This document shows, one piece after another, positions 1 through 64,000 of a DNA stretch of 64,000 bases. The number at the start of each line of letters is the position of its first letter. Positions within the stretch are counted from its first letter, which is position 1. The DNA lies in contig JAHISB010000002.1 in NCBI GenBank assembly GCA_018818425.1, positions 2,819-66,818 of the forward strand, read 5' to 3'. The notes below the pieces were generated by a model, which worked only from the letters and a program-made list of their open reading frames with translations, did not search any database and had not been told where the DNA came from. This stretch comes from Patescibacteria group bacterium (lineage in GTDB: Bacteria; Patescibacteriota; Patescibacteriia; UBA1558; UBA10009). The position numbers and the translations under genes are program-made.

Positions 1-59
1 CGCTTGAGGATTATCTTGAAATTAAAGAAAATAACATTGCCCTGCCCGATTTTGGAGTA

Positions 60-599
60 ATGGAATTAAAATCGCAGAGAATAAAGGCATCTTCAATGCT
101 AACCTTATTTACTAAAAGTCCAGATGGGATTACCAATGCTGAAATTAGGGAACGATTTGGTTATCCAGATCCTGAATACCCAAAATTGAAAATAATTCAT
201 CAAACTATTAATAATGGCAAAGACAATGCTATGGGCTTTCATTTCACCATAGATGAAAATAGCGATATGCTTTTAATCGCTAAGGGTGGTGAAACTTTTG
301 GTTATTATAGTCTTGATTTTTTAAAACAGAAAGCAGTTGAGAAAATTGGCAATGGTTTAATCCTTGTTTTAGCTGAAACAAAAAAACAAAAAGGTCACGA
401 ATTTTTTTATTATAAGGAAGCTTATATTCTTAAAGATATTGATCCTAAGAAATTTTTAGCACATTCAAAATATGATATTAGATTAGGAATTTACCATAGT
501 GGCAAGCTTGCTGGCACGCTTCATGACCATGGTTCAGCCTTTCGTATTACTCAAAAATCAATCCCTGATTTTTTTAGAATTAAAAGGAAAATACTTTAA
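60..599 (+). CDS. hypothetical protein; candidate type II restriction endonuclease partner of the adjacent methyltransferase
   Basis: 179 aa ORF with ATG at 60. Convergent with the MTase gene, and the two stop codons overlap (596-599). Possible D...ExK-like segment (IDEN...VLAETKK). AT-rich like the rest of the island. No confident family match by eye. Confidence 0.35.
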   Translation: MELKSQRIKASSMLTLFTKSPDGITNAEIRERFGYPDPEYPKLKIIHQTINNGKDNAMGFHFTIDENSDMLLIAKGGETFGYYSLDFLKQKAVEKIGNGLILVLAETKKQKGHEFFYYKEAYILKDIDPKKFLAHSKYDIRLGIYHSGKLAGTLHDHGSAFRITQKSIPDFFRIKRKIL

Positions 600-2470
600 T
601 TCTTTCTTAAAACTACAATACTCTCTTTATTCATAGTTTCTTCCAATTCACCAGCAATATTTGTCGGTGAGTTTTTTTTAGGCATTCTTTTGCCAGGAAT
701 ATTTCTGATAATTATATCTTCACAGGCCAAACCAATATTTTCTCCTAATTCTGCGATTATAAAATCGGTAGGTATCCTTACTTGTTTTACCATGCGGTTG
801 CCGATTACTAAACAGAAGTATTTATTCTTTTTTAATATTTTATGGGCTTGTTTTAAGCATTTATTTAAGTCAACGTAGAAACTAAGTACCTCCTTAGCTC
901 TTTTATCATCCTTTTTTCTAATTTGATCTATTGTTTGGTTTAAATAATCAGAATTTAGATTGTGCTTTAATTCTTTAACAGCTTTGCCGCCTAAAAGTAT
1001 ATTATCAACTTTTGAAGCCTCACTTTGATCTTTAAAAATATCAATCCATTGCGCTGAAAGCCTGGAAAATTGTCCATAGGCCACAGTTGTTCTACTGTCG
1101 CCATATGGCGGAGAAGTTAAAATAAAGTCAATAGAATTTTCTTTAATGCCATTATCTTTAGATGAGTCGCTAAAAATAATTTTAGTCCAAGTTTTTTTAT
1201 CAACATTTTTCTCAAATTCGCCCATAGCTTTAATATTGTTTTCAGTTTTCTTTTTGAATATTTCCAGAACATTAGGATTGTATTTTTCCAATACTTCTTT
1301 TTTAATTCTTACCAATTTAAACTCGCCATTCTTTGTATTAGAAGCCAGTCGTACTGTTTCACTAAATCCAACTAAAAAGAAATTCTGAATATTTTTATTT
1401 TTAATCTCTTTTATAGCTTTTTTAATTTTTGCTAATTCAATAATAACCTTATCTTTAAACCAGAAATCAATATTTAGAAATTCAGGTTTTTTAATCTGAT
1501 TTTTTTTAATTTTTCTTATCCTATCTAGTAACTTAAAATATTCATTCTGAAGTTTTGATGATGATATTTCAGTAGTTTTTGCTTTTGCTAAAAAAATTGC
1601 CAAAGGATTAAGATCTATGCCATAAGAGTTTCTGCCTAATAATCTGCTTTCTATTAGCGCTGTACCTGACCCACAGAAAATATCGCAAATTGCATCACCC
1701 TTTTTGCTGTAATTTTGTAAAAGCCGGCGTGCCACTTGTGGGATAAACATCGCCGGATATGTATGCAAACCATGCGTATATGATTTAGTTTTTTCACCGC
1801 GAAAATCCCATGAGTAGTCAATTCTGCGAGTGTATTTTTCATTGCTTGTTTTATCCTCTTCAATGTCTTTTTCTATATTTCTAATAATTTTCACCACAAC
1901 GCCCCTTACTTCAACTTCTTTTCTGTAAAAAGGAAACAAGGTAGGATTTGCCGGCTGTAGCCGAAATCTATCTTTTTCACGATATAATTTTTTTAAGGTG
2001 GCTTCATTATCATCAATTATAGCTACAACCATTTCACCATTATCAGCTGTCACTTGTTTTTTTAAAACAACAATATCACCATCAAAAATACCTTCATCAA
2101 TCATGCTGTTACCTTGGACTCTTAAAGCGTAGTGGTTGTGATAATTATGAAAATTATCTTTAGTTATGGTTATGGTTTCGTCTGGCGCTTCCACTGCTTC
2201 TATGGGCTGTCCGGCGGCAATAGTGCCAATTAGGGGAATTTCTATAGTATTATTTTGGTTTGTTTTTAGCTCTAAACCTCGTGATAGATGCTCATTTTTA
2301 ACCAAAAACCCTTTATCTATCAAAGCGTCAATATGCTGATATACCCCAGATAGGGCCTTCAGCTTAAAATACCTCTTTATTTCTTCAAAAGTAGGGGAGA
2401 TACCTTTCTTATTTATGTATTTTTTGATGTAATCGTAGATTTCCTTCTGTTTTTTAGTTAGGGTTGGCAT
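596..2470 (-). CDS. LexA-like repressor (HTH + S24 peptidase) fused to an amino (N6-adenine/N4-cytosine) DNA methyltransferase
   Basis: Continuous 624 aa ORF. N-terminal ~200 aa match LexA: winged HTH (LTKKQKEIYDYIKKYI...GISPTFEEI...HIDALIDKGFL), canonical cleavage site IAAGQPI, Ser in GNSM and Lys in ATLKKL. The C-terminal ~415 aa carry MTase motif X-I (HTYPAMFIPQVARRLL...DIFCGSGTALIE) and motif IV (ILTSPPYGD), i.e. alpha-like order with a TRD between them. ATG at 2470. Confidence 0.75.
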   Translation of the reverse strand: MPTLTKKQKEIYDYIKKYINKKGISPTFEEIKRYFKLKALSGVYQHIDALIDKGFLVKNEHLSRGLELKTNQNNTIEIPLIGTIAAGQPIEAVEAPDETITITKDNFHNYHNHYALRVQGNSMIDEGIFDGDIVVLKKQVTADNGEMVVAIIDDNEATLKKLYREKDRFRLQPANPTLFPFYRKEVEVRGVVVKIIRNIEKDIEEDKTSNEKYTRRIDYSWDFRGEKTKSYTHGLHTYPAMFIPQVARRLLQNYSKKGDAICDIFCGSGTALIESRLLGRNSYGIDLNPLAIFLAKAKTTEISSSKLQNEYFKLLDRIRKIKKNQIKKPEFLNIDFWFKDKVIIELAKIKKAIKEIKNKNIQNFFLVGFSETVRLASNTKNGEFKLVRIKKEVLEKYNPNVLEIFKKKTENNIKAMGEFEKNVDKKTWTKIIFSDSSKDNGIKENSIDFILTSPPYGDSRTTVAYGQFSRLSAQWIDIFKDQSEASKVDNILLGGKAVKELKHNLNSDYLNQTIDQIRKKDDKRAKEVLSFYVDLNKCLKQAHKILKKNKYFCLVIGNRMVKQVRIPTDFIIAELGENIGLACEDIIIRNIPGKRMPKKNSPTNIAGELEETMNKESIVVLRKN

Positions 2471-2477
2471 AAATGAT

Positions 2478-2505
2478 TTGACTTATTCTTTAAATAATTT
2501 ATACT
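2478..2505 (+). promoter_or_regulatory. sigma70-like promoter candidate (TTGACT-16-TATACT) upstream of the 2624 ORF
   Basis: -35 TTGACT at 2478-2483, 16 nt spacer, -10 TATACT at 2500-2505. It also lies in the upstream region of the divergent lexA-MTase gene. Confidence 0.3.
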
Positions 2506-2623
2506 ACTTATCAGTATACCGAAAATTTACTGAATTTTAAATAGGGGTTATCCACATTTAATAATCAAAATGATAGCAAAAATTTATGTCGGGAATATCA
2601 AATAGAGAGAGATTGAAAAAAAT

Positions 2624-3130
2624 ATGAATAAGAAATCATCGTCCAATGCTAAAAAAATACGAACAGCAAGACTTTCAGTATCTGTTGCAATTCAAGAAGC
2701 TCTAGAAGTTGGCAAAATATTAAAAAAACTTGGAGAAATTTTTGATACTCATCATGAAACTAATCTTAGTAAAATTAAGAATTGTAAAGCTCCTAGCAGT
2801 GAAATAAATATTTGTTTATCCGGCTATGAGCTTGGCCGAATTAATGGAGCTTTGCGTGATTATATAACACTAAGAATAGCAAATATTGTTGATTCACATC
2901 CGGCTTCTTTATCGTTAAAGGCATTTGATAATATAAATTTAGATAGTATTAGTAAGATTCCGCAAATAAAACAAATTTTGGATGCTAGAAATAATTGGAT
3001 CGGACATATTAATCCTAGATTTATTGGACCTGTTAATAAAGATATTTTGTACAGTAAGGAAGTTGTTAGTTTGCTTGAAACTCTTCAAATGTTAATATGT
3101 ACAGGTGCTATAAAGGAAAGAAAGAAGTAA
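2624..3130 (+). CDS. hypothetical protein, possible HEPN-domain protein
   Basis: 168 aa ORF. Contains an Rx4-6H-type motif (ARNNWIGH) in the C-terminal half. Sits in the defence island between the RM pair and HicB. Assignment is weak. Confidence 0.3.
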   Translation: MNKKSSSNAKKIRTARLSVSVAIQEALEVGKILKKLGEIFDTHHETNLSKIKNCKAPSSEINICLSGYELGRINGALRDYITLRIANIVDSHPASLSLKAFDNINLDSISKIPQIKQILDARNNWIGHINPRFIGPVNKDILYSKEVVSLLETLQMLICTGAIKERKK

Positions 3131-3241
3131 AAAATTTGCCGTTTTTGGAAATCTGTTTAGATTTCTTCGTATAACCTCTGCCAAAAAAACGCATTGACAT
3201 TATCAATTAATTGAAGTAATCTAAAATAGATAAGCAATATT

Positions 3242-3436
3242 ATGAAGTTATTAATTAATCTACAATACGATTTTGAATACCAGGGCTATGTTGCTGATTG
3301 CCTTTCTTTGCCAGGATGTATGTCTCAAGGGAAAACCGGAAACGAGGCCTTGAAAAATATCAAGGAAGCCATTAGCGGCTATGTAAAAGTTCTCAAGAAG
3401 AATCATCAAACTGCCCCTCCCATGGTTACAGATTGA
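3242..3436 (+). CDS. HicB-like antitoxin (UPF0150 family), apparently orphan
   Basis: 64 aa. YVADCLSLPGCMSQGKTGNEALKNIKEAISGY matches the HicB/UPF0150 consensus (YxAxxPxLPGCxSQGxTxEEALxNxKEAI). No HicA-sized ORF found on either side. Confidence 0.65.
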   Translation: MKLLINLQYDFEYQGYVADCLSLPGCMSQGKTGNEALKNIKEAISGYVKVLKKNHQTAPPMVTD

Positions 3437-3452
3437 GAGTAAAATAAAAATC

Positions 3453-3480
3453 AGGCATTATTGCCTATTTTTTGTTTATT
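3453..3480 (+). terminator. weak rho-independent terminator candidate
   Basis: AGGCA-TTATT-TGCCT hairpin (5 bp stem) followed by ATTTTTTGTTTATT. Confidence 0.3.
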
Positions 3481-3544
3481 TGCCTTTTGAATAAAAAAAT
3501 GATAAGGTGAAGTCAAAATTAATAATCTAATTAATCTCAAATCT

Positions 3545-4237
3545 ATGCAAGGTAAAATTCAAATTGTAGGAGGATTTATTATTGTTTTTCTGTTAGGGTT
3601 AGTTTTGGGAGGGGCAGCCGGCTTTTATTTTCAAGACAGCAGTCAAAAGTCAGCCGGCAATCAGAAAAGCGAGGTTATAGCGGAATCAGCGGCAGAAAAC
3701 AGCGCCCAATCTGTTTTGCCACAAGAAATTATCGCCAAGCAGCAGCCGGCCGTTACTACTGCCACCACTACGGAAAATATTTTGGCCAACGATTATTTTG
3801 CTTTACAGTATCCTCTGGAATGGGAGCAATCGCAGGCGCCCGAAGGCATTTCCGCCATTATTGTGAACAACCAGGAAGAAATTACCAACCCCGAAGCCCA
3901 AAAAATAAATTTCCGCACTTATTTTTCGGTTATTTACGATTCTCTGCAGGGCAGGGGGCTGGAAGATTTTGTTAATAACTATAAGGCAGAAATCACAAGA
4001 GCTTTTCCCGACGCTTCTTTTGTCAGCGAGGTAGTAAATCAGGTTAATAATCAGCCAGCTTATTTTTTAGAAGTCCAGCTAGACGACCATGATCTGTCTT
4101 TAAAAGTTTTCTTTGCTTTAATCCAGGGTCAGGAAGACGATATGTGGATTCTGACTTTTAACACCCAGGAGAGCAATTGGAGCTTATATCAAGAAATTTT
4201 TTCCCAGATTGTCAATTCTTTTGAGCTAAAAGGCTGA
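3545..4237 (+). CDS. membrane-anchored hypothetical protein
   Basis: 230 aa. N-terminal TM (IVGGFIIVFLLGLVLGGAAGFYF) followed by a Q/A/T-rich linker and a globular domain. No family recognised. Confidence 0.55.
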   Translation: MQGKIQIVGGFIIVFLLGLVLGGAAGFYFQDSSQKSAGNQKSEVIAESAAENSAQSVLPQEIIAKQQPAVTTATTTENILANDYFALQYPLEWEQSQAPEGISAIIVNNQEEITNPEAQKINFRTYFSVIYDSLQGRGLEDFVNNYKAEITRAFPDASFVSEVVNQVNNQPAYFLEVQLDDHDLSLKVFFALIQGQEDDMWILTFNTQESNWSLYQEIFSQIVNSFELKG

Positions 4238-4244
4238 TAGCTTT

Positions 4245-4994
4245 ATGTTATACCAGAGAACTAGAAATAAATTTGATCCCCAATCCAAACAGCCCTTTAA
4301 ACTGTCGCGCAGCAAGCTGGAGTTGTTTTTGGAATGCCCCAGATGTTTTTATTTAGATAGAAGACTAGGTGTAAATAAACCGCCTGGCTTTCCTTTTACG
4401 TTAAACAGCGCAGTTGATGCCTTGCTTAAAAAAGAATTTGATATTCACCGCGCTAAAGGCCAGCCCCATCCTTTAATGAAGCATTATAAAATTAAAGCGG
4501 TGCCGTTTACTCATGACGACTTAAATAAATGGCGGGAGAATTTTGTGGGCGTCCAGCACCATCATCTTAAAACCAATTTAATTATTTTTGGCGCGATTGA
4601 CGATGTTTGGATAAATGATAAAGATGAATTGATGGTGGTGGATTATAAAGCAACCAGCACCAGCAGTAGCATATCGTTAGATGACGAGTATCGGCAGGTT
4701 TTTAAGAGGCAGATGGAAATTTACCAGTGGCTGCTGCGCCGGAATAATCATCAGGTTTCTGATACTGGCTATTTTGTTTACTGCAACGGCCGCCGGGATA
4801 AACAAGCTTTCGACAGTAAGCTGGAGTTTGATGTGGAAATTATCTCTTACCAAGGCAGCGATAAGTGGGTGGAACAGACAATTCTTGATGCCCATGCTTG
4901 CTTAAAGTCAGATGACCTGCCAGAACCGGATGCAGATTGTGATTATTGCAATTACCGCCGGGCCGTCAAGGAGGTTATCAAAAATTTTAAATAG
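4245..4994 (+). CDS. PD-(D/E)xK nuclease, Cas4/RecB-like with Cys cluster (standalone)
   Basis: 249 aa. N-terminal Cys (LFLECPRCFYLD) and C-terminal Cys triad (CLKSD...DCDYCNY) typical of Cas4/AddB-type 4Fe-4S nucleases. DYK motif (MVVDYKATS). No CRISPR array or cas genes nearby. Confidence 0.6.
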   Translation: MLYQRTRNKFDPQSKQPFKLSRSKLELFLECPRCFYLDRRLGVNKPPGFPFTLNSAVDALLKKEFDIHRAKGQPHPLMKHYKIKAVPFTHDDLNKWRENFVGVQHHHLKTNLIIFGAIDDVWINDKDELMVVDYKATSTSSSISLDDEYRQVFKRQMEIYQWLLRRNNHQVSDTGYFVYCNGRRDKQAFDSKLEFDVEIISYQGSDKWVEQTILDAHACLKSDDLPEPDADCDYCNYRRAVKEVIKNFK

Positions 4995-4996
4995 TT

Positions 4997-6352
4997 ATGA
5001 ATTTAAGCTCCAGCAAAAAAACCATTCTTTACGATCAAAACGCCATTTATTACGGCTTCTCTATAGAAAAACTGATGGAAAGGGCGGGCCAGGGCATTGC
5101 TAAAATCATTTTAAAAAAATATGGCCGCCATAAAAAAATTGGCTTTTTTTGCGGCCCGGGCAATAACGGCGGCGACGGCTTTGCGGCTGCCAGGCATTTG
5201 TCAGCCAGCTGCCGGCCGGAGGTTTATTTAATTCCTTCAGCCGAAAAAATCAGAACCAAGGAGTCACAAAAAAATTGGAAATTGTTCAAGGGTCAAAAAC
5301 AGGATAATGTTAAAGCCAAAGATATTCCTGATAATTTTGATGCGGTTGTTGAGTGTTTGTTCGGCGCCGGCCTTTCCGGAAAGGTTAAAGAACCCTATGC
5401 CTTGGTCATCAAAAAATTGAATCAGCTTAAAGGCAAAAAAGTAACTATAGATCTGCCGGCGCCCGGCTTTAAGCCCCAGCTCTGCATCTCTTTAATGTTC
5501 CCTAAAAGCCCTCAAGCCGAGGCGGTGGATATTGGCTACCCTAAATGGCTGGCAGAAAAAATCGGCGTCGGCCAGATAAAAGTTTTGCATCGGCCACTGC
5601 CCGATTCTCACAAGGGCGACAACGGCAAATTATTGATAATCGGCGGCAGCAGGCAGTATCATGGCGCGCCGCTTTTAGCCGCCAAGGTTGCCAGTAAGAT
5701 TGTCGATCTGGTCTATTTTTCATCAATTCCGGAAAACAATGAATTAATTAAAAAAATGAAGTCAAAACTGTGTGAATTTATGGCTGTGCCGCGCGAGTCA
5801 GTGCTCAATCAAGCCGGCAAGGTTGATGCCGTTTTAATTGGACCGGGCTTGGGAGTCAGTCAGGAGTCAAAAGCCTTAGTCAACAATCTTTTAAAAAAAT
5901 ATCCGAAGAAAAAGTTTATTCTGGATGCAGATAGCTTAAGGGTCGTCGATAAAAAACTGCTCAACAAGAATTGTCTTGTCACCCCGCATCATCAGGAATT
6001 TAAAATATTATTCGGCCAATCAGCCTCAAAGCAATCAATCAGGCAAATGTCCAAAAAATATGGCTGCGTCATCGTCCTCAAAGGCCAAACAGATTTTGTA
6101 GCCAGTCCTCAAGAATTCAAAATTAACGAAACCGGCAATGCCGGTATGACCAAAGGCGGAACAGGCGATGTGCTGGCCGGGCTGATTGCCTCATTTGCCT
6201 GTAAAAATGATCTGTTTTTAGCTGCCTGCGCCGGGGTGTTTATCAACGGCCTGGCCGGCGATCGTTTATATAATAAAGTTGGTAATATTTATAATGCCTC
6301 CGACCTCATTAAAGAGATCCCTTTAGCCGTCAAATGGTCGCTTGACTTCTAA
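4997..6352 (+). CDS. nnr: bifunctional NAD(P)H-hydrate repair enzyme Nnr (epimerase + ADP-dependent dehydratase)
   Basis: 451 aa. YjeF-N motif GFFCGPGNNGGDGFAAARHL. C-terminal carbohydrate-kinase-like domain (LLIIGGSRQYHGAPLLAAKVA, GPGLG, GTGDVLAGLIA). Confidence 0.85.
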   Translation: MNLSSSKKTILYDQNAIYYGFSIEKLMERAGQGIAKIILKKYGRHKKIGFFCGPGNNGGDGFAAARHLSASCRPEVYLIPSAEKIRTKESQKNWKLFKGQKQDNVKAKDIPDNFDAVVECLFGAGLSGKVKEPYALVIKKLNQLKGKKVTIDLPAPGFKPQLCISLMFPKSPQAEAVDIGYPKWLAEKIGVGQIKVLHRPLPDSHKGDNGKLLIIGGSRQYHGAPLLAAKVASKIVDLVYFSSIPENNELIKKMKSKLCEFMAVPRESVLNQAGKVDAVLIGPGLGVSQESKALVNNLLKKYPKKKFILDADSLRVVDKKLLNKNCLVTPHHQEFKILFGQSASKQSIRQMSKKYGCVIVLKGQTDFVASPQEFKINETGNAGMTKGGTGDVLAGLIASFACKNDLFLAACAGVFINGLAGDRLYNKVGNIYNASDLIKEIPLAVKWSLDF

Positions 6353-6418
6353 AAAATAGGTGCTAAAATAGCCAATCGTTCATTGAAATAGTCAATCATC
6401 AAGAAAATAGAGGAGGGC

Positions 6419-6817
6419 ATGGTGTCAACAATCCTAATGCCAATACTAACAGTACTAATAGTACTGACCTTGCTCTGGAACAGCTTGCGCTACAGCTATT
6501 ATCTGCTGGCCGTTGAGGGAAATGAGTTAATAGTGAAACGGCATAAGAAAACTTTGTATGTAATCTGGCTGCCTTATTTGTTGTTGCTGTTTCTGATAAT
6601 CCCTGGTTTTCCAGACCTGGCAAAGCACTTAACCAACGCTATTTTGTTCATTGGTTTAATTGTGGTGATGATATATAATGTCGTCCGTAAAATTGACAGC
6701 CAGAGAGAATCCAGAAACAAGAACATCATCTGGAAATTTAAAGTGGCTTATTGCCTGGCTTTAACTTTAGCATGGTTTGCTTTGAAAGTTATCAATTATT
6801 TCCAAATCAAAAACTGA
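6419..6817 (+). CDS. hypothetical membrane protein
   Basis: 132 aa, 3-4 predicted TM segments. Good RBS (AGGAGGG) before ATG 6419. Confidence 0.5.
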   Translation: MVSTILMPILTVLIVLTLLWNSLRYSYYLLAVEGNELIVKRHKKTLYVIWLPYLLLLFLIIPGFPDLAKHLTNAILFIGLIVVMIYNVVRKIDSQRESRNKNIIWKFKVAYCLALTLAWFALKVINYFQIKN

Positions 6818-6839
6818 AAGGAAATAATGGGAGGTAAAG

Positions 6840-7364
6840 ATGACACCTCATTTTATGAACGGCAGGTCAGTTATCTTTGTCCGGGCGCAAAGATTCAAAG
6901 AGCAGGAGATTTCGGCCGGCGAGATGGGCACAATTGTTGGACCAGCACGTAGGAGCTGGAGAGTGTTTTTGCCGCAAAGGAACCTGTCTCTATCGGTCGG
7001 GGACTCTGAAATCGTAATACTCTCCAGGCAAGTTCAAAAAATGTTAGAAGAAATCATCAAATTTTGCGGGAAAGCTTCAAGGACGCTTTCTAACGAGGAA
7101 CTGGTAATAATTGTTCAGCTCTTGGAAGCTGCTTATAATTCCCCTAAAGAAGATGGCATTGTTTTTACCGAGGGAATACCCCCAGAATTGATAGGCCTTC
7201 TCTTAAAAGTAAGGTTGAGAAGCGGTAAGATGCTTTGTAGGCCTGTTCGTTCGAGGAGAAAAAGACCAGTTGATAGTTTGATATTCCCAATTTTTATAGA
7301 GGGAAAAAATTTTCTGTTTGATCCATCAATTCTGGAACAGGATGAGATTGACGGGGAATATTAA
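6840..7364 (+). CDS. hypothetical protein
   Basis: 174 aa ORF. RBS GGGAGG upstream. No recognisable domain. Confidence 0.5.
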   Translation: MTPHFMNGRSVIFVRAQRFKEQEISAGEMGTIVGPARRSWRVFLPQRNLSLSVGDSEIVILSRQVQKMLEEIIKFCGKASRTLSNEELVIIVQLLEAAYNSPKEDGIVFTEGIPPELIGLLLKVRLRSGKMLCRPVRSRRKRPVDSLIFPIFIEGKNFLFDPSILEQDEIDGEY

Positions 7365-7523
7365 TGCGGCGTCTCTTTAAAGGGGCGCTTTTTTATATAT
7401 TGCCAATGGCGCATACCGCGTGTCGTTCGTCAAAATCTCCAAAACTCAATGGAGACCCTGTCTTTACTTCTTTTTAAATGCTATACTTAAAATAGAGTTA
7501 TCAACAATTAACCTATTTTGTCT

Positions 7524-7730
7524 ATGAAAAAAACATGTTGGTGCGGGGCTATTGCCTCGATTTTAATCATTGTTTTTACGTGGTTTTGGATCCCCAGCTG
7601 GGCTAGTATTGCCGTAACAGTGCTGGCTATTATCCTTTTGTTAGGAAGCTTATTCGGCTGCCAGTGCGGCAAAAAATGTTGTGTTAAGAATTCTGACGGA
7701 ACACCATCTCAAGCGCCCCCGGCCGCTTAA
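7524..7730 (+). CDS. small Cys-rich membrane protein (hypothetical)
   Basis: Track ORF starts at TTG 7518; first ATG is at 7524. Two TM helices then CQCGKKCCVKN. Confidence 0.4.
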   Translation: MKKTCWCGAIASILIIVFTWFWIPSWASIAVTVLAIILLLGSLFGCQCGKKCCVKNSDGTPSQAPPAA

Positions 7731-7808
7731 TTTTTTTTGGAAATAAATCCCTGTTCTAAAGTAGGAGCGGGGCTTTATTTTTGGCTAAAAATAAATTATA
7801 ATTTAACT

Positions 7809-9158
7809 ATGGCTAGTCAATCCAAGAACAAAAAAATTTGGCTGGTGACTGTGGATATGGGTTATGGTCATCAGCGGGCTACTTATCCTTTAAAGCACTT
7901 AGCTTACCGGGGATTAATCAGCGCCAATAACTATCAGGGTATTCCGTCTAAAGACAGGAAAGTTTGGCACGAACAGCGGAAATTTTACGAAGCGGTCTGC
8001 CGGTTTAAAAAAGTTCCGCTGGTCGGCAATTTAGCTTTTGAAGTTTTTGATCTTTTTCAGAGGATCCCTGAATTTTATCCCAAAAGAGATCTTTCGGGCA
8101 AAAGCATCCAGGTAATTTCTTCATTTAGATTAATTAAAGAAAAAAGCTTAGGCGAGCATTTAATTAATTTATTAAAAAAGAGGCCTCAATATCCATTGCT
8201 GACTTCATTTTTTTTAACTGCCTTTATGGCAGAAATTTTTAATTATCCCGGCGAAATTTATTGCATTATTTGCGATGCCGATATCAGCCGGGCCTGGGTT
8301 TCGGCCCTGCCTAAAAACAGCAAAATTAAATATTTTGCCCCCTGCCAGCGAGTGGTGGAAAGACTAAAACTTTACGGCGTGGCCGAAGACAGAATATTTT
8401 TAACCGGCTTTCCTCTGCCCAAAGAAAATATTGGCTCGGAACGGCTGCCCGTTCTTAAACAGGATTTAAAAAACAGGTTGGTTAATTTAGACCCCCAACG
8501 TTTATATTTGTCTAAGTATAAAGATACCCTTTGCAAGAATTTGTCTATTAAAAACTTTCCTAAAAAAGCTAATCATCCTTTAACCATAACTTTTGCGGTA
8601 GGCGGCGCCGGCGCTCAAAGAGAAATTGGCGCCCAGATTATTAAAGGTTTAAGTCAGGTGATTATTAAAAAACAAATAAGAATCAATCTCATTGCCGGCG
8701 TTCATCGCGATGTTAATAAATATTTTAAAGAGCAGATTCAAAAATTAAAGCTCCAAAGCCATTTAAATAAAGAAATCAGGATTTTATTCACTCAAAGTAA
8801 AATGGAATATTTTCAAAAGTTTAATGAGTGGCTAAGGACAACGGATATTTTATGGACCAAGCCGTCGGAACTTTCTTTTTACAGCGGTTTAGGCCTGCCT
8901 ATTGTGATGTCGCCGCCGATTGGCTCTCAAGAAGATTTTAATCGTAAATATTTAATTAATTTGGGCGCCGGCTTAGACCAGGAAGACCTAAAATATGTAG
9001 ATGAGTGGCTTTTTGATTGGATAAATTCCGGCCGCCTAGCCGAAGCTGCGGCCCAAGGTTTTTTGGAAGCCCCAAAGCTGGGAACGTTTAACATCGAAAA
9101 AATTTTGACTAAACGGACCATTAAAACCCGGGGAGTCAAGACGATTTCGCCGTATTAG
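7809..9158 (+). CDS. GT-B glycosyltransferase, MGDG synthase/UgtP (GT28)-like
   Basis: Track ORF begins at TTG 7737, overlapping the previous gene. In-frame ATG at 7809 gives MASQSKNKKIWLVTVDMGYGHQRA, the G-rich N-terminal motif of the MGDG-synthase family. C-terminal GT-B half (GLGLPIVMSPPIGSQEDFNRKYL). Confidence 0.5.
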   Translation: MASQSKNKKIWLVTVDMGYGHQRATYPLKHLAYRGLISANNYQGIPSKDRKVWHEQRKFYEAVCRFKKVPLVGNLAFEVFDLFQRIPEFYPKRDLSGKSIQVISSFRLIKEKSLGEHLINLLKKRPQYPLLTSFFLTAFMAEIFNYPGEIYCIICDADISRAWVSALPKNSKIKYFAPCQRVVERLKLYGVAEDRIFLTGFPLPKENIGSERLPVLKQDLKNRLVNLDPQRLYLSKYKDTLCKNLSIKNFPKKANHPLTITFAVGGAGAQREIGAQIIKGLSQVIIKKQIRINLIAGVHRDVNKYFKEQIQKLKLQSHLNKEIRILFTQSKMEYFQKFNEWLRTTDILWTKPSELSFYSGLGLPIVMSPPIGSQEDFNRKYLINLGAGLDQEDLKYVDEWLFDWINSGRLAEAAAQGFLEAPKLGTFNIEKILTKRTIKTRGVKTISPY

Positions 9159-9164
9159 TCGTGC

Positions 9165-9205
9165 CAGCCAAATGCTGGTCAGCCTCTGGCTGATATCGTG
9201 TTTAG
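9165..9205. repeat. copy of the GC-rich tandem-hairpin element family (CCAGCC-N-GCTGG TCAGCC-TCT-GGCTGA)
   Basis: gccagccaaatgctggtcagcctctggctgatatc aligns with copies at 34640-34672 and 35529-35591. Confidence 0.55.
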
Positions 9206-9235
9206 ATTAATAGTAAAGTTACAAGATATAAGATT

Positions 9236-10150
9236 ATGTGGTTTATAATCGCCATTATTTCAGTTTTTTTATTTGCTGTAACTGCTGTAGTGGATAAGTT
9301 TTTACTTTCTAAATCTCCATTAATCCCTATCAGTTACGCTTTCGTCATCTCTTTACTGGGCGCTTTAGCTTCAGTAGTTTTGGTGATTTTTGAGAAAGGA
9401 TTTTATTTTCCAGCCCAGCATTTTTTGGCTTTATTCATAGGCGGCGCTGGTTTTTATTTTGCTGTTTATTTTATGTATTTGGCAGTAGTCAAAAACGAAG
9501 TTTCTAGAGTCAACCCGATGATCAACAGTCTGGCGCCGGTAGTTATATATTTTTTAACTATGGTTTTAGCTGTCGAGCTAATCAGCGCCAGAAAATTATT
9601 AGGGGCAGCCGTAGTGATTAGCGGCGGCTATTTACTTTCGCAAGTTGGGTTAAAGAAAGCTCAACTCCATAAATCAGCTTTAGTTTTGATAATTTTAGCT
9701 GCCATTATGTTCGGAATATCGAATACTTTTAGTAAAATGGCCTATGATCAGCTGCCGTTTTTAACGTCCTTTATTTGGATTAGATGGCTGACTTTACTGA
9801 CTGCCTTAGTTTTTACTACTTTGATAGGCGGCTGGTCTAAAATATCTTTTAAAAGGAAAAAACAGCGTCAGACTCCAGCTAAAAAAAAGAATCCTTGGCC
9901 AGCTTTGGTTATTGGCCAGGTCAGCGGGGGCGCGGCCGTTATTTTGTTTCAGTATGCTATCAAACTCGGCAGCGTTACCATTGTCACAGCCCTCCAGGGT
10001 TTGCAATATTTTTTCTTGCTCCTGCTTACTATTCTTCTTTCCAAAAAATTTCCCCAGATTTTACAAGAAGCTATTGGCCCTGCCGTAATTAAAAAAAAGT
10101 TATTATATTGTTTAATTTTAGCTATTGGAGTAATTTTATTGCTGGTTTAA
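9236..10150 (+). CDS. DMT/EamA-like permease (10-TM membrane protein)
   Basis: 304 aa. Two ~5-TM halves separated by a basic loop (KRKKQRQTPAKKKN), typical of drug/metabolite transporter architecture. Confidence 0.45.
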   Translation: MWFIIAIISVFLFAVTAVVDKFLLSKSPLIPISYAFVISLLGALASVVLVIFEKGFYFPAQHFLALFIGGAGFYFAVYFMYLAVVKNEVSRVNPMINSLAPVVIYFLTMVLAVELISARKLLGAAVVISGGYLLSQVGLKKAQLHKSALVLIILAAIMFGISNTFSKMAYDQLPFLTSFIWIRWLTLLTALVFTTLIGGWSKISFKRKKQRQTPAKKKNPWPALVIGQVSGGAAVILFQYAIKLGSVTIVTALQGLQYFFLLLLTILLSKKFPQILQEAIGPAVIKKKLLYCLILAIGVILLLV

Positions 10151-10207
10151 TTAGTTGAATACTCACAAATTTATTGCGAATAATCGCGAACCTCTTTAAC
10201 ATCTTCT

Positions 10208-11200
10208 ATGAAAAAAAGATTCAAAAAATGGTTAGGCATTATTATTTTACTTTTTTTAATCTACCTAGTTTATTGGCTTTATACTGTCGATTTTTCTCAA
10301 GATAAAGAAGTAGAGTTTGGCGTAACCTTCAGCAATAAATATGCTCAAGAATTATCTTTAGATTCTCGCCAGGTTTTAATAGCTATTTTAGATGATTTAA
10401 AAGTTAAAAAGTTTCGTTTAATGGCCTACTGGGACGAAATTGAACAATTGCAAGACAGTTATAATTTCAGCCAGCTCGATTGGCAGCTCCAGGAGATTAG
10501 TCAGCGCCAGGGCGAAGTTATTTTGTCTATCGGCCACCGTCTGCCGCGCTGGCCAGAATGCCATTGGCCCGGCTGGACCTTTCAGCTTAGCCGGGAACAG
10601 CGCCAGCAGAAAATTTTAGAGCTTTTAGAAAAAACAGTAAAACGCTATCAAAATAATTCTGTTATCAAGGCCTGGCAAATAGAAAACGAACCATTTTTAA
10701 AAGTTTTTGGCGAATGCCCCAAGCCGGATAAAGATTTCTTTAAACAGGAGGTTCAGCTAGTCCGTTCATTGGATAATCGGCCCGTTATTATAACCGAAAG
10801 CGGCGAACTTTCTACCTGGCTTAGAGCCGCTAAACTGGCGGATTATGTTGGCAGCAGCGTTTATCGGATTACCTGGAATAAGCGCTGGGGTTATTTTTAT
10901 TATCCTCTGCCCCCCTCGCACTATTATTTAAAAGCCCAAATAGTCAGATTGCTGACTTCAGCTAAAGGTGTTTTTGTCAGCGAAATGCAAATGGAGCCGT
11001 GGCTGGGCATGCCTGCCCTGCTAACGCCTTTAAGCGAACAATATCATTCAATGAATGTCCAGCAGTTTCAAAAAAATCTTAATTATGCCAAAAGAACCGG
11101 CTTATCGCCGAATTATTTGTGGGGAGCGGAATGGTGGTATTGGCTTAGGGAGCAAGGTGATGGCAGCATCTGGCAGTTGGCTAAAGAGATTTGGCGATAA
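10208..11200 (+). CDS. membrane-anchored glycoside hydrolase, TIM-barrel (GH5-like)
   Basis: 330 aa. N-terminal TM, then WQIENEP (catalytic acid NEP motif) and ITESG (nucleophile-like TE) at GH5-like spacing. Confidence 0.5.
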   Translation: MKKRFKKWLGIIILLFLIYLVYWLYTVDFSQDKEVEFGVTFSNKYAQELSLDSRQVLIAILDDLKVKKFRLMAYWDEIEQLQDSYNFSQLDWQLQEISQRQGEVILSIGHRLPRWPECHWPGWTFQLSREQRQQKILELLEKTVKRYQNNSVIKAWQIENEPFLKVFGECPKPDKDFFKQEVQLVRSLDNRPVIITESGELSTWLRAAKLADYVGSSVYRITWNKRWGYFYYPLPPSHYYLKAQIVRLLTSAKGVFVSEMQMEPWLGMPALLTPLSEQYHSMNVQQFQKNLNYAKRTGLSPNYLWGAEWWYWLREQGDGSIWQLAKEIWR

Positions 11201-11204
11201 AACG

Positions 11205-11440
11205 TTTTGTCTTTCGACTCGTCGCTTTGCTCCTCGCTCAAGATATTCGACTCCTACTATGAGTGGTCGGAGTTTCTGAAGCGCAGCGAAGAAACGAAGA
11301 CTACCACTCGGCCTTGAGCTAGTGGCCGAAAGGTGAGCGGAGCCGAGCGATAGCGAGGCGGAGTCGAATAGTGGTACTGGCTCAAAGAACAGGGCGATAG
11401 CAGTATTTGGCAGCTGGCCAAAGAGATTTGGCCGGGCTAA
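11205..11440. repeat. imperfect ~170 nt palindrome followed by a diverged direct copy of the last ~73 nt of the upstream GH gene
   Basis: 11128-11200 (gene 3' end) and 11367-11440 are ~80% identical and in direct orientation. Between them, arms gctcaag.../...cttgagc and gagtggt/accactc pair. Both arms contain the CTCGGCT-N-CGCTC motif family. Confidence 0.6.
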
Positions 11441-11518
11441 GCCCGAGCGATTAAGTTGAGCTTGCCTTAAGCTTAATGGTCAAATTAAGGCAAAAGATGT
11501 TATAATTATCATTATCAT

Positions 11519-12583
11519 ATGACAGTCAGCTATAAAAAAATTATAAATATTTTTAGTCTTTCGCCGGAACGTCATCAAAAAGTAAAGAATCAGATCGCCG
11601 AAGAAGCCAAAGGCGATTTGGATTTTTACGTTCTTTCGGTGCTGTCCGGCGTAATTATTACCTTTGGCCTGATTATTGATAATACGGCCATGGTCATCGG
11701 CGGGATGCTGTTGGCGCCTCTAGTCTGGCCGATGCTGGCTTTGGGTTTGGCTATTACCAGAGGGAGCATCAGATCACTTGAAAGTTCCCTTTTTACCATA
11801 GTAAAGATAAGCGTTGTAATTATCATAACTTCTTTTTTGATTGGCTGGGTTTCGCCTTTTAATGAATTCGGTCGGGAGGTTCTTTCCAGAACCCAGCCCA
11901 CCATTGTAGAATTAATGGTGGCGTTTTGCGCCGGTTTTGTGGCCGCTTTTGTTATCGGGCACCCGGGCCTGGGCAGTTTTATTGCGGGTGTGGTGATTGC
12001 CGCGGCGATTGTGCCGCCTTTGTGCGTGGCCGGCCTTTCGATAGCTCATCAAAATTTAGCCCAAGCCGGCGGAGCGTTTTTACTGTTTACTTCCAATTTA
12101 ATTGCCATAATTTTATCCTCCACCATTTATTTTTTGCTGGCAAAGTTCAAGCCTATTTTCACCAAGGAGGGTAGAAAAAGAAGAATCAGCAATATTATTT
12201 GGCTGCTGGTTTTTTTAATGGTAATTTTAATACCGCTGTTAGTTATTACCAAAGATATTATTTCTCAAAATAAGCAGTATTACATAACCCAGAAAACTTT
12301 GCTGGCTAATTTAAAAGAGGGCAAGATAGCCGAACTGGAGCTTAAAGAAAAAGACGATGTTTTATTTATCACCGCGACTTTAAGAGCCGAGAGAAATTTA
12401 ACCAGCTGGGAATTAGATTATTTAGCCGATCATATTTCTCAAGCTTTAAATAAATCGGTTAATTTGCAAATTACAGTTATCCCCACTATGCAGGGCGGTA
12501 AGATTATCGAGGCCGGTCCAGCCATGCCGCCGGCTGACGCTGATTTTAATCAAAACCAAATTTTTCCTAAAACTAAACAATAA
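11519..12583 (+). CDS. hypothetical integral membrane protein (DUF389-like)
   Basis: 354 aa, ~8 TM. VIGGMLLAPLVWPML segment resembles the DUF389/TIGR00341 hydrophobic domain. Low certainty. Confidence 0.4.
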   Translation: MTVSYKKIINIFSLSPERHQKVKNQIAEEAKGDLDFYVLSVLSGVIITFGLIIDNTAMVIGGMLLAPLVWPMLALGLAITRGSIRSLESSLFTIVKISVVIIITSFLIGWVSPFNEFGREVLSRTQPTIVELMVAFCAGFVAAFVIGHPGLGSFIAGVVIAAAIVPPLCVAGLSIAHQNLAQAGGAFLLFTSNLIAIILSSTIYFLLAKFKPIFTKEGRKRRISNIIWLLVFLMVILIPLLVITKDIISQNKQYYITQKTLLANLKEGKIAELELKEKDDVLFITATLRAERNLTSWELDYLADHISQALNKSVNLQITVIPTMQGGKIIEAGPAMPPADADFNQNQIFPKTKQ

Positions 12584-13716
12584 TGGATAAAAAACTTCCT
12601 TTTTTAGAAGCCATTGCTATTTTAGTCGGCACTATTATTGGCGCCGGTATTTTAGGCATTCCTTACGTTGTGGCTCAAGCCGGTTTTTTAACCGGCGTGG
12701 CGGTTTTGGCGGTTTTGGCCGCGGCCGTTATTTTAATCAATCTTTTTATAGGCGAAATTGTTTTAAGCACTAAAAATAGATATCAATTAACCGGTTATGC
12801 TAATAAATATTTGGGGAAAGCCGGTAAATATTTAATGTTCGGAGCCACGGTTTTTGGCTTTTACGGAGCTTTGCTGGCTTACCTGATTGGCGAAGGCGAA
12901 GTTTTAGCCGCTTTAACCGGCGGCAATCCCTTGCTTTACAGCTTATTATTTTTTGTTTTTGGCTCTTTATTAATTTATCTGGGCTTAGCAATAATTAAAA
13001 AATTTGAATTTTTCATGACCTTGATAATTTTATTGATTGTTTTAGTAATTAGCTTGTGGAGCTTTGATGTGATTAATTTTGAAAATTTAGCCGAATTTAA
13101 TTTAGCCAAGCTGTTTATTCCCTATGGCGTAATCCTTTTTGCCATCGGCGGCAGTTCAGCTGTTCCCCAGCTAAGATTTGTTTTACAGGGCAGGGAAAAA
13201 TTAGTTAAGCGGGCCATTCTTATCGGTGTGGCCATTCCTTTTATTGTTTATCTGCTGTTTACTTTAGTGGTTGTAGGAGTTACCGGTTTAACAACTACCG
13301 AAGTAGCTACCATTGGTTTGGGTAATTTGGCAGGCAAGTCCATGATTATTTTTGGCAACCTTTTCGCTTTCTTTACTATGGGCACCAGTTTTTTAACTCT
13401 GGGACTGGCTTTAAAAGACACTTATCGTTTTGATTTAAATTTAAGTTATAAGTTCTCTTGGCTGCTGGCCTGCTTGCCGCCTTTAATTATTTTTATTTTA
13501 GGCCTCAACAGTTTTGTAAAAGTTTTAGGCACGGTCGGAGCCATTGGCGGGGGCATAGAAGGCCTGCTTATTTTAGCGATTTATCTTAAACTTAAATCAT
13601 TAAAGAAAACTGAACGGGAACCTGAATATAAAATACCCGTCCCCGGTTTTATAATTGGCATTTTGTCTTTAATTTTTATCGGCGGCATAGTTTATACCTT
13701 GCGGCAGTTTTCTTGA
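12583..13716 (+). CDS. amino acid permease (APC superfamily, aromatic/hydroxy amino acid permease-like)
   Basis: 377 aa, 10-11 TM. N-terminal LVGTIIGAGILGIPYV signature. ATG overlaps the upstream stop (TAATGG). Confidence 0.55.
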   Translation: MDKKLPFLEAIAILVGTIIGAGILGIPYVVAQAGFLTGVAVLAVLAAAVILINLFIGEIVLSTKNRYQLTGYANKYLGKAGKYLMFGATVFGFYGALLAYLIGEGEVLAALTGGNPLLYSLLFFVFGSLLIYLGLAIIKKFEFFMTLIILLIVLVISLWSFDVINFENLAEFNLAKLFIPYGVILFAIGGSSAVPQLRFVLQGREKLVKRAILIGVAIPFIVYLLFTLVVVGVTGLTTTEVATIGLGNLAGKSMIIFGNLFAFFTMGTSFLTLGLALKDTYRFDLNLSYKFSWLLACLPPLIIFILGLNSFVKVLGTVGAIGGGIEGLLILAIYLKLKSLKKTEREPEYKIPVPGFIIGILSLIFIGGIVYTLRQFS

Positions 13717-13814
13717 CAGATTATTAATATGGTGATATTATTATGAATATAGCAATATTGAAATTCTCCTTATTTCGCAAGAGGAGATTTTTTTACCTTA
13801 AATTGTTCTAAAAT

Positions 13815-15485
13815 ATGGAAATTATTAAAAAAGTTTTAAAAAGCAAGCTATGGTGGTTTTTTATCATCGTCATTATTGTTATTGGCGGCATAATTTACAA
13901 CCAAAAACAGCGGGGGGATCAAATAGAATATATTACCGACCTGGTCAAGCGCGGCGATCTGGTTCAGAGTGTTTCGGCCACCGGCCAGGTGGAGGCCGCT
14001 TCGGCGACAGATTTAAACTTTAAGATTGCCGGCCAGCTGGCAGCGCTGACAGTTAAAGTCGGCGATCAGGTAAAAAGCGGCCAATTGTTAGCCAGATTGG
14101 CATCCCAACAGGCGCAAAGCCAGGTGGCGAACGCCCAGGCCCAGCAGGCCGAAGCTCAAGCCGATTTAGATAAAATTATTGCCGGCAGCAGCGACGAAGA
14201 TCTGGCCGTGTCTCAAGCCAAAGTCAACCAAGCTCAGGCCGATTTAAGCGTTAAGGAAGCGGCTTTAGATAATTTAGTTTCAGAAAAAGAACAAAATCTG
14301 CTTTCTTATAAAGAGCAGGCTCTGAATGAAATTGCGGACAGCTTATTTTTATCTGCTGAATCTTTAGAAGATATCAATAACATAGTTAACGGCACTTATG
14401 AAAGCTATTTAAGAAATTATACGCCTACCAGTTATAATTTAGCTTGGAATAGTTACAATGATGCCGATCCGGTTATAAAAGCATTGGCCACAGCAGCGGA
14501 TCAGTATTCAACTGCCAGTTTAGTCAGCGAATTGATAAGTTTTTTAGATCAACTCAAAGCGGCAGTGGAGCAGGTCGATTCAACATTAAACAGTACTTAT
14601 AATTTGGCTGTGGCCGCTAATCCGTTGCTTGATTTAACGCAGGCCACTCTGGATACTTATAAATCGACTATTACTACCGATCAGACAAATATTTCTTCTG
14701 CCATCGCTAATCTGCAGACCGCTAAAGCCAATTTGCAGATTACATCGGTAGAGTACGATAACGACATCAAAGAAGCGGAATTGAATATTGCCAAAGCCCA
14801 GTCCGCTTTGGAGGTGGCCGAAGCCGAACTTAATTTGGTTTTGGCTGAACCCAAGGGTTTTGACATTAACCTGCATCAGGCCAGAGTAGCCATGGCCGAG
14901 GCCAAAGTGCAGTCTGCTTTGGCAGATTTGAGTGAATACAGCTTATTTGCTCCTGTCAGCGGAGTAATCACCCAGGTCAATTATGAACTGGGCGAACAGG
15001 TAAAATCCACAGAGCCGGTAGTTTCTTTAATTAATTTAAGTAATTTAGAGATTGAGGTGGATATACCGGAATCGGACATTGCCAAAGTTAAAGTGGGCGA
15101 CGAAGCGCAGATAACTTTAGATGCCTTTGGCGAGGAGCGGCCTTTTTCCAGCCAGATAATCTTTATTGACCCGGCCGAAACAGTTATTAACGATGTGGTT
15201 TATTATAAAGTCAAACTCGTTTTCAACGAAAAAGACGAGCAGATAAAATCGGGCATGACGGCTAATGTGACGATTAACACCAACGTCCGCCAAGATGTGT
15301 TATTTATTCCTCAACGAGCAGTGATTAGCCCTAATGGCGAGAGCATAGTCAGAGTACTTAACAACGGCCTGGTTGAAGAAAAAAAAGTTACCACCGGCCT
15401 CAAGGGCGACGGCGGTTTGATAGAAATTTTGACGGGCCTTAGCGAAAGCGAGGAAATTATTACTTATATTAAAAATGGCAAGTAA
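13815..15485 (+). CDS. efflux membrane-fusion (HlyD/MacA family) periplasmic adaptor subunit
   Basis: 556 aa. N-terminal TM, biotinyl/lipoyl-like beta hairpin (VSATGQVEAASATDLNFKIAGQLAALTVKVGDQVKSGQLLARL), long coiled coil, C-terminal beta-barrel. Confidence 0.75.
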   Translation: MEIIKKVLKSKLWWFFIIVIIVIGGIIYNQKQRGDQIEYITDLVKRGDLVQSVSATGQVEAASATDLNFKIAGQLAALTVKVGDQVKSGQLLARLASQQAQSQVANAQAQQAEAQADLDKIIAGSSDEDLAVSQAKVNQAQADLSVKEAALDNLVSEKEQNLLSYKEQALNEIADSLFLSAESLEDINNIVNGTYESYLRNYTPTSYNLAWNSYNDADPVIKALATAADQYSTASLVSELISFLDQLKAAVEQVDSTLNSTYNLAVAANPLLDLTQATLDTYKSTITTDQTNISSAIANLQTAKANLQITSVEYDNDIKEAELNIAKAQSALEVAEAELNLVLAEPKGFDINLHQARVAMAEAKVQSALADLSEYSLFAPVSGVITQVNYELGEQVKSTEPVVSLINLSNLEIEVDIPESDIAKVKVGDEAQITLDAFGEERPFSSQIIFIDPAETVINDVVYYKVKLVFNEKDEQIKSGMTANVTINTNVRQDVLFIPQRAVISPNGESIVRVLNNGLVEEKKVTTGLKGDGGLIEILTGLSESEEIITYIKNGK

Positions 15486-16197
15486 GAATTTAATCAAAAT
15501 TCAAAAATTATATAAAGAGTTTGTGGCCGACGAGGTAATAACCAAAGTTTTGTTTGATATTAATTTAGTAATCGATCGGGGGGAGTTTGTGGCTATTATG
15601 GGCCCCTCCGGTTCTGGCAAGTCAACTTTAATGCATATTCTGGGCTTTTTAGACCGGCCGTCAACCGGCCAGTATTTTTTTAAAGACCAGGAGACTTCAG
15701 AATTTAATGACGATAAATTAGCCGACATCAGAAACAAAGAGATTGGTTTTGTTTTTCAGACTTATTATCTTCTTCAAAAAACAACAATTTTAGAAAACGT
15801 CAAACTCCCATTAGTATATAGCGGCAGCAAAGAGAGCGAAGCCAAAGCCAAACAAGCTTTAAAAGCAGTCGGCTTAGAACATCGCTTGAAGTATTTTTCT
15901 AACCAGCTTTCGGGCGGCGAAAAACAAAGAGCGGCCATTGCCAGGGCTTTGGTCAATAATCCGGAAATAATATTTGCCGATGAGCCAACCGGTAATTTAG
16001 ATTCAAAATCAGGCGCCCAGGTAATGAAAATTTTAGAAAAGCTCAACCAAGAAGGCAAAACAATAATCTTAGTCACCCACGAACAAGATACAGCCAACCA
16101 TGCCAAGAGAATACTAAATATCAGGGACGGCAAAATCATCGATGATTATAAAGTCAATAACCGCAGCACAAGTGAAAACGGCGTTCTTATAAAATAA
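15475..16197 (+). CDS. ABC transporter ATP-binding protein (MacB/FtsE/LolD family)
   Basis: Walker A GPSGSGKST, signature LSGGEKQRAAIARAL, Walker B IIFADEPTGNLD. Confidence 0.85.
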   Translation: MASKNLIKIQKLYKEFVADEVITKVLFDINLVIDRGEFVAIMGPSGSGKSTLMHILGFLDRPSTGQYFFKDQETSEFNDDKLADIRNKEIGFVFQTYYLLQKTTILENVKLPLVYSGSKESEAKAKQALKAVGLEHRLKYFSNQLSGGEKQRAAIARALVNNPEIIFADEPTGNLDSKSGAQVMKILEKLNQEGKTIILVTHEQDTANHAKRILNIRDGKIIDDYKVNNRSTSENGVLIK

Positions 16198-16211
16198 GAA
16201 CGTTTTTATGT

Positions 16212-17447
16212 ATGAATTTTAAAGGCATCATCAACCTGTCTTTAATCGGCTTAAAGACTAATAAAACCAGAAGCGCCCTAACAATGTTAGGGATTATTAT
16301 TGGCATTGGAGCGGTCATTGTGATTATGTCGGTGGGCGCCGGCGCCCAAAGCTTAATTTTAGACCAGGTGCAAAAAGTCGGGACTAATTTAATCGGCATT
16401 ATGCCGGGCGCCCCCAGCGAAGAAGGCCCGCCGGCCACGGCTTTTGGCATTACGGTGACAACCTTAAAATACGAAGACGGCCTGGCTGTGGCGCGGGAAG
16501 TTCCTGAAATTTCAGCCGCCGCTTCTTTTGTCAGGGGCATAGAAACAGTTTCCTGGCAGAACCAAAAAAAGGACACTACCTTTGTGGGCACTACGGCCAG
16601 CTATATAGAGGTCGAAGATACCGAAGTGGAACTGGGGCATTTTTTCAGCGAACAGGAAGAAAAAAGCGTTATCCGGGTGGCGGCGCTGGGTTATCAGCTG
16701 GCCCAGGAATTATTCGGCCAGGCAGATCCCATTGGCCAGAAAGTAAAGATCCGCAGGGAATCATTCGAGGTGATTGGGGTTATGAAAGAAAGGGGCAGCG
16801 TGGGCTTTGAAAGCGTGGATGACCAGATTTTTATTCCCTTAAAAACAGCTCAAAAGCTTCTGTTAGGCATAAACCATGTCAGCGTCATCAGGGCCAAAGT
16901 TAAAGATAACGAAAACATTGACGCCATTATACCGGCAGTCAAGCAGATTATCAGAGACAGGCACGGCATCAGAAATTCTTCAGAAGATGATTTTGATGTC
17001 AGGAATCAGGCCGAAGCCCTGGCAATGCTGACCACCATAACTAACGCTCTCAACTATTTTTTAGCGGCTATGGCGGCTATTTCTTTAATTGTGGGCGGAA
17101 TCGGCATTATGAATATAATGTACGTGACGGTCAGCGAAAGATATCAGGAAATAGGCCTGCGTAAAGCCGTAGGCGCTAAAAAGAACAATTTGTTAAGCCA
17201 ATTTTTAATCGAAGCAATTATTGTAACTTTGCTTGGCGGCATTATCGGCATTATTGGCGGAGCTTTGGTTTCGGGTTCCGTGGCTTTGGGGGCAAACTAT
17301 TTGGGCTATAACTGGGCTTTTATTATCACGCCTTTTTCCATAATTATTGCCGTTTCTGTGGCCGCGGCCATTGGCTTAATCTTCGGTTATTTTCCGGCCA
17401 GGAAAGCGGCTAAGCTGGATCCTATCACCGCTTTAAGATACGAATAG
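16212..17447 (+). CDS. ABC transporter permease, FtsX/MacB type with periplasmic domain
   Basis: 411 aa. N-terminal TM, ~220 aa periplasmic domain, C-terminal 3-TM FtsX module (GGIGIMNIMYVTVSERYQEIGLRKAVGAKK). Confidence 0.8.
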   Translation: MNFKGIINLSLIGLKTNKTRSALTMLGIIIGIGAVIVIMSVGAGAQSLILDQVQKVGTNLIGIMPGAPSEEGPPATAFGITVTTLKYEDGLAVAREVPEISAAASFVRGIETVSWQNQKKDTTFVGTTASYIEVEDTEVELGHFFSEQEEKSVIRVAALGYQLAQELFGQADPIGQKVKIRRESFEVIGVMKERGSVGFESVDDQIFIPLKTAQKLLLGINHVSVIRAKVKDNENIDAIIPAVKQIIRDRHGIRNSSEDDFDVRNQAEALAMLTTITNALNYFLAAMAAISLIVGGIGIMNIMYVTVSERYQEIGLRKAVGAKKNNLLSQFLIEAIIVTLLGGIIGIIGGALVSGSVALGANYLGYNWAFIITPFSIIIAVSVAAAIGLIFGYFPARKAAKLDPITALRYE

Positions 17448-17492
17448 TAAAAAATGCGAAAATCGAAATAACAGAGATATCCACTGAAAACA

Positions 17493-17566
17493 CTGACAGT
17501 TCACGGATAACTCACCGAGGACTCACAGATATCAGTGTAACATCAGCCCGAATCAGTGAACTGTCA
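17493..17566. repeat. 12-bp perfect inverted repeat (ctgacagttcac / gtgaactgtcag) enclosing TCAC(N)GAT words
   Basis: Arms at 17493-17504 and 17555-17566. The interior has tcacggat and tcacagat words. The cagcgtatctcagcg motif follows at 17565-17579. Confidence 0.6.
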
Positions 17567-17596
17567 GCGTATCTCAGCGACCTAGGATTTAATAAA

Positions 17597-18847
17597 ATGT
17601 ATTTCATAACATCAATCAAAATAGCTTACATAGCTTTAACCACCCATAAATTAAGGAGTTTTTTGACGATTCTGGGCATTGTCATCGGCATTACCTCGGT
17701 GATTATGGTTTTTTCGGCCGGCGAGGGAGTAAAAAGTTTATTGTTGGGACAAATAGAAAGCTGGGGCTCTGATATGGTTGAAGTTGAAATAAAAACTCCC
17801 AGCGCTTCGCAGACTTCAATAGAAAACGCAACCAGCATGGTTATGGGCGTAAGCATCACCACTCTCAAGGAGGCCGATGCTCAGGCCATTTTGGAACACC
17901 CTAATATCAGCAATGTTTATTCGGGTAATATCGGGCAGGCCATGGTAACTTATGCCGATCAAGCTAAAATGCTGCAGCTATGGGGCGTATCTCCTTCTTA
18001 TATTGATATGGATGCTTCGGAAGTGGAAGAAGGCAGGTTTTTTACCGAAGACGAGAACAAAAGCTTGGCCAGAGTGGCGGTTATCGGCAGTGAAATTAAA
18101 AAGAAATTTTTTGGCGACCAGGAAGCAATTGGTAAAAATATTAAAATCGACAAAAATAGTTATAAAGTCATCGGCGTGATGGAGGAGCGGGGCGATATTA
18201 TGTACATGAATATGGATGAATGGATTTATATGCCAATCAGGACCTTGCAGAAATTAGTTATGGGCGTTGACCATGTAATGTTTATAATGGGCAAAATTAT
18301 TAATATGGATTTAGCCGATGCCACGGCCCAAGACCTCACTTTGTTGATGCGCGACCGCCACGGCATCACCGACCCGGTCAAGGATGATTTTGCCGTTATT
18401 ACCATGGAAGAAGCCATAGAAATTTATGGCAGCATTTTAGGAGCCGTCACCCTTTTGCTGATGGCCATTGTGGCCGTATCTTTAATTGTGGGGGGGGTGG
18501 GCATTATGAATATTATGTTTGTTTCGGTGACTGAAAGAACATCAGAAATCGGCTTAAGAAAAGCCGTCGGCGCCAGCGAAAAAAAGATTCTTTCCCAGTT
18601 TTTATGGGAAGCCATTACTTTAACTTTTATCGGCGGAATCATAGGAATTATTTTTGGCTTATTGATTTCGTTATTAACCTCCATCGGCGCCCAAAGCCAG
18701 GGTCTGGACTGGCCGTTTATAGTTAAACCAACGGCCATAATTATCAGCGCCGGCGCCTCCATAATCATCGGCCTGATTTTCGGCATTGTGCCTGCTCGCC
18801 GGGCCGCCAAAATGGACCCAATTATGGCTTTAAGGCATGAGCGGTAA
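17597..18847 (+). CDS. ABC transporter permease, FtsX/MacB type (second copy)
   Basis: 416 aa paralogue of the preceding permease (GGVGIMNIMFVSVTERTSEIGLRKAVGASEKK). Confidence 0.8.
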   Translation: MYFITSIKIAYIALTTHKLRSFLTILGIVIGITSVIMVFSAGEGVKSLLLGQIESWGSDMVEVEIKTPSASQTSIENATSMVMGVSITTLKEADAQAILEHPNISNVYSGNIGQAMVTYADQAKMLQLWGVSPSYIDMDASEVEEGRFFTEDENKSLARVAVIGSEIKKKFFGDQEAIGKNIKIDKNSYKVIGVMEERGDIMYMNMDEWIYMPIRTLQKLVMGVDHVMFIMGKIINMDLADATAQDLTLLMRDRHGITDPVKDDFAVITMEEAIEIYGSILGAVTLLLMAIVAVSLIVGGVGIMNIMFVSVTERTSEIGLRKAVGASEKKILSQFLWEAITLTFIGGIIGIIFGLLISLLTSIGAQSQGLDWPFIVKPTAIIISAGASIIIGLIFGIVPARRAAKMDPIMALRHER

Positions 18848-18888
18848 GTGAATACTAATGATAATTTATTTTTTTTGTGTTAAATCTC

Positions 18889-18916
18889 TTGACGCCTTTT
18901 TAAAATATGTTATACT
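18889..18916 (+). promoter_or_regulatory. sigma70-like promoter of the hrcA heat-shock cluster (TTGACG-16-TATACT)
   Basis: -35 TTGACG 18889-18894, -10 TATACT 18911-18916. Immediately followed by the CIRCE operator. Confidence 0.55.
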
Positions 18917-18919
18917 GAA

Positions 18920-18946
18920 TTAGCACTCTCAACGGTAGAGTGCCAA
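18920..18946 (+). promoter_or_regulatory. CIRCE element (HrcA operator)
   Basis: TTAGCACTC-N9-GAGTGCCAA, matching TTAGCACTC-N9-GAGTGCTAA with one mismatch. Located between the -10 box and hrcA. Confidence 0.8.
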
Positions 18947-18974
18947 CCCAAAAATCATCACAACTCATTGATAT

Positions 18975-19658
18975 ATGAATGAGCGAAAAATGGCTTTGCT
19001 TAGCCAAATTATCAAGCAATATATTAAATCTGCCACGCCTGTTGGCTCCAAACTCTTGGCCGATAAGAGCAGTTTTGATGTATCTTCCGCTACCATCCGC
19101 AACGAAATGGCCGAGCTGGAAAAAGACGGCTATATAATGCATCCGTATACTTCGGCCGGCAGAATTCCTACGGCCAAGGGCTATCAGTATTATTTAGAGC
19201 AGATTGAGGGCGGCAAGCTTTCGCAAATTGAGCAAAACTATTTATATAGGATATTAAAAAAGCATCAGGCAGACAAGAACGAAATTTTAATTAAAGAACT
19301 GGCGAAAAAGATAGTTGAACTTTCCCACAACACAGTGGTGATTGGCTTTTCGGAAAATGAGGTATACTATACCGGTATCTCAAATTTATTTTGCCAGCCG
19401 GAATTTCAAGATCCCGAAAAAATCCAGACCATGAGTTTAATTATCGACCATTTAGACAGCGTTATGTCCGATATATTCGACCAAATTCAAGAATTAGAAG
19501 TCAGAATCGGCGAAGATAATCCTTTCGACAATAATTGCAGCGTTCTCCTGATTCCATGGGGCAAGCGTAAAAAAGGCATTTTGGGCATCTTAGGACCGAT
19601 GAGGATGGATTATGAGAAGAATTTGGGCTTGGTAAATTTCATTATTCAAAATTTTTAA
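18975..19658 (+). CDS. hrcA: heat-inducible transcription repressor HrcA (compact form)
   Basis: 227 aa. N-terminal winged HTH (LSQIIKQYIKSATPVGSKLLADK...SATIRNEMAELEKDGYIMHPYTSAGRIPT) and C-terminal GPMRMDYEKNLGLV. Confidence 0.8.
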   Translation: MNERKMALLSQIIKQYIKSATPVGSKLLADKSSFDVSSATIRNEMAELEKDGYIMHPYTSAGRIPTAKGYQYYLEQIEGGKLSQIEQNYLYRILKKHQADKNEILIKELAKKIVELSHNTVVIGFSENEVYYTGISNLFCQPEFQDPEKIQTMSLIIDHLDSVMSDIFDQIQELEVRIGEDNPFDNNCSVLLIPWGKRKKGILGILGPMRMDYEKNLGLVNFIIQNF

Positions 19659-19788
19659 TGATCACTAACGACGCGAACTAACACGAACCTATCACGAACC
19701 GCTGACTAATTAAAGTAGGTTCGCGGTTCGCGGAGGTCAGCGAATGTTTGTGTCGTCAGTGATAAAGTGATAATTCGTGAAATTCAAT

Positions 19789-20292
19789 ATGGATAAACAG
19801 AAAACAGATTTAAAAGTCAAAAAAGATCATCAAAATAAACTGGAAGAGCTTCAGGCAAAGTGCGATGAATACTTAAACGGCTGGAAGCGGGCTAAAGCAG
19901 ATTATGAAAATTTTAAAAAAGAATCAGAAAAAAGAGTAACTGGCCTAGTTGAATTTGCCACTGCCGGAATGATTTTAGAAATCCTGCCGGTCCACAGTCA
20001 TTTTAAATTAGCATTGGAGCATGTGCCCGAGGATGATAAAAAAGCTGAATGGGTTCAGGGCATAATGCATATAAAAAGGGAATTTGAAGATTTTTTTAAA
20101 AAATTAGATATTGTTGAAATTAAAACTATCGGCGAAAAGTTCAATCCGGAATTTCACGAAGCGGTAAGTCATGAAGAATCGGACCAAGAAGATGATATAA
20201 TTATTAAAGAAGTTCAGCCGGGCTATATGCTTAAAGAACAGGTAATTCAGCCGGCCAAGGTCGTTGTTTCTAAACTAGTGAGTAGTGAGTAG
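19789..20292 (+). CDS. grpE: nucleotide exchange factor GrpE
   Basis: Track start is GTG 19777; in-frame ATG at 19789. YLNGWKRAKADYENFKK matches the GrpE coiled-coil signature. C-terminal beta domain (KEQVIQPAKVVVSK). Confidence 0.8.
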   Translation: MDKQKTDLKVKKDHQNKLEELQAKCDEYLNGWKRAKADYENFKKESEKRVTGLVEFATAGMILEILPVHSHFKLALEHVPEDDKKAEWVQGIMHIKREFEDFFKKLDIVEIKTIGEKFNPEFHEAVSHEESDQEDDIIIKEVQPGYMLKEQVIQPAKVVVSKLVSSE

Positions 20293-20309
20293 GGTGTAGG
20301 GGTAGAAGG
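20275..20309. repeat. left inverted-repeat arm (gtagtgagtagggtgtaggggtag words) flanking the four-helix-bundle gene
   Basis: Imperfectly complementary to 20701-20748 (tactccctacgcactacaacc). The word gtgtaggggtag recurs at 25297-25308. Confidence 0.5.
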
Positions 20310-20334
20310 ATTTCAATTATTAACAATTAAATAT

Positions 20335-20715
20335 ATGAAAAGCGATTTTATACAATCTTATAGGGATCTTATTGTATGGCAGAAGTCGATGGACCTAGTT
20401 AAAGTCATTTACGAATTGACTAAGCAATTTCCGGAAACAGAGAAATTTGGGCTAATATCCCAAATGAGAAGAGCGGCAGTTTCAATTCCTTCTAATATTG
20501 CCGAAGGGTTCAGAAGAGGCGCTAGAAAGGATTACCGTTACTTTCTGATAATAGCATTTGGCTCTGGCGCGGAATTAGAAACCCAAATAGAAATCTCTAA
20601 AAGGCTGGAATTTTGCAATAATTTTAACTATTCAAAAGTCGATGGTTTACTAGGGGAAATAATGAAAATATTGAATGTATTTATAAAAAAGCTAGGCAAT
20701 AGTACTACAACCTAG
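20335..20715 (+). CDS. four-helix-bundle protein (23S rRNA intervening-sequence protein family, TIGR02436-like)
   Basis: 126 aa. YRDLIVWQKSMDLVKVIYELTKQFPETEKFGLISQMRRAAVSIPSNIAEG...GSGAELETQIEIS closely matches the family consensus. Confidence 0.8.
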   Translation: MKSDFIQSYRDLIVWQKSMDLVKVIYELTKQFPETEKFGLISQMRRAAVSIPSNIAEGFRRGARKDYRYFLIIAFGSGAELETQIEISKRLEFCNNFNYSKVDGLLGEIMKILNVFIKKLGNSTTT

Positions 20716-20748
20716 TTTACTACAATCTACTCCCTACGCACTACAACC
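20701..20748. repeat. right inverted-repeat arm flanking the four-helix-bundle gene
   Basis: Reverse complement contains gtagtgcgtagggagtag, pairing with the left arm words. Confidence 0.5.
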
Positions 20749-20754
20749 TAAAAT

Positions 20755-21081
20755 ATGGACAACAAAGGACAATTCAGTTTAAAGCTAATCCAAAAATGCC
20801 CGGTCTGCAATCACGATTATCTGGAGGGCAAAATTCAGATTCTTGAAGAAGCCGATGTCAGCTTTTTGGCTTATTTGACTTGCGGCCATTGCCATTCCAG
20901 CATTATCGTCAGGGTTATGACTCTGCCACACGGCATGGTGGGCAATGCCATACTTACCGACCTTTCCAGCGATGAAGTGGGAAAATTCTCCGAAGCCGAG
21001 GTTTTAAACAGCAACGAAGTTTTACAAGTTTATCAGGAGCTTTGGCAAAGCGAGGGGTTTTTGGAGAAGATGAAACAATAA
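20755..21081 (+). CDS. zinc-ribbon-containing hypothetical protein
   Basis: 108 aa with CPVC...CGHC pairs. Confidence 0.45.
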   Translation: MDNKGQFSLKLIQKCPVCNHDYLEGKIQILEEADVSFLAYLTCGHCHSSIIVRVMTLPHGMVGNAILTDLSSDEVGKFSEAEVLNSNEVLQVYQELWQSEGFLEKMKQ

Positions 21082-21163
21082 TCACAGATAGTTCACGGAT
21101 GAATCACTGATGACTCACGGATATAATTATTAACATTTTATTATTAATTTAAAGATAAATATT

Positions 21164-23137
21164 ATGTCAAAAATACTAGGTATCGACCTCGGTACCACAA
21201 ATTCCGCCATGGCCATTATGGAAGGCGGACAGCCGAAAATTTTAGAAAATAAAGAAGGCAACAGAACCACCCCTTCGATGACGGCTATTTCTAAAAACGG
21301 CGATCGTTTGGTCGGCCAGTTAGCTAAACGCCAGGCCGTAACCAATCCGGAGAACACTTTATTTTCCATTAAGCGCTTAATCGGCAGAAAGTTTGAAGAC
21401 GAGGAAGTCCAGCGCGATATTAAAACCATGCCTTATAAAATTATTAAGGCGGGCCCTTCGGCAGGCTCAGGAGGGACCGAAGGCGTAAAAGTCATTATGA
21501 GCGATAAGGAATATACGCCCCAGGAAATTTCGGCCATGATTCTGCAAAAGCTTAAAGCAGACGCCGAAGCCAAGCTGGGCGAAAAAATAGAGGAAGCGGT
21601 TATAACCGTGCCTGCTTACTTTGACGATTCGCAAAGGCAGGCCACCAAAGACGCTGGAGAAATTGCCGGCTTTAAAGTCAGGCGCATTATCAACGAGCCC
21701 ACGGCCGCGGCTTTGGCCTACGGTTTTGACAAAAAAAAGAATCAACAGATCGCCGTTTACGATTTAGGCGGCGGCACTTTCGATATTTCTGTTTTGGATG
21801 TTTCCGAAGATACCGTGGAAGTTAAATCCACCAACGGCGACACTCACTTAGGCGGTGATGATTTTGATCAGAAAATTATCAACTGGATCATTGATGAATT
21901 TAATAAAGACCAGGGCATTAATCTGACCGGTGATGCCATGGCCATGCAGAGAGTTAAAGAAGCTGCCGAAAAAGCCAAGGTTGAACTTTCTACCTCTACG
22001 GAAACCGAAATCAACCAGCCCTTTATCACCACCGATGCCAACGGTCCAAAACATTTGGTTTTAAAATTAACCAGAGCCAAGCTTGAAGAGCTGGTCGGCA
22101 ATTTAGTTGATAAAACCTTTGAGTCAGTCGATTTAGCTATCAAAGATTCCGGCTTTAAAAAAGAAGAAATTGACGAAGTAGTTTTAGTGGGCGGCATGAC
22201 CAGAATGCCCATGGTGCAAAAGAAAGTTGAGGAATTCTTTGGCAAAAAGCCGAATATCAGCGTTAATCCGGATGAAGTGGTGGCTTTGGGCGCGGCTGTG
22301 CAGGCCGGCGTTTTGCAGGGCGATGTTAAAGATGTGCTGCTTTTAGATGTTACCCCGTTGACCTTGGGCATAGAAACTTTAGGCGGAGTCAGAACTCCTT
22401 TAATTGAAAAAAATACCACCATTCCCACTTCCAAATCCCAGATATTTTCCACGGCCGCCGACAGCCAGACCTCGGTAGAAATTCATGTTTTGCAGGGCGA
22501 AAGGGAAATGGCCGAAGACAATAAAACTTTGGGCCGGTTTATCCTTTCGGGCATTCTTCCCGCTCCTCGCGGGGTTCCTCAAGTGGAAGTTACTTTTGAT
22601 ATAGACGCTAACGGCATTGTCAACGTCAAAGCGGCAGATAAAGCCACCGGCAAGGAGCAATCAATTACCATTACCGCCTCATCCGGGCTTTCCAAAGATG
22701 AAGTGGAAAAAATGAAAAAAGAAGCCGAGCTTAATGCCGAAGAGGATAAAAAGAAAAGGGAACTGGTTGATGCCAAAAATAATGCCGATTCCGCCATCTT
22801 CCAGACCGAAAAAATCCTTAAAGAATCAGGCGACAAAGTCCCGGCAGATGTTAAAAAAGAAGTAACTGAAAAAATGGAAGCTTTGAAAAAAGTCAAAGAC
22901 GGCAACGATGCCGCAGTCATCAATAAAGCGTTGGAAGATATGAATCAAACAGTGCAGAAGATTGGGCAGGCCATGTATCAATCTCAACAAGCTGGACAGA
23001 CACCCCCAACTGGCAATCAAGAACCCCAGCCATCAACCTATGGTCAGCCATCCGAAGAAAAGAAGTCTGATGGACCGGTTGAGGCAGAATTTGAAGACGT
23101 CAAAGACGATCAGAAACCAGAAGAACCAAGTAAGTAA
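21164..23137 (+). CDS. dnaK: molecular chaperone DnaK (Hsp70)
   Basis: 657 aa. [19 protein letters not shown], full NBD and SBD, acidic C-terminus. Confidence 0.95.
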
Positions 23138-23213
23138 TATATAATCGGATAGGCCGGCGGGTTTATCCCGCCGTTCGCGAATAGCGGGGTTTATCCTTTC
23201 GCTTTAGAATAAT

Positions 23214-23948
23214 ATGAAACCATCTGATATAAAAAAAATCGTTAAAGAAAAATATCAGAAAATTGCCAGAAGTAGCGGCGGTTGTGGTTGCAGTTGCCAG
23301 AATCAGAGTGTATCTAAAAACATTGGTTACTCTAATGAAGAACTACAAACCGTTGGCCAAGCCAATATGGGCTTAGGTTGTGGCAATCCCATTGCTTTAA
23401 GTAAAATAAAAGAAGGCGATGTAGTAGTAGATTTAGGCAGTGGCGCTGGCATTGACTGTATTTTAGCCAGTAAGAAAGTTGGCTCAGCCGGCAAAGTTAT
23501 TGGCATAGACATGACCGAAGAAATGATAGCCAAGGCAGAAGCTAACGTAAAAAATTTAGGTCTATTTAATATTGAATTTATGCTGTCGGATATAGAAGAT
23601 TTACCGCTTAACAATGAATCTGCCGATGTCATTATTAGTAATTGCGTAATTAATTTGGCGCCGGATAAGTTAAAAGTTTTTATAGAATCTAACAGAATTT
23701 TAAAACCCGGCGGCAGAATGTATGTATCTGACATTGTACTGTTAAAAGAATTATCAGAAATACAAAGTAAAGACAAAGAGCTGATTTCAGGTTGCGTAGC
23801 CGGCGCTCTGCTTAAAGAAGATTATATAAATAAATTATCCCAAGCTGGATTTAAAATTAATATTCTTTCCGAAAATAAGGATATCAGCAAAGAGCAGTAT
23901 CAAGCCATTCCTTTAGAGAGTATTATGATAGAAGCAATAAAACAGTAA
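23214..23948 (+). CDS. arsM: arsenite S-adenosylmethionine methyltransferase ArsM family
   Basis: 244 aa. Matches ArsM throughout: VKEKY, GCGCSC, LGCGNP, VVDLGSGAGID, IGIDMTEEM, VIISNCVINL, LKPGGR, GCVAGAL. All four conserved Cys are present. Confidence 0.75.
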   Translation: MKPSDIKKIVKEKYQKIARSSGGCGCSCQNQSVSKNIGYSNEELQTVGQANMGLGCGNPIALSKIKEGDVVVDLGSGAGIDCILASKKVGSAGKVIGIDMTEEMIAKAEANVKNLGLFNIEFMLSDIEDLPLNNESADVIISNCVINLAPDKLKVFIESNRILKPGGRMYVSDIVLLKELSEIQSKDKELISGCVAGALLKEDYINKLSQAGFKINILSENKDISKEQYQAIPLESIMIEAIKQ

Positions 23949-23957
23949 AGAATATTT

Positions 23958-24044
23958 ATGGGCAAAGACTGCTACAAAACACTGGGCGTAGATAAAAACG
24001 CCTCTCGGCTTCGCTCGAGACTTTTAAGAATGACAAAAAAGTAA
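23958..24044 (+). pseudogene. diverged 5' fragment of a dnaJ J-domain (28 codons) immediately upstream of intact dnaJ
   Basis: Translates MGKDCYKTLGVDKNAS..., compared with MSKDYYNTLGINKEAS of the true DnaJ at 24055. Followed by the gcctctcggcttcgctcgagac motif. Confidence 0.5.
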
Positions 24045-24054
24045 GCAAATAAAC

Positions 24055-25161
24055 ATGAGTAAAGACTATTACAACACACTTGGTATTAACAAAGAAGCCA
24101 GTCAGGAAGAAATTAAGAAAGCTTTTCGCAAGAAAGCCCACGAACATCATCCGGACAAAGGCAATGGCAATGCCGACAAGTTTAAGGAAGTCAACGAAGC
24201 TTATCAGGTTTTGGGCAAGCCGGAAAAACGCCGGCAGTACGACCAGTTTGGCACCACTTTTGAAGGCATGGGCGGACAGGCCGCTTATGATGCGGGCTTT
24301 GACTGGGCCGATATGTTCAGGCAGGGCGGTCCTTCTTCTGGTTATAGAACTTCCGGCTTTAATATTAATTTTGATGATTTAGGCGATATCTTCGGCGACT
24401 TTTTCGGCGGGTCAAGAACATCCGGAAGATCCTCAAGGGGCGTGGACATGGAAGCCAGTTTAACCATTGGCTTTGAAGAGGCGGTTTTTGGCATAGAAAA
24501 AGTTTTAGATATTTCCAAGCAGATAGTCTGCGATAAGTGCCGCGGCAACGGAGCCGAGCCCAATACCAAAATCATCAACTGCAAAACCTGCGGTGGCAGC
24601 GGCCAGGTGACCACTACCCAGCAAACATTTTTTGGCGCCTTTCGCTCTAATTCAGTTTGTCAAAATTGCGGCGGTGAAGGCAAGGTTTCCGAAAAAAAAT
24701 GTACTCAATGTCATGGTTCCGGCGTAACCCAGGGCCAAGAAAGAATCAAGGTTAAAATTCCGGCCGGCATCAGCAACAATGAAACCATCAAGCTCTCGGG
24801 CAAAGGCGAGGCCGGGGTCAGCGGTTTGCCGGCGGGCGATTTATATATTCATATTACGGTTCCGCCTCATCATCAGTTTTCCAGAGAGGGCGATAATATT
24901 TTCACCGCTAAAAACATCAGTTTTAGCCAGGCCGCGCTGGGCGCTAAAGTCAGAGTTAAAACTTTAGACGGCGAGGTGAATTTAAAAATTCCGTCCGGCA
25001 CCCAGTCGGGCAGGCAGTTTATTTTAAAAAACAAGGGCTCTCATAAACTCCGGGGCCGGGGCAGGGGAGATATGATTGTGGAAGTCAAAATTCAGGTTCC
25101 CGGTAATCTTTCCCAAAAGCAGAAAAAATTATTGGAAGAGTTAGCTGATGAAGGACTCTAA
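24055..25161 (+). CDS. dnaJ: molecular chaperone DnaJ
   Basis: 368 aa. J domain with HPD, G/F-rich region, four CxxCxGxG zinc-finger repeats, C-terminal domains. Confidence 0.9.
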   Translation: MSKDYYNTLGINKEASQEEIKKAFRKKAHEHHPDKGNGNADKFKEVNEAYQVLGKPEKRRQYDQFGTTFEGMGGQAAYDAGFDWADMFRQGGPSSGYRTSGFNINFDDLGDIFGDFFGGSRTSGRSSRGVDMEASLTIGFEEAVFGIEKVLDISKQIVCDKCRGNGAEPNTKIINCKTCGGSGQVTTTQQTFFGAFRSNSVCQNCGGEGKVSEKKCTQCHGSGVTQGQERIKVKIPAGISNNETIKLSGKGEAGVSGLPAGDLYIHITVPPHHQFSREGDNIFTAKNISFSQAALGAKVRVKTLDGEVNLKIPSGTQSGRQFILKNKGSHKLRGRGRGDMIVEVKIQVPGNLSQKQKKLLEELADEGL

Positions 25162-25164
25162 AAA

Positions 25165-25290
25165 ATTCCAAGGACCAAAATTAAAAGATCCAAACAATTT
25201 TCAAAATAAAAAATAAAAAGTTTATTATTTCGGTTCTTTTGATTTGTTTGGTTCTTCGGTTCTTTTGATTTGGTTCTTTTCTTGTTATAA
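25165..25290. repeat. intergenic word palindrome (aaaagaaccaaa / ttggttcttttgatttg words)
   Basis: Same word family and architecture as 58155-58245. Confidence 0.5.
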
Positions 25291-25349
25291 TAAAAGTGTA
25301 GGGGTAGGTATGCGCCTCGGCGCGCTACAATATACCACTATTTTTGATT

Positions 25350-25973
25350 ATGTTGATAACTTCGACAGAAGAATTAATCACTTCAAACAGCAGAGAGCTG
25401 TTTATTTCGGCGCAGGATACCGCCGGCCAGGCCGGGGATTTTTTCAGCCATTTAGACTGGTCCGCGCCCAGCTGGGATTTATTCATTATTCTGTTTTTTT
25501 TAATAGCTTCGTTAATTTACGGCCTGTCGCTGGGCAGGGACAGAATCGTAATTATCCTAGTTTCTATTTATATGGCGCTGGCCGTGGTGGATTACGCGCC
25601 TTTTGCCGAGAAATTGATTGAAGGAACCTCTTTGGAGGGTTTCTTTTTATTTAGGGTAGTTTCGTTTATAGCGGTGTTTCTGCTGTTATTTTTTATTCTG
25701 GCCCAGTCGGCCCTTTTAAACACCTTTGCTTCCCGCAATGCTTCCCGCAGCTGGTGGCAGACCATTGTTTTCAGCATTCTCCACGTAGGGCTGATTATCA
25801 GCATCACCCTGTCGTTTCTGCCGGAATCGTTTGTTAACGAACTTTCGGATTTTACCTACCGGCTGTTTGCCACGGAAACGGCCAGGTTTGTTTGGATAAT
25901 TCTGCCCATCATTGCCATGGCCTTTATCAGAAAACCCCGCCGCAGACGGCGCGACATTGACGAATATCTTTAA
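25350..25973 (+). CDS. hypothetical membrane protein
   Basis: Track start is TTG 25344; ATG at 25350. ~5 TM. C-terminal KPRRRRRDIDEYL. Confidence 0.45.
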   Translation: MLITSTEELITSNSRELFISAQDTAGQAGDFFSHLDWSAPSWDLFIILFFLIASLIYGLSLGRDRIVIILVSIYMALAVVDYAPFAEKLIEGTSLEGFFLFRVVSFIAVFLLLFFILAQSALLNTFASRNASRSWWQTIVFSILHVGLIISITLSFLPESFVNELSDFTYRLFATETARFVWIILPIIAMAFIRKPRRRRRDIDEYL

Positions 25974-25974
25974 T

Positions 25975-26112
25975 CCGAATATATCACTAATAAATCACGA
26001 ATAATCTCACGAATATGTCACGAATTCACGAATAATCGCGAATAAAAAACTATTAGCGAATTCGTGTGATATTAGAGATGCAGATTAGCGATTTATTAGA
26101 GATATATTCGTG
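25975..26112. repeat. intergenic word palindrome (tcacgaata / tattcgtga words)
   Basis: Forward words in 25980-26040, reverse-complement words in 26050-26112. Confidence 0.5.
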
Positions 26113-27717
26113 TTATTTTATTTTGAACACACTGCTGTCATCAGTTTCAATTTTTTTTTCAAAGAATTCCGGACTCGCTTCCAGGAATTTTTTAAAATCC
26201 TGGTAGATGAAGTAATCGTTAATCCAGATGTATTCAGAATTAAATTGAGTTTTGATGGTTTGGGCGATCATAGCCGGTTGCCGCTGTTCGGCCATACAGC
26301 CCGAGGCCGTTAAATCATCCAAATCAATTAAATCGGCCGGCGCGTTGCAGGCGATTGATTTTTCGGTGATGTTGCGCCAAAGCCAGTAGAGGTTTTTGTC
26401 GTATAAATACATAAAGGTCGGGTCCAGGCCGACAATATAGTAGTTATGGTGATTATGAAAAAATAGTCTGGGGAAAGCATCCCAGGCAGTATGAAAAACT
26501 ATTGATTTTTCAGGGGTGTTGTTTTCAAGCCATTCGGCTGTTTGTTGGTAGCGGCTAATGGGGCAGGCATTTTTATACCCTAAATAGGCTTTTTTTACTG
26601 GTAAAAAGATAAGTGAAAAAAAAGTTAAAATCAATAAAGCTTTGAAAACTGGTTTTCTTATATATTTTTTAAAATCATTTATTAAGTTCTGTTGTTCATA
26701 AGATACCAGTGATTTTTTAAGCAAAGTAAAAGTATGAGCTGTTAAAAGAATTGTAAACGGGACAAAGTATTCTATAAAACGGATTGATTCAATAGTCCAG
26801 AGGCCGTAAAATATTGCTAAAATAAAGAGGGTATAGAGCAATATTTTTTCATTCATAGAGGCAATTTTCTTTTTTAAATAAATAGTTAGGATCCCACATA
26901 TAATTATCATGAAAGAAACTAAAAAAGTATCTTGAAAAAAAGTCAAAGAAGCATGAGCCTGTTCTTGTCCAACAGCCACTCCAGCATTTATTAAATTTAG
27001 ATAAAGAAGATCAAATGTTTGCTGAAAATTAAGAATAACAATATTTGGAAAGTCAGGCCTAATAATCAAAGTTAAAATTAGTGCCAGAAGAGGATAAGTA
27101 TAATATTTTAAATACAGTTTTTTAGTAAACAACCATTCAATAACCGTATAGATAATAATAATGATAAATATTTGTAACCAGCCAGCGTAACTAAGACAAT
27201 AAATTGTTGAAGAAAAAAATAAGAGTCCAAATTTTTTATTATGAACTGCATAAAGAATAATTAGAGTAAGAATAATAGAGATTAAAAAAGGCCGGGAAAT
27301 AAATAGTCGGAAAAAGAATATTGAAGAAGAAAATAATAAGAGGGTCAGCCACAATGTGTGATTTTTTATATCTAGTTTTTTTAAAAAAAATATAAAAAAG
27401 TTTATAAAGAAGAGCAATAATATAAGAACTAAAATTTTTACTGCAATAATTGGGTTTAAAAAAAGAAGCAAAGGATAAAGCAATAAATGGTAACCCAACG
27501 ATAAATCCGCAGGGAACAAGCTCCAGCTGGTATATTGAAACCAAGGAAGCTCGTTAATAACGTTTAAACCGTCCGTATTAAATAATTGAGAAATTTTAAG
27601 ATGATAAAAAATATCAGTGCCAATTATTGTTGGGCGAATAAATAAAATAAAAGTAAATAAAATCAGCAATAATAGATTGTAATAGATAATGGGCTTATTT
27701 TTGATAGCCTTGAACAT
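26113..27717 (-). CDS. GT-C-like integral membrane protein (ArnT/PMT-like putative glycosyltransferase), very AT-rich
   Basis: Track start is TTG 27759; ATG at 27717 gives MFKAIKNK... and sits ~7 nt after a minus-strand TATAAT. 10+ TM with C-terminal soluble domain. GC far below neighbours. Confidence 0.4.
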   Translation of the reverse strand: MFKAIKNKPIIYYNLLLLILFTFILFIRPTIIGTDIFYHLKISQLFNTDGLNVINELPWFQYTSWSLFPADLSLGYHLLLYPLLLFLNPIIAVKILVLILLLFFINFFIFFLKKLDIKNHTLWLTLLLFSSSIFFFRLFISRPFLISIILTLIILYAVHNKKFGLLFFSSTIYCLSYAGWLQIFIIIIIYTVIEWLFTKKLYLKYYTYPLLALILTLIIRPDFPNIVILNFQQTFDLLYLNLINAGVAVGQEQAHASLTFFQDTFLVSFMIIICGILTIYLKKKIASMNEKILLYTLFILAIFYGLWTIESIRFIEYFVPFTILLTAHTFTLLKKSLVSYEQQNLINDFKKYIRKPVFKALLILTFFSLIFLPVKKAYLGYKNACPISRYQQTAEWLENNTPEKSIVFHTAWDAFPRLFFHNHHNYYIVGLDPTFMYLYDKNLYWLWRNITEKSIACNAPADLIDLDDLTASGCMAEQRQPAMIAQTIKTQFNSEYIWINDYFIYQDFKKFLEASPEFFEKKIETDDSSVFKIK

Positions 27718-27740
27718 TATTATTATTATAAACTTTTTAG

Positions 27741-27776
27741 TAAAAAAAAGAAGGGGCAAACCTTGCGGTTTACCCC
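27741..27776 (-). terminator. rho-independent terminator for the 27797-31116 operon
   Basis: Minus strand reads GGGGTAAACC-GCAA-GGTTTGCCCC (9/10 bp stem) followed by TTCTTTTTTTTAC. Confidence 0.55.
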
Positions 27777-27796
27777 TATTGTTGACGATGTTATCG

Positions 27797-29440
27797 TCAA
27801 GTAGTTGTTTTACGGACTGTCAGATCGACTCTCCAATGCCCCAAGTTATCCCTGGCGCAATTGGAATCCCGCCCGTTAAACGGTTCATTCGGACCCACCA
27901 AGAGCAGGCCACCAGTTGGTGCTTCCAACCCATCTGTTAATGGGAAAGAGGCAAGCACTGTCTTGGTTTGAGGATCCAGGATGTGTCCTACCAAGGCCAT
28001 AAACTTAGCCTGAGGACAGACCAATTTTCGGTTCACTAAGAACCAAGGTGTTTGGTTTTCGGGCCAGCCTTCCGGGCTCCTGATTAATTTATATGCGCCA
28101 TCGCGGTTATTACCGGTGCTATTAACACCATTGCAGGTGATATCAAAGAACATTTCATCACCTTTTTGGATGGTTACACCGGTATTACACAGGATGTTAG
28201 GGCCTGCCGGGACATCCAGTATATAGTCGTTATTATTCTGTTCCAGCATCTCACAGTTGCCAACCGTAAGGTACTGGCCCATTAACCGGACCGTTGGCAA
28301 ACTTGGCGCCGCAGTTGAAATTTGCTGTGTTTCTTGGGGCGCTGGCTTTGAGACAATCAGTTCTTCGGCCTCTGCTTTCCTGACGTTTTTCAGCAGAATG
28401 TATTTTAATTCGCCAGAGGGCAGGTAGCAGTACAAAGCGTAATCCAGAGGATGGCCTTTATCCGGATATGGCTTTTCTCCGTCAATTTGGACGTTTATCT
28501 TTTTACCCGGAACAGTAAAGCCATTGGCCTTGAAGTTGGCGCCATCAAAATCGTAAACAGGGATGCTGTCTTGCTCACTAACCGTTATGTAAATTGGCCA
28601 GGCCTCCCATGTTTTGCTAGACAGTTTTGCCAGATACGAATCAGCGTCCTTTTTAGCGGCAACGTTGTGGTTATTCTGGGTAATGTTTTGCTTTTGGCTC
28701 ATAACAGAGGTTTTTACACCCAGCCAATCGCTTTCGTAAACAAAAGCTACAAAAGCGATTGCCAAGCAGGCGATGGTCAATCGGGTGGCCCATTTATAGT
28801 TAAAGGTTTTGCCTTCATGTATTGCCCAGAAAGTGTAGAACATAAACAGGGCAAAGATGAAGAAGATAGCTCCGGTCCAGACCATTCCAACAACCGGCAT
28901 TACCACCAGCAGCAACAGGGCGCCGGCGAAAAAGCCAAGCAAGAAGGCGCTAAAACCCTTCTTAGGCGCTTGACCCAAGACTATGGCCAGCAGTAGCCAT
29001 GGAACACCCAGAATTAACCAGGCAATGGCTGCATGCATTGGATTATACCAAATCAGCGAAACTACTAGCCAAACAACCAGAGCCAAGGGAACCGCTATCA
29101 GAATTGAAGCGAACGTATAGCGGGTCTTGGGATGGTCTTTCCAGAGCGCAACGAACCAGTTGTATATGTTGTGCGTTGCGGCGACAAAGTCATCTTTTTT
29201 GTCACCGGTATAACCCAGAATCGAGGCAAAAATGTTCTGCCAGAATCTGAGAACTTTCTTGCCTATCTTGGTTCCAATCAGCAGGGCGGTGATCATGAGT
29301 ATCCCGAGTATCGCCCATAATATCGAACCGAGTATTCCCCATCCTTTACTTTTCTGGAGAATTTTCTCCAGCTTTTCTGTTGCCTTGTCGAAAGTCGATT
29401 CGAATTCGGCGGCGTCATCTGTTACTTTTTTATCTGCCAT
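27797..29440 (-). CDS. hypothetical polytopic membrane protein with large Cys-containing extracytoplasmic C-terminal domain
   Basis: 547 aa. N-terminal cytoplasmic segment, ~7 TM, ~250 aa C-terminal domain with several Cys. No family recognised. Confidence 0.5.
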   Translation of the reverse strand: MADKKVTDDAAEFESTFDKATEKLEKILQKSKGWGILGSILWAILGILMITALLIGTKIGKKVLRFWQNIFASILGYTGDKKDDFVAATHNIYNWFVALWKDHPKTRYTFASILIAVPLALVVWLVVSLIWYNPMHAAIAWLILGVPWLLLAIVLGQAPKKGFSAFLLGFFAGALLLLVVMPVVGMVWTGAIFFIFALFMFYTFWAIHEGKTFNYKWATRLTIACLAIAFVAFVYESDWLGVKTSVMSQKQNITQNNHNVAAKKDADSYLAKLSSKTWEAWPIYITVSEQDSIPVYDFDGANFKANGFTVPGKKINVQIDGEKPYPDKGHPLDYALYCYLPSGELKYILLKNVRKAEAEELIVSKPAPQETQQISTAAPSLPTVRLMGQYLTVGNCEMLEQNNNDYILDVPAGPNILCNTGVTIQKGDEMFFDITCNGVNSTGNNRDGAYKLIRSPEGWPENQTPWFLVNRKLVCPQAKFMALVGHILDPQTKTVLASFPLTDGLEAPTGGLLLVGPNEPFNGRDSNCARDNLGHWRVDLTVRKTTT

Positions 29441-29462
29441 GATTTTTACTCCTTATCAGTTT

Positions 29463-30389
29463 TTACGCGCCAAGTTCGGCGAGTTGTTGTTCCAGTTTAG
29501 CGGTATTTCTACCGGCTCTCTCGTTGCTAGCAATCATACTCTTCAGTCTTCGTTTTTGATTTTCCAAGCGCTGTTTTTTATGCTTCTGCAGCGCAGCCTC
29601 CTGTTTTACCAGCACTTTATCAGCTTCGGCGGCCATGGAAGCGTCGAGTTGCTCAAGTTTTCGGAGTAGCTGGCGCGTTTTAGGTTTAAGTACATCATCC
29701 CAGAGGTTTTTTAAGTCAGCGGGGATGTATCTAACTCTTCTCTTGAGGTCTCGCCAGAAGAGCTTTACAGCAGCATCGCCGATGAGCCGTCTTTGGTCCA
29801 GCATCTTGCGAAGTTCTGTTTCAAATTCGTGCGCTGGAAGATTTTTAGCTTTTAATTTAATGTATTCTTCTACCAGTGCGTCAATTGTACTGCAGACGAT
29901 TTCAAAATTCTTTGGATCGGTCATGTTAATGCCGATCAAAAAAGATTTAATCTCATCTACAGGTGTCCTTGCTTTTTGATCGGTAATTGCTTTTGCACCT
30001 TTTTTCTTGCCTTGCTGCTGCTGTTTAGCCTGACCACCAGCTTCTTCTACAGTGGCTGTTATTACCAATTCAGCAATCAGGGCCAGAAAGAAGTCATTGC
30101 GTTCGGCCATGGTTAACTGTCCAGAAAGCTCCATGAAAGCATCGTGGTAATTTTGCCTTTGTTGAGTTTCTGGGTTTGTTACGTGCTCCAGGTAGAAGTG
30201 AAGAATTACCTGCTGGGCAGCGTTGTCATAAGGACCTTTTACGCTCACCAGATCAGCAGCAATTCTTTTTGCCATTTCTTCTGCCGCAGTACTGAAGATT
30301 GTACGCGCTCCTTCAGCGAGGAATCTTAATCCTAATTCTCCTCCAGCGCGAGTAGCCCCTTCCATTATTTGTGCAGGTATTTTTGGCAT
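29463..30389 (-). CDS. hypothetical cytoplasmic protein with C-terminal coiled coil
   Basis: 308 aa. 22 nt downstream of the preceding gene. Q/K-rich coiled coil at the C-terminus. Confidence 0.5.
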   Translation of the reverse strand: MPKIPAQIMEGATRAGGELGLRFLAEGARTIFSTAAEEMAKRIAADLVSVKGPYDNAAQQVILHFYLEHVTNPETQQRQNYHDAFMELSGQLTMAERNDFFLALIAELVITATVEEAGGQAKQQQQGKKKGAKAITDQKARTPVDEIKSFLIGINMTDPKNFEIVCSTIDALVEEYIKLKAKNLPAHEFETELRKMLDQRRLIGDAAVKLFWRDLKRRVRYIPADLKNLWDDVLKPKTRQLLRKLEQLDASMAAEADKVLVKQEAALQKHKKQRLENQKRRLKSMIASNERAGRNTAKLEQQLAELGA

Positions 30390-30432
30390 GTCTATTTCTC
30401 CTTATGCTTTTTTCTATTTTTCCGCGGGACTC

Positions 30433-31116
30433 TTAGTTGAACTCAATGCACCCGACACACCGTGTGCCGAGTATTTTGAACTCCATCTTTCCGGCAATGT
30501 TTTTGGTTGCCAGAACTTCCACCCTGGCTTGGGTGTTGCTGACCGATAGGGTATTAACATTAACCCCGTTCTGCCAGCTTTCTACTTGTTTGCCGGGGGT
30601 GGCTTGTCTACAGTTCTTGTAAGTGAAAGTGACTTGGTGCCAACTACAGTCAGCGCTGATGGTTGGGATGTTTGGTGTCATTTTGATTTCCCGGCCGGCA
30701 TCACCAACCATTAACCATACCAGGGTCAACAAAACGGCAGTTATAGCGATTGGAATGAAAGCGTAGCGTTTTTTCTTAAGCCATGGTTTGCATTTCTTGT
30801 TCCACCATACCTTAAAATTCTGCCATTTGTAGAGTAAGCGTGTTTTAATGTTTTGTCTTCTCCACCAGTTAAGCAGGCCGCCATGGCCGCTAGTCAAATC
30901 ACCTGCTCTTTGTCTACGGTTTTGTAGCCAGTCAAATATGTAAGCAACCAATGCGACCAAAACACCGAAGGCTGACAGAATTAGCCAACTTTCATTTGCC
31001 CATCCGAAGTTATATGTCAGAGCAGCGTGGAGCAGTAGTATTAATGCAACTACCATTAATGCAACTACCATTATGCCGACAAACTTCATCCCAAGTTTTG
31101 GCTTTTTGAATTCCAT
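30433..31116 (-). CDS. hypothetical membrane protein (first gene of the three-gene operon)
   Basis: Track start is TTG 31200; in-frame ATG at 31116 gives MEFKKPKLGMKFVGIMVVALMVVALILLL. Two TM regions and a W/K-rich basic loop. Confidence 0.45.
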   Translation of the reverse strand: MEFKKPKLGMKFVGIMVVALMVVALILLLHAALTYNFGWANESWLILSAFGVLVALVAYIFDWLQNRRQRAGDLTSGHGGLLNWWRRQNIKTRLLYKWQNFKVWWNKKCKPWLKKKRYAFIPIAITAVLLTLVWLMVGDAGREIKMTPNIPTISADCSWHQVTFTYKNCRQATPGKQVESWQNGVNVNTLSVSNTQARVEVLATKNIAGKMEFKILGTRCVGCIEFN

Positions 31117-31433
31117 GATTTTCACCCTTACCTTTCTGATATTTTTTTCTTTTATTTTTTTTGACTTTGTTATTAATCCTAGTAAAAAATGGAGAGTCAA
31201 TTTAGAGTTTTTGGTCTTCGGTCATCAATCATCAATTTTCACTAATAGCACAAACTAACAATAGACGAACACAAATATTCACAAACTTAACACAAACTAA
31301 CGTAGTAAATACAGCATTAACTACCCAGTTTTTACCAGGATTGTTTGTCAAAGTCCGTAAATTGACCCCTTACTGTAGCAAATTTTGGCGATTTTGTCAA
31401 CCCAAAAATAAAAAATGGCTGAAGTTAGCCAAA

Positions 31434-31735
31434 TATCACCGATCTATCACAGATGAATCACCGATCTATCACGGATAAATCACTGATAAATCACCGATCT
31501 ATCACGGATAAATCACTGATAAATCACAGATCTATCACGGATAAATCACCGATAAATCACCGATCTATCACCGATAAATCACGGATGAATCACTGATTGA
31601 TAATATAAAGTATCGGTGATTCATCCGTGGATATCCGTGATAGATCCGTGTATCTCCGTGATTTATCGGTGAGCCATCTGTGCGCTATCTGTCGATAGAC
31701 CCCGAGCTTATCGAGGAGTGAACTATCGGTGATTT
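31434..31735. repeat. ~300 bp imperfect palindrome built from ~25 tandem 10-bp units (ATCAC[C/G/T/A]GAT[C/A]TA)
   Basis: ~16 direct units (31434-31598), AT-rich centre (tgataatataaagta), then ~9 reverse-complement units (31610-31700). Extends into the last codons of dusB. Same TCACNGAT words at 17490-17570 and 21082-21125. Confidence 0.8.
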
Positions 31736-32696
31736 ATCCGTGAATTTCAGCCAAGATTTTTTCAATATCCTTAATACTTTCCACTCTTACCAACTCTGTT
31801 CTTAAATCAGAAGCATTTGGCAAACCTTTAACGTACCAGAGCAGGTGTTTGCGCAGTTCAATAAGGCCATGTTCACCTTTTGTTTTAAGAGCTAGTTGAG
31901 CATGCTTTAAGATAATTTGTTTTTTTTCTGGCCAACTGGGTTCTTCAAATTTTCCGGTTTTTAAATAGTCTTTGATTTGCTGAAAAAGCCAAGGTCTGCC
32001 ATAAGTTCCTCTGGCAAGGCCCAGGCCGTCAGCTTTGGTTTTTTTTAATAATTCTTTAGCGTCTTCAGGGGAGTTGACTCCGCCGTTGGCCAGGATTGTG
32101 CCTTTAAAGTATTTTCCGGCCTCTTTAATCATTTGATAGTCAATTTCGCCGCTAAAGCCCTGTTCATAAGAACGGCCGTGGATCATTACAGCGCTAATCG
32201 GCAGGTCAGCCATTTTTTTTAGAAAATCAATAACCGTTACTTTTTTGCCGATTTTTGATTTAATGGAAGTTCTGACTTTAACTGAAACCGGAAGCTTGGT
32301 GTTATCAATCGTCTGTTTTATTAGCTGATAGCATAAATTTAAATCTCTTATCAAAGTTACGCCGCCGCCGTGGCCGACAACTTTGCGGGCCGGACAGCCA
32401 AAGTTAATGTCAATGCCGCCGGCTCCCGACTTTTCGACAATCCGGGCAGCTTCACCGAATTTAGCCGGGTCCTTGCCGAAAAGTTGAACCACTAACGGTT
32501 GTTCAGCTTTTTCAAATTTTAACATCTCCAAAGTTTTTTTGCCTTCAAAAAAAAGCCCGTCCGCCGAAGTCATTTCCGAATAAACAACATCGGCGCCGTA
32601 TAAACGGCACAGCTGCCGAAAAGCCGAGTCGGTAATGCCGGCCATGGGCGCCAAGGCCAGAATCGGTTTATTTATTTGTTGCCAAAAGTTGGGCAT
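31734..32696 (-). CDS. dusB: tRNA-dihydrouridine synthase (DusB-like)
   Basis: 320 aa. LAPMAGITDSAFR, TIM-barrel FMN motifs (GIDINFGCPARKVVGHGGG), C-terminal helical domain. Confidence 0.85.
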   Translation of the reverse strand: MPNFWQQINKPILALAPMAGITDSAFRQLCRLYGADVVYSEMTSADGLFFEGKKTLEMLKFEKAEQPLVVQLFGKDPAKFGEAARIVEKSGAGGIDINFGCPARKVVGHGGGVTLIRDLNLCYQLIKQTIDNTKLPVSVKVRTSIKSKIGKKVTVIDFLKKMADLPISAVMIHGRSYEQGFSGEIDYQMIKEAGKYFKGTILANGGVNSPEDAKELLKKTKADGLGLARGTYGRPWLFQQIKDYLKTGKFEEPSWPEKKQIILKHAQLALKTKGEHGLIELRKHLLWYVKGLPNASDLRTELVRVESIKDIEKILAEIHG

Positions 32697-32699
32697 TGA

Positions 32700-32810
32700 G
32701 TTGGGTGATTAGGTTAATTAGGTGATTAGGTGATTAGGTCTTAGGTCTTTAGTCTTCAATCTTTAGTCCTCAGTCATCAATCCTCAATCCTTAGTCTTCA
32801 GTCTTTAAAA
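32700..32810. repeat. degenerate tandem word repeats (ggtgattag; tcaatcc / tcttcag)
   Basis: The tcaatcc word also recurs at 34620-34680, 38200-38260 and 44810-44870. Confidence 0.5.
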
Positions 32811-32830
32811 TATACCTTTTCAAAGCGGTC

Positions 32831-32859
32831 TTGACAAGCGGAAATAACTGGTTTATACT
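32831..32859 (+). promoter_or_regulatory. sigma70-like promoter (TTGACA-17-TATACT) for the 32877 gene
   Basis: Consensus -35, 17 nt spacer, 5/6 -10 box, ~18 nt before the ATG. Confidence 0.55.
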
Positions 32860-32876
32860 GGGTTTTGATTAGTTTT

Positions 32877-33257
32877 ATGAAATCAGATCAAAAAGGCCTA
32901 GCTATGCTTATTGTGCCCATAACTATTGCCATTATAGGGCTTTTGGGCACTGGCGCAATGGCAGCTTTGGACCACGAGAAAAATTTAGCCAAAGAGCGGG
33001 AGGCGCAGCGCGCGGCCGATATTGAATTTGTCCAAAACAAGCTGGCTGATTATTTTACTCAAAATTTAAATTATCCCGCGCAAAAAAATGAAAGCATCAG
33101 CGGCTGGGATATTTTGGAAAGTTCTCTCGGCGATTTGCCCGACGACCCTCTAAAAAACAAGGGCTGGAGCTATGTTTACTGGAGCGACGGCCAGAGCTAT
33201 ACTTTAAGATACATGCTGGAAAAAACTTTAGAAGAACAGATAGTTTTTGGGTATTAG
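32877..33257 (+). CDS. hypothetical membrane-anchored protein, weakly pilin/pseudopilin-like
   Basis: Track start is TTG 32865; ATG at 32877 gives MKSDQKG-LAMLIVPITIAIIGLLG. Hydrophobic N-terminus after a Gly but no Glu+5, so not a canonical type IV prepilin. Confidence 0.35.
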   Translation: MKSDQKGLAMLIVPITIAIIGLLGTGAMAALDHEKNLAKEREAQRAADIEFVQNKLADYFTQNLNYPAQKNESISGWDILESSLGDLPDDPLKNKGWSYVYWSDGQSYTLRYMLEKTLEEQIVFGY

Positions 33258-33329
33258 TTAATTTTACCCAGTATCAACTTGGTGCTGGTTTACATAAAAT
33301 ATGAAAAGACCTCTGCAGGTCTATTTTTT

Positions 33330-33460
33330 GTTGATTTACAAATTATCACTGATTATCACTGACCACACGAACAGCCACTGACTTGCCACAAACCACTGAC
33401 GAAAAATGTCAGTGGTCAGTGAATGTTCGCGCCGGTTCGCGTCGTTCGCGATTCAGAGGA
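33330..33460. repeat. intergenic word palindrome (atcactga / tcagtg words)
   Basis: attatcactgattatcactgacc...gtcagtggtcagtgaat. Confidence 0.5.
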
Positions 33461-33462
33461 TA

Positions 33463-34395
33463 TTACAAAAACTTTTTCTTTTTAAAGAAAGTTATCAATA
33501 CTACAATCAAGGCGGCCATTAAGCCTAAAATTATCCAAAAACCGTGAGGGCGGTTGACTAGCGGCATGATGGGAGTGTTCATGCCAAAAATACTGGCTAC
33601 CAGATTAACTGGCAGCAGAATAACGGTGATAATAGTCAGAATTTTCATGATGTCGTTGAGCCGGAAAGAAATCAGCGATTCGTTGGTGTTGTGAAGGGCG
33701 TCGATATTTTCTTTTAAGCTTTCCAAAATGTCCCAAATATCCTTGGTTTGCTCCAAGGTATTATTAAAGTAGATAGCGATGGTGCGGGGAATAAAGTACT
33801 TTTCTTTTTTAGTCAGCAGTTTTCTGATGACGTTTTTGTGGGCCTGCATGATCTTTCTTAAGTTAACAATATTGCGTTTGATAATCAGAATCTCTTTAAC
33901 CATTTTTTTCTCATAACCGCCAAAGATTATTTTTTGGATATCATTAATATCTTCGGCCACGTGGTCGAGCATGGGATAGCAGTAAAGCTGCAGGCGGTTG
34001 ATGATTTCGTATAACAGGTAGGTGGGAGCGTCGTTCATGAATTTTCCCCGGTAGATATCGTTGATTTGGCACTGTTCAAAAAATTTCAGCAGGGGCGTCA
34101 ACCGGCCGTCGGTAACGGTGATTAAATAGTCCGGACCGATAAAAAAATTAACTTCCGAGGCCTGAATTTCGCGGTTAGCCGCATCGTAATAAGGAAAGGT
34201 TAAAATCAAAAAAAGATAATTTTCATACTCGTCCAGTTTGGGCCTTTGAGCGGGCGAGATGCAGTCTTCGATATCCAGAGGATGGAATTTATATTCAAGC
34301 TTTAAATTTTCTAATTGTTTGCCGCTGGGCTTGACAAAATGCAGCCACTTTACTTTATTGGTTTTAATTTCCCGCGCTCTTTGATCTTGTTTCAT
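33463..34395 (-). CDS. corA: magnesium/cobalt transporter CorA family
   Basis: 310 aa. C-terminal two TM with GMN motif (ASIFGMNTPIMP). Confidence 0.75.
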   Translation of the reverse strand: MKQDQRAREIKTNKVKWLHFVKPSGKQLENLKLEYKFHPLDIEDCISPAQRPKLDEYENYLFLILTFPYYDAANREIQASEVNFFIGPDYLITVTDGRLTPLLKFFEQCQINDIYRGKFMNDAPTYLLYEIINRLQLYCYPMLDHVAEDINDIQKIIFGGYEKKMVKEILIIKRNIVNLRKIMQAHKNVIRKLLTKKEKYFIPRTIAIYFNNTLEQTKDIWDILESLKENIDALHNTNESLISFRLNDIMKILTIITVILLPVNLVASIFGMNTPIMPLVNRPHGFWIILGLMAALIVVLITFFKKKKFL

Positions 34396-34481
34396 GCTGA
34401 TATTATAACATAAAATTTGACATTTTTCTATAATCCTTAATTTTAAATTTCAAAACTCCTTTGTTAATCGTAAATCGTTAA

Positions 34482-34545
34482 TCGGTAACCTGCCTGCCGG
34501 CTTTGCTCCGCTGAAGCTATGCGAAAGCGATGCAGGCAGGTTACC
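34482..34545. other. 15-bp perfect inverted repeat hairpin (CGGTAACCTGCCTGC...GCAGGCAGGTTACCG) with 34-nt GC-rich loop
   Basis: Arms at 34482-34496 and 34531-34545. Lies in the corA / 34720 divergent intergenic region. Confidence 0.7.
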
Positions 34546-34639
34546 GCTAAACTCCTAACAAAAGAACAAGGCACCTCAGCGTATCTCAGCGGTTATCAGT
34601 GAATAATTCTTGATTTTTGATCCTCAATCATCAATCCTC

Positions 34640-34672
34640 CCAGCCAGAGGCTGGTCGGCCTTTGGCCGAAAT
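34640..34672. repeat. short variant of the GC-rich tandem-hairpin element
   Basis: cccagccagaggctggtcggcctttggccgaaatc equals copy B with the inner 28 nt deleted. Confidence 0.6.
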
Positions 34673-34719
34673 CATCAATCCTCATTGTCCTAATTGCCAA
34701 AAAAAGGTATAATTTAGCC

Positions 34720-35244
34720 ATGCCAAAGATAAGTAAAATTGATAAGGAAACATTGGCCGGTTTAGAATTGCCGGTTCAGGAAAAACCGCCTCAAAAAATC
34801 GCCAAAGAGGCCGAGCCGGCTGTTGCAGGGCAAAAAGTAGAGATTCAAAAAAAGCTGGAGCAAGAGCAAAAACAGTCACTTGAAGGCGCTGGCGAAGGCA
34901 AAGACAACGAAGCTGTTTCTGCTCCAACCCCGGTTCCGGCCGCCGCCAAACAGTCGCCTTATTATCCAGAAATAGAAAAAATTTTGGAGGCGGATTTAGG
35001 AGAAGTTTACAACAATCTTTCACCTCAACAGCAAGAGGAGTTTAAAATTAAAGGCGAAGAAACCGCCGTTCAGGTATCACAGCTTTTAAATTCCGCCAAA
35101 ATTAAATTTTCTTATTTAGCTAAACAAATTTTTGGCCTGATTATCAACTGGCTAAAAATTATCCCCGGAGTCAATAAATTTTTTGTAGAGCAGGAAGCCA
35201 AAATAAAGTCGGATAAAATTTTAGCTTTGAAAAAGAAAGAATAA
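34720..35244 (+). CDS. hypothetical protein
   Basis: 174 aa. ATG 8 nt after a TATAAT (34706-34711). Acidic/Lys-rich. Confidence 0.45.
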   Translation: MPKISKIDKETLAGLELPVQEKPPQKIAKEAEPAVAGQKVEIQKKLEQEQKQSLEGAGEGKDNEAVSAPTPVPAAAKQSPYYPEIEKILEADLGEVYNNLSPQQQEEFKIKGEETAVQVSQLLNSAKIKFSYLAKQIFGLIINWLKIIPGVNKFFVEQEAKIKSDKILALKKKE

Positions 35245-35528
35245 TAGTCTAAAAGTTTTCTTTGAATTTTTTGTGTAGAGTATGAACAATGGGATAATCG
35301 TTGTATTAACAATACCGGTTAGAGAAATTCCAAATCCAAAATCACAAATAACAAATAAATTCCAAATTCCAAAAATAAAATATCACTGATCATCACTAAG
35401 ATATGCTGACCATTTGCTGATACACGCTCGCCTTGAGCGAAGTCGAGAGGCGAAGCAGGCTGATAATCCGCGGATATCAGCGTACCTCGGCGCATCTCGG
35501 CGGTTATTGGTGAATAATTCTCAATCCT

Positions 35529-35591
35529 CCCAGCCAGCCTTCGGCCGTGAGCTCAGGCCGAACGGAGGCTGGTCGGCCTCTGGCCGAAATC
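35529..35591. repeat. full-length GC-rich tandem-hairpin element (copy B)
   Basis: cccagccagccttcggccgtgagctcaggccgaacggaggctggtcggcctctggccgaaatc. 35529-35574 is the exact reverse complement of 54130-54175. Confidence 0.85.
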
Positions 35592-35601
35592 CTCAACATC
35601 A

Positions 35602-38142
35602 ATGCCTCTCATTGCCGACATTTTTTTAAAAAGTTTTTCTACTTTGCTGGCCAATCCATGGGCCATCACTTTTCTAATAGCGATAATTTTTTTTATTGTT
35701 TTGGCAGCAATGGTCAATTTAATCAGAAAAAGTTTTGCCAAAGGCAGCCGTTTGCCGACTGCGCTGCAGCAGCAAATTTTATTGATTTCGGTGCCTAAAG
35801 AGTCATTGCGCGACAAAGAAAGAGCGGCTACCCCCCAAGATATCCAAGATGATATTGGAGCGGCCGAAAATTTATTTTCGGTTTTAGGAAGTTTGTCGGC
35901 CCAGCGGGGCGCCAGGCCATGGCTTTACGGCCGGACCGACCATTTTTCTTTTGAGATGGTGGCTCAAAATGGCCAGATCTTTTTTTATGTGGCAGCGCCT
36001 AATTATTTAAGCGATTCCTTGAAACAGCAGCTGTTAGCGGTTTATCCTCATGCGCATATTGAAGAAGTCAGCGATTATAACTTTTTTTCGCCGCAAGGCG
36101 CGGTTTTGGGCGCCTATTTAAAATTAGGCCGGGAGTTTATTTTTCCCATCAAGACTTTTAAAAAAATGGAAGGCAGCGATCCTTTGGAGGGCTTAGTTAA
36201 TCCTTTAAGCAAGGTGGCTAAGACAGACGGAGCGGCCATTCAATTTATTGTTCGCTCGGCTTATAAAAAGTGGCATCGCAAAGGCATGCGGGTAGCCCGC
36301 GAGATGCAGCAGGGCAAAGCTATGGCTATGGCTCTGCGCCAGGCGGGACTGGGCAATATTTTTGACAAATTTTTTGGTTTATTTAGTTTTATTTTCAGTT
36401 TTTTTAGAACTAAGCCCCAAGATGAGCGCAATTTAGACAAACTGGAAGAACAATACCGGCTTTCACCTATGGAAGAAGAGGCGGTTAAAGGCATAGAAGA
36501 AAAAACCAGCAGGGCCGGTTTTGATGTTAATGTCAGAATTGTAACTTCGGCAGTTAAGCGGGAGCAGGCCAAAAATTATTTAGATAATATTATTAATGCT
36601 TTCGGCCAGTATAATATTTATCAGTATGGCAATGGTTTTAAAAAAATCGCCAAAGTTAATATTGATCGCTTAGTTTCCGATTTTATCAGCCGCTCTTATC
36701 ATTCTAAATACCATTTATTGCTTAACAGCGAAGAAATGACCAGCTTGTGGCATTTGCCTCTGCCTTCCACCGGAGCTCCCAATATTCATTGGCTGGAAGC
36801 CAGAAAAGCCCAGCCGCCCGTCAACCTGCCACAGGAAGGGATTTTGCTGGGCGAGAATATTTACCGCGGAGTTACAACTCCTATAAGAATAAAAGAAGAA
36901 GACCGCCAAAGGCACGTTTATATTATCGGCAAATCGGGCACCGGCAAGTCGGTTCTGCAGGCCAATATGATTATTCAGGATATGCAGAACGGCGAAGGCG
37001 TTTGTGTAATCGATCCGCACGGCGATTTAGTGGAAGCGGTTTTAGAGCATGTGCCGCCGGAACGGGCCGAGGACGTGATTTTATTTGACCCGGCCGACTA
37101 TCAGCGGCCCATGGGCATTAATATGCTGGAGTTTCATAATCCCGAGCAAAAGACCTTTGTTATTAACGAAATGATAAAGATATTTGATAAGCTTTACGAC
37201 TTAAAAGCCACCGGCGGCCCCATGTTTGAGCAGTATATGCGCAACGCCATGCTGTTAATGATGGAAGATTCCCAGTCGGGCTCAACTTTGTTGGAAATTC
37301 CCAAAGTTTTGGCCGATGCCAATTTTAGAAGATACAAACTGTCCCGGTGCGTTAATCCGGTGGTTAAAGATTTTTGGGAAAAAGAAGCGGAAAAGGCCGG
37401 CGGCGAAGCCTCGCTGGCCAATATGGTGCCTTACATAACCAGCAAGCTGACCCCTTTTATCTCCAGCGATTTAATGAGGCCGATTATTGCCCAGCAGAAA
37501 AGTTCTTTTAATTTTCGGGAAGCTATGGACGGCCAGAAGATTATTTTAGTTAAATTATCCAAAGGCGCTATCGGCGAAATGAGCTGTAATTTGCTGGGCA
37601 TGGTTATTGTCGGCAAAATTTTAATGGCGGCCCTTTCCCGGGTAGATATCCCCCAGGAACGGCGCAGAAGTTTTTATTTATATATTGATGAGTTTCAGAA
37701 TTTTATCACCGATACCATTTCCGTTATTCTTTCCGAAGCCCGCAAGTATAAGCTTTGCCTGACCATTGCCCACCAGTACATCGGCCAGCTGGTCAAAAAT
37801 AACGATACCTCTATCCGCGACGCTGTAATGGGCAATGCCGGAACTATGATTGCTTTTAGAATCGGCCCTGATGATGCCGAAATAGTGGCTAAACAGCTGG
37901 CCCCGGTTTTTAATGAGTACGATGTAATTAATATTCCTAAATATAATGCTTATCTTAAGCTGTTAATTGATAATCAAAACCCGCCGGCTTTTAATATCAA
38001 GCCCCTGCCTCCCCAGCTAGGCGATAAAGCCATAGCCGCTAAAATCAGAGAGCTTTCCAGATTAAAATACGGCCGGGATCGAGAAATAGTTGAACGGGAA
38101 ATTTTAGAAAGAGTGAAGGCGGTTCAAAAGCCGGAAGTGTGA
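35602..38142 (+). CDS. TraD/VirD4 (type IV coupling protein)-like P-loop ATPase with N-terminal TM
   Basis: 846 aa. Walker A IIGKSGTGKS, Walker B-like LYIDEFQNF, TrwB/TraD-type C-terminal domain. The N-terminal ~400 aa is unassigned. Confidence 0.5.
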   Translation: MPLIADIFLKSFSTLLANPWAITFLIAIIFFIVLAAMVNLIRKSFAKGSRLPTALQQQILLISVPKESLRDKERAATPQDIQDDIGAAENLFSVLGSLSAQRGARPWLYGRTDHFSFEMVAQNGQIFFYVAAPNYLSDSLKQQLLAVYPHAHIEEVSDYNFFSPQGAVLGAYLKLGREFIFPIKTFKKMEGSDPLEGLVNPLSKVAKTDGAAIQFIVRSAYKKWHRKGMRVAREMQQGKAMAMALRQAGLGNIFDKFFGLFSFIFSFFRTKPQDERNLDKLEEQYRLSPMEEEAVKGIEEKTSRAGFDVNVRIVTSAVKREQAKNYLDNIINAFGQYNIYQYGNGFKKIAKVNIDRLVSDFISRSYHSKYHLLLNSEEMTSLWHLPLPSTGAPNIHWLEARKAQPPVNLPQEGILLGENIYRGVTTPIRIKEEDRQRHVYIIGKSGTGKSVLQANMIIQDMQNGEGVCVIDPHGDLVEAVLEHVPPERAEDVILFDPADYQRPMGINMLEFHNPEQKTFVINEMIKIFDKLYDLKATGGPMFEQYMRNAMLLMMEDSQSGSTLLEIPKVLADANFRRYKLSRCVNPVVKDFWEKEAEKAGGEASLANMVPYITSKLTPFISSDLMRPIIAQQKSSFNFREAMDGQKIILVKLSKGAIGEMSCNLLGMVIVGKILMAALSRVDIPQERRRSFYLYIDEFQNFITDTISVILSEARKYKLCLTIAHQYIGQLVKNNDTSIRDAVMGNAGTMIAFRIGPDDAEIVAKQLAPVFNEYDVINIPKYNAYLKLLIDNQNPPAFNIKPLPPQLGDKAIAAKIRELSRLKYGRDREIVEREILERVKAVQKPEV

Positions 38143-38169
38143 AAATGTAAATAAGAGCTCCTAAATCTT

Positions 38170-38262
38170 AAACCAATCCATAAAATCAATTTTCAATTTT
38201 CAGTGATTTTTCAATTTCTAATCCTCAATCATAAATCCTCAATCCTTAATCCTTAATTAGTT
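38170..38262. repeat. intergenic word repeats (caattttca; tcaatcc / taatcct)
   Basis: tcaattttcaattttcagtgatttttcaatttctaatcctcaatcataaatcctcaatccttaatcctta. Confidence 0.45.
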
Positions 38263-38787
38263 ATGCTCTATATATCAACTATCCTGGTTTTTATAATTTT
38301 TATTATTTTATTGAACTTCGCCTATGCCGGCGTTTCCGCGGCGCCATGGGTGCCCTCCCGGAAAAAAGATTATCAAAGAGTTTTAGAACTGGCCGGGATT
38401 AAAAATGGAGACACTGTCTACGACCTGGGCAGCGGCGACGGGCGCTGGCTTTTTTATTTTGCTAAGCATTCCCCGGCCCAAGAGATCAGGGGCTATGAAA
38501 TTTCTTTAATCATGTATTTAATTTGCTGGATAAAAAAGTTGTTCAGCGGATATCCACAGGTAAAATTATCCTTTGGCAATTTTTATAAATTTAATTTAAG
38601 TAAAGCTGATGTGCTGATTTGTTTTTTAACTCCCCGGGCCATGAAAAAATTATTGCCTAAATTAAAAAAAGAAATGAAGCCCGGCTCCAGATTAGTTTCC
38701 TACGCTTTCACCATGCCTAATGTGGAAGCTGAAAAAGTAAGCAAGGTTAGCCAAAAAAGCGTGTCTATTTATCTTTATAGATTTTAG
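38263..38787 (+). CDS. small class I SAM-dependent methyltransferase with N-terminal TM
   Basis: 174 aa. Motif I VYDLGSGDGRWLFYFAKH. Confidence 0.5.
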   Translation: MLYISTILVFIIFIILLNFAYAGVSAAPWVPSRKKDYQRVLELAGIKNGDTVYDLGSGDGRWLFYFAKHSPAQEIRGYEISLIMYLICWIKKLFSGYPQVKLSFGNFYKFNLSKADVLICFLTPRAMKKLLPKLKKEMKPGSRLVSYAFTMPNVEAEKVSKVSQKSVSIYLYRF

Positions 38788-38903
38788 AAGCCGTTAAGTA
38801 AATTATGCCTTAAGTTCTTTAATTCCGTTGAGTTTGCCGCAGCAACAACTTAATACTTAACGGACTTAACGCTTTATATTTCAATTTAATTTCAATTTTA
38901 TTG

Positions 38904-38931
38904 TTGACAAAAATAAAAACTATGCTATATT
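38904..38931 (+). promoter_or_regulatory. sigma70-like promoter (TTGACA-16-TATATT) for the 38985 gene
   Basis: -35 38904-38909, -10 38926-38931. Confidence 0.4.
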
Positions 38932-38984
38932 TAAAAGGTAAATCAAAAAAGTTAAAAATATAAATTAAAATTAAAAATAAAAGT

Positions 38985-39521
38985 ATGAAAAATATAGATG
39001 AACTAAAACAAATTTTGGATAATATTGAAATCCAAATACAAAAATGCAAATTAATTTTGGAGGGCGGCAGCTTAACTCCCGCCAAATCCAGCAGGGCCGA
39101 TTTAACCGACAAGCTAATCGATCTCAATGAGCCGGTGGCCAGAGAAAATGAAAAGGTCATTGAAGGGGTTTTTGACGGCCAAAAAATGATTGGGCCCGAC
39201 GGCCGGCAGTATTCCATTCCGGCCAACTATATTTCTAAATCAAAACTGGTTGAGGGCGATATTTTAAAACTTACCATCGATGAGAATGGTAATTTTATTT
39301 ATAAGCAGATTGGCCCGGTGGACCGGGAGAGGTTGGTCGGTAAATTAATCAAGGACGAAGCTGCCGATGAATTTGTGGTGATGTCGGATAATAAAACTTA
39401 TAAAGTAATTATGGCCAGCGTTACTTATTTTAAGGGCGATGAGGGCGACGAGGTAGTTTTCTTAGTGCCCAAGGGCAGCGACAGCCAGTGGGCAGCCATT
39501 GAGAATATAATAAAGAAATAG
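38985..39521 (+). CDS. hypothetical protein
   Basis: 178 aa soluble. No family recognised. Confidence 0.45.
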   Translation: MKNIDELKQILDNIEIQIQKCKLILEGGSLTPAKSSRADLTDKLIDLNEPVARENEKVIEGVFDGQKMIGPDGRQYSIPANYISKSKLVEGDILKLTIDENGNFIYKQIGPVDRERLVGKLIKDEAADEFVVMSDNKTYKVIMASVTYFKGDEGDEVVFLVPKGSDSQWAAIENIIKK

Positions 39522-39608
39522 CCGATAATAAAAATTTTGCCTTTTATCATTCCGAGCTTACCTGAGGAATCTTGTTACTTTAACGATAATCATGTTGTGT
39601 CAAGATCC

Positions 39609-39657
39609 CTCCGCGTTGGCCGTTCGGCCGCGAGCTCACGGCCGAGTGGTCGGGATG
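39609..39657. repeat. diverged copy of the GC-rich tandem-hairpin element (copy D orientation)
   Basis: ccgcgttggccgttcggccgcgagctcacggccgagtggtcggg shares ttcggccg(c/t)gagctca(c/g)ggccga with copies B and D. Confidence 0.6.
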
Positions 39658-39708
39658 ACATTTTAAGCGAAATTTTTTATTTGCCAATTTATCAATCAAT
39701 CGTTATAA

Positions 39709-39836
39709 TATACCCAATTGCTTTAATAAAATAGAAAATACTCCAAAGCGATGCGTTAATATTAATACTAATATTAGATAAAATAATTCAAATTATTCAA
39801 TTAGCAAAATCGGAATTATTAAAGCGAAGGAGTATA
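39709..39836. repeat. ~130 bp AT-rich dispersed element, copy 1 (directly upstream of dnaX)
   Basis: Near-identical to 62841-63006. Ends AAAGCGAAGGAGTATA (SD-like AAGGAG) 9 nt before the dnaX ATG. Internal inverted 7-mers atactcc / ggagtat. Confidence 0.85.
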
Positions 39837-39844
39837 CATTCACT

Positions 39845-40939
39845 ATGTCAACCACTTTATACCGCAAATATCGTCCGCAAACCTTTGCCGAGGTCATCAA
39901 TCAGAACCATGTTAAAGTTACTTTGCGGAACGAGGTTGCTTCCGGCAAACTAGCCCATGCTTATCTTTTTTCGGGCCCAAGGGGCATTGGTAAAACCACT
40001 ATGGCCAGAATTTTGGCCAAGAGCGTCAACTGCCCCAATCAAAAAAAAGCCGAGCCCTGCAATAAGTGCCAGTCGTGCCTAGAAATCACCCAGGGCAACT
40101 GCTTGGATTTAATAGAAATTGACGCCGCTTCCAACCGGGGCATTAACGAAATCAGAGAACTGCGCGAGCACGTTAAGTATGCTCCGAGCAAGAATAAATA
40201 TAAAGTTTTTATCATCGACGAAGTCCATATGCTGACCGCCGAAGCTTTTAACGCCCTGTTAAAAACTTTAGAAGAGCCGCCCGGCCATGTTATTTTTATT
40301 CTGGCCACCACCGAACTTCATCAGCTGCCGGAAACAATTATTTCCCGCTGCCAGCGCTTTGACTTTAGAAAAATTTCTTTTAAAGAAATCGCCGGCCATT
40401 TAGAAATGATTGCGGCCGCCGAAAAAGTCAAGGTGGCTAAAAAGGTTATAGAAACTATCGCCCGCACCAGCGAAGGTTATGTCAGGGATGCTATTTCGCT
40501 CTTGGGCCAGATTTTGGCTTTGGGCGAAAAAGAAATCAGCGAAGCAGAGGCCTCGTTGGTTTTGCCCCGTTCGGACATCAATCAAATCATCATTTTTATC
40601 AAACAGCTTTTAGAACATCAATCGGCCGCAAGCATCCGCTTAATCAACCAGTATCTTAATGACGGCGGAGAGCTGGAAAATTTTACCAAGGAGGCCATCG
40701 AAGTTTTAAGAAAAATTTTGGTAGCTAAAGTAACTGACGGCTGGCAGGAGCTGGCCTGGGAAGTTCCCGAGGAGGAATCAAAATCATTGATGGTTTTGTT
40801 GGAGAAAGTTGAAGCTGATTATTTAGTTCAAGTAATCGAAATTTTGCTGGAGGCCTTGACCCGGCTAAAGCGCGCTGATATAATCCAGCTTCCGCTGGAA
40901 ATGGCCATCGTTAAAATCAGCGAATTAAAGAGTGAATAA
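39845..40939 (+). CDS. dnaX: DNA polymerase III subunit gamma/tau (short form)
   Basis: 364 aa. YRPQTFAEVINQ, Walker A GPRGIGKTT, zinc module CNKCQSC, SRC motif. Confidence 0.85.
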   Translation: MSTTLYRKYRPQTFAEVINQNHVKVTLRNEVASGKLAHAYLFSGPRGIGKTTMARILAKSVNCPNQKKAEPCNKCQSCLEITQGNCLDLIEIDAASNRGINEIRELREHVKYAPSKNKYKVFIIDEVHMLTAEAFNALLKTLEEPPGHVIFILATTELHQLPETIISRCQRFDFRKISFKEIAGHLEMIAAAEKVKVAKKVIETIARTSEGYVRDAISLLGQILALGEKEISEAEASLVLPRSDINQIIIFIKQLLEHQSAASIRLINQYLNDGGELENFTKEAIEVLRKILVAKVTDGWQELAWEVPEEESKSLMVLLEKVEADYLVQVIEILLEALTRLKRADIIQLPLEMAIVKISELKSE

Positions 40940-40944
40940 CTATT

Positions 40945-41005
40945 CGGAGGTCGTCTAATGGCCGCCCGCCTTCGCCTCTCGGCTGCGCTCGAGGCTTCGG
41001 CGGAC
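40945..41005. repeat. tRNA 5'-fragment-like sequence plus CTCGGCT-N-CGCTCGAG motif upstream of tRNA-Gln
   Basis: cggaggtcgtctaatggccgcc resembles the 5' acceptor/D-arm of the downstream tRNA (cggggatcgtctaatggtagga). Followed by cctctcggctgcgctcgaggc. Confidence 0.45.
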
Positions 41006-41061
41006 TTTGATCAGCACATGGAAAATTGTTTTAAATCATTCGAAGCTTCAGCGTAGAATGA

Positions 41062-41135
41062 TCGGGGATCGTCTAATGGTAGGACACTGGGTTCTGGTCC
41101 CAGCAATCGGGGTTCGAGTCCCTGTCCCCGAGCCA
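41062..41135 (+). tRNA. tRNA-Gln (anticodon CUG), CCA encoded
   Basis: Cloverleaf by hand: acceptor TCGGGGA/TCCCCGA (U1-A72), D arm GTCT-AATGGTA-GGAC, anticodon arm CTGGG-TTCTGGT-CCCAG (U33, CUG, G37), variable CAAT, T arm CGGGG-TTCGAGT-CCCTG, discriminator G, CCA. Confidence 0.8.
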
Positions 41136-41274
41136 GTCTTCGTCTCTCGGCTCGTTACACTCGCTCGAGGCTGCGGCTGGCAGGCCGATTATCAAAAGGC
41201 AGTATTAGCACTGTTTTTTAATAAAACTGTGGAAAGAAACTAAGTTTCAAATATCAAATTATCAAGTTTCAAGT

Positions 41275-42873
41275 ATGTATACCAAGCAGGCGGAAAAGTT
41301 AATAACAACTTTAAAGCAGGGAATACCGGAGAATTTTTATGCCGGCGAAGGCATAAGCCGCATTCAGGTTGATGTTTTTGTCAGCCGCATCGCCAAGATT
41401 TACGAAAAAATCCGCAACGCCATCGATTACAAGGAAGAGCATCTGTTAAGAAAGAATGCCATTTTGAGGATTATTCAAAGAAGATTAACCATTAAAATTT
41501 CTTCAGACGTTATAGCTTTTGGCTTGATTAAGGAGCTGGTTAGAGCCGGTTATTTAGATAACAATTTTATCCCCGAAAGAAAAGTTGACCAGGCGCAGAA
41601 AATTATTGAAAAATACCTGGCTATTTTTAATTTAAGCGGAGCCAGAAGGACCAACGGCCGGGGGCAAAAACTTTTTCGCTGGCTGCTGGAAATTTGCGCC
41701 TGCGAAATAGAAGAATCGCTGATGCCGCCCTTGCAGCAGCGGGCTTTGGTGGAATTTGTTTATCAGCTTTTAAGGCCCGAAATTAAACTTTTAGATAAAG
41801 ACCTTTCTCCTAAAGATAAGGATCTGCATGTTTACTTGGCTATTTACAGAGCTTTGGTTAAATCCGACGCTTCAATGATCAACTTTTTATTATTTAAGTA
41901 TTATTATCCCGGCTGGGTTAAAGTAAGCGAACAGACGCAGATAATGGAAGCGGCTAAAAAAATCAGAAATTTGAAAAAAGAAATTGAAAGGCACCAAAAG
42001 CACCCCCTTAATGAAAAGCTGTTTAGAATCTTTAAGAAGCAGGCCTTCACCTTTTTTGTTTTGCGGGACATTATTTTAGCCAACCCCAAGCAGGCCGAGG
42101 ACATTTTTAATAATCCGCAGCAGTTAGAATATCATATCAGAACCACCTGCGATAAACTTTATAAAAAGGCCAGGACCAAGCTTAGGCGCAGCATTGTCAG
42201 GGTTACCATTTATATTTTTATCACTAAAATGTTTTTAGCTCTGCTGTTGGAATTTCCTTATGATTATTATATTGCCAAGGAAATTACTTATCTGCCTCTG
42301 GCCATCAACGCTTTATTCCCTCCTTTATTGATGGTTTTTATCGGCACCTTTATCAGAGTGCCTTCCAAAAAAAATACCGATAAAGTGGTCAAATTGTCTA
42401 ACGAAATTATTTATCATAATAAAATCGGCGATATCAAGGGATTAGGCAATACTGTTAAACATAATTCTTTCTTTAAGCTGATGTTTAATATCTTGTATTT
42501 TGTTTTATTTAGTGTTTCGTTTGGGGTTTTAATCTATATTTTATTGCAGCTCCAGTTTAATGTTTTTAGCATTTTGGTTTTTCTCCTCTTTTTATCGCTC
42601 ATCAGTTTTTTTGGCATCAAACTCCGCTATAATATCAGGGATTTAATAGTTTTTGACAAAAAAGAAAATCCTTTAGTTTTTTTGATAAATCTGTTTTCTT
42701 TGCCATTTTTGAACGCGGGCCATTGGCTTTCGGTTAAATTTCAAAAGATCAATGTTTTTGCTTTTATTTTGGATTTTATCATCGAAGCGCCTTTCAAGAT
42801 ATTTTTAGAAGTGATAGAAGACTGGATCAGCTTTTTGCGCGAAAAGAAAGAGGAAATTTACAATCAAGAGTGA
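41275..42873 (+). CDS. hypothetical protein with C-terminal multi-TM domain
   Basis: 532 aa. N-terminal ~300 aa soluble and helical, then ~6 TM. Confidence 0.45.
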   Translation: MYTKQAEKLITTLKQGIPENFYAGEGISRIQVDVFVSRIAKIYEKIRNAIDYKEEHLLRKNAILRIIQRRLTIKISSDVIAFGLIKELVRAGYLDNNFIPERKVDQAQKIIEKYLAIFNLSGARRTNGRGQKLFRWLLEICACEIEESLMPPLQQRALVEFVYQLLRPEIKLLDKDLSPKDKDLHVYLAIYRALVKSDASMINFLLFKYYYPGWVKVSEQTQIMEAAKKIRNLKKEIERHQKHPLNEKLFRIFKKQAFTFFVLRDIILANPKQAEDIFNNPQQLEYHIRTTCDKLYKKARTKLRRSIVRVTIYIFITKMFLALLLEFPYDYYIAKEITYLPLAINALFPPLLMVFIGTFIRVPSKKNTDKVVKLSNEIIYHNKIGDIKGLGNTVKHNSFFKLMFNILYFVLFSVSFGVLIYILLQLQFNVFSILVFLLFLSLISFFGIKLRYNIRDLIVFDKKENPLVFLINLFSLPFLNAGHWLSVKFQKINVFAFILDFIIEAPFKIFLEVIEDWISFLREKKEEIYNQE

Positions 42874-42939
42874 GTTCGCTGTTCGCATATCGCGAGTCGC
42901 ATGCCTCAATTAATTTTATTATTATCGATACACGATAAA

Positions 42940-43070
42940 GGTAGCCAAAGGGCTATTTTTTTAGTATAATGTTAGATATGGGAACATGTGAACATGGGAA
43001 CATTAGAACACTTGCTCCCATGCTCCCATGTTCTAATGCTTTAATGCTTTAATGCTTTAATGCTTTAATT
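42940..43070. repeat. intergenic word palindrome (gaacatggga / tcccatgttc) plus tandem aatgcttta x4
   Basis: Word family shared with 63030-63135. Confidence 0.55.
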
Positions 43071-44051
43071 ATGAAACACAATATCATCACCATCGGCGGC
43101 TCAACAGAAGACATCATGTTTTATACCAAAGAAGCCGTGTTGGTCAGAAACAACAAGGATATTCTTAGGCAGCAGTTGCTGGGTTTTGAATTTGGCGCCA
43201 AGATCGTCGGCGAGAAAGTTTTTTTTACTTATGGCGGCGGCGGTTCTAATACGGCTGTCAACTTTTCTAAACTGGGCTTAAAAACCGGCGTTATCACAGC
43301 AATCGGCGATGACGACAACGGCCAGAGAATCATCAAAAATTTCAAAAATAATAAGGTTAGCGCTGCTAATATTCAGACAATCAAAAAAGTCCCCAGCGGG
43401 CTTTCTTTTATTGTCAATTTTTCCGGCACCACCGAGCATGTTATTTTCACTTATCGTTCGGCCAATAATCAGTTGCTAATTTCAGAAAAGAGTTTAAGCA
43501 AAGCCAAAGCAGACTGGTTTTACCTTGCTTCGCTGTCAGGGCCAAAGTGGCCGGCTAATCTGAAAAATATTTTTGAGCATTCCGCCAAAAAGAAAATCAA
43601 GATTGGCTGGAACCCCGGCGCTAGCCAGTTAGCCAAGGGCTATTCATCATTAAAAAAATATCTTCAACAAACAGAAGTTTTAATTTTAAATAAGGACGAA
43701 GCCATTGAACTGGTTTTAAGCTCCGGCTATAAAACGCAAAACATCAATCAACTGTTAAAATATTTAAAACTGATGGGCCCGGCAGTTGTTGCCATAACCC
43801 AAGGCGCTAAAGGAGCTGCGGTTTGCTCCGGCAATCAAATCTGTTCGGAAAAAGCTTTACCAATCCAAGGTATTAATACCACGGGCGCCGGCGATGCCTT
43901 TGGTTCCAGCTTGGTTGCCGGTTTGATTATTTATAAAGATTTAGCCAAAGCTCTAAAACTGGCCATCCATCAGAGTAATTATGTTATCCGAGAAATTGGA
44001 GCGCAGAAAGGGCTGCTTTCGATTGCTCAATTAAAAAAGAATGTTGAATAA
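43071..44051 (+). CDS. PfkB-family carbohydrate kinase
   Basis: 326 aa. C-terminal NTTGAGDAFGSSLVAGL motif. Confidence 0.7.
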   Translation: MKHNIITIGGSTEDIMFYTKEAVLVRNNKDILRQQLLGFEFGAKIVGEKVFFTYGGGGSNTAVNFSKLGLKTGVITAIGDDDNGQRIIKNFKNNKVSAANIQTIKKVPSGLSFIVNFSGTTEHVIFTYRSANNQLLISEKSLSKAKADWFYLASLSGPKWPANLKNIFEHSAKKKIKIGWNPGASQLAKGYSSLKKYLQQTEVLILNKDEAIELVLSSGYKTQNINQLLKYLKLMGPAVVAITQGAKGAAVCSGNQICSEKALPIQGINTTGAGDAFGSSLVAGLIIYKDLAKALKLAIHQSNYVIREIGAQKGLLSIAQLKKNVE

Positions 44052-44107
44052 GTCGGATAAGTTTACTTATAATTCATACGACTTATTCAACTTATACAAC
44101 TAAGAAC

Positions 44108-44677
44108 ATGCCCAAAATTCCCGTAGAAATCTCTGCCCGTCATATACATCTTTCTCAAAAAGATTTAGATGCGCTTTTTGGGAAGGGCTTTAAGTTGAAA
44201 AAAATTAAGGATTTATCACAGCCAGGCGAGTTTGCCAGCAGCCAGACAGTTGAACTTATCGGCCCAAAATCTTCATATAAAAAAGTCAGAGTTATAGGTC
44301 CGGTCAGAAAAAATACTCAAGTGGAAATTACCGCTACTGATTGCCGAGTTTTGGGCATCAACGCCCCTGTCAGATTATCGGGCAATGTCAAAGGTTCAGC
44401 TCAAGCAACTATTAAAGGTCCTAAAGCCAGAATCAAATTAAAGCAGGGAGTTATTATTGCCCAACGCCACCTTCATTTATCAGCAGAGGAAGCAAAAAAA
44501 CTAAAAGTCAGAAATAATCAAAAAGTTTCAGTCAGAATTAAAGGCGAAAGAAGCATTACTTTTCATGAAGTTGTAGTCAGAGCCGGCCGGCAGTATAAAA
44601 AGGCCTGTCATCTAGATACTGATGAAGGTAATAGCGCGGGCATGAAGACATGCGAGTATGGAGAGCTAGTTAAATAA
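44108..44677 (+). CDS. PduL/EutD-type phosphate acyltransferase (phosphotransacetylase-like)
   Basis: 189 aa with two internal repeats, each carrying an xxRH(I/L)HLS motif (SARHIHLS; AQRHLHLS). Confidence 0.6.
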   Translation: MPKIPVEISARHIHLSQKDLDALFGKGFKLKKIKDLSQPGEFASSQTVELIGPKSSYKKVRVIGPVRKNTQVEITATDCRVLGINAPVRLSGNVKGSAQATIKGPKARIKLKQGVIIAQRHLHLSAEEAKKLKVRNNQKVSVRIKGERSITFHEVVVRAGRQYKKACHLDTDEGNSAGMKTCEYGELVK

Positions 44678-44689
44678 TAAGGTACAAGA

Positions 44690-44878
44690 AACAACCAACC
44701 CCTCGATAAACTCGGGGCCTATCGGCAAGAAACAAACAAATTCCAATCCCCGATTATCCCCGATTCAATCGGGGAGGGGACAAATTACAAATAACAAATA
44801 AATCCCAAAATACAAATCCTCAATCCTCAATCCTTAAGCTTCAATCCTCAATCCTTTAAGCTTTGAGTTTTAAGATTT
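44690..44878. repeat. intergenic region of G/C-clamped mini-hairpins and tcaatcc word repeats
   Basis: cccctcgataaactcgggg and ccccgattcaatcgggg hairpins, then caaataa and tcaatcctcaatcc words. Confidence 0.5.
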
Positions 44879-46018
44879 ATGAAATACATTTTAGCCATAA
44901 ATTCTGGCAGCGCTACGTTGAAAGTTAAAGTTTTTGATGAAAAATTAAAGGAAGTTTTTAAAGCGCAAATGGAAAGGGTGGGCCTGCCTCAATCTTTTTT
45001 AGTTTATCAAAAAAATAAAAGGATAAATTTTTCTGCGGGCATTAATAATCACCAGCGGGCTCTTAAAGAAATTATTAAAGTTCTGCCCGATATAATTTAT
45101 CGTGGTATAAAACTGGCGGGCCACCGGATTGTTCACGGCGGCGAGGATTTTGTAGAGCCGACAGTTCTGAATAAAACTATTTTAAAGCAAATCGGCAAGT
45201 ATAATGATTTTGCGCCGATACATAATCCCATAAATTTAAAAACAGCCCTAGCAGCCATAGCCGAATTTCCCAACGCCCGCCAAATCGGAGTTTTTGATAC
45301 TCAATTTTTTAAAGACCTTCCTGAATATACTTATCTATATTCAATTCCGGTGAAGTATTATCAGCGCTATGGCTTGAGAAAATACGGCTTTCACGGCCTT
45401 TCTCACGAAAATATGTTTCAGGAAGCCGCAGCCAGGCTGGGCAGAAAAAATTTGAATTTAATCACCTGCCATTTGGGCAACGGCGCCAGCGTCACTGTCA
45501 TTAAAGCAGGGAAAGCGCTGGATACTTCCATGGGCTTAACGCCTTTAGCCGGCATTACCATGGGCGCCCGGTCAGGCGATTTAGATCCTTACATCCCTTT
45601 ATTTTTGGTTAAAGAATTAAAGATGCCGCCGGACCAGGTTTATAAGGAGCTGAACTTTAACTCGGGCCTAAAAGGCATTTGCGGCTTGGCTGACTTCAGG
45701 GACATATTGGCTGTGGCAGGAGTTAAAGTCCCGGGTTATAAATTAGCCTTCAAGCCGACCAGATATAAAAAAGAGCTTGCCAAACTGGCTTTAAGAATAT
45801 ATCTTTACGATGTGCAAAGATACGTGGCCAGCTACAGCGGCCTTTTAGGCAGGGTTGATGCCGTAGTTTTTAGCGGGGGCGTTGGCCAGAACAGCCAGAT
45901 TGTCCGGGAGCTGATTGTGAGCGGCGTCTATTTTATCAACCGTCCCAAAATTTTGGCAATTAAATCAAATGAGGAACTGCTGATTGCCAGGAAAATTGTG
46001 AAATTTTTAGAAAAATAA
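44879..46018 (+). CDS. ackA: acetate kinase
   Basis: 379 aa. ILAINSGSATLKV, HLGNGASV, ASKEPTIDE ATPase fold. Confidence 0.85.
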   Translation: MKYILAINSGSATLKVKVFDEKLKEVFKAQMERVGLPQSFLVYQKNKRINFSAGINNHQRALKEIIKVLPDIIYRGIKLAGHRIVHGGEDFVEPTVLNKTILKQIGKYNDFAPIHNPINLKTALAAIAEFPNARQIGVFDTQFFKDLPEYTYLYSIPVKYYQRYGLRKYGFHGLSHENMFQEAAARLGRKNLNLITCHLGNGASVTVIKAGKALDTSMGLTPLAGITMGARSGDLDPYIPLFLVKELKMPPDQVYKELNFNSGLKGICGLADFRDILAVAGVKVPGYKLAFKPTRYKKELAKLALRIYLYDVQRYVASYSGLLGRVDAVVFSGGVGQNSQIVRELIVSGVYFINRPKILAIKSNEELLIARKIVKFLEK

Positions 46019-46030
46019 GATCGCATAATT

Positions 46031-46372
46031 ATGCAAATAATTGAAAATAAAATCAATCTATCGGAGTTGAAAAAAATAGCTCAAGAACGATTTGGCGATA
46101 TGCTCAAAGCCGTGGTTGATATTGAAAAAGAAATAATGGCTATTGGCGGTGAAATGCATGCAGATGAAGAGGCCTTGCTTTTGGAAAAAGGTTCAAAGCA
46201 GGAAAATCTCTGGGGCATTAACATCTATCCCGATCACATTAATGATGACTTGATTGAATTTAATTCAATGATAAATCTTCGTCCTCGTCAAAATAATCGC
46301 AGCCGCGGTGTAGATAATCCTGAACTTCGGGATAAAATTAAGCAGATAATTGATAAATTAATAATAAAATGA
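46031..46372 (+). CDS. hypothetical protein (DUF5674-like)
   Basis: 113 aa. Motifs AIGGEMHADEEALLLEKGSKQENLWGINIYPD...NLRPRQNNRSRG. Recalled from memory as a widespread conserved family; low certainty. Confidence 0.4.
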   Translation: MQIIENKINLSELKKIAQERFGDMLKAVVDIEKEIMAIGGEMHADEEALLLEKGSKQENLWGINIYPDHINDDLIEFNSMINLRPRQNNRSRGVDNPELRDKIKQIIDKLIIK

Positions 46373-46701
46373 CCTATATTCATAAAGAAATGGCCGCAGG
46401 CCGCTGGTTTGAATTTTCTTTAATGGAGCAGCTGGCCAATGTTGGCAGTGAAATAGAACGAACCATCAATTGGCGCAATAAAGGGGACATGAAATATTCC
46501 AATAACGCTTTTGAACGGGGTCTGGAGCTTTTGGATTTGACCATTGCCGATAAAAAGAACAGCGGCAGATTGAAAGAATTAACCCGCCTGCGCGAGGTCT
46601 TGGTTGATTATTTTTTCGGCGATAATCAGTACTCTTCGTCGGACAGATTATGGCAAAAATATTTTTATTATTATAATTACGCGGCGAGGATTAATTGTTA
46701 A
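46369..46701 (+). CDS. hypothetical protein
   Basis: 110 aa. ATGA overlap with the upstream gene. Confidence 0.4.
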   Translation: MTYIHKEMAAGRWFEFSLMEQLANVGSEIERTINWRNKGDMKYSNNAFERGLELLDLTIADKKNSGRLKELTRLREVLVDYFFGDNQYSSSDRLWQKYFYYYNYAARINC

Positions 46702-46883
46702 TTTACAAGCCGAATGAGGAAGGGTTGATGGTAGGTTAATTAAATATTAAATACTATATATGGGTTTAATTATTCTGATAATAATCTTACTAATTGTAAT
46801 CGGAGTTATCGCTTATATAGCCGTAAAAAATGATTAATGCCGCTGGTAAAAAAATTAATTAATTTAATAATACATTTTAATTT

Positions 46884-47618
46884 ATGATAAATGAGTTAGA
46901 AATTACTGATCAGTATGATTTAATAAAAAAGTATCACGAAAAGTATTTGAAAAAATTTGGTGTAAAAATACCAAAATTGTTGGACAATAGCGGTCAATTT
47001 ACAAAAAATGCCCTAATGTTAGTTTATCTATCATTAGGTTATCCAAAAACCAAAGTAGTTTCTAAAACAGAATTAACCAAATTTATTAGAATATACTTTT
47101 CAGATACAAATGATGTTCAGCAGGCCAGACACCTTGGTGCTCAAGATGGTTGGTGGATTGTAGCCGGTGGCCGTGATAATATTGTTGCAGATCTTAAATC
47201 AGGCGAATATCAGCTTTATACTTTAGAACAACCCTACCCATCTTTTAAGAAAGGGCATAGAATTATTGATACAGGCGATTGGAATAAATTAAAGGAACAA
47301 TATAGCTTTCGCTGCGCAACTTGCGGTTCTCGGGAAGGGGAGCCGCAATTTAACTGGCCCGGTACAAAAACAAAATTACAGAAATCTCATAAAGATCCCA
47401 ACAAACCTTTGATAGCTGGTAATATAATCCCTCAATGTCAAAAATGTAATCGTGCTGATAGAAATAGATGGGTTTATGATGAAAAAGGCAGGGTTATTAA
47501 ATTAGCTAACCCTAAATTTGTTAAAAATTTTGATAAAGATGTTCGCTGGGAAATATATAAAATTCTTTTTAATGAATTTAAAGGGGAAAATCTTAATGAA
47601 AAAAAGTCAAAAAAATAA
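46884..47618 (+). CDS. HNH/zinc-ribbon nuclease, candidate restriction endonuclease
   Basis: 244 aa. C-terminal RCATCGSREGE...HKD...CQKCNRADRN. Immediately followed by and overlapping a DNA methyltransferase gene. Confidence 0.5.
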   Translation: MINELEITDQYDLIKKYHEKYLKKFGVKIPKLLDNSGQFTKNALMLVYLSLGYPKTKVVSKTELTKFIRIYFSDTNDVQQARHLGAQDGWWIVAGGRDNIVADLKSGEYQLYTLEQPYPSFKKGHRIIDTGDWNKLKEQYSFRCATCGSREGEPQFNWPGTKTKLQKSHKDPNKPLIAGNIIPQCQKCNRADRNRWVYDEKGRVIKLANPKFVKNFDKDVRWEIYKILFNEFKGENLNEKKSKK

Positions 47619-48546
47619 CCAATTATTAAATAAAATCATTTTAGGCGATGCTTTGGATATCATAAAAAAAATTGATGATGATTCAATTGATGTTGCGCTG
47701 ACTGATCCGCCTTATTTTTTAGATAAGTTAGACAATAATTGGCAATTCAATAAAGTAAGCGATCAACGAAATAGACAGGTTATTAAATCTTTGCCAGCCG
47801 GGATGAAATTTGATAGAAATCAAGGTATAAATTTTTATAATTGGTATTTAAAAGTTGCTAAAGAAATTTATAGAGTGTTAAAACCTGGCGGCTTCTTTTT
47901 TTCTTTTTCTAGCCCCAGATTATATCATAGAATGGCCAGCGCCATAGATGACGCGGGCTTATTAATCAAGGATTGCTTTTTGTGGGTTTATACGCAAAAT
48001 CAGGCAAAGGCAATGGGGCTGGATCATTTTATTGATAAAATGGAAATCAGTCAAAAAGAAAAAGATAAACTCAAAGATAAATTAAAGGACTGGAAAACTC
48101 CTCAAATTAAATCGGTTTTTGAACCTATAGTGATGGCGCAAAAGCCCACTGACGGCACTTTTTTAGAAAATATGATCAAAAATAAAGTAGGCCTTTTTAA
48201 TACGCGGGTAAAAGTCGGCGCTAATATGTTCCCGTCAAACCTGTTTATAATTGATGGCATAAATGAAATAATGGATAAGTATTTTTTAATTGGCAAACCA
48301 TCTAAAAATGAAAAGTTGTATTTTAATAAACATATGACTGTCAAGCCATTAACTTTATGCGAGCATCTGCTAAAACTTTCGGTCTTTGATAATAATGGTG
48401 TTGTTTTAGATCCTTTCACTGGTAGCGGCACCACATTGTTAGCGGCAAAAAATTTAAAATTAAATTATATAGGAATTGATATTAACAAAGAATATATTGA
48501 TATTGCCAATGAGAGGTTGAATATGCAATCAAATAAACTTTTATGA
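47596..48546 (+). CDS. beta-class amino DNA methyltransferase (DPPY; N6-adenine or N4-cytosine)
   Basis: Track start 47518 overlaps the upstream gene; ATG 47596 gives MKKSQKNNQLLNKIILGDALDIIKKIDDDSIDVALTDPPYF (motif IV). C-terminal HPTQKP-like region plus VLDPFTGSGTTLLAAKNLKLNYIGIDINKEYIDIA (motif I). Confidence 0.8.
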   Translation: MKKSQKNNQLLNKIILGDALDIIKKIDDDSIDVALTDPPYFLDKLDNNWQFNKVSDQRNRQVIKSLPAGMKFDRNQGINFYNWYLKVAKEIYRVLKPGGFFFSFSSPRLYHRMASAIDDAGLLIKDCFLWVYTQNQAKAMGLDHFIDKMEISQKEKDKLKDKLKDWKTPQIKSVFEPIVMAQKPTDGTFLENMIKNKVGLFNTRVKVGANMFPSNLFIIDGINEIMDKYFLIGKPSKNEKLYFNKHMTVKPLTLCEHLLKLSVFDNNGVVLDPFTGSGTTLLAAKNLKLNYIGIDINKEYIDIANERLNMQSNKLL

Positions 48547-49064
48547 ACCTAAAATCCAAAATCCGCGAAATACCGGATTGGCCCATCAAGGGCGTGAATT
48601 TTAAAGATATTTCCACGATTATAGAAGATAAAGAAGCGTTTAGGTATGTCATTGATAAGTTATTGGAACCATATCAAGGGCAAAAAATTGATAAAGTGGT
48701 GGGCATTGATGCCCGAGGGTTTTTATTTTGTTCGGCCATGGCTTACCGCTTGGGCGCCGGCTGCGTGATGATTCGGAAAAAAGGCAAACTGCCCTGGAAA
48801 ACCATCGGCCAGGATTATGCTTTGGAATACGGCGCCAATACCATTGAAATGCATCAGGACAGCATCAAGCCGGGAGAGAGAGTGATAATCGTTGATGATT
48901 TATTAGCCACGGGCGGTACCATGGCCGCGACCGTTGATTTAGTCAAACAATTGGGCGGCGAGATTGCGGGCATCAGCTTTATCATCGATCTGGTATTTTT
49001 AAAAGGCAAAGAGAAAATCAAAGATTATCCAGTTCATACCTTGGTTGAATATGAGAGTGAGTAG
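48543..49064 (+). CDS. apt: adenine phosphoribosyltransferase
   Basis: 173 aa. PRPP-binding VIIVDDLLATGGT. Confidence 0.85.
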   Translation: MNLKSKIREIPDWPIKGVNFKDISTIIEDKEAFRYVIDKLLEPYQGQKIDKVVGIDARGFLFCSAMAYRLGAGCVMIRKKGKLPWKTIGQDYALEYGANTIEMHQDSIKPGERVIIVDDLLATGGTMAATVDLVKQLGGEIAGISFIIDLVFLKGKEKIKDYPVHTLVEYESE

Positions 49065-49066
49065 TT

Positions 49067-49206
49067 ACACTGTCATTGCGAGGAGCCGTGAACCAGAGCG
49101 CAAGCGATTGGTTCAGGGCGACGAAGCAATCCCCTTACTGAACGGACGTCCATTGGCAAGGGGATTGCTTCGTCCCTCCTAACGTCGGGACTCGCAATGA
49201 CAGTGG
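49067..49206. repeat. GC-rich compound hairpin element of the TGTCATTGCGAG family
   Basis: Outer stem cactgtcattgcgagg / cctcgcaatgacagtg. 17-bp perfect inner stem gacgaagcaatcccctt (49120-49136) / aaggggattgcttcgtc (49158-49174). Extra hairpin gaacc...ggttc. Confidence 0.8.
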
Positions 49207-49223
49207 TATAATATTATTATTCT

Positions 49224-50039
49224 ATGACACAACAAGATATTCAAACAGCCGAAATCGGCATTATCGGCGGTTCTGGCTTTTATGAATTTATTGAAAATGG
49301 CGAGGAGTTTGAGATTGACACCGACTGGGGCAAACCCAGCGCTAAAATCACTGTCGGCGAAGTGGAGGGCAAAAAAGTGGCTTTTTTGCCGCGCCATGGC
49401 AAAAAGCATATTTTTCCGCCTCACCGGGTTCCATACCTTGCCAATATCGCCGCTTTAAAGAAAATCGGCGTTAAATACATTATTGCTCCTTCGAGCTGCG
49501 GTTCTCTTCAGGCAAACATCAAACCGGGCGATTTTATAATTTGCGATCAGTTTGTGGACAGGACTAAAAACAGGCCCGATACTTATTACAACGGTCCGGA
49601 GGTTGTTCATATTGTTGGGGCAGAACCATATTGCCCCACCCTTCGTCAAATTGCCATTGCCTCTTGTGAAAAACTCAACATTGCTCACCATCCTGCTGGC
49701 ACGGCCGTAGTTGTCAACGGCCCCAGATTTTCTACCAAAGCAGAAAGCTTATGGTTTACTAAAATGGGCTGGCAGGTGGTAAACATGACCCAGTATCCAG
49801 AAGTAGTTCTGGCTAGGGAGCAAGATATTCATTATGTTAATATTTCTTTAAGTACTGATTATGATGTCGGTATAGTGGCTGAACAAGAAATGCCGCCGGT
49901 GAATATTGAAGAAGTATTAAAAACCTTCAAGAACAATATCGAAAAAGTCAAAAATTTAATCAAAGAAATAATAAAACAACTGCCGCCGGAAGAATTAAAG
50001 TGTGAGTGCCATCGGACTTTGGAGAAATCAAAGTTGTAA
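49224..50039 (+). CDS. mtnP: S-methyl-5'-thioadenosine phosphorylase
   Basis: 271 aa. IGIIGGSGFYEF, PNP/MTAP family 2 motifs. Extended -10 TGGTATAAT at 49203-49211, 12 nt before the ATG. Confidence 0.8.
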   Translation: MTQQDIQTAEIGIIGGSGFYEFIENGEEFEIDTDWGKPSAKITVGEVEGKKVAFLPRHGKKHIFPPHRVPYLANIAALKKIGVKYIIAPSSCGSLQANIKPGDFIICDQFVDRTKNRPDTYYNGPEVVHIVGAEPYCPTLRQIAIASCEKLNIAHHPAGTAVVVNGPRFSTKAESLWFTKMGWQVVNMTQYPEVVLAREQDIHYVNISLSTDYDVGIVAEQEMPPVNIEEVLKTFKNNIEKVKNLIKEIIKQLPPEELKCECHRTLEKSKL

Positions 50040-50040
50040 T

Positions 50041-50160
50041 CTTGTATCGCTGTTCGTGTATCGTATATCGTGTATCGTAATCGTGTATCGTGTATCTCTA
50101 TCATCATTATTAAATAATTCAATAATTAACGATACACGATACACGAACAGCGATATACGA
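50041..50160. repeat. intergenic word palindrome (cgtgtatcg / cgatacacg words)
   Basis: Forward words 50041-50100, reverse-complement words 50120-50160. Confidence 0.6.
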
Positions 50161-50202
50161 CTTGCTATTGTTTTATATTTTATAGTCTAGTATAATAATT
50201 TT

Positions 50203-51480
50203 ATGTTCAAGAGAATCAAAACTTTAATCATTTTGGCATTAAGTTTGATTCTTTTTATTTTTGTTTGCTCGCCGGCTCAGTCAGCGGATTATGATTATGA
50301 TTTAGCAATCGGTCCGACCGACATCTATTTTTCCGAAGAAATTTTAATAACCGGAGAGCAGGTGAGGATTTACGCCAAAGTTCATAATGTTGGCAATTAT
50401 GATATGTTGGGCTACGTTTCTTTTTTTCGGGGCATTGAATTAATCGGCAATTCCCAGGTGGTTTCGGTATTGCCCAATAGCAGCGACGATGTTTTTGTCG
50501 ATTTTACGGTGCCGGAAGATTCATTCAATATTCAGGCAAAAATTCAGGGCACCGACCCCCAGGACCAGAACACCGGCAATAACGAAACTCAAACAGCTCT
50601 TTTTTATCCCGAAGTAGATACCGACGGCGACGGTATTGTCGACAGCATAGATGAAGACGATGATAACGACGGCTTAACTGACAGCCAGGAAGCGGGCATG
50701 TGCACCGATCCTTTAGATGCCGACACCGATAACGACGGAGTTAACGATAATAATGATAACTTTCCCTGCGATCCGGCGGAAACCTTGGATACTGACGGCG
50801 ACGGCATTGGCGATAATGCCGATGTTGACGATGACAACGACGGCTGGTCCGATAGCCAGGAGTTAACGGCCGGCACCGATCCTTTAAGAAAAGACACCGA
50901 TGGCGACGGCGTTAACGACCCTCAAGATGCTTATCCTTTAGACCCTGATAAATGGGAAGAGGAAGCGCCTCAAAATATTTTTCAGCCGCCGCAGCTGCCT
51001 TCATTGTCTAATCAAAACACTAATCAAGCAACTGGCGAAACCACTGCCAATCAGAATGTTAATCAGGGAGATTCAGAAAATACCAGTCAAATTATTCAAA
51101 TTCTTGATGATATAGAAATGAAGCTGGGCAGTTCCAATCAATCAGACGAGCTTGCCGCTCAAGACAAAATTCAGCCATTAAATAAGTTAGGCGAAACGAT
51201 AGAAAAAGTAACCGGCGTTTCAGGACCATTTTTTAGATTAAATAATTGGTTCTTTTGGCTGATATTAGCCATTTTTATTGTTTTGATAACCATTGCAGTT
51301 ATTTTGATAATAAATAAGAAAAGGGCCGGCTCTGGTTTAAAAATGGATTCGTTAAAAAGTAAGACTTCAAAAAAAGTAGAAATTCAAAAAATAACGCCAT
51401 CACAGCCGTCAGCTAAGCCAAAACTGCCGCCCAATGTGGTTAATCTTAAAGAGATAATGAAGAAAAAGAATAAACAATAA
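50203..51480 (+). CDS. cell-surface protein with thrombospondin type-3-like Ca-binding repeats and C-terminal TM anchor
   Basis: Signal peptide. Repeated DTDGDG..D..D.DDDNDG motifs. C-terminal TM plus basic tail. Confidence 0.65.
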   Translation: MFKRIKTLIILALSLILFIFVCSPAQSADYDYDLAIGPTDIYFSEEILITGEQVRIYAKVHNVGNYDMLGYVSFFRGIELIGNSQVVSVLPNSSDDVFVDFTVPEDSFNIQAKIQGTDPQDQNTGNNETQTALFYPEVDTDGDGIVDSIDEDDDNDGLTDSQEAGMCTDPLDADTDNDGVNDNNDNFPCDPAETLDTDGDGIGDNADVDDDNDGWSDSQELTAGTDPLRKDTDGDGVNDPQDAYPLDPDKWEEEAPQNIFQPPQLPSLSNQNTNQATGETTANQNVNQGDSENTSQIIQILDDIEMKLGSSNQSDELAAQDKIQPLNKLGETIEKVTGVSGPFFRLNNWFFWLILAIFIVLITIAVILIINKKRAGSGLKMDSLKSKTSKKVEIQKITPSQPSAKPKLPPNVVNLKEIMKKKNKQ

Positions 51481-51525
51481 TCAATGAACAGTGATCAATA
51501 AACAATAATCAATGAACAATGATTT

Positions 51526-51580
51526 TCTTTGTCATTTCGGGCGGAATGAAATGGAGCCCAAGAAATCTCTTAAAATGCCT
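51526..51580. repeat. TTTGTCATTTCG(G/A)GCGGAATGAAATGGAG element copy
   Basis: Near-identical over ~50 nt to 58627-58678. Confidence 0.7.
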
Positions 51581-51779
51581 GGAAGGGCGTTTTTTCTTGC
51601 TTTAGTTATAATGATTGGTTACAATACAATACATAATAAAAAGTACCAATTAATCGCAAACGACCCAAACATTCGCGAACCAATCACGAACGATTTTATC
51701 AACAATACACGATACCCCTCGACTCGCTACGCTCGATCGGGGCCTGTCGGCACGATATACGATACATGATATACGATTT

Positions 51780-53504
51780 ATGAACAAATACCAATGGAAA
51801 ATTAAAAAGCCGATTGCCGAAGAAATCAGGCAGAAATTTCCTGAAGTAAATCCCATTATTCTTCAGCTGTTAATCGATAGAGGCCTTACCACTCAAGAGC
51901 AGATCGACGAGTTTTTGCATCCGGATTATTCGCAGGATATTCATGATCCTTTTTTATTTTCTCAAATGAAGCAAGCAGTAGACCGCATTTATCAATCAAA
52001 AGAAAATCAGGGAAAGGCGGTAATTTACGGCGACTATGATGCTGACGGAGTTTGCGGGTCGGCTATCTTGGCCAAAGTTTTTAAAGAGATCGGTCTTGAT
52101 TTTGAAGTTTATTTACCCGACAGAGGGCTGGAGGGCTATGGTTTAAATGAGGAGGCCATTAAGGAGCTGGCCAGCCAGAACGTCAAATTGATTATTACCG
52201 TTGACTGCGGCATCAGCAATGTCAAAGAAGTCAGCTTAGCCAACGAGCTGGGCCTAGAGGTGATAATCACCGACCATCACCACGTGGCCGAAGAATTGCC
52301 AAAAGCGCTGGCCATTATTCATCCGGGCTGGGATAAAAACTATCCTTTTAAAAAATTGGCCGGCGGGGGAGTGGCCTTTAAATTAGCCCAAGCCATTTTA
52401 CAAGATCCAAGATTGAATATCAAAGAAACAAATGTTAGTACTTTAGAGAAATGGCTTTTAGATTTGGTGGCCATTAGCACGGTGGCCGATATGGTGCCGC
52501 TGGTTGGCGAGAACCGGACCTTAGTTAAACACGGGCTTATTGTTCTTTCTAAAACCAAAAATCTTGGCCTGCAGAAATTAATAGAGATCACTGGCATCAA
52601 AAAAACAGACACTTATACTATTGGCTGGCAGATTGCGCCCAGAATCAATGCGGCCGGCCGCATGGATCATGCCAACAGCGCTTATCAATTATTAACGACC
52701 GAAAATATAGAAGAGGCCATAACTATTGCCCATGGCTTAAATAAAAGCAATCAGGAGCGCCAGTCGCTTACCGAAAGTTTAATTGAGCAGGCCAAAGAAC
52801 AGGTCGGCGAAGCCAAAGATGATTTACCAATAATTTTTGCCCAGGGCAAGGGCTGGCCGCCCGGGGTAATTGGCTTGGTTTCTTCTAAATTAACTAATAT
52901 TTATGCCAGGCCTTCAATTGTCCTGTCGGAAAAAGATGATCATTTGGTGGCTTCGGGCAGAAGCATTGGTGAATTTAATTTAATCGAAGCTCTGGACCGG
53001 TTTAAAGATTATTTTGAAAAGTATGGCGGCCACAGCGGCGCCGCCGGGTTTTCTATTAAAATTGAAAGATACGAGGATTTTAAGGCTAAGTTTACTGATT
53101 ATGCCAAAGAAAAATTAACAGGCGTTAAATTTATTCCCAAGCTGATTATTGATTTAGAAATATCATTAAAAGAAATCGACTGGCCGTTGATTGAATCATT
53201 GAACCAGTTTGAACCGTTTGGACAAAGCAATTACTGCCCCCGTTTTTTAATCAGAAATGTAAAAGTTATGTCCCGTGACAGCGTGGGCCATGATAATAAG
53301 CATTTGCGTCTGATAGTTGGCCAGGAGAATCTTCAGCGCAAGGTTATCTGCTTTAGCTTTGGCGATTACTGCCAAAAAATTGAACCGGAAGATATAATCG
53401 ATATTGTCTGCGAAGCCAGCGTTAACGAGTGGAACGGGACTAGGGAGATACAGCTTTCGTTGGTAGATTTGAAAATATCTAATGAACGCCAAGGCCTTGC
53501 CTAA
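51780..53504 (+). CDS. recJ: single-stranded-DNA-specific exonuclease RecJ
   Basis: 574 aa. DHH motifs (YGDYDADGVCG, ITDHHH), DHHA1 domain (GGHSGAAG), C-terminal OB fold. Confidence 0.85.
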   Translation: MNKYQWKIKKPIAEEIRQKFPEVNPIILQLLIDRGLTTQEQIDEFLHPDYSQDIHDPFLFSQMKQAVDRIYQSKENQGKAVIYGDYDADGVCGSAILAKVFKEIGLDFEVYLPDRGLEGYGLNEEAIKELASQNVKLIITVDCGISNVKEVSLANELGLEVIITDHHHVAEELPKALAIIHPGWDKNYPFKKLAGGGVAFKLAQAILQDPRLNIKETNVSTLEKWLLDLVAISTVADMVPLVGENRTLVKHGLIVLSKTKNLGLQKLIEITGIKKTDTYTIGWQIAPRINAAGRMDHANSAYQLLTTENIEEAITIAHGLNKSNQERQSLTESLIEQAKEQVGEAKDDLPIIFAQGKGWPPGVIGLVSSKLTNIYARPSIVLSEKDDHLVASGRSIGEFNLIEALDRFKDYFEKYGGHSGAAGFSIKIERYEDFKAKFTDYAKEKLTGVKFIPKLIIDLEISLKEIDWPLIESLNQFEPFGQSNYCPRFLIRNVKVMSRDSVGHDNKHLRLIVGQENLQRKVICFSFGDYCQKIEPEDIIDIVCEASVNEWNGTREIQLSLVDLKISNERQGLA

Positions 53505-53634
53505 TATGTCATTGCGAGGAGTGTGATCCCTCACTCCGTTCAGGACAGGCTCCACAATCCCATTGAGTTACGAACTTTCGTTCAACAAGGAGATTGCTTC
53601 GCTCGTGCCTCGCTCGCAATGACAGCAAGGCCAA
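53490..53634. repeat. TGTCATTGCGAG-family compound hairpin overlapping the recJ stop
   Basis: aaggccttgcctaatatgtcattgcgagg pairs with cctcgctcgcaatgacagcaaggcc. Interior related to the 49067 and 58605 copies. Confidence 0.7.
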
Positions 53635-53656
53635 TCAGACTTTATTCAATAAATTC

Positions 53657-54064
53657 ATGAAACAGCAAAAACTTAAAATATATTCCGATGGCGGGGCCAG
53701 GGGCAATCCCGGACCGGCGGCCTGCGGCGTGGTTATTAAAGATGCTAAAAGTCAGACCATCAGCAAACATTCAAAATATCTTGGTGAAACCACCAATAAT
53801 CAGGCAGAATATGCCGGAGTCTTGTTAGGTTTACAAGAAGCTAAAAAATTAGGCGCTCAAGAAGCCCATTTTTATTTAGACAGCGAACTGGTTGTTAATC
53901 AACTTTCGCAGAATTATAAAGTCAAAAATTTAGACATTCAAACGGCTTTTGTTAAAATTTGGAATTTGAGCGTTGGTTTTGCCAAAGTCAAATATCACCA
54001 TATTCCCAGAGAAGAGAATAAAGAAGCCGATCGGCTGGTTAATCAGGAACTTGATAGGAATTGA
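53657..54064 (+). CDS. rnhA: ribonuclease HI
   Basis: Track start is TTG 53594, inside the repeat; ATG 53657 gives MKQQKLKIYSDGGARGNPGPAA... DEDD catalytic residues and C-terminal NKEADRL. Confidence 0.8.
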   Translation: MKQQKLKIYSDGGARGNPGPAACGVVIKDAKSQTISKHSKYLGETTNNQAEYAGVLLGLQEAKKLGAQEAHFYLDSELVVNQLSQNYKVKNLDIQTAFVKIWNLSVGFAKVKYHHIPREENKEADRLVNQELDRN

Positions 54065-54077
54065 TCTTTGATCTAAG

Positions 54078-54176
54078 ACCGAAGACTTCGGCCATGAGCC
54101 ATAGGCCATCATCCTTTGGCTGAAAGGCCGACCAGCCTCCGTTCGGCCTGAGCTCACGGCCGAAGGCTGGCTGGGA
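54078..54176. repeat. GC-rich tandem-hairpin element, copy D (inverted relative to copy B)
   Basis: 54130-54175 is the exact reverse complement of 35529-35574. The flanks share the ggctggtcggcct core. Confidence 0.85.
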
Positions 54177-54241
54177 AAACTGAAGACTAATAAGATTCAT
54201 AATTGACGAAAAGCTTTGTAAACTGTTATAATAAATTCACT

Positions 54242-55174
54242 ATGGAAGAAAATTGGGGCATGATTGGACATCAAAAAATAGTCCAGTTTTTAGATAAAAG
54301 CATTAAAGTTAATCGTTTAGCCCACGCTTATTTGTTTTACGGCCAGGGTTCGCTGGGCAAAACCACGCTGGCCGAAAAATTTGCCGAAACCCTTTTAAAA
54401 ACACCCGAGGCGGTAGTTACCGATCTTTATAAAGTAGGGCCCCTGGAGGGCAAAAAGAATATTGCCATAGAGCAAGTCAGGGAATGGCGCCTTAAGCTGC
54501 AGATGAAGTCCTTGCATCAGGGTTATAAAGTGGGCATAATTTACGAAGCGGAAAAGCTGAATTTGGAATCAGCCAACGCCCTGCTCAAAACCATCGAGGA
54601 GCCCACGCCGCAGACCGTAATCATTTTAATTACCTCTGCCTGGGATAAAATTCTGCCGACCATTATCTCCCGGAGCCAGCTTATAAGGTTTTCACCGGTC
54701 ATCAACCAAGAAATTATTAACTGTCTTTCGGTTAGAGAATTTCCGGCTGCTGAAATTGAAAAGATGGTTAATTTTGTTGGCGGTTATCCAGGGAAAATTA
54801 TCGCTTATTTGGAAAGTCCGGAACTTTTTACAGAATTTCAGAAATTAAATAAAGAGGTTATTAAAATTTTTAACAGCAATTTGGCTGAAAGGTTTTTAAC
54901 CATAGATAAATTTCTTTCTTCGGCCAAAGAGTTTAATAAAAAAGTTATTTTGACCTATGAATTTTTAAAGCATTTCAGAATTATTTTCAGGGATATGCTT
55001 TTGAAGAATTATAATTTGCCTAATCTTTTGCAGAATAAATCCTTAAAAATAGAGAAAAATTATTCTGTCAACGAGCTTTTAACCATCGGCCTTAAAATGG
55101 AAGAAGCCGAAAACCAGCTTAAAAGCAATGTCCAGCCCCGGCTGATTTTAGAAAATTTAATGTTACATATATGA
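54242..55174 (+). CDS. holB: DNA polymerase III subunit delta' (HolB)
   Basis: Track start is TTG 54203; ATG 54242 (10 nt after TATAAT 54226-54231) gives MEENWGMIGHQKIV...AHAYLFYGQGSLGKTTLA. Confidence 0.7.
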   Translation: MEENWGMIGHQKIVQFLDKSIKVNRLAHAYLFYGQGSLGKTTLAEKFAETLLKTPEAVVTDLYKVGPLEGKKNIAIEQVREWRLKLQMKSLHQGYKVGIIYEAEKLNLESANALLKTIEEPTPQTVIILITSAWDKILPTIISRSQLIRFSPVINQEIINCLSVREFPAAEIEKMVNFVGGYPGKIIAYLESPELFTEFQKLNKEVIKIFNSNLAERFLTIDKFLSSAKEFNKKVILTYEFLKHFRIIFRDMLLKNYNLPNLLQNKSLKIEKNYSVNELLTIGLKMEEAENQLKSNVQPRLILENLMLHI

Positions 55175-56241
55175 AATCACCAATTAAATTAATTATCAGT
55201 TTATTATTTATCACCTTGGTTTTAAGCGGCTGTCTTATTAATGTAAAAACCACGGGCGGCGGTTTCAGCGACGGGGGCGTGTTTGTTTCCGGTAATAGCG
55301 GCGATGACTGGCAGCAGATTTCTTTAATTTACCGGGTCAGCGATGTGGAGAAAACTTTCAGCAATGTTGATTTAACGGCCATGGTTATGGATCCTTTGGA
55401 TAATAAGGCAATTTACATAGCCACTCACGATCAGGGCTTATTTTACACTTACGATGCCGGCGCGGGCTGGCATCAAACTTTGCAGGATAAGGGCAGAATC
55501 AACGCCCTGGCCATCAGCCCCAGCGAATCCTGCATTATCTACGCCGCTATTTCCAACAGAGTTTATAAATCCGTTGATTGCAACAGGCACTGGGATTATA
55601 AGCTGATAGAATCCCGGGCCGATCCTGACAATCAAATTACCTCTTTAGCCATTGATAATTACAATACCAATGTTATTTACGCCGGCACTTCCGGCAAAGG
55701 TTTATTTAGAAGCGATGACGGCGGCTACTCCTGGCACGTGGTTAAATTTTTTAATGACCGGGTGGACAAAGTTTTAATCCTGCCCGCTAACAATCAGGTA
55801 ATCTATGTCGTCACAGCTTCCCAGGGCATATTTAAAACCGCCGATCAGGGAGAAAGCTGGCTGGAAGTTTTTGATGAAGCCATGAAGAAAGAGTATGGCA
55901 ATTTATTAACTTATCGGGATTTAATTTTAGATCCCACGGTAGAAGACGGCCTTTTTTACGCCTGTAATTATGGCTTGTTCAGGTCGGCTGACGGCGGAGC
56001 TGCCTGGAAGAATATCGATTTATTAACCCCGCCTAACACAGCTGTTATTTATTCTTTGGCTATCAATCCTCAAAATGGCCAGGAGATTTATTATGGCATC
56101 GACACTTTGTTATATCGTTCCGAAGACGGCGGAGCCAACTGGATTACCAGGACTTTGCCCACCTCCAGAGCGGCCAAGTATTTAATCGCCGATCCCCGGC
56201 AGTCTGCCAGGGTATATTTAGGAGTAAAGAAGATTAAGTGA
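55171..56241 (+). CDS. BNR/Asp-box repeat beta-propeller lipoprotein (Ycf48-like)
   Basis: Lipoprotein signal (LSGC). Repeated S-x-D-x-G-x-x-W motifs (SDDGGYSW, TADQGESW, SADGGAAW, SEDGGANW). Confidence 0.6.
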   Translation: MKSPIKLIISLLFITLVLSGCLINVKTTGGGFSDGGVFVSGNSGDDWQQISLIYRVSDVEKTFSNVDLTAMVMDPLDNKAIYIATHDQGLFYTYDAGAGWHQTLQDKGRINALAISPSESCIIYAAISNRVYKSVDCNRHWDYKLIESRADPDNQITSLAIDNYNTNVIYAGTSGKGLFRSDDGGYSWHVVKFFNDRVDKVLILPANNQVIYVVTASQGIFKTADQGESWLEVFDEAMKKEYGNLLTYRDLILDPTVEDGLFYACNYGLFRSADGGAAWKNIDLLTPPNTAVIYSLAINPQNGQEIYYGIDTLLYRSEDGGANWITRTLPTSRAAKYLIADPRQSARVYLGVKKIK

Positions 56242-56251
56242 GTTGCTAGGC

Positions 56252-56390
56252 TGAATAAGTTTGATAAGTCATATAAGTTTAATGAGTTTAATAAGTTGAG
56301 TAAGTTCGATAAACTACGGAAGTAAACTTATTCAACTTATTCAACATATTCAACTTATTCAACGTATTCAACTTATTCAACATTTTAAAT
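56252..56390. repeat. intergenic palindrome of ~14 nine-bp units (gaataagtt ... aacttattc)
   Basis: Seven forward units, centre acggaagta, seven reverse-complement units. Confidence 0.75.
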
Positions 56391-56403
56391 TAACAACAAA
56401 CAT

Positions 56404-56958
56404 ATGGGTGAATTTATTAACAGCCACAAACCAGACCTGACCAAGGTTATCGAGCATTTTAAAAAAGAAACAGCGGCCTTAAGAGTAGGCCGGGCCGCTC
56501 CTTCTCTAATAGAAAATATCAAGGCCGAGTCTTACGGCGTGCTAACGCCCATTATCCATTTGGCCAGCATTACGGTTCAGGATCCTAAAAATATGGTAGT
56601 CCAGCCCTGGGATAAAAATAATTTAAAACCCATTGAAAAAGTTTTGCAGTCAGCCGAGCTGGGGGCCAGTATTTCGGTTGATGGCGGCGTCATCAGGATA
56701 GCTATTTCATCAATGACCGAGGAGGCCAGAAAAGAAGTGACTAAAAAATTACATCAAAAAACAGAAGAGGCGCGGGTCAGCATCAGGGGCAAAAGAGAAA
56801 AGATTAAAGAAGAGGTGATAAATCAGGAAAAAAATAAAGAGATTTCCGAGGACGATAAATTTAAATTTTTAGAAGAGCTTGATAATCTGGTTAAAGATTA
56901 TAACGAAGAAATCAAGGAACTGGCCGCTAAAAAAGAGCAAGAAATAATGACAATTTAA
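56404..56958 (+). CDS. frr: ribosome recycling factor
   Basis: 184 aa. Typical Frr three-helix bundle and beta domain (VDGGVIRIAI). Confidence 0.85.
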   Translation: MGEFINSHKPDLTKVIEHFKKETAALRVGRAAPSLIENIKAESYGVLTPIIHLASITVQDPKNMVVQPWDKNNLKPIEKVLQSAELGASISVDGGVIRIAISSMTEEARKEVTKKLHQKTEEARVSIRGKREKIKEEVINQEKNKEISEDDKFKFLEELDNLVKDYNEEIKELAAKKEQEIMTI

Positions 56959-57037
56959 CAAGACGTATGATGTATGACGTGAGTCGTCTGACATCTTTCG
57001 TTATTCGTCATACGTTTTTCAGATAAATACTATAATT

Positions 57038-58153
57038 ATGATTACCATATTAACCTTCATCATTGTTTTAGGCATTTTAATCCTAGCCCACGAGTTTGGG
57101 CATTTTATTACGGCTAAAAAATCAGGCGTTAAGGTAGAAGAGTTTGGCATTGGTTTTCCACCCAGATTGTGGGGCAGAAAAGGCAAAGACGGCGTTTTTT
57201 ACTCTATTAACTGGATACCTTTTGGCGGCTTCGTTAAGTTAAAAGGCGAAGGCGGCGAACATCAAGAAGATCAGGACAGCTTTGCCAATAGACCGGCCCG
57301 TACAAGGGCTTTAATTCTTTCGGCGGGCGTTTTAATGAACGTGGTTTTGGCTTTTGTCCTTTTTTCCGTTGGCTTTATGCTGGGTTTGCCCGCTACCATT
57401 GGCGAGGAGCAAATCAACGATCCGGCCGTTAAAAATGTCAAGGTGCAAATTGCTTCGGTGGTTATGGATTCGCCCGCTTATGCCTCGGGCTTAATAGTCG
57501 GCGACCAGCTTTTGGCTATCGATAATCAGGAAATGCGGCTGGTCAGCCAGTTTCAGAGTTATATCAGCGAGCATCAAGACAGCCAGTTAACTCTGCAAAT
57601 TGCCAGAAGCAAGGAAAATCAAGAAATCAAAGTTGTCCCGCAAATAATTGAGGGCTTTGCGGAGGAAAAGGTGATGGGAGTGACTCTGATTCAAACTGGC
57701 ATTGTCAGGCATAATTTTTTTGCCAGCTGGTATTATGGCTTGAAAACAACCGTCAGTATTTTAGCGATGATAGTGTTGGCTTTTTACAATCTGCTTAAAA
57801 ATCTTGTTCTTGGCTTGGGCGTTTCTATAGACCTTAGGGGCCCGGTGGGCGTGGCTATTATGACGGGCCAGGTGGTTTCTTTGGGCTGGATTTATGTTCT
57901 GCAGTTTACCGCTATTTTATCTTTGAATTTGGCAGTAATCAATTTTTTTCCTTTCCCGGCTTTAGACGGCGGCAGATTTTTATTCTTAATCATTGAAAAA
58001 ATCCGGCGCCGGCCCAATAATCAAAAAGTAGAGAATTTAATCCATAACATCGGCTTTACTATTTTAATAATTTTAGTGTTAGTGGTTACTTATCGCGATA
58101 TTGCGTATTACGGAGCCGGCTTTATAGAAAAAATTAAGGGAATGTTCGGGTAA
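57038..58153 (+). CDS. rseP: RIP metalloprotease RseP (site-2 protease)
   Basis: HEFGHFITAK (HExxH), PDZ domain, NLAVINFFPFPALDGGR (LDG motif). ATG directly after TATAAT 57032-57037. Confidence 0.85.
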   Translation: MITILTFIIVLGILILAHEFGHFITAKKSGVKVEEFGIGFPPRLWGRKGKDGVFYSINWIPFGGFVKLKGEGGEHQEDQDSFANRPARTRALILSAGVLMNVVLAFVLFSVGFMLGLPATIGEEQINDPAVKNVKVQIASVVMDSPAYASGLIVGDQLLAIDNQEMRLVSQFQSYISEHQDSQLTLQIARSKENQEIKVVPQIIEGFAEEKVMGVTLIQTGIVRHNFFASWYYGLKTTVSILAMIVLAFYNLLKNLVLGLGVSIDLRGPVGVAIMTGQVVSLGWIYVLQFTAILSLNLAVINFFPFPALDGGRFLFLIIEKIRRRPNNQKVENLIHNIGFTILIILVLVVTYRDIAYYGAGFIEKIKGMFG

Positions 58154-58154
58154 A

Positions 58155-58245
58155 ATAATCAAATTAAAAGAACCAAGAACCAAACAAGAACCAAAATTAA
58201 AAAATAAAAAACTTTTTTATTTCGGTCCTTTTGATTTGTTTGCCT
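58155..58245. repeat. intergenic word palindrome (aagaaccaa / ggtccttttgatttg), sibling of 25165-25290
   Basis: Shared words and order. Confidence 0.5.
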
Positions 58246-58304
58246 GTCCCGAGGAAAGTCGAGGGGGTTCTTAAGCGCTTCGGCTCTTATTCATTTTAAA
58301 AATT

Positions 58305-58604
58305 ATGAAATTCAACATACAAAAAACCCAACTTCAAAAAAACCTCCGAGATGCCCTTCGTCGCGCAGGATACTTCAGTATCAGCGATAGAAAATCCGGA
58401 CAGTTAAGTTATGTCAAACGTCTCTCTAAAACCCAGCATTATCCCAGGTTTCATTTATATTTTACCGAAGATCAGGATTCATACACATTCAACCTTCATT
58501 TAGACCAGAAAAAACCCAGCTATGCCGGCCAACATGCCCACAGCGGCGAATATGATGAGCCATTGGTTAAAGAGGAGGCGGAAAGGATTCAATCAATAAT
58601 ATAA
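58305..58604 (+). CDS. hypothetical protein
   Basis: 99 aa basic/His-rich. No family recognised. Confidence 0.35.
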   Translation: MKFNIQKTQLQKNLRDALRRAGYFSISDRKSGQLSYVKRLSKTQHYPRFHLYFTEDQDSYTFNLHLDQKKPSYAGQHAHSGEYDEPLVKEEAERIQSII

Positions 58605-58626
58605 AAATCCATTGAGAGTTCATTAC

Positions 58627-58678
58627 TCTTTGTCATTTCGAGCGGAATGAAATGGAGTCGAGAAATCCCTTAAGAAAG
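58627..58678. repeat. TTTGTCATTTCGAGCGGAATGAAATGGAG element upstream of the GIY-YIG gene
   Basis: Matches 51526-51580. Preceded by atccattgagagttcattac, related to 53557-53576. Confidence 0.7.
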
Positions 58679-58686
58679 GCGATTAT

Positions 58687-58989
58687 ATGGTAAAAAGAGA
58701 ATATAACTTTTATGTTTATATCATGGCCAGCGCATCAGGCACATTATATGTGGGCATGACTAATGATTTAGAACGTCGGGTAGATGAGCATAAACGAGGA
58801 TTAATTGAATGCTTTACTAAAAAGTATTCATGTCATAAATTAGTCTATTATGAACATTTTACGGATGTTTATGAAGCTATTGAAAGAGAAAAACAGATAA
58901 AAAGATGGCGCAGAGAAAAAAAACAGAACCTTATCAGAACTATTAACCCTATCTGGAAAGATTTAGGTTTAGAATCAGAATGGGAATAA
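58687..58989 (+). CDS. GIY-YIG nuclease family protein (small, standalone)
   Basis: 100 aa. YNFYVYIMASASGTLYVGMTNDLERRVDEHKRG... (GIY...YVG motif, Arg, Glu). Confidence 0.75.
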   Translation: MVKREYNFYVYIMASASGTLYVGMTNDLERRVDEHKRGLIECFTKKYSCHKLVYYEHFTDVYEAIEREKQIKRWRREKKQNLIRTINPIWKDLGLESEWE

Positions 58990-59023
58990 TCATTTTTCTT
59001 TTTATTTCATTATCCTTTGTCAT

Positions 59024-59136
59024 TTCGACTGGAGCGGAGCGGAACGGAGAAATCCCTTGATTAGAAGAAGTAAGGGATCTCTCCGCTCACCTTCATTCAC
59101 TTCGCTCATTACGGTTCGGTCGAGATGACAAAGAGG
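59024..59136. repeat. TGTCATTTCGAC-family nested hairpin downstream of the GIY-YIG gene
   Basis: cctttgtcatttcgac / gtcgagatgacaaagagg outer stem. ggagaaatccctt / aagggatctctcc inner stem. Confidence 0.7.
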
Positions 59137-59302
59137 GTCAAAATAACAGCGATTATCAAAACACAATGAAATTAATAAAAAACAGCCACTAAAAGATGGC
59201 TGTCTCACTCTATATCGCTATAGAGCGCTGAAATTTTTCAATTAAATTATAAGCAAATGGTTTTTAACTTGTAACTAATTTATCAACATATCCAATTCCA
59301 TT

Positions 59303-59578
59303 ATGAATAAGGATGTAAAATGTAGTCAATGTAGAAATTTAAAGGATGTTAATAATCCCAGATTTAATAATGTACAGGAAATATCTATACAACGTCAAAT
59401 AAAAAAATTTCGTTGTGAAGCTGATATACCAAATTATTTTTCATGTGTAGAAGTTAAAAAGATACGAAATTGTGATAAATTTAGACCAAGGACTTTATCA
59501 TTTTGGCAGGAATTATTAAATAAATTATTAATTCTTCCAAAATGGATAGCAAATTACTTTTTAAATAAAATAAAATAA
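59303..59578 (+). CDS. hypothetical small Cys-containing protein
   Basis: 91 aa, AT-rich, weak. Confidence 0.3.
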   Translation: MNKDVKCSQCRNLKDVNNPRFNNVQEISIQRQIKKFRCEADIPNYFSCVEVKKIRNCDKFRPRTLSFWQELLNKLLILPKWIANYFLNKIK

Positions 59579-59582
59579 CAAT

Positions 59583-60824
59583 ATGCTCCAATCAAAACTA
59601 TTCGGCAAAACTTTAAGGGAAGCGCCCAGAGGCGAGGTTTCTAACAACGCCATTCTTTTATCCAGAGCCGGTTATATTGACAAGCTGATGGCAGGGGCTT
59701 ACAGCTATCTGCCGCTGGGCTATAAAGTTTTGGCTAAAATTCAGCAAATCGTCAGGGAGGAAATGGAAGCTATCGGCGGACAGGAAATTTACATGCCGGC
59801 TTTGCAGCCCAAAGAACTGTGGCAAGAAACCGGTCGCTGGGAAGTTTTAAAAGAAATAATGTTTCAGTTTAAGGGCCGGGGAGATAAAGAATTCGGTTTA
59901 GCGACAACTCACGAAGAAGTAATTGTTGATATAGTCAGAAAGCGCCTGACTTCTTACCGCGATCTGCCTTTGCATTTATTTCAGATTCAGGATAAATTCC
60001 GCAACGAGCCCAGGGCCAAATCAGGACTTTTGCGGGGCAGGGAGTTCAGTATGAAGGATTTATACAGTTTTCATGCCAGCCAAAAAGATTTAGAAGACTA
60101 TTATCAAAAAGCCATTCCAGCTTATCAAAAAATATTTAAGCGCTGCGGTTTGCAATCAATTGTTACCGAAGCATCGGGCGGGGTTTTTACCAAAGAATTT
60201 TCTCATGAATTTCAGGCGCCTACGCCTTACGGCGAAGATGAAATTATAACTTGCGAACTATGCGATTTTTCTCAAAACACCGAAATTTGTAAATTAAAAG
60301 AAGGAGATAAATGTCCAAAGTGCGGGGGAAAAGTCAAATTGACCAAATCCATCGAAGTAGGCAATATTTTTAAATTGGGCTGTAAGTATTCCGCAGATAT
60401 GGGCTTGACCTACGCAGATGAAAGTGGTAAGAAACAAGAGGTTATTATGGGCTGTTACGGCATTGGCCCCTCCAGGGTTATGGGTTCAGTTGTTGAGGTT
60501 CACCATGATGACAAAGGCATTGTTTGGCCAAAAAATTTAACTCCGTATCATGTTCATTTATTACAAATTTCAGATAAAAGGAAAAAAGATGCCGAAAAAA
60601 TTTATCAAGATTTAATTAAACAAAACATCGCTGTTTTGTATGATGATCGCGAGGAATCGGCAGGAGTCAAGTTAAATGACGCTGATTTAATCGGCATTAA
60701 TCTTCAACTCATTGTAGGCGATAAAACTAAAGATAAAATTGAGTATCGGACCAGAAGCGGCAAAGATCGGGGTATAATCAAAATGGACGAGGTTGTTAAA
60801 GCGGTGGAGAAAATATATCACTAA
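59583..60824 (+). CDS. proS: proline--tRNA ligase, short bacterial-type lacking the INS editing domain, with Cys4 insertion
   Basis: 413 aa. N-terminus FGKTLREAPRGEVSNNAILLSRAGYI typical of bacterial ProRS. Class II motifs. CELCDF...CPKCGG zinc-ribbon-like insertion. C-terminal anticodon-binding domain. Confidence 0.8.
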   Translation: MLQSKLFGKTLREAPRGEVSNNAILLSRAGYIDKLMAGAYSYLPLGYKVLAKIQQIVREEMEAIGGQEIYMPALQPKELWQETGRWEVLKEIMFQFKGRGDKEFGLATTHEEVIVDIVRKRLTSYRDLPLHLFQIQDKFRNEPRAKSGLLRGREFSMKDLYSFHASQKDLEDYYQKAIPAYQKIFKRCGLQSIVTEASGGVFTKEFSHEFQAPTPYGEDEIITCELCDFSQNTEICKLKEGDKCPKCGGKVKLTKSIEVGNIFKLGCKYSADMGLTYADESGKKQEVIMGCYGIGPSRVMGSVVEVHHDDKGIVWPKNLTPYHVHLLQISDKRKKDAEKIYQDLIKQNIAVLYDDREESAGVKLNDADLIGINLQLIVGDKTKDKIEYRTRSGKDRGIIKMDEVVKAVEKIYH

Positions 60825-60829
60825 GAAAT

Positions 60830-60965
60830 CCTAAGCGCCAAATCCCATCCCCGAATAAATCGGGGACTAAATAAATCCAAAATCCAAAATTATAATATAA
60901 TTTAATGTTTTGAATTTTGATATTAGAATTTTGATATTATTTAGGATTTGGAATTTAATAGTATT
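60830..60965. repeat. intergenic region with ccccgaataaatcgggg mini-hairpin and aatccaaaat / attttgatatt word palindrome
   Basis: Immediately upstream of mreB. Confidence 0.5.
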
Positions 60966-60966
60966 T

Positions 60967-62007
60967 ATGTTCAACAAACTTCTCGGCAGATTTTCCAAAG
61001 ATATGGGTATTGATCTGGGCACAGCCAATACCCTTGTTTATATTCGGGATAAAGGCATTGTCATCAACGAACCGTCGGTCGTGGCCATTAATAAAAGAAA
61101 CGATCAGATAATCGCCGTGGGCGAGGATGCCAAAAAGATGGTGGGTAAAACTCCCTCCCATATTCAAATCGTTAAACCTTTAGTGGGAGGGGTTATTTCT
61201 GATTTTGAAGTGACCGAAAGAATGATCAAATATTTTATTAATAAGATTCATCAGGAAAGTTTTAGTTTGGTGCCCCGCCCCCGCGTAGTTATCAGCATTC
61301 CTTTAGATGTAACCGAGGTAGAAAGGAAGGCCGTAGAAGATGCCACCAAATCGGCCGGCGCCAGAGAAGTTTATTTAATCGAACAGCCCTTAGCGGCCGC
61401 CATTGGTTCGCGTCTGCCTATTCAGGAGTCGGCCGGCTTTATGGTGGTGGAGATCGGCGGCGGCACCACCGAGATTGCTGTTATTTCTTTGGGCGGGATT
61501 GTTACCTTTAATTCTTTGCCTACCGCCGGCAACGAATTAGATGAAAATATAGTTCAATACGCCAGGGAAAATTTTAATTTGCTTTTAGGCGAACGGACAG
61601 CCGAAACCATTAAGATAAAAATCGGCACCGTAGCCAGCGATTTCGAAAAACAAGAAACCACTATGCGTGGCCGGGATTTAATTTCCGGTTTGCCTAAAGA
61701 AGTAATTATTACCAATCAGCATATTAAAGAGGCCATTTATCGCTCGGTCAGAAAAATTGTGGAAGCCATTAGAGACGCTATAGAAAAAACGCCGCCGGAG
61801 CTGGTAGCCGATATCTACCAGCGCGGCCTGGTGCTTTCCGGGGGCGGGGCTTTGTTAAAGGGACTGGACAGGATGATTTTTCAGGAAATTAAAATTCCGG
61901 TTCATATCGCCGACGATCCTTTAACGTCGGTGGTTAGGGGCACGGGCATAATTTTAGAAGATTTAGATAATTTAAAGGAGGTTTTACTGCCTTCTACTTC
62001 GGATTAG
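60967..62007 (+). CDS. mreB: rod shape-determining protein MreB
   Basis: Track start is TTG 60910; ATG 60967 gives MFNKLLGRFSKDMGIDLGTANTLVY. Actin-fold motifs throughout. Confidence 0.9.
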   Translation: MFNKLLGRFSKDMGIDLGTANTLVYIRDKGIVINEPSVVAINKRNDQIIAVGEDAKKMVGKTPSHIQIVKPLVGGVISDFEVTERMIKYFINKIHQESFSLVPRPRVVISIPLDVTEVERKAVEDATKSAGAREVYLIEQPLAAAIGSRLPIQESAGFMVVEIGGGTTEIAVISLGGIVTFNSLPTAGNELDENIVQYARENFNLLLGERTAETIKIKIGTVASDFEKQETTMRGRDLISGLPKEVIITNQHIKEAIYRSVRKIVEAIRDAIEKTPPELVADIYQRGLVLSGGGALLKGLDRMIFQEIKIPVHIADDPLTSVVRGTGIILEDLDNLKEVLLPSTSD

Positions 62008-62010
62008 CCA

Positions 62011-62811
62011 ATGAGTAAAAGAAGAAAAAATACCATAATTATTGTTTTGTTAGCTTTAGTTATTTTTATAGGTTACTATGCCGGCTTGGTTAATTTATTA
62101 GAACAAGGTTTGTTAAAATTATTTTCACCGGTTCAGCAGCAGCTGTATAACTGGAGCCTGGTTCTTAAAAAAATCAATAATCTGGGAGAAATTTTAGAAG
62201 AAAACACCTATCTTAAAAGCGAACTGTCTAAACTGGTTGTTGATTACGTTAAATTGTCCAATATTGAATCGGAAAATGAATATTTAAAAAAAGAGCTAGA
62301 TTACTTAAAAGAAAATAAGTATAATTATCAAATAGCCGGTGTTATCGGCGGCCAGCCTTACCAAGGGCAGATTTTGTTTATTAATAAAGGCAGTCAAGAT
62401 GGTTTACTGGAGAATTTAGCGGTTACGGCCGGCCAGGGGATTATTATTGGCAAGGTGGTTTCAGTTTTGCCCCGCCGCTCCCAGGTTCAGCTGTTAACCG
62501 ACCCCGATAGCCGTTTGGCCGCTTCTTTTAGCCAACAAACCGGCACTCAAGGACTGGTCAGAGGCAAGGCAGGCAGCAGTTTAATTATGGAATTTGTTCC
62601 TCAAAATTTAGAGATAAAAGAAGGGGATTTAGTGATTACCTCCGGCCTTGAGGAAAATATTCCCCGCGGACTGCTGGTGGGCAGAGTGACAGAGGTAAAT
62701 AATTTAGCGGGTCAGATTTTTCAGCAGGTCAATATTTTAACGCCATTTAATTATCAGAATTTTTCAACTCTTACTATAATCATGCCGGCTTCCGATGATA
62801 TTAATGAGTGA
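62011..62811 (+). CDS. mreC: rod shape-determining protein MreC
   Basis: 266 aa. N-terminal TM, coiled coil, C-terminal GDLVITSGLEENIPRGLLVGRV. Confidence 0.8.
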   Translation: MSKRRKNTIIIVLLALVIFIGYYAGLVNLLEQGLLKLFSPVQQQLYNWSLVLKKINNLGEILEENTYLKSELSKLVVDYVKLSNIESENEYLKKELDYLKENKYNYQIAGVIGGQPYQGQILFINKGSQDGLLENLAVTAGQGIIIGKVVSVLPRRSQVQLLTDPDSRLAASFSQQTGTQGLVRGKAGSSLIMEFVPQNLEIKEGDLVITSGLEENIPRGLLVGRVTEVNNLAGQIFQQVNILTPFNYQNFSTLTIIMPASDDINE

Positions 62812-62840
62812 TTATTATTCAAGCTATACCCCTTCGCTTT

Positions 62841-63006
62841 TATACCCAATTACTTTAATAAAATAGAAAATACTCCGACCTGTCCCGCGAAGTTTTAACG
62901 TAGCGGGAAGCGATGCGTTAATATTGATACTAATATTAGATAAAATAATTCAATAATTCAAATTATTCAATTAGCAAAATCGGAATTATTAAAGCGAAGG
63001 AGTATA
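62841..63006. repeat. ~130 bp AT-rich dispersed element, copy 2 (between mreC and mreD)
   Basis: Matches 39709-39836, with a 34-nt hairpin insertion (cccgcgaagttttaacgtagcggg) and an 8-nt duplication. Followed by the gaacatgggagca word palindrome (63030-63135). Confidence 0.85.
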
Positions 63007-63189
63007 TAACTCCGAAGCGGCGGAGCTTAGTATGAGAACATGGGAGCATGAGAACATGGGAGCACTAGAACATGGGAGCATTAGAACATTGGAGCACTTG
63101 CTCTTATGCTCCCATGTTCCAATGTTCTCATGCTAAACTTCGGGGCATTATACGGAATTATTTAAGCAATTGAGTATAAATTAAAATGA

Positions 63190-63261
63190 ATCCCGCACCA
63201 CAGGAAACCACTGGCGTAAGTCCATAATCAAGTTGTGCTGGGTAAGCCTGTGGTGCGGGAT
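63190..63261. other. 15-bp perfect inverted repeat (ATCCCGCACCACAGG / CCTGTGGTGCGGGAT) overlapping the mreD start codon
   Basis: Arms at 63190-63204 and 63247-63261, 42-nt loop. The ATG of mreD (63260) lies in the 3' arm. Confidence 0.7.
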
Positions 63262-63742
63262 GAATTTTAAAAAAGCGGTCTTCATTATTATTTTAACTGC
63301 GGTTATTTTTTTTATTCAACAGAGTTTTTTAGTCAAGCTGCTACCCGTTAATTTGTTGCTTTTATTGATAATTTGGCTAAGTTTTAGCCGAAGGCCGGAG
63401 AGCTGGCTGGCGGCTTTAACAGCCGGTTTGCTTTTAGATTTTTATTCGGGTATTTTAGGCCCGGCTTTGATAAGTTATAGTTTAGTTAATTTTTTAATTA
63501 TTTATTTGGCTAAGCACATTTCTTTAGAAAGCTTCAGCCACTTTTTGTTGGTTTCTTTTGCCGGCTTGTCGGCTTTTTTTATCAGTTATTATTTGTTTTT
63601 ATATATTTTTGCGGAATGGCTGACTAATAAAGAGATCAGCTGGATTTGGAAAATGTCATGGTGGAGCTTTATTAAAATTATTATCAGCCATCAGTTATTA
63701 CTGCTTATGGGTTATTTAGTTAAACCGAAAGTTAACCGATAA
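63260..63742 (+). CDS. mreD: rod shape-determining protein MreD
   Basis: Track start is TTG 63233; ATG at 63260. ~5 TM. LLLDFYSGILGPALISY resembles the MreD conserved motif. Position is after mreC. Confidence 0.55.
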   Translation: MNFKKAVFIIILTAVIFFIQQSFLVKLLPVNLLLLLIIWLSFSRRPESWLAALTAGLLLDFYSGILGPALISYSLVNFLIIYLAKHISLESFSHFLLVSFAGLSAFFISYYLFLYIFAEWLTNKEISWIWKMSWWSFIKIIISHQLLLLMGYLVKPKVNR

Positions 63743-63745
63743 TTT

Positions 63746-64000
63746 ATGGTTAATGACACAAATCCTTTTGTTATTCCCAGCGGGCTGAAAGAATCTAAAA
63801 AAGGGAAATTAAATCGCGTCGGTTCTGTGGAAATAAGCGACAGTTTTTTGGCGGGCGGGAGCCCTTCGCTATGGCTGGGCGGCATTATTTCCGGCGCCAA
63901 GTCATCATTTTTTTTCTTAGCGGTTATTTTATTATTTTTGCTGTTAGGTTCACGGCTTTTTTATCTGCAGATTATTAAAGGCGACTATTATCGGCAATTG
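63746..64000 (+). CDS. mrdA: penicillin-binding protein 2 (MrdA), N-terminal fragment running off the window
   Basis: ATG 63746, open to the window end. N-terminal TM plus RLFYLQIIKGDYY typical of the PBP2 dimerisation-domain start. Follows mreBCD. Confidence 0.5.
   Translation, partial: MVNDTNPFVIPSGLKESKKGKLNRVGSVEISDSFLAGGSPSLWLGGIISGAKSSFFFLAVILLFLLLGSRLFYLQIIKGDYYRQL

What the first reader, a model, noticed from the sequence alone, without database searches (positions are those of the whole stretch)
23958..24054. Diverged dnaJ 5' fragment (28 codons) just upstream of intact dnaJ, followed by the CTCGGCT-T-CGCTCGAG motif
23958-24044 translates to MGKDCYKTLGVDKNASRLRSRLLRMTKK. Its first 16 residues parallel the J-domain start of the true DnaJ 11 nt downstream (MSKDYYNTLGINKEAS), at only ~65% nucleotide identity. 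The source may therefore be a different dnaJ allele, not a recent tandem slip. The fragment is followed by gcctctcggcttcgctcgagac. The same motif flanks the tRNA at 40975 and 41150 and occurs in the GH palindrome. Three independent partial gene duplications all sit next to one short palindromic motif, which suggests a site-specific recombination or insertion mechanism.
Basis: partly seen in the sequence, partly recalled or inferred. Interest (0 to 1): 0.6.

Follow-up and report, generated by a model that had tools for sequence, protein, structure and literature searches.

The report
Leftover dnaJ start beside hairpin repeat
A 16-codon leftover of a second, once-working dnaJ start sits just upstream of the intact dnaJ gene, joined to a small GC-rich hairpin repeat; two other genes in the window show the same scar, which points to gene ends being swapped by recombination with foreign DNA at these repeats.

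Summary
23958-24005 encodes a genuine DnaJ N-terminus and ends at a GC-rich hairpin repeat (24000-24041), 13 nt before the intact dnaJ (24055). It is not a decayed copy of the resident start. It fits a profile of 56 DnaJ N-termini better than the resident does, and it is 83% identical to the dnaJ start of another lineage against 69% to the resident.

In the nearest relative, dnaJ starts 2 nt after the arsM-like stop, so the stub marks the ancestral start.

The same layout (displaced gene end, hairpin repeats, intact gene) occurs at tRNA-Gln (40944-41135) and at the 3' end of a glycosidase-like gene (11123-11440). The hairpin has a variable 5-bp stem and a conserved loop, TCGRCT-N-CGCTC. It occurs in many phyla, inserts in frame into genes, and flanks small UPF0213-type GIY-YIG nuclease genes, including one at 58687-58989. 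No integrase or transposase was found.

Best reading: scars of recombination with DNA of a related lineage. One crossover lay inside the conserved gene; the other end was joined by microhomology at a hairpin repeat, possibly after nuclease cleavage. The closest parallel is the terminus-replacing endonuclease elements of fungal mitochondria. The mechanism is inferred, not shown.

The parts
23214..23948 (+). Arsenite-methyltransferase-like gene (arsM-like) between dnaK and dnaJ. Its stop codon lies 9 nt before the stub.
   Evidence: Pfam Methyltransf_31. NCBIfam NF008823, 292 bits, above its cut-off. Relative L008 has arsM stop + 2 nt + dnaJ ATG.
23958..24005 (+). dnaJ 5' stub: 16 codons, MGKDCYKTLGVDKNAS. 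The open frame runs on through the hairpin to the TAA at 24042-24044.
24000..24041 (+). GC-rich hairpin repeat. Stem GCCTC/GAGAC (4 of 5 pairs), loop TCGGCTTCGCTC, then cttttaaga and the family's usual tail ATGACAAAAAAG. Its 5' edge overlaps stub codons 15-16.
24042..24054 (.). 13-nt AT-rich spacer (TAAGCAAATAAAC) before the dnaJ ATG.
24055..25161 (+). Intact dnaJ (368 aa).
   Evidence: Pfam DnaJ, DnaJ_CXXCXGXG and DnaJ_C. Homologues.
40944..40961 (+). tRNA-Gln 5' stub (18 nt), 4 nt after the dnaX stop codon.
   Evidence: In L139 and L140 an intact tRNA-Gln starts 1 nt after the dnaX stop.
40962..41003 (+). Hairpin repeat with outer stem CCGCC/GGCGG and inner stem GCCTC/GAGGC.
41035..41062 (+). 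Second hairpin with an AT-rich stem (ATCATTCGAAGCT/AGCGTAGAATGAT), abutting the tRNA start.
41062..41135 (+). Intact tRNA-Gln (CTG).
41136..41180 (+). Hairpin repeat in direct orientation after the tRNA. The loop is longer, and the outer stem includes the tRNA CCA end.
11123..11200 (+). 3' end of the glycosidase-like gene 10208-11200, in frame and functional. This is the copy contiguous with the gene.
11201..11359 (.). Cluster of 3-4 hairpin repeats. TATTCGACTCC (11244-11254) is the exact inverted complement of the first 11 nt of the stub.
11360..11440 (+). Displaced 3' stub of the glycosidase-like gene: GVE*WYWLKEQGDSSIWQLAKEIWPG*, with an in-frame stop.
   Evidence: 51.2 bits against a control maximum of 22.3.
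35425..35455 (-). Solo hairpin repeat (CTTCGCCTCTCGACTTCGCTCAAGGCGAGCG) in an intergenic repeat region, with no gene fragment.
   Evidence: The same form occurs in metagenome loci L145-L151.
58619..58671 (-). Hairpin repeat of the same family, left flank of the GIY-YIG gene.
58687..58989 (+). Free-standing GIY-YIG nuclease gene (UPF0213 type, 100 aa).
   Evidence: Pfam PF01541, E 2e-17. PDB 1ZG2 and 1YWL, both UPF0213. phmmer hit.
59006..59135 (.). Right flank of the GIY-YIG gene: a direct copy of the repeat (59006-59058) followed by an inverted copy (59075-59135).

Best explanation
23958-24005 is the displaced 5' end of a second dnaJ allele that was functional until recently. It stands where dnaJ originally began, right after the arsM-like stop codon. 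A block was spliced in behind codon 16, so the gene stayed intact and the old start became a dead stub. That block consists of a GC-rich hairpin repeat, 13 nt of spacer and a different copy of codons 1-16, possibly with more of the gene.

The most likely process is recombination with DNA from a related lineage. One crossover lay inside the conserved gene body. The other end was joined illegitimately through a few bases of microhomology at the hairpin repeat in the donor's flanking DNA. This is homology-facilitated illegitimate recombination. It may have started from a break made at the hairpin by the UPF0213-type GIY-YIG nuclease whose gene is flanked by the same repeats.

Shown: the stub is real, it resembles a functional allele, and it lies at the ancestral position. 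The hairpin sits exactly at the junction. The same architecture occurs at two other genes. The hairpin family is mobile and is associated with GIY-YIG genes.

Inferred: the donor, the direction of the swap, the type of recombination, and any role for the nuclease.
For: 1. The stub is a true DnaJ start. It scores 32.2 on a profile built from 56 homologue N-termini, against 29.3 for the resident start; real N-termini range from 30.9 to 40.9. None of 20,000 simulated copies of the resident start with 15 random substitutions reached the stub's score, and only 5e-5 of copies with 8 substitutions did.
2. The stub is 40/48 identical to the dnaJ start of L007. It is 33/48 identical to the resident start, 34/48 to L003 and 32/48 to L008.
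3. Ancestral positions. L008 has arsM stop + 2 nt + dnaJ ATG, with no stub and no hairpin. L139 and L140 have dnaX stop + 1 nt + tRNA-Gln.
4. Each of the three stubs in the window ends or begins at a hairpin repeat. Scans of about 200 gene starts and 217 gene ends in 22 Patescibacteria loci found only these.
5. Differences between copies fall mainly at third codon positions: 5/2/8 for dnaJ and 2/3/10 for the glycosidase-like gene.
6. Microhomology at the junctions. CGCC(TCT) is shared by dnaJ codons 14-16 and the repeat's usual 5' flank CTTCGCCTCTCG. GGAG-CG-AAT-GTGG is shared by the glycosidase-like gene and a repeat arm.
7. Similarity between the two copies stops at the gene start, as expected for long-separated alleles.
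8. The repeat is a structured, mobile element. In 169 of 256 copies the 5-bp stem is fully paired, against 1 in a shifted control, and the stems covary. It is inserted in frame in genes of L148 and L149. It is spread over many phyla.
9. GIY-YIG genes lie within 130 nt of a repeat in 4 of 7 cases, across three phyla. They are the only cross-phylum family recurrent next to the repeat.
10. Relatives L003 and L004 carry repeat-like hairpins with an ATGACAA tail directly upstream of dnaJ, so donors with this layout exist.
11. The structure is identical in an independent assembly, L002, and 99.96% identical in L001.
Against: The four available lineages are about equidistant (DnaK 76-82%, DnaJ 67-75%). 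It therefore cannot be decided which 5' end is native and which was imported, and no mosaic breakpoint is visible inside dnaJ.

The segments are short (48, 18 and 73 nt). For the glycosidase-like stub alone, duplication in place followed by decay fits the counts as well as the two-allele model does.

No nuclease gene lies at the dnaJ junction.

Motif copies in other genomes show no stubs, so the repeat is not sufficient by itself.

L138 carries a tRNA-Gln stub followed by a hairpin and then an IS element. This keeps a transposon- or integrase-linked route open.

The stub could come from a paralogous J-protein gene elsewhere in the same genome, which I could not inspect. Competence for DNA uptake in this organism was not examined.
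Confidence: 0.5

Rival explanations
1. Active homing. The hairpin repeats are the ends or targets of a mobile unit driven by the UPF0213 GIY-YIG nuclease. The nuclease cuts near a gene end, repair copies the repeat-bearing allele of another lineage together with its adjacent gene terminus, and the native terminus is left as a stub. The nuclease ORF has since been lost at this site. This would be the bacterial counterpart of the mitochondrial mobile endonuclease ORFs.
For: The GIY-YIG gene at 58687-58989 is bracketed by direct copies of the repeat, just as tRNA-Gln is. The repeat-GIY-YIG association holds in three phyla. L114 has tRNA-Pro, then the repeat, then a GIY-YIG gene. tRNA-Gln is broken at nearly the same D-loop position in two lineages. 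Mitochondrial precedents show 63.5% identity between the inserted and the native terminus (PMC3630166).
Against: No nuclease ORF lies between any stub and its gene. The three targets share no common site. UPF0213 proteins have no demonstrated homing activity that I could find. Most repeat copies have no GIY-YIG gene nearby.
Confidence: 0.22
2. Site-specific integration. An integrase- or transposase-bearing element integrated into the 5' part of the gene and carried a replacement 5' end, as attP sites do in tRNA genes. Its body was later deleted, leaving about 100 nt.
For: The tRNA duplicates share an identical 11-nt stretch, TCGTCTAATGG. In L138 an IS with a DDE transposase follows the tRNA-Gln stub and hairpin. 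tRNA genes are classical integration targets (established knowledge).
Against: No recombinase or transposase was found in the window. The dnaJ copies share no identical core; the longest identical run is about 7 nt, and only GCC is shared at the junction. The third case lies at a 3' end with yet another sequence. Three near-complete deletions would be required.
Confidence: 0.1
3. Local tandem duplication during insertion of the repeat (a long target duplication or replication slippage), followed by divergence in place. The stub decays freely while the gene copy collects synonymous changes.
For: The layout, copy-insert-copy, is that of a target duplication. For the glycosidase-like gene the numbers fit this model: about 5 amino-acid changes including a stop, and about 10 silent changes. 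A codon-position bias of 7/5/18 is not significantly different from what this model predicts (my calculation).
Against: The dnaJ stub is more consensus-like than the resident start, and simulated decay never reproduces this. It is closer to L007's dnaJ than to the resident. At 21-31% divergence a neutral stub should carry more damage than the single Y-to-C change seen.
Confidence: 0.1
4. The 28-codon ORF is a functional upstream peptide or regulatory leader of dnaJ and not a relic. Alternatively, the whole arrangement is chance or an assembly artefact.
For: The frame is open for 28 codons and starts with ATG. The hairpin could act as an attenuator; terminator-like hits were found only on the minus strand.
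Against: It is absent from all relatives. The similarity is far beyond chance. The arrangement was reproduced in independent assemblies. No Pfam family matches the peptide. The tRNA and 3'-end cases cannot be leader peptides.
Confidence: 0.03

Closest known systems
Terminus-replacing mobile endonuclease ORFs of fungal mitochondria (Allomyces macrogynus atp6; Glomus atp6, atp9, cox2 and nad3)
   Same: A partial, strongly diverged duplicate of a gene end; the Glomus atp6 copies are 63.5% identical. The copy contiguous with the gene keeps it intact, and the displaced copy is a stub. The origin is DNA of another lineage. GIY-YIG or LAGLIDADG nucleases are involved (PMC3630166, read).
   Different: Here the host is a bacterial chromosome. 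Two of the three cases are at 5' ends, and one target is a tRNA gene. No endonuclease ORF lies between the copies, only small hairpin repeats. The nuclease family is UPF0213, not a characterised homing enzyme.
Homology-facilitated illegitimate recombination during natural transformation
   Same: One end recombines by homology and the other by an illegitimate join (definition in the abstract of PMC3240628, listed). The junctions here show 4-12 nt of microhomology, and the homologous anchor would be the conserved gene.
   Different: It is known from laboratory crosses in a few competent species. Here it is only inferred from scars. The recurrent use of one hairpin repeat family at the illegitimate end is not a described feature.
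REP/REPIN elements with RAYT transposases
   Same: Short GC-rich hairpins repeated in intergenic DNA. In Sphingomonadales they occur as inverted doublets 12-20 nt apart, like REPINs (PMC3116915 and PMC3337134, listed). A single-copy gene is flanked by the repeats.
   Different: The flanked gene is a GIY-YIG nuclease, not a Y1 (IS200/IS605-like) transposase. There is no GTAG head. The conserved part is the loop, and the stem varies. The family spans many phyla.
Rickettsia palindromic elements and mitochondrial GC clusters or double-hairpin elements
   Same: Small palindromic repeats in AT-rich, reduced genomes that also land in frame inside protein-coding genes. Comparison from my own knowledge of those families.
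   Different: Different sequence families and hosts. Diverged gene-end duplicates at their borders are not a described feature of Rickettsia palindromic elements.

Membership tests
REP/REPIN-RAYT system | Short GC-rich imperfect palindrome present in many intergenic copies | tested here: met
   4-5 core copies in 64 kb plus related hairpins. Stem pairing in 169 of 256 copies.
REP/REPIN-RAYT system | A cognate RAYT (Y1 transposase) gene flanked by the repeats | tested here: not met
   No Y1 transposase among the window ORFs. The gene flanked by repeats is a GIY-YIG nuclease. No other recurrent cross-phylum neighbour was found.
REP/REPIN-RAYT system | Inverted doublets (REPINs) | tested here: inconclusive
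   Present in the Sphingomonadales copies. The window copies are single or in direct orientation.
Mitochondrial-type terminus-replacing endonuclease element | Diverged duplicate of a gene terminus, with the gene kept intact and a displaced stub | tested here: met
   dnaJ 69%, tRNA-Gln 16/18, glycosidase-like gene 79%.
Mitochondrial-type terminus-replacing endonuclease element | Endonuclease ORF located between the two copies | tested here: not met
   Only 49, 100 and 159 nt lie between the copies, all of it hairpin repeats and spacer.
Mitochondrial-type terminus-replacing endonuclease element | The native stub groups with close relatives and the inserted terminus is foreign | tested here: inconclusive
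   The stub is 83% identical to L007, and the resident start is the least typical of 57 N-termini. But the lineages form a star phylogeny.
Homology-facilitated illegitimate recombination scar | Microhomology of a few bases at one junction and a homologous tract at the other | tested here: inconclusive
   Microhomology is seen or inferred at the dnaJ and glycosidase-like junctions. The homologous crossover point is not detectable.
Homology-facilitated illegitimate recombination scar | A host able to take up DNA | not tested
   Competence genes were not sought, and the genome is incomplete here.
Integrase att site in a tRNA or protein gene | An identical core shared by both copies, and an integrase gene in the inserted DNA | tested here: not met
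   An 11-nt identical run is present only at the tRNA. There is none at the dnaJ junction and no integrase in the window.
Diversity-generating retroelement (template and variable repeat) | Differences confined to adenines of the template, with a reverse transcriptase nearby | tested here: not met
   The substitutions are of all types. No reverse transcriptase was found. The only Avd-like protein is a 23S-IVS four-helix-bundle protein.

The most novel reading that the evidence does not exclude
UPF0213 GIY-YIG nucleases and their cognate hairpin repeat (variable 5-bp stem, conserved loop TCGRCT-N-CGCTC) form a cross-phylum mobile system. The system moves between related genomes by break-induced recombination. 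In doing so it replaces the ends of housekeeping genes (dnaJ, tRNA-Gln, a glycosidase-like gene) with foreign versions and leaves the native ends as stubs. This would be a bacterial counterpart of the mitochondrial mobile endonuclease ORFs and would give a function to a widespread family of unknown role.
Probability: 0.2. Interest if true: 0.75.

Novelty: new variant of a known kind. Interest (0 to 1): 0.5.

Why it matters
Patescibacteria have tiny genomes and are thought to depend on DNA and nutrients from other cells. Direct traces of how foreign DNA enters their core genes are scarce.

This 64-kb window holds three scars in which a housekeeping gene end was exchanged next to one family of hairpin repeats. 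The same repeat family occurs in Alphaproteobacteria, Bacteroidota and other phyla, next to small GIY-YIG nuclease genes whose function is unknown.

If the link is causal, it would explain how these repeats spread, what the UPF0213 nucleases do, and why short pseudo-starts and pseudo-ends of genes appear beside repeats. Such fragments can also mislead gene callers and phylogenies.

Tried and rejected
- Rfam, at gathering and at relaxed thresholds: nothing at the dnaJ site, and only the tRNA at the other site.
- Folding energies of the single repeats do not differ from shuffled sequences (z between -1.3 and +0.2). The stem covariation across copies carries the structural argument instead.
- Similarity between the two copies upstream of the gene starts is not significant. 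The idea that the duplicated unit includes the arsM or dnaX 3' end was therefore dropped.
- A search for a mosaic breakpoint in dnaJ by sliding-window identity found none.
- A search for a donor through arsM homologues found nothing closer than 75%. dnaJ has nothing between 74% and 100%.
- The import model, in which arsM plus the stub came from a donor, could neither be supported nor excluded.
- An apparent flank repeat around the L149 repeat proved to be an ordinary in-frame insertion in a phosphoesterase gene.
- An apparent similarity between the arsM N-terminus and the DnaK C-terminus is judged compositional, because that arsM N-terminus is typical of the family.
- Literature searches for the motif sequence and for a link between GIY-YIG and REP-like repeats found nothing relevant.
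- The viral-contig scan returned only GC-rich copies of the same repeat and chance coding matches.

Full report
**Context**

The window is part of a 91-kb contig of a Patescibacteria genome related to Komeilibacteria. The same sequence occurs in an independent Logan assembly (L002, 100% over 9.2 kb) and in an ENA assembly (L001, 99.96%).

The local gene order is hrcA, grpE, a four-helix-bundle (23S-IVS) protein gene, a small gene, dnaK (21164-23137), an arsenite-methyltransferase-like gene (23214-23948), the finding, and dnaJ (24055-25161).

**Checking the observation**

- Its first 16 residues score 53 against DnaJ residues 1-16. The best unrelated 16-mer among all six-frame windows scores 26.
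- DNA identity between the two copies is 33/48. The differences fall 5, 2 and 8 at codon positions 1, 2 and 3.
- The motif lies at 24000-24021. With up to two mismatches it occurs three times in the window, against 0.02 expected.
- A variant with a longer loop follows tRNA-Gln.

**What the stub is**

I built a profile from the N-termini of 56 DnaJ homologues. The stub scores 32.2 and the resident start 29.3. Real N-termini range from 30.9 to 40.9.

None of 20,000 simulated copies of the resident start carrying 15 random substitutions reached the stub's score. With 8 substitutions, only 5e-5 did.

The stub is 40/48 identical to the dnaJ start of another lineage, L007. It is 33/48 identical to the resident start.

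The stub is therefore the start of a different allele that was functional until recently, with one damaging change (Tyr5 to Cys). It is not a decayed local copy.

**Where it sits**

In the relative with the closest DnaJ (L008, 74%), the methyltransferase stop codon is followed after 2 nt by the dnaJ ATG, with no stub and no hairpin. The stub, 9 nt after the same stop codon, therefore marks the ancestral start. The intact gene has been pushed 97 nt downstream.

**The same scar elsewhere in the window**

*tRNA-Gln.* An 18-nt copy of the tRNA 5' end (40944-40961, 16/18 identical) lies 4 nt after the dnaX stop. It is followed by a hairpin repeat, a second hairpin, and the intact tRNA at 41062-41135, with a further repeat behind it.
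- In relatives L139 and L140 the intact tRNA-Gln starts 1 nt after the dnaX stop.
- The closest relative, L138, also has a 19-nt tRNA-Gln stub followed by a similar GC-rich hairpin and then an IS element.

*Glycosidase-like gene (10208-11200).* Its last 24 codons recur at 11360-11432. The two copies are 58/73 identical, with differences of 2, 3 and 10 by codon position and an in-frame stop in the downstream copy. They are separated by 159 nt that consist of three or four hairpin repeats.

*Scans for further cases.* I scanned the starts and ends of about 200 genes in the window and in 21 other Patescibacteria loci. Apart from one tandem paralogue pair, no further stub was found.

**The hairpin repeat**

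- It has a variable 5-bp stem around a conserved loop, TCGRCT-N(1-3)-CGCTC. The stem is fully paired in 169 of 256 copies, against 1 in a shifted control. Several stem versions covary (GCCTC/GAGGC, GTGTC/GACAC, GTCTC/GAGAC, GCGTC/GACGC and others).
- In low-GC genomes it is usually followed by (A/G)TGACA.
- It is not specific to this lineage. These came from Sphingomonadales (as inverted doublets), Bacteroidota, Myxococcales, Planctomycetes, Acidobacteria and several Patescibacteria.
- In related metagenome contigs it is inserted in frame into a glycosyltransferase gene and a phosphoesterase gene.
- A repeat of another GC-rich family adds eight residues to this window's DnaK.
- The dnaJ copy is slightly degenerate: 4 of 5 stem pairs, and 9 nt inserted before the tail.

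**Associated genes**

The Pfam scans and the precomputed table for L001 show no integrase, resolvase, IS200/IS605 TnpA or DDE transposase in the window.

The window does contain a 100-residue GIY-YIG nuclease gene of the UPF0213 type (58687-58989). It is bracketed by direct copies of the repeat, with an inverted copy behind.

Across the loci fetched through the motif, 4 of 7 GIY-YIG ORFs lie within 130 nt of a repeat. These four come from Erythrobacter, a flavobacterium, a Patescibacteria genome (where the order is tRNA-Pro, repeat, GIY-YIG) and this window. GIY-YIG is the only cross-phylum protein family recurrent beside the repeat.

**Junctions**

- The usual 5' flank of the repeat is CTTCGCCTCTCG. 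dnaJ codons 14-16 read AAC GCC TCT, so 4 to 7 bases are shared at the join.
- In the glycosidase-like gene the sequence GGAGCGGAATGGTGG meets GGAGTCGAATAGTGG. The first 11 nt of the latter are the exact complement of a repeat arm 105 nt upstream.
- Similarity between the two copies ends at the gene start. This is expected if the copies diverged for a long time as working genes in separate lineages.

**Interpretation**

The three loci are best read as scars of recombination with homeologous DNA. The conserved gene supplied the homologous side. The donor's flanking DNA, which carried hairpin repeats, was joined at microhomology inside the recipient's gene end. This duplicated the gene end.

Relatives with repeat-like hairpins directly upstream of dnaJ exist (L003 and L004), so suitable donors are plausible.

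Two things remain open: whether a nuclease cut at the hairpin starts the process, and which of the two dnaJ starts is native. The four available lineages are about equidistant, and no closer relative exists in the protein collection.

**Comparison with known systems**

The closest parallel is the mobile endonuclease ORFs of fungal mitochondria. They carry a foreign gene terminus and leave the native one as a diverged stub; in Glomus atp6 the two copies are 63.5% identical (PMC3630166).

Homology-facilitated illegitimate recombination provides the general mechanism (PMC3240628).

The repeat resembles REP/REPIN elements in form. It fails their defining test, because the associated gene is a GIY-YIG nuclease and not a RAYT transposase.

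I found no paper describing this repeat or its link to GIY-YIG genes.

**Verdict**

This is a new variant of a known kind of event. It is of moderate interest, and the mechanism is still inferred.

Noticed in passing
window 21444-21489: DnaK carries an in-frame 8-residue insertion (PSAGSGGT) that is absent from the DnaK of L003 and L007. It is encoded by a GC-rich hairpin (CCTTCGG...CCGAAGG) of a second repeat family. A palindromic element sits inside a highly conserved chaperone gene.
   Followed up: partly
L148 about 237-262 and L149 1726-1751: The same hairpin repeat is inserted in frame into a glycosyltransferase gene (PASPLDFARGER) and into a metallophosphoesterase gene (SPRAKSRGEAG) in related metagenome contigs.
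   Followed up: partly
window 20263-20763: The four-helix-bundle (23S rRNA intervening-sequence) protein gene 20335-20715 is bracketed by inverted repeats (24 nt, 83% complementary). It occupies the place where relatives L003 and L007 have an HSP20 gene, so it looks like a small mobile cassette. A similar GTGTAGGGGTAGG sequence lies downstream of dnaJ at 25295-25331.
   Followed up: partly
L138 2994-4183: In the closest relative, the dnaX stop is followed by a 19-nt tRNA-Gln stub, a near-perfect 13-bp GC hairpin and an IS element (DDE_Tnp_1 with DDE_Tnp_1_assoc). The contig ends inside the IS. The tRNA-Gln D-loop appears to be a recurrent breakpoint.
   Followed up: partly
window 31402-31621; also 42970-43072, 56247-56389, 63021-63150: Intergenic arrays of very short tandem units (11-nt ATCACNGATNN, and 8-nt and 9-nt units, some as inverted arrays). 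Around the 11-nt array at about 31.4-31.6 kb, L001 aligns to the window in two overlapping blocks, which fits a copy-number difference there.
   Followed up: no
L003 5850-6000 versus L004 5770-6000: A 41-nt tandem repeat containing a repeat-like hairpin and a GTGACAAAGA tail lies just upstream of dnaJ. It has 2 copies in one sample and 4 in another, although the DnaJ proteins are identical.
   Followed up: partly
window 35521-35579, 54125-54183, 39599-39661, 34631-34671, 11303-11333: A second GC-rich palindromic family (CCTCCCAGCCAGCCTTCGGCCGTGAGCTCAGGCCGAACGGAGGCTGG). Two of its copies are 95% complementary over 59 nt.
   Followed up: no
window 39782-39836 and 62952-63006: A 55-nt sequence is repeated with 100% identity. 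One copy lies just upstream of dnaX; the other lies between the gene ending at 62811 and the ORF starting at 63233.
   Followed up: no
window 39845-40939: DnaX is a short form (364 aa) here and in its close relatives (365-370 aa). More distant Patescibacteria have 505-550 aa. The short form ends directly at the tRNA-Gln position.
   Followed up: no
window 596-2470 (minus strand): A single 624-aa ORF combines LexA DNA-binding and peptidase S24 domains with an N6/N4 DNA methylase domain. It lies next to an MvaI/BcnI-type restriction endonuclease gene (60-599). It may be a fusion, or two genes read as one.
   Followed up: no
window 40856-40884: A strong promoter-like site (TTGACC, 17 nt, TATAAT with an upstream TG; 11 of 12 matches) lies inside the dnaX 3' end, about 60 nt before the tRNA-Gln stub. 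It may be the original tRNA promoter, now reading through the stub and hairpins.
   Followed up: no

What the first reader, a model, noticed from the sequence alone, without database searches (positions are those of the whole stretch)
31434..31735. 300-bp palindromic array of ~25 ten-bp iteron-like units (TCACNGAT core) with the same core scattered at other loci
There are sixteen direct 10-bp units (ATCACCGATC / TATCACGGATA / AATCACTGATA ...). Then comes an AT-rich centre, followed by about nine reverse-complement units (CCGTGATAGA, CCGTGATTTA ...). The 10-bp period matches the DNA helical repeat, so every unit lies on the same face. This is the geometry of plasmid partition sites (parC-type iterons) and of arrays bound cooperatively by a DNA-binding protein. 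The array sits between the dusB stop and the upstream region of the 31116-27797 operon, and it encodes the last DusB residues. The same octamer core TCAC(N)GAT recurs in short clusters at 17490-17570 and 21082-21125. This suggests a genome-wide binding motif rather than a single structural hairpin.
Basis: partly seen in the sequence, partly recalled or inferred. Interest (0 to 1): 0.55.

Follow-up and report, generated by a model that had tools for sequence, protein, structure and literature searches.

The report
Palindromic 11-bp repeat array after dusB
A 310-bp hairpin-forming stretch built from 11-bp repeats lies between the dusB gene and its terminator in an uncultured Patescibacteria (CPR) genome. 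It is an unusually expanded, length-unstable copy of a repeat family that fills the spaces between genes in this lineage, and no function has been shown for it.

Summary
The array is real, but its period is 11 bp, not 10. There are 15 direct ATCAC-N-GAT-NN units (31435-31599), an AT-rich centre, and 9-11 inverted units (31611-31746). The outermost inverted unit supplies the last dusB codons and the stop codon. On the minus strand the order is dusB, array, a separate intrinsic terminator, a sigma-70-like promoter, then the next operon. So the array most likely forms the dusB 3' UTR.

It is not a one-off. Two smaller clusters of the same unit lie in the window, and at least 11 head-to-head arrays of the same family occur in other low-GC metagenome contigs. 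A 94%-identical relative carries a short version (4+5 units) at the same site. An otherwise identical assembly has 12 direct units instead of 15.

All 18 short-period tandem arrays in the window are intergenic, and related Patescibacteria show the same habit.

Best reading: a REP/BOX-like extragenic palindromic repeat element, expanded by slippage, that acts if at all as an RNA stem-loop. A protein-bound iteron array is not excluded, because the core is invariant and position N is free. However, no partner gene, plasmid context or fixed promoter geometry supports a partition site. Replication origin and TIGR guide array are rejected.

The parts
31435..31599 (+). Left arm: 15 direct 11-bp units ATCAC-N-GAT-NN, arranged as five copies of a 33-bp triple unit
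   Evidence: The eight core positions are invariant in all 15 units. All 12 differences among the 33-mers fall on N or linker positions.
31600..31610 (.). AT-rich centre (hairpin loop). The motif TATTATCAATC, read on the minus strand, is shared with L150 and L087
31611..31746 (+). Right arm: inverted units ATC-N-GTGAT. Nine have an intact core, spaced 11/10 bp; the outer ones are decayed. The last two overlap the dusB 3' end.
31693..31716 (-). GC-rich mini-hairpin module (CCTCGATAAGCTCGGGGTCTATCG) inserted in the right arm. It is absent from the orthologous array of L150.
44701..44724 (+). Second copy of the mini-hairpin module (22 of 24 identical), also just downstream of a gene on its own strand
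31734..32696 (-). dusB (tRNA-dihydrouridine synthase, PF01207). Its last codons and stop codon are supplied by the outermost repeat unit.
31406..31431 (-). Intrinsic-terminator-like hairpin TGGCTAACTTCAGCCA followed by TTTTTTATTT, starting 3 nt after the array. It is conserved in L150.
31372..31400 (-). Sigma-70-like promoter TTGACA-17-TACAGT (TG before the -10) for the downstream operon (start codon 31116)
   Evidence: gene call
17485..17575 (+). Small, degenerate head-to-head family member between two MacB-like permease genes
21082..21125 (+). Four direct units of the same family in exact 11-bp register. They start right after a stop codon, 40 nt upstream of dnaK.
25972..26110 (+). Related head-to-head 11-bp array with unit TCACGAAT. 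This is the unit type found after dusB in relatives L152 and L153.

Best explanation
The array is an expanded, copy-number-unstable member of a lineage-specific family of extragenic palindromic repeat elements. The family has 11-bp ATCAC-N-GAT-NN units arranged head-to-head and is usually 100-160 bp long.

Shown:
- It fills the space between the dusB stop codon and a separate intrinsic terminator.
- The strand that a dusB transcript would carry folds into a very stable but register-ambiguous stem-loop.
- Homologous short forms sit at the same site in relatives.
- The unusual length here comes from recent changes: amplification of a 33-bp triple unit, an inserted GC mini-hairpin, and an inner block shared with an element from another genome.

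Inferred:
- The array is transcribed as the dusB 3' UTR (no transcript data were available).
- Like REP/BIME and BOX elements, it acts at the RNA level, if it acts at all. It would be a long imperfect hairpin that protects the upstream message and reinforces the weak 5-bp terminator. That would insulate the downstream promoter.
- The extra units are slippage products with no added function.
For: Position: stop codon, then array, then a terminator 3 nt later, then a promoter.

Fold: MFE -150 kcal/mol against -90.7 +/- 5.4 in shuffles, z = -11.1, with the terminator hairpin folding separately. The MFE structure has frequency 0.0007, so many registers compete.

Orthology: L150 is 94.3% identical in nucleotides over dusB and has the same stop-array-terminator-promoter layout, but only 4+5 units. 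L152 and L153 (DusB 75% and 73% identical) have a head-to-head 11-bp array starting in the last dusB codons, with a variant unit CAC(G/A)AAT, followed by a terminator.

Instability: L001 is identical over 7 kb except for a 33-bp (3-unit) gap inside the array.

Family: 11 clean F...F-loop-R...R elements in metagenome contigs of GC 0.36-0.43, and none in the opposite order.

Genome-wide habit: 18 of 18 tandem arrays of period 6-12 are intergenic, although intergenic DNA is only 13% of the window. Arrays with unrelated units share the same palindromic architecture, and many begin at stop codons. Patescibacteria relatives have 1-6 such arrays per 10 kb. About 70 kb of Veillonella, Neisseria and Burkholderiales loci have none. 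Arrays with different units also sit upstream of dusB in every relative that had upstream sequence. This points to architecture, not sequence, as the conserved property.
Against: There is no positive evidence for RNA-level selection. Only 2 of 30 stem pairs show compensatory change, and the rest are invariant. The N positions of opposite arms pair in 7 of 36 cells at fixed register and 45 of 104 in MFE folds, against 545 of 624 for core positions. Sense-strand folds are not more stable than antisense folds. A canonical terminator is already present. Close relatives L151, L154 and L158 lack any array at this site, so it is dispensable. Strict invariance of ATCAC and GAT with a free N is what a protein-binding site would look like. 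No transcript data were available.
Confidence: 0.5

Rival explanations
1. DNA-level iteron array. An unidentified sequence-specific protein (for example a ribbon-helix-helix dimer) binds each ATCAC-N-GAT unit. It coats one face of the helix at 11-bp spacing in both orientations and organises or insulates chromatin or transcription at many chromosomal loci.
For: The eight core positions are invariant in the 15 left-arm units, while N and the linkers are free. TCAC and GAT are invariant columns across loci and genomes. All 12 differences among the five 33-mers fall on the 9 free positions. The N positions are not kept complementary between the arms. The strict 11-bp register equals the R1 parC iteron length, with one ParR dimer per iteron. 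The WATCAC core equals the omega heptad, which is bound in direct and inverted arrays. The motif is enriched at other loci.
Against: No ParA/ParM/ParB/RHH gene was found in 64 kb. No gene is shared by all loci that carry the family. Position relative to promoters is not fixed. The spacing between arms varies from 4 to 26 nt. Unit number is unconstrained between near-identical genomes. Orthologous arrays use a different core, CACRAAT, and both core types coexist in this genome. Dozens of arrays with unrelated units would each need their own protein. Differences restricted to already polymorphic positions can also arise by unequal exchange between units.
Confidence: 0.25
2. Non-autonomous mobile or self-propagating palindromic element (MITE/REPIN-like). 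It spreads between intergenic sites and genomes, tolerated rather than used by the host.
For: The inner 133 nt of the array are 92% identical to an element in L087. L087 is at a non-syntenic locus, and its only matching proteins are 27-31% identical to window proteins. A module of about 50 nt with the same linker order recurs in L027, L075, L105 and L114. The element occurs in either orientation relative to transcription and in any kind of intergenic context. A GC mini-hairpin is present in the window array but absent from the L150 ortholog. It is bounded by GATAG on both sides, and a second copy lies 13 kb away.
Against: No transposase or RAYT gene is in the window. No clear target-site duplications flank the arrays. 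The three copies in the window are not close copies of one another. Persistence at the same dusB site in several lineages looks like vertical inheritance.
Confidence: 0.15
3. A functionless by-product. Replication slippage and template switching inflated an ordinary terminator-region hairpin in a lineage prone to tandem duplication.
For: A 33-bp indel separates otherwise identical assemblies. There is a threefold size difference at 94% identity. The arms are asymmetric, 15 versus about 11 units. Relatives lack the array. All intergenic spacers of the genome carry such arrays.
Against: Mutation alone does not explain an invariant core with a saturated N across genomes. It also does not explain 92% identity to an element elsewhere, or the exclusive F-then-R arrangement.
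Confidence: 0.1

Closest known systems
REP/BIME elements and REPINs of Enterobacteria and Pseudomonas (PMC3116915, PMC3337134; listed)
   Same: Extragenic and hairpin-forming. Present in several copies per genome. Found in 3' UTRs and between cistrons. About 100 nt when two inverted halves are paired. Their best-known host-level role is protecting upstream mRNA and helping termination (that role is from my own knowledge, not tested here).
   Different: Each arm here is a tandem array of 11-bp units, not a single 20-40-nt imperfect palindrome. There is no GTAG-type head, no RAYT gene was seen, and copy number per genome appears low.
BOX elements of Streptococcus pneumoniae (modular boxA-boxB(n)-boxC; from my own knowledge)
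   Same: A modular intergenic element whose internal module varies in number between copies, and which folds into a long stem-loop.
   Different: The BOX modules are 45-59 nt and not palindromically mirrored. There is no sequence similarity.
Centromere and operator iteron arrays bound by ribbon-helix-helix proteins: R1 parC/ParR (PMC2241845) and pSM19035 parS/omega (PMC9499535)
   Same: Arrays of short units in direct and inverted orientation. R1 iterons are 11 bp, with one dimer per iteron. The omega heptad WATCACW shares the WATCAC core.
   Different: Those arrays lie on plasmids, overlap the promoter of their own par operon and have a fixed unit number. The omega heptads are contiguous at 7 bp. 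Here the context is chromosomal and multi-locus, inside UTRs, with no partner gene and free variation in unit number.
STRR heptamer tandem repeats of heterocystous cyanobacteria (term found in papers listed; details from my own knowledge)
   Same: Lineage-specific short tandem repeats confined to non-coding DNA, with several unrelated unit sequences per genome and no function assigned.
   Different: STRR are 7-mers in a different phylum, and I am not aware of them being described as systematically mirrored into hairpins.
TIGR arrays of TIGR-Tas systems, which are common in Patescibacteria (PMC12045711; bioRxiv 10.64898/2026.09.09.750476)
   Same: Non-CRISPR tandem arrays in the same phylum. 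Some variants have palindromic stems.
   Different: TIGR units are at least 36 nt, with two variable spacers of 8-10 nt flanked by box C/D motifs, next to a Nop-domain tas gene. Here only 3 of 11 positions vary and no such gene is present.

Membership tests
Plasmid partition centromere (parC/ParR or parS/omega type) | Array of short iterated units in direct and/or inverted orientation | tested here: met
   15 direct and 9-11 inverted 11-bp units
Plasmid partition centromere (parC/ParR or parS/omega type) | Array overlaps or flanks the promoter of an adjacent parA/parM plus centromere-binding-protein operon | tested here: not met
   The neighbours are dusB and an operon of unknown membrane proteins. 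A terminator lies between the array and the promoter. No Par or RHH domain was found in any of the 64 ORFs.
Plasmid partition centromere (parC/ParR or parS/omega type) | Located on a plasmid or phage replicon | tested here: not met
   Housekeeping chromosome segment (hrcA-grpE-dnaK-dnaJ, dnaX, holB, recJ, frr, mreBC) with uniformly positive GC skew
Plasmid partition centromere (parC/ParR or parS/omega type) | Specific cooperative binding by the cognate protein | not testable with these tools
   Needs EMSA, DAP-seq or a pull-down
REP/BIME/REPIN | Extragenic, imperfectly palindromic, hairpin-forming | tested here: met
   z = -11.1; intergenic apart from a 13-nt overlap with the dusB end
REP/BIME/REPIN | Many dispersed copies within one genome | tested here: inconclusive
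   Three family loci in 64 kb, plus one related array. The whole genome was not available.
REP/BIME/REPIN | Associated RAYT (IS200-like Y1) transposase and a conserved REP head sequence | tested here: not met
   No Y1 transposase in the window. The units lack a GTAG-type head. The rest of the genome was not examined.
Intrinsic (Rho-independent) terminator | GC-rich stem-loop immediately followed by a U-tract | tested here: not met
   The array itself is not followed by a T-run. The adjacent small hairpin at 31431-31416 with TTTTTTATTT meets the definition.
Variable-number tandem repeat (minisatellite-like) | Head-to-tail units whose number differs between close relatives | tested here: met
   15 versus 12 direct units at 100% flank identity, and 15 versus 4 at 94% identity. 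Caveat: the 12-unit version comes from a k=141 assembly, which could have collapsed the repeat.
TIGR array (TIGR-Tas) | Units of at least 36 nt with two variable spacers of 8-10 nt flanked by box C/D motifs, next to a Nop-domain tas gene | tested here: not met
   The unit is 11 nt with 3 variable positions. No Nop-domain protein is in the window.
Replication origin or terminus (DnaA-box cluster) | GC-skew inflection, dnaA/dnaN neighbourhood, DnaA boxes | tested here: not met
   Cumulative GC skew rises through nearly all of the window, dipping only over the minus-strand gene block at 28-32 kb and never reversing. No dnaA or dnaN gene is present. The units match TTATCCACA only in the GGATAA part (sequence inspection).

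The most novel reading that the evidence does not exclude
ATCAC-N-GAT arrays may be the cis sites of an undescribed chromosomal system in Patescibacteria. One version is a small sequence-specific protein that polymerises on 11-bp-phased units at many gene boundaries (an iteron-type insulator or nucleoid organiser). The other is a new class of modular palindromic mobile elements that expand and exchange blocks. More broadly, mirrored tandem arrays may be a selected, lineage-wide way of building UTRs in CPR genomes.
Probability: 0.2. Interest if true: 0.75.

Novelty: new variant of a known kind. Interest (0 to 1): 0.5.

Why it matters
Patescibacteria have tiny genomes, yet about 12% of the intergenic DNA in this window is short tandem arrays, many of them mirrored. 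At least one family keeps an invariant 8-of-11-bp core across genomes. My literature searches found no description of this. If the arrays act as RNA hairpins or protein-binding sites, they would be a general gene-boundary device of an uncultured phylum whose transcription signals are largely unknown. If they are slippage products, they report an unusual mutational regime.

There is also a practical point. These arrays break short-read assemblies and can be collapsed by them, so they are probably under-represented in metagenome-assembled genomes.

Tried and rejected
- **Origin or terminus of replication:** rejected. GC skew shows no inflection.
- **Known RNA family:** Rfam at gathering thresholds finds only one tRNA in the window.
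- **TIGR-Tas guide array:** rejected on unit length, spacer content and the absence of a Nop-domain gene.
- **Partition site:** no Par or RHH protein in 64 ORFs, even at E <= 1 for the small unknown proteins.
- **Phage or plasmid origin of the motif:** the viral-contig scan gave only four direct-repeat iteron sets that are not this family.
- **Suspected deliberate masking:** the N-runs right after dusB in L004 and L009 looked suspicious. The one in L004 is an ordinary 100-N scaffold gap at a palindrome.
- **CsrA-type GGA sites and DnaA or IHF boxes:** similarity is limited to 5-6 bases and depends on N, which is free (sequence inspection).
- **Sense versus antisense fold stability as a test for RNA selection:** no bias was found, so the test was uninformative or mildly negative.
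- **A coding role for ORF 31453-31596** (47 aa of 11-residue repeats): judged an artefact of the 33-bp super-unit.
- **Literature:** searches for a description of such arrays in CPR found nothing relevant.
- **A gene shared by all loci carrying the family:** none found. Only L048 and L087 are syntenic with each other.

Full report
**What is in the sequence**

Window 31435-31599 holds 15 head-to-tail units of exactly 11 bp, ATCAC-N-GAT-NN.
- TRF reports period 11 with 14.8 copies, and a 33-bp super-period with 5.0 copies at 90% identity.
- Autocorrelation in this arm is 0.79 at lag 11, 0.89 at lag 33 and only 0.14 at lag 10.
- An AT-rich centre follows at 31600-31610.
- The same unit then appears in reverse complement at 31611-31746. 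Nine units have an intact core, spaced alternately 11 and 10 bp. The outer two or three are decayed.
- A GC-rich insertion sits at 31693-31716.
- TCACNGAT occurs 31 times in the window, against 3.5 +/- 1.8 in dinucleotide shuffles.
- Eleven of those sites lie outside the array. Seven of the eleven form two clusters, at 17501-17559 and at 21082-21122, the latter with four units in exact register.

**Context**

The organism is an uncultured Patescibacteria (CPR) bacterium.
- The closest DusB proteins in a species-level genome collection are 59-69% identical and come from Patescibacteria MAGs.
- The window is an ordinary chromosome segment carrying hrcA-grpE-dnaK-dnaJ, dnaX, holB, recJ, frr, mreBC and ackA.
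- GC skew is positive over nearly all of the window and shows no inflection at the array.

On the minus strand the order is as follows.
- dusB occupies 32696-31734. Its last codons ATT CAC GGA TAA are the outermost repeat unit.
- The array runs from 31746 down to 31434.
- Three nucleotides later comes a terminator-like hairpin (31431-31416) with TTTTTTATTT.
- A TTGACA-17-TACAGT promoter follows at 31400-31372.
- The next operon starts at 31116.

The array is therefore most simply the 3' UTR of dusB. This is an inference, because no transcript data were available. That strand, folded as RNA, gives -150 kcal/mol against -90.7 +/- 5.4 for shuffles (z = -11.1). The terminator hairpin folds separately. 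The MFE structure has frequency 0.0007, so many alternative registers compete.

**The array is one case of a genome-wide and lineage-wide habit**

- All 18 tandem arrays in the window with period 6-12 and at least 3 copies are intergenic. Intergenic DNA is only 8,259 of 64,000 bp.
- Many of these arrays are mirrored into hairpins and start at or next to a stop codon.
- Their unit sequences are unrelated: 7-mers at 50036-50160, 8-mers at 42978-43069 and 63032-63127, 9-mers at 56255-56381, and 11-mers TCACGAAT at 25972-26110.
- Loci from other Patescibacteria carry 1-6 such arrays per 10 kb. About 70 kb of Veillonella, Neisseria and Burkholderiales loci, fetched with the same query, carry none.

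**The unit defines a family that recurs elsewhere**

- Most hits are unrelated 11-bp tandem repeats from genomes of all GC contents.
- Eleven elements, in contigs of GC 0.36-0.43, have the same architecture: forward units, a loop, then reverse units. The opposite order was never seen. These are L027, L048 (two elements), L057, L063, L075, L077, L087, L105, L114 and probably L090.
- They are 100-160 bp long with 4-6 units per arm. The window's array is therefore an expanded member.
- They align with one another, and a module of about 50 nt with the same order of linkers recurs in several.
- The inner 133 nt of the window array are 92% identical to the L087 element. L087 is at a non-syntenic locus, and its only matching proteins are 27-31% identical to window proteins.
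- Contexts differ between members:
  - 2 bp after a stop codon (L027);
  - 13-20 nt before a start codon (L075, L063);
  - just upstream of a -35 box (L114);
  - between cistrons (window 17485-17575).
- The loop between the arms ranges from 4 to 26 nt.

**Orthologous loci show both persistence and rapid turnover**

- L001 is identical to the window over 7 kb except for a 33-bp gap inside the array, giving 12 direct units instead of 15. It comes from a k=141 assembly, so repeat collapse cannot be excluded.
- L150 is 94.3% identical in nucleotides over dusB. It has the same stop codon, terminator and promoter, but an array of about 110 bp with 4+5 units around the same loop motif.
- Relative to L150, the window array differs in three ways:
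  - it carries the GC mini-hairpin, bounded by GATAG on both sides, with a second copy at 44701-44724;
  - it carries the inner block shared with L087;
  - it carries the 33-bp amplification.
- L152 and L153 (DusB 75% and 73% identical) also have a head-to-head 11-bp array starting in the last dusB codons. All their units read CAC(G/A)AAT in both arms. That is a concerted change of a core position, and it matches the unit type of the window's 25972 array.
- L151, L154, L158 and more distant relatives have no array at this site.
- Upstream of dusB, every relative that had upstream sequence also carries an array, each with different units.

**What the conservation pattern says**

- In the left arm the eight core positions are invariant in all 15 units. 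All 12 differences among the five 33-mers fall on the nine N or linker positions.
- Across the family, only 2 of 30 stem pairs show compensatory change, and the rest never vary.
- The N positions of opposite arms pair in 7 of 36 cells at fixed register, where chance would give about 37%. In MFE folds they pair in 45 of 104 cases, against 545 of 624 for core positions.
- The stem is therefore a series of 10-bp helices, frequently interrupted at N.
- Sequence is conserved, not pairing.
- Sense-strand RNA folds are not more stable than antisense folds.
- These points count against a purely structural RNA element and in favour of sequence-specific recognition.
- There are two counterweights:
  - Unequal exchange among units would also confine differences to positions that are already polymorphic.
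  - Identical cores allow pairing in any register.

**Weighing the explanations**

| Reading | What it explains | What it fails to explain | Weight |
|---|---|---|---|
| REP/BOX-like extragenic palindromic element that forms the dusB 3' UTR, expanded by slippage | Location; shared architecture of arrays with unrelated sequences; persistence of position while the unit drifts; size instability; dispensability in some relatives | Invariant core with a free N | 0.5 |
| Protein-bound iteron array | Invariant core; free N; 11-bp phase. This equals the R1 parC iteron length and shares the WATCAC core of omega heptads | No partner gene, plasmid context, fixed promoter geometry or stable unit number | 0.25 |
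| Selfish mobile element | 92% match to L087; the inserted mini-hairpin | No transposase; no target-site duplications | 0.15 |
| Pure slippage by-product | Size instability | Cross-genome conservation | 0.1 |

Replication origin, a known RNA family and TIGR guide arrays were tested and rejected.

**Novelty**

Four literature searches found no description of mirrored tandem arrays in CPR intergenic regions. The nearest known kinds are REP/BIME/REPIN, BOX and cyanobacterial STRR repeats. I therefore rate this a new variant of a known kind. Interest is moderate: the array is statistically solid and belongs to an apparently undescribed lineage-wide pattern, but no function is demonstrated.

Noticed in passing
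window 19660-19780, 25972-26110, 33340-33450, 42978-43069, 50036-50160, 56255-56381, 63032-63127; also 25200-25272 and 58168-58240: Other intergenic arrays of 7-11-bp tandem units mirrored into hairpins, each with its own unit sequence. Some form two-locus families: ATGRGARC 8-mers at 42978 and 63032, and a pair at 25200 and 58168. All 18 TRF arrays of period 6-12 are intergenic.
   Followed up: partly
window 32704-32808: The probable dusB 5' UTR, downstream of a predicted TTGTCA-17-TATATT promoter, consists entirely of 8-mer and 7-mer direct repeats. Read on the sense (minus) strand it is purine-rich with repeated AGGA/GAGG motifs and little predicted structure (MFE -9.2).
   Followed up: partly
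window 31236-31305: Five or six decayed units of the form CACAAAnTAA at spacing of about 11 bp lie in the leader of the downstream operon. They may be the remains of an older array.
   Followed up: no
window 31693-31716 and 44701-44724: A 24-nt GC mini-hairpin module (CCTCGATAANCTCGGGGNCTATCG) occurs twice, each time downstream of a gene on its own strand. The copy inside the array is absent from the 94%-identical relative L150. No further copies were found in the other fetched loci or in viral contigs.
   Followed up: yes
window 18920-18943: A CIRCE operator (TTAGCACTC-N9-GAGTGC) lies upstream of hrcA, at the head of an hrcA-grpE-(23S IVP-like)-orf-dnaK-methyltransferase-dnaJ cluster.
   Followed up: no
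window 596-2470 (minus strand): A single ORF combines a LexA DNA-binding domain, an S24 peptidase domain and an N6/N4 DNA methyltransferase domain. It sits next to an MvaI/BcnI-type restriction endonuclease gene (60-599).
   Followed up: no
window 39746-39836 and 62908-63006: A 99-nt non-coding repeat (91% identical) lies upstream of dnaX and upstream of the ORF at 63233. In the second case it is followed by an 8-mer palindromic array.
   Followed up: no
window 35528-35579 and 54125-54176: A 52-nt GC-rich segment is present twice in inverted orientation at 100% identity, 18.5 kb apart. One copy is inside a small ORF upstream of a TraG/TrwB-like ATPase gene, and the other is intergenic.
   Followed up: no
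window 49072-49201, 53508-53623, 58632, 59019: Long GC-rich hairpins begin with GTCATTGCGAG or GTCATTTCGAG. The 179-nt spacer 49050-49228 folds at -91 kcal/mol. This is another dispersed intergenic repeat family.
   Followed up: no
L002 (end of contig), L157 (end of contig), L155 versus L156 at 2466-2565: Short-read assemblies break at these palindromes. One contig ends inside the array. Another ends at a 34-nt perfect palindrome after dusB, and the NCBI MAG has a 100-N scaffold gap exactly there. Such arrays are probably under-represented or collapsed in MAGs.
   Followed up: yes
L048 and L087 compared with window 26113-27759 and 32865-33257: The two metagenome contigs that carry family members are syntenic with each other. 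Like the window's array neighbourhood, they encode a membrane protein of about 548 aa and pilin-like proteins. A link between the family and this gene neighbourhood is possible but was not tested.
   Followed up: partly
window 46702-47517: An 816-bp stretch with no long ORF lies directly upstream of a DNA methyltransferase gene (47518-48546). It may be a degraded or mis-framed restriction gene.
   Followed up: no

What the first reader, a model, noticed from the sequence alone, without database searches (positions are those of the whole stretch)
35529..35591. Family of GC-rich tandem-hairpin elements (at least 5 copies), including an exact 46-nt inverted pair 18.6 kb apart
Copy B is cccagccagcc-ttcggccgtgagctcaggccgaa-cggaggctgg tcggcctctggccga. 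It has a nested hairpin (CCAGCC/GGCTGG enclosing TTCGGCC/GGCCGAA) followed by a second hairpin (TCGGCC/GGCCGA). 35529-35574 is the exact reverse complement of 54130-54175. Shorter or diverged copies lie at 34640-34672 (inner 28 nt deleted), 39609-39657 and 9165-9205. All sit in 5' regions or spacers, upstream of the 34720 gene, the 35602 ATPase, dnaX, holB and the 9236 permease. They are strongly GC-biased in an AT-rich genome. This is REP/BIME-like behaviour, or a small structured RNA family. Perfect identity between two copies indicates recent mobility or gene conversion.
Basis: seen in the sequence. Interest (0 to 1): 0.65.

Follow-up and report, generated by a model that had tools for sequence, protein, structure and literature searches.

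The report
Tiny GC-rich palindrome inserted into hairpin repeats
The GC-rich hairpins are real repeats, and the inner one is a 28-30-base palindromic element that has been inserted precisely into other hairpin repeats in many bacterial phyla, with a base-pairing pattern that a simple hairpin does not explain.

Summary
The window comes from a Patescibacteria contig with GC 0.40. It holds a mosaic family of GC-rich palindromes.

- **Host element:** a lineage-specific double hairpin, CCAGCC..GGCTGG followed by TCGGCC..GGCCGA. Four copies lie in the window and a fifth lies further along the contig.
- **Inserted core:** the loops of the host take small insertions. One of these is a discrete 28-30-nt core, CC-N-Y-TCGG-CC-N-Y-GAGCTC-R-N-GG-CCGA-R-N-GG.
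- **Distribution of the core:** it is not specific to this genome. It occurs in about 160 different sequence contexts, in assemblies labelled as at least five bacterial phyla.
- **Insertion behaviour:** 35 non-self host contexts also have a contiguous "empty" paralogue. In these the core is a precise insertion with no target duplication, at G^C in 29 of 35. Hosts include Ssn-type GTCAT hairpins; the core also sits in its own centre (GAG^CTC).
- **Pairing pattern:** the four variable positions pair in crossing, pseudoknot-like order (96% and 93% Watson-Crick, all four pair types). The nested-hairpin register is avoided (3-4%).
- **Negative results:** no Rfam family matches, the window has no RAYT or other transposase, the elements have no terminator T-tract, and no protein family recurs next to them.

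Best reading: an ultra-small non-autonomous insertion element that works like REP or cyanobacterial SDR elements but is a member of neither. The mobilising enzyme is unknown.

The parts
35538..35565 (+). Core, short 28-nt form: CC-T-TCGG-CCGT-GAGCTC-A-GG-CCGA-ACGG. It is inserted in the loop of the host hairpin.
   Evidence: It is absent from the paralogous site at 34640. Box CCGT pairs with ACGG. The short form lacks position 3 and its partner, position 20, together.
35530..35572 (+). Host hairpin 1: arms CCAGCC (35530-35535) and GGCTGG (35567-35572). The loop AG^AG is split by the core.
   Evidence: fold of 35529-35591: -36.4 kcal/mol, z = -4.4. The empty version is at 34640-34654.
35573..35587 (+). 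Host hairpin 2: TCGGCC-TCT-GGCCGA. Its loop is complementary to the loop of hairpin 1 (AGA against TCT).
54139..54166 (-). Core, short form. An identical copy in inverted orientation, 18.6 kb away.
   Evidence: (pair I2).
54132..54174 (-). Host hairpin 1 of the inverted composite: CCAGCC at 54132-54137 and CTGGCTGG at 54167-54174 on the + strand.
54088..54131 (-). Host hairpin 2 of the inverted composite. The stem (TCGGCC 54088-54093, GGCCGA 54126-54131) is intact. The loop holds a different 29-nt insertion at 54094-54122 (ATGAGCCATAGGCCAT...).
   Evidence: Read. A related insert (ATGAGCCATAGCCA...) sits in hairpin 1 of the fifth copy, L259:17340-17410.
34640..34669 (+). Empty host double hairpin: CCAGCC-AGA-GGCTGG then TCGGCC-TTT-GGCCGA. 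It lies in a segment of about 110 nt (34573-34680) that is paralogous to 35484-35598.
   Evidence: families D11, D15; -19.5 kcal/mol, z = -4.0.
9164..9193 (+). Diverged host double hairpin without a core: CCAGCC-AAAT-GCTGG then TCAGCC-TCT-GGCTGA. The second stem carries a two-sided change (TCGG/CCGA to TCAG/CTGA).
39620..39649 (+). Core, long 30-nt form: CCGT-TCGG-CCGC-GAGCTC-ACGG-CCGA-GTGG.
   Evidence: CCGT pairs with ACGG; CCGC pairs with GTGG through one G-T.
39604..39659 (-). Host of that core: a GTCAT-type hairpin read on the minus strand (GTCATCCCGA ... GGGATC). It resembles the Ssn-related motifs (SRM) and has the core in its loop.
   Evidence: compared with the NTS/SRM description in PMC11893778. 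It does not match the published SRM search pattern, because the loop is too long.
11304..11333 (+). Core, long form, with one change in the centre: CCAC-TCGG-CCTT-GAGCTA-GTGG-CCGA-AAGG. It lies in a cluster of GC-rich repeats (11201-11518).
   Evidence: (pair I21).

Best explanation
The reported hairpins are a mosaic of small GC-rich palindromic repeats.

**Host.** The outer part is a lineage-specific double-hairpin repeat: CCAGCC..GGCTGG, then TCGGCC..GGCCGA. Its loops are hot spots for small insertions.

**Inserted core.** The inner hairpin is a copy of a discrete 28-30-nt element. Counting the two flanking target bases, it reads G|CC-N-Y-TCGG-CC-N-Y-GAGCTC-R-N-GG-CCGA-R-N-GG|C.

**What is shown.**
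- The core is a precise insertion with no target-site duplication.
- It lands mostly at a G^C step.
- It sits inside other repeats, in its own centre (GAG^CTC), and in Ssn-type GTCAT hairpins.
- It occurs in assemblies labelled as several phyla.

**What is inferred.**
- It is a non-autonomous, essentially selfish mini-element, propagated through a single-stranded stage.
- The stage is probably DNA, because the consensus is its own reverse complement and so works on either strand. An RNA stage is not excluded.
- An enzyme supplied in trans mobilises it. That enzyme is not identified.
- Each terminus of the insertion, together with the adjoining target base, pairs with an internal tetranucleotide: positions 0-4 with 19-23, and 8-12 with 27-31.
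- I take these two crossing helices to be the alignment or recognition structure for cutting and joining. The analogy is with guide/cleavage-site pairing in IS200/IS605 or an internal guide sequence.
- The competing perfect hairpin is kept weak by obligatory mismatches.

**Effect on the host.** In this genome the likely effects are incidental. The elements add stable hairpins to intergenic DNA and, at 35.5 kb, probably to an operon transcript.
For: **Insertion nature.**
- Paralogous filled and empty sites in the window differ by exactly 28 nt.
- Across the fetched loci, 38 distinct flank contexts have contiguous empty counterparts. Thirty-five are non-self hosts. None has a duplication, and the junction is G^C in 29 of 35.
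- The core is found nested in its own centre and next to half-units.
- The same host hairpin occurs with three different loop contents on one contig.

**Breadth.**
- True members occur in loci with GC from 0.30 to 0.70. Their record titles name Patescibacteria, Desulfobacterales/deltaproteobacteria, Planctomycetota, Chthoniobacterales/Verrucomicrobia, Chitinivibrionales and Gammaproteobacteria.
- There are 160 distinct contexts, and the flanks carry no conservation beyond G0 and C31.

**Pairing.**
- Mutual information is 1.70 bits for positions 3:20 (96% Watson-Crick) and 1.56 bits for 11:28 (93%).
- The covariation score for the crossing helices is 0.442 against 0.139 in shuffles (0 of 500 reach it), with CG/AU/UA/GC counts of 33/25/23/19.
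- In the hairpin register the variable sites are unpaired in 91 and 83 of 103 sequences, which is less pairing than in every shuffle.
- Those mismatches cost about 12 kcal/mol relative to a perfect palindrome.

**Location and context.**
- 16% of cores lie inside crude ORFs, against 79% coding sequence in the same loci. Flanking gene orientations are mixed.
- In relatives of this genome the 174-aa gene and the ATPase gene are 3 nt apart and no core is present. Here the gap is 357 nt of repeats.
Against: - No mobilising enzyme was found. No protein family recurs next to the core, and the window has no transposase.
- For a naked strand the mismatched nested hairpin (mean -17.6 kcal/mol) is still more stable than the two crossing helices (about -12 before any pseudoknot penalty). 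The crossing structure therefore needs a partner, or forms only transiently.
- The 22 constant positions were fixed by my search patterns, so their conservation is partly ascertainment.
- 'Empty' sites are paralogues, not orthologous alleles. Precise deletion or gene conversion between repeats would give the same picture.
- All true members come from metagenome assemblies. Isolate plasmids gave only one degenerate copy.
- Nothing here tells DNA from RNA.
Confidence: 0.55

Rival explanations
1. A functional structured RNA. The core would be a small H-type pseudoknot (two 5-bp stems; loops UCG, GAGCUC and CGA) that acts in transcripts as a regulatory, stabilising or protein-binding element. Its spread would be secondary.
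For: - The crossing covariation, with all four pair types and negative design against the competing hairpin, is what a selected pseudoknot looks like.
- Copy B probably lies inside an operon transcript, because the two flanking genes abut in relatives.
Against: - The consensus is exactly its own reverse complement, which is unexpected for an RNA that is read from one strand.
- It occurs in 160 unrelated contexts and is nested in itself and in other repeats.
- It has no gene association.
- G-U pairs are no more common than other mismatches.
- No Rfam family matches.
- The hairpin is more stable than the pseudoknot.
Confidence: 0.15
2. A by-product of replication or repair at hairpins rather than a mobile element. 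Palindromic repeats would grow from their centre, and exchange apices, by template switching or gene conversion between copies. Perfect palindromes would then be removed by selection.
For: - 15-nt half-units are gained and lost individually (L187/L257 against L216/L253 against L162).
- Insertions sit at hairpin apices or at GAG^CTC.
- Perfect palindromes are avoided.
- No enzyme gene was found.
Against: - The same 30-nt sequence appears, with precise boundaries, in about 35 unrelated hosts and in several phyla.
- Template switching in the most stable register would make positions 3 and 28 complementary. That is the opposite of what is seen.
Confidence: 0.1
3. Cognate sites of a small single-strand-specific nuclease of the Ssn (GIY-YIG) kind. 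The hairpins would be Ssn-related motifs, or a sister class bound as ssDNA, acting on incoming or replicating DNA.
For: - PMC11893778 shows that GTCAT-type hairpin repeats are bound and cut as ssDNA by Ssn proteins, and that they flank ssn genes.
- The window has a GIY-YIG ORF at 58687-58989 flanked by GTCATT hairpin repeats (family D7, 62).
- The host of copy C is GTCAT-type.
- Cores often sit in such hairpins.
Against: - The core and the CCAGCC/TCGGCC double hairpin lack the GTCWY signature.
- The published SRM search pattern has no hit in the window.
- GIY-YIG ORFs lie near the core in only 3 of 174 loci.
- Ssn sites are directional, whereas the core is strand-symmetric.
Confidence: 0.1
4. 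REP/BIME elements mobilised by a RAYT (IS200-like tyrosine transposase).
For: - Short GC-rich extragenic palindromes, in both orientations and in mosaics.
- Insertion without duplication fits HUH chemistry.
Against: - No Y1 transposase in the window.
- No conserved 5' GTAG-like tetranucleotide.
- No REPIN-type doublets.
- The sequence is shared across phyla, whereas each REP family is tied to its own RAYT lineage (my knowledge of the REP/RAYT literature).
- No excess between convergent genes.
Confidence: 0.06
5. Intrinsic terminators or attenuators.
For: - Stable GC-rich hairpins lie downstream of genes and upstream of promoter-like sites (34685-34713 and 39681-39709).
Against: - No T-tract follows the hairpins, and none was called by the terminator scan.
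- 15 cores lie between divergent genes against 8 between convergent genes.
- The core nests in itself.
Confidence: 0.04

Closest known systems
Small dispersed repeats (SDR1-8) of heterocyst-forming cyanobacteria (Elhai et al. 2008, Genome Res 18:1484). The paper is not held in the library. I cite it from memory and through PMC5861425 and PMC3116915.
   Same: - Very small size (21-27 nt there, 28-30 nt here).
- Dispersed in intergenic DNA.
- Found inside copies of themselves.
- Embedded in tandem heptamer arrays. Here TCAATCC arrays flank copies at 34.6 and 35.5 kb.
- Inserted in another short palindrome (SDR5 in HIP1).
- Structure supported by compensatory changes.
- No enzyme known.
   Different: - SDRs are reported as confined to one cyanobacterial subgroup. 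This core is shared by assemblies labelled as at least five phyla.
- Sequence relatedness could not be tested.
- To my knowledge the crossing pairing and the avoided hairpin register are not described for SDRs.
REP / BIME / REPIN elements with RAYT transposases
   Same: - Short GC-rich extragenic palindromes in many copies and both orientations, combined into mosaics.
- Probably handled as single-stranded hairpins.
- No target duplication.
   Different: - No RAYT in the window, no conserved 5' tetranucleotide, and no doublet (REPIN) organisation.
- Not lineage-specific.
- No bias towards the 3' ends of genes.
Ssn-related motifs (NTS/SRM) and Ssn GIY-YIG ssDNA nucleases (PMC11893778)
   Same: - Widespread 20-50-nt hairpin repeats that act as ssDNA.
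- Present in this window (GTCATT repeats around a GIY-YIG gene at 58.6-59.1 kb).
- They are frequent hosts of the core, including the host of copy C.
   Different: - The core lacks GTCWY and the directional flanks.
- It is strand-symmetric.
- It is not linked to GIY-YIG genes (3 of 174 loci).
IS200/IS605-family single-strand transposition (guide / cleavage-site pairing)
   Same: - Insertion without duplication.
- Reliance on DNA secondary structure.
- Short base-pairing between an element end and an internal tetranucleotide that crosses a hairpin.
   Different: - No TnpA was found.
- The only target signal is G^C.
- The element is 30 nt long and symmetric.
- This comparison is a mechanistic analogy only.
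Mobile GC clusters and hairpin elements of organelle genomes (yeast mitochondrial GC clusters, double-hairpin elements, sponge RHEs; PMC2800124)
   Same: GC-rich hairpin-forming mini-elements that invade AT-rich intergenic DNA and one another.
   Different: They are found in organelles, have unrelated sequences, and show no comparable cross-lineage conservation or crossing covariation.

Membership tests
REP/REPIN-RAYT | Short imperfect GC-rich palindrome, extragenic, multi-copy | tested here: met
   (16% of cores inside ORFs against 79% coding sequence).
REP/REPIN-RAYT | Conserved tetranucleotide (GTAG-like) at the 5' foot of the hairpin | tested here: not met
   Flank entropy is about 2 bits at every flank position except G0 and C31.
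REP/REPIN-RAYT | RAYT (Y1 HUH transposase) gene in the genome, usually flanked by its REPs | tested here: inconclusive
   No Y1_Tnp or any other transposase among the window ORFs scanned with Pfam. Only 73 kb of the genome could be seen.
REP/REPIN-RAYT | Sequence family restricted to one lineage that co-evolves with its RAYT | tested here: not met
   The same core occurs in assemblies labelled as at least five phyla.
Ssn-related motif (SRM/NTS) | Match to HGTCWY-N0-2-YYVSBRH-N0-5-WNVSBRG-N0-2-RNCYNB | tested here: not met
   0 hits in the window on either strand. The core and the double hairpin have no GTCWY.
Ssn-related motif (SRM/NTS) | Flanks a small single-domain GIY-YIG (ssn) gene | tested here: not met
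   For the core, a GIY-YIG ORF lies within the locus in 3 of 174 loci. The feature is met only for the separate GTCATT repeats around 58687-58989. Membership of that protein in cd10448 was not tested.
MITE (DDE-transposase derived) | Terminal inverted repeats plus target-site duplication | tested here: not met
   Empty sites are contiguous, with no duplicated bases, in 38 contexts.
Cyanobacterial SDR elements | Size of 21-27 nt, nested in themselves, embedded in heptamer arrays | tested here: met
   Size 28-30 nt. Self-nesting at GAG^CTC. TCAATCC heptamers flank the copies at 34.6 and 35.5 kb (6 families D4/D6).
Cyanobacterial SDR elements | Sequence identity with SDR1-8; confinement to the Nostocaceae subgroup | not testable with these tools
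   The paper and its sequences are not held. The taxonomic range here is clearly different. One degenerate copy lies on a Nostocales plasmid.
Any Rfam RNA family | Covariance-model match | tested here: not met
   Only tRNA-Gln passes the gathering score in the window. Nothing relevant appears at E <= 10 over 35450-35650.
Intrinsic terminator | GC-rich hairpin directly followed by a T/U tract, at the 3' ends of genes | tested here: not met
   None of the elements is called by the terminator scan. There is no excess between convergent genes.
H-type pseudoknot (structural class, RNA or ssDNA) | Two helices in crossing order, supported by covariation | tested here: met
   94.5% of cells paired, four covarying pairs, 0 of 500 shuffles reach the observed score.
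H-type pseudoknot (structural class, RNA or ssDNA) | The structure is adopted by the molecule | tested here: inconclusive
   The nested hairpin is predicted to be more stable. There is no pseudoknot energy model or probing data here.

The most novel reading that the evidence does not exclude
The 30-nt core would be a new class of ultra-small mobile element that needs no terminal repeats and makes no target duplication.
- It would be a strand-symmetric, bistable single-stranded fold.
- Each end, plus the target bases G and C, would be held by an internal guide tetranucleotide next to a palindromic centre (GAGCTC).
- A widespread and still unknown enzyme, or the nucleic acid itself, could then cut and join it precisely into hairpin loops.
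- This would explain its horizontal spread across several bacterial phyla.
Probability: 0.2. Interest if true: 0.85.

Novelty: new variant of a known kind. Interest (0 to 1): 0.62.

Why it matters
- If the core is mobile, it is among the smallest insertion elements known and the first with a cross-phylum range. It would also show that hairpin repeats, including Ssn-type motifs, are landing pads for other repeats.
- The crossing covariation gives a concrete, testable structure: swap two bases and activity should be lost.
- The core is a sequence tag with which the missing enzyme could be found by phylogenetic profiling.
- In practice, these elements inflate the intergenic regions of otherwise compact Patescibacteria genomes. 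They could confuse annotation of small RNAs, terminators and short ORFs.

Tried and rejected
- **Rfam.** Searched at gathering score and at E <= 10. Nothing relevant.
- **Literature.** Searched by topic and by sequence strings. No description of this core was found. The search for GTCAT strings led to the Ssn/SRM paper. The Elhai 2008 paper is not held.
- **'The core always sits at the tip of a host hairpin'.** Rejected as a general rule. Flanks are not complementary above chance beyond G0:C31.
- **Recurrent neighbouring genes.** The top clusters are ABC ATPases, response regulators and similar families, in at most 8 of 174 loci. Small GIY-YIG ORFs appear in 3 of 174 loci.
- **Published SRM pattern.** No hits in the window.
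- **Simpler building blocks.** A 16-mer CCNYTCGGCCGARNGG gave 0 hits. The stand-alone 14-mer CCNYGAGCTCRNGG gave 5 hits, which are chance-like. The 30-mer is therefore the unit.
- **Orthologous loci of relatives** (67-78% protein identity). No core is present, so conservation by descent is excluded.
- **Phage contigs.** Only about 5 true members.
- **Isolate plasmids.** Chance-level hits plus one degenerate copy.
- **Diverged copies by nhmmer.** Few were found, so covariation in the constant TCGG/CCGA block cannot be judged.
- **Explanations for the crossing order that avoid base pairing.** I considered nested inverted self-insertion, att-type hybrid sites, snap-back synthesis and slipped 8-nt registers. 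None reproduces the order without further assumptions.
- **Resemblance of the 3' half to the tRNA-Ser D-arm.** This comes from memory only. There is no tRNA match.

Full report
**1.

- 35529-35574 is the exact reverse complement of 54130-54175. The repeat finder extends the pair to 59 nt at 95% (pair I2).
- The inner 23-mer occurs twice, and the second-hairpin module three times with up to 3 mismatches. Shuffles give 0.00 for both.
- TCGGCC-N3-12-GGCCGA occurs six times against 0.04 expected.
- The other reported copies are in place. All are intergenic, in a window of GC 0.40.
- I add a core copy at 11304-11333.
- I also add a fifth composite on the same contig beyond the window, at L259:17340-17410.
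- The window is part of a 91-kb Patescibacteria contig.
- The pair is too short (46 nt) to be a duplication made by an assembly whose contig name indicates k=141. It is also internal and has unrelated flanks.

**2. Anatomy in the window: a host repeat plus insertions**

- The host is a double hairpin: CCAGCC-AGA-GGCTGG followed by TCGGCC-TYT-GGCCGA. It is seen empty at 34640-34669 and, diverged, at 9164-9193. The diverged copy carries a two-sided stem change, TCGG/CCGA to TCAG/CTGA.
- 34573-34680 and 35484-35598 are paralogous segments. They differ by exactly 28 nt (35538-35565), which lie in the loop of the first hairpin.
- The 54-kb copy carries the same 28 nt in loop 1 and a different 29-nt insert in loop 2 (54094-54122).
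- The fifth copy carries yet another insert in loop 1.
- At 39620-39649 a 30-nt version of the inner unit sits in the loop of a different host. That host is a GTCAT-type hairpin read on the minus strand.
- A second, independent filled/empty pair of a 30-nt hairpin lies in the duplicated region upstream of dnaX: 39700-39838 against 62830-63006, with the insert at 62876-62905.

**3. The inner unit is not specific to this genome**

- The first group is chance hits inside high-GC coding DNA.
- The second group is true members that share CC-N-Y-TCGG-CC-N-Y-GAGCTC-R-N-GG-CCGA-R-N-GG. They come from loci with GC 0.30-0.70.
- The record titles of the true members name these groups:
  - Patescibacteria (Curtiss-, Kuenen-, Kerfeld- and Peribacteria)
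  - Desulfobacterales and other deltaproteobacteria
  - Planctomycetota
  - Chthoniobacterales/Verrucomicrobia
  - Chitinivibrionales
  - Gammaproteobacteria
- Several genomes carry 3-4 copies of a single variant.
- Together these give 160 distinct contexts. The flanks carry no information except G at -1 (80%) and C at +1 (78%).
- Phage contigs hold about five true members. Isolate plasmids hold one degenerate copy.
- Syntenic loci of the closest relatives lack the core. There the 174-aa gene and the ATPase gene are 3 nt apart, against 357 nt here.

**4. It behaves as a precise insertion**

- For 38 distinct flank pairs, the two 12-nt flanks occur contiguously elsewhere in the fetched DNA, with at most one mismatch each.
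- Thirty-five of these hosts are not the core itself. There is never a duplicated base, and the junction is G^C in 29 of 35.
- The hosts include these types:
  - GTCAT-type hairpins (for example GTCATTCCCGCG^AAAGCGGGAATC)
  - other palindromes
  - a MITE-like element
  - the centre GAG^CTC of related units
- Self-nesting, and the gain or loss of 15-nt half-units, are also seen (L193, L162, and L216/L253 against L187).
- Cores avoid ORFs: 16% lie inside crude ORFs, against 79% coding sequence.
- They lie between co-directional (38), divergent (15) and convergent (8) gene pairs.

**5. An unexpected pairing pattern**

- The four variable sites covary strongly, but in crossing order.
  - Position 3 pairs with 20 (MI 1.70 bits, 96% Watson-Crick).
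  - Position 11 pairs with 28 (MI 1.56 bits, 93%).
  - Positions 4:19 and 12:27 are Y:R pairs (91-93%).
- Counted formally on 103 distinct sequences, the two 5-bp helices (0-4:19-23 and 8-12:27-31) are 94.5% paired.
- All four pair types occur. The covariation score is 0.442 against 0.139 in shuffles, and 0 of 500 shuffles reach it.
- In the nested hairpin that folding programs predict, the same sites are unpaired in 91 and 83 of 103 sequences. That is less pairing than in every shuffle.
- Positions 3 and 11 carry the same base in only 5 of 160 contexts.
- The short form, which is the one in window copy B, has lost position 3 and its partner 20 together.
- The mismatches cost about 12 kcal/mol relative to a perfect palindrome: -17.6 against -29.3.
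- Even so, the mismatched hairpin remains more stable than the two crossing helices taken alone.
- The whole consensus, including this pattern, is its own reverse complement.

**6. What it is not**

- No Rfam family matches.
- The elements are not called as terminators. Promoter-like sites lie downstream of two of them.
- No transposase or RAYT is present among the window ORFs scanned with Pfam.
- No protein family recurs beside the core in 174 loci.
- The published pattern for Ssn-related motifs has no hit in the window.

**7. Link to a known system**

- A sequence-string search led to the Ssn paper (PMC11893778).
- That paper shows that GTCAT-type hairpin repeats (NTS/SRM) are bound and cut, as single-stranded DNA only, by small GIY-YIG nucleases. 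The genes for these nucleases are flanked by the repeats.
- The window has this arrangement: a 100-aa GIY-YIG ORF at 58687-58989 between GTCATTTCGAG... repeats.
- These hairpins are frequent hosts of the core.
- The core itself lacks the motif and is not linked to GIY-YIG genes.

**8. Interpretation**

What is shown:
- The family is modular.
- The core is a precise insertion with no duplication and a G^C preference.
- The core has a wide taxonomic range.
- The covariation is crossing, and the hairpin register is avoided.

What is inferred:
- The core is a non-autonomous mini-element handled in single-stranded form.
- Each end, together with the adjoining target base, pairs with an internal guide tetranucleotide. 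This would explain both the covariation and the G^C preference, since G0 would pair with C23 and C31 with G8.
- The perfect hairpin is kept weak so that this alignment can form.
- The enzyme is unknown.

The rivals are listed with their tests: a selected RNA pseudoknot, a replication or gene-conversion by-product, sites for an Ssn-like nuclease, REP/RAYT, and terminators.

**9. Comparison and novelty**

- In behaviour the closest precedent is the cyanobacterial SDR elements. They are tiny, nest in themselves, sit in heptamer arrays and insert into HIP1. I cite them from memory and through PMC5861425 and PMC3116915.
- REP/BIME elements and organelle GC clusters are more distant analogues.
- Membership of REP/RAYT, MITE, SRM, any Rfam family and the terminator class fails on at least one defining feature that I tested. 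RAYT presence could be judged only for the 73 kb seen.
- I found no description of this core, of its cross-phylum range or of its crossing covariation.
- I rate it a new variant of a known kind (very small dispersed palindromic insertions). The mechanism remains open.

Noticed in passing
window 58619-59140 (also 51518-51570): A 100-aa GIY-YIG ORF (58687-58989; Pfam E = 2e-17) is flanked on both sides by GTCATTTCGAG...GAGAAATCCC hairpin repeats. This is the SRM-ssn-SRM arrangement described for Ssn single-strand nucleases (PMC11893778). The repeats have longer loops than the published search pattern allows.
   Followed up: partly
window 31402-31743, 56247-56389, 63021-63142, 42970-43072, 50040-50160, 25974-26115, 33340-33450, 17488-17590, 19659-19776: Most long intergenic regions are arrays of 7-11-nt tandem repeats followed by the same array inverted, so they form long imperfect palindromes. 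Heptamer TCAATCC arrays flank the finding's copies and recur at 32744-32812, 38199-38267 and 44794-44876.
   Followed up: no
window 39700-39838 and 62830-63006: About 140 nt upstream of dnaX is duplicated at about 97% upstream of the 63233 ORF, including an exact 55-mer with the ribosome-binding site. The second copy carries a 30-nt GC-rich hairpin insertion (62876-62905) and an 8-nt tandem duplication. This is a second filled/empty pair.
   Followed up: partly
window 39845-41135: dnaX is 364 aa here but 517-542 aa (with the DnaX_C domain) in five related loci. Downstream, 40946-40962 looks like a partial copy of the 5' end of tRNA-Gln (41062-41135), among GC-rich repeats.
   Followed up: no
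window 35245-35601, compared with L133-L137: The 174-aa gene and the TrwB-like ATPase gene are separated by 3 nt in relatives but by 357 nt of repeats here. The last hairpin ends 10 nt before the annotated ATG, which leaves no visible ribosome-binding site.
   Followed up: partly
window 60-2470: An MvaI/BcnI-type restriction endonuclease ORF (60-599) lies next to a single 624-aa minus-strand ORF that combines LexA DNA-binding, S24 peptidase and N6/N4 DNA methylase domains.
   Followed up: no
window 20335-20715, with 17488-17532 and 21080-21124: A '23S rRNA-intervening sequence protein' gene sits between grpE and dnaK. A 45-nt repeat (82% identity) lies at 21080-21124, just downstream, and at 17488-17532.
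   Followed up: no
L193:430-560, L225, L207, L212, L220, L242: Other short GC-rich units accompany the core in deltaproteobacterial-type contigs, for example TCGA-CCTG-GAGGCTC-TCGA-CAGG and GTCGAAGGACTCANGGYCCTGAG. They seem to follow the same block-order-preserving complementarity.
   Followed up: no
L152:191-235: Another Patescibacteria-like contig has a double hairpin, CCGCC-AAA-GGCGG then TCGGCC-TTT-GGCCGA. It is analogous to the window's host element. The first stem has changed on both sides, and the two loops are again complementary.
   Followed up: no
L258:151-176 (Brasilonema plasmid CP030123.1): A degenerate short-form core (CTTCGGCCGTGATCTCAGCCGAACGG) lies in AT-rich intergenic DNA of a Nostocales plasmid. 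It is the only copy seen in a deposited plasmid record.
   Followed up: partly
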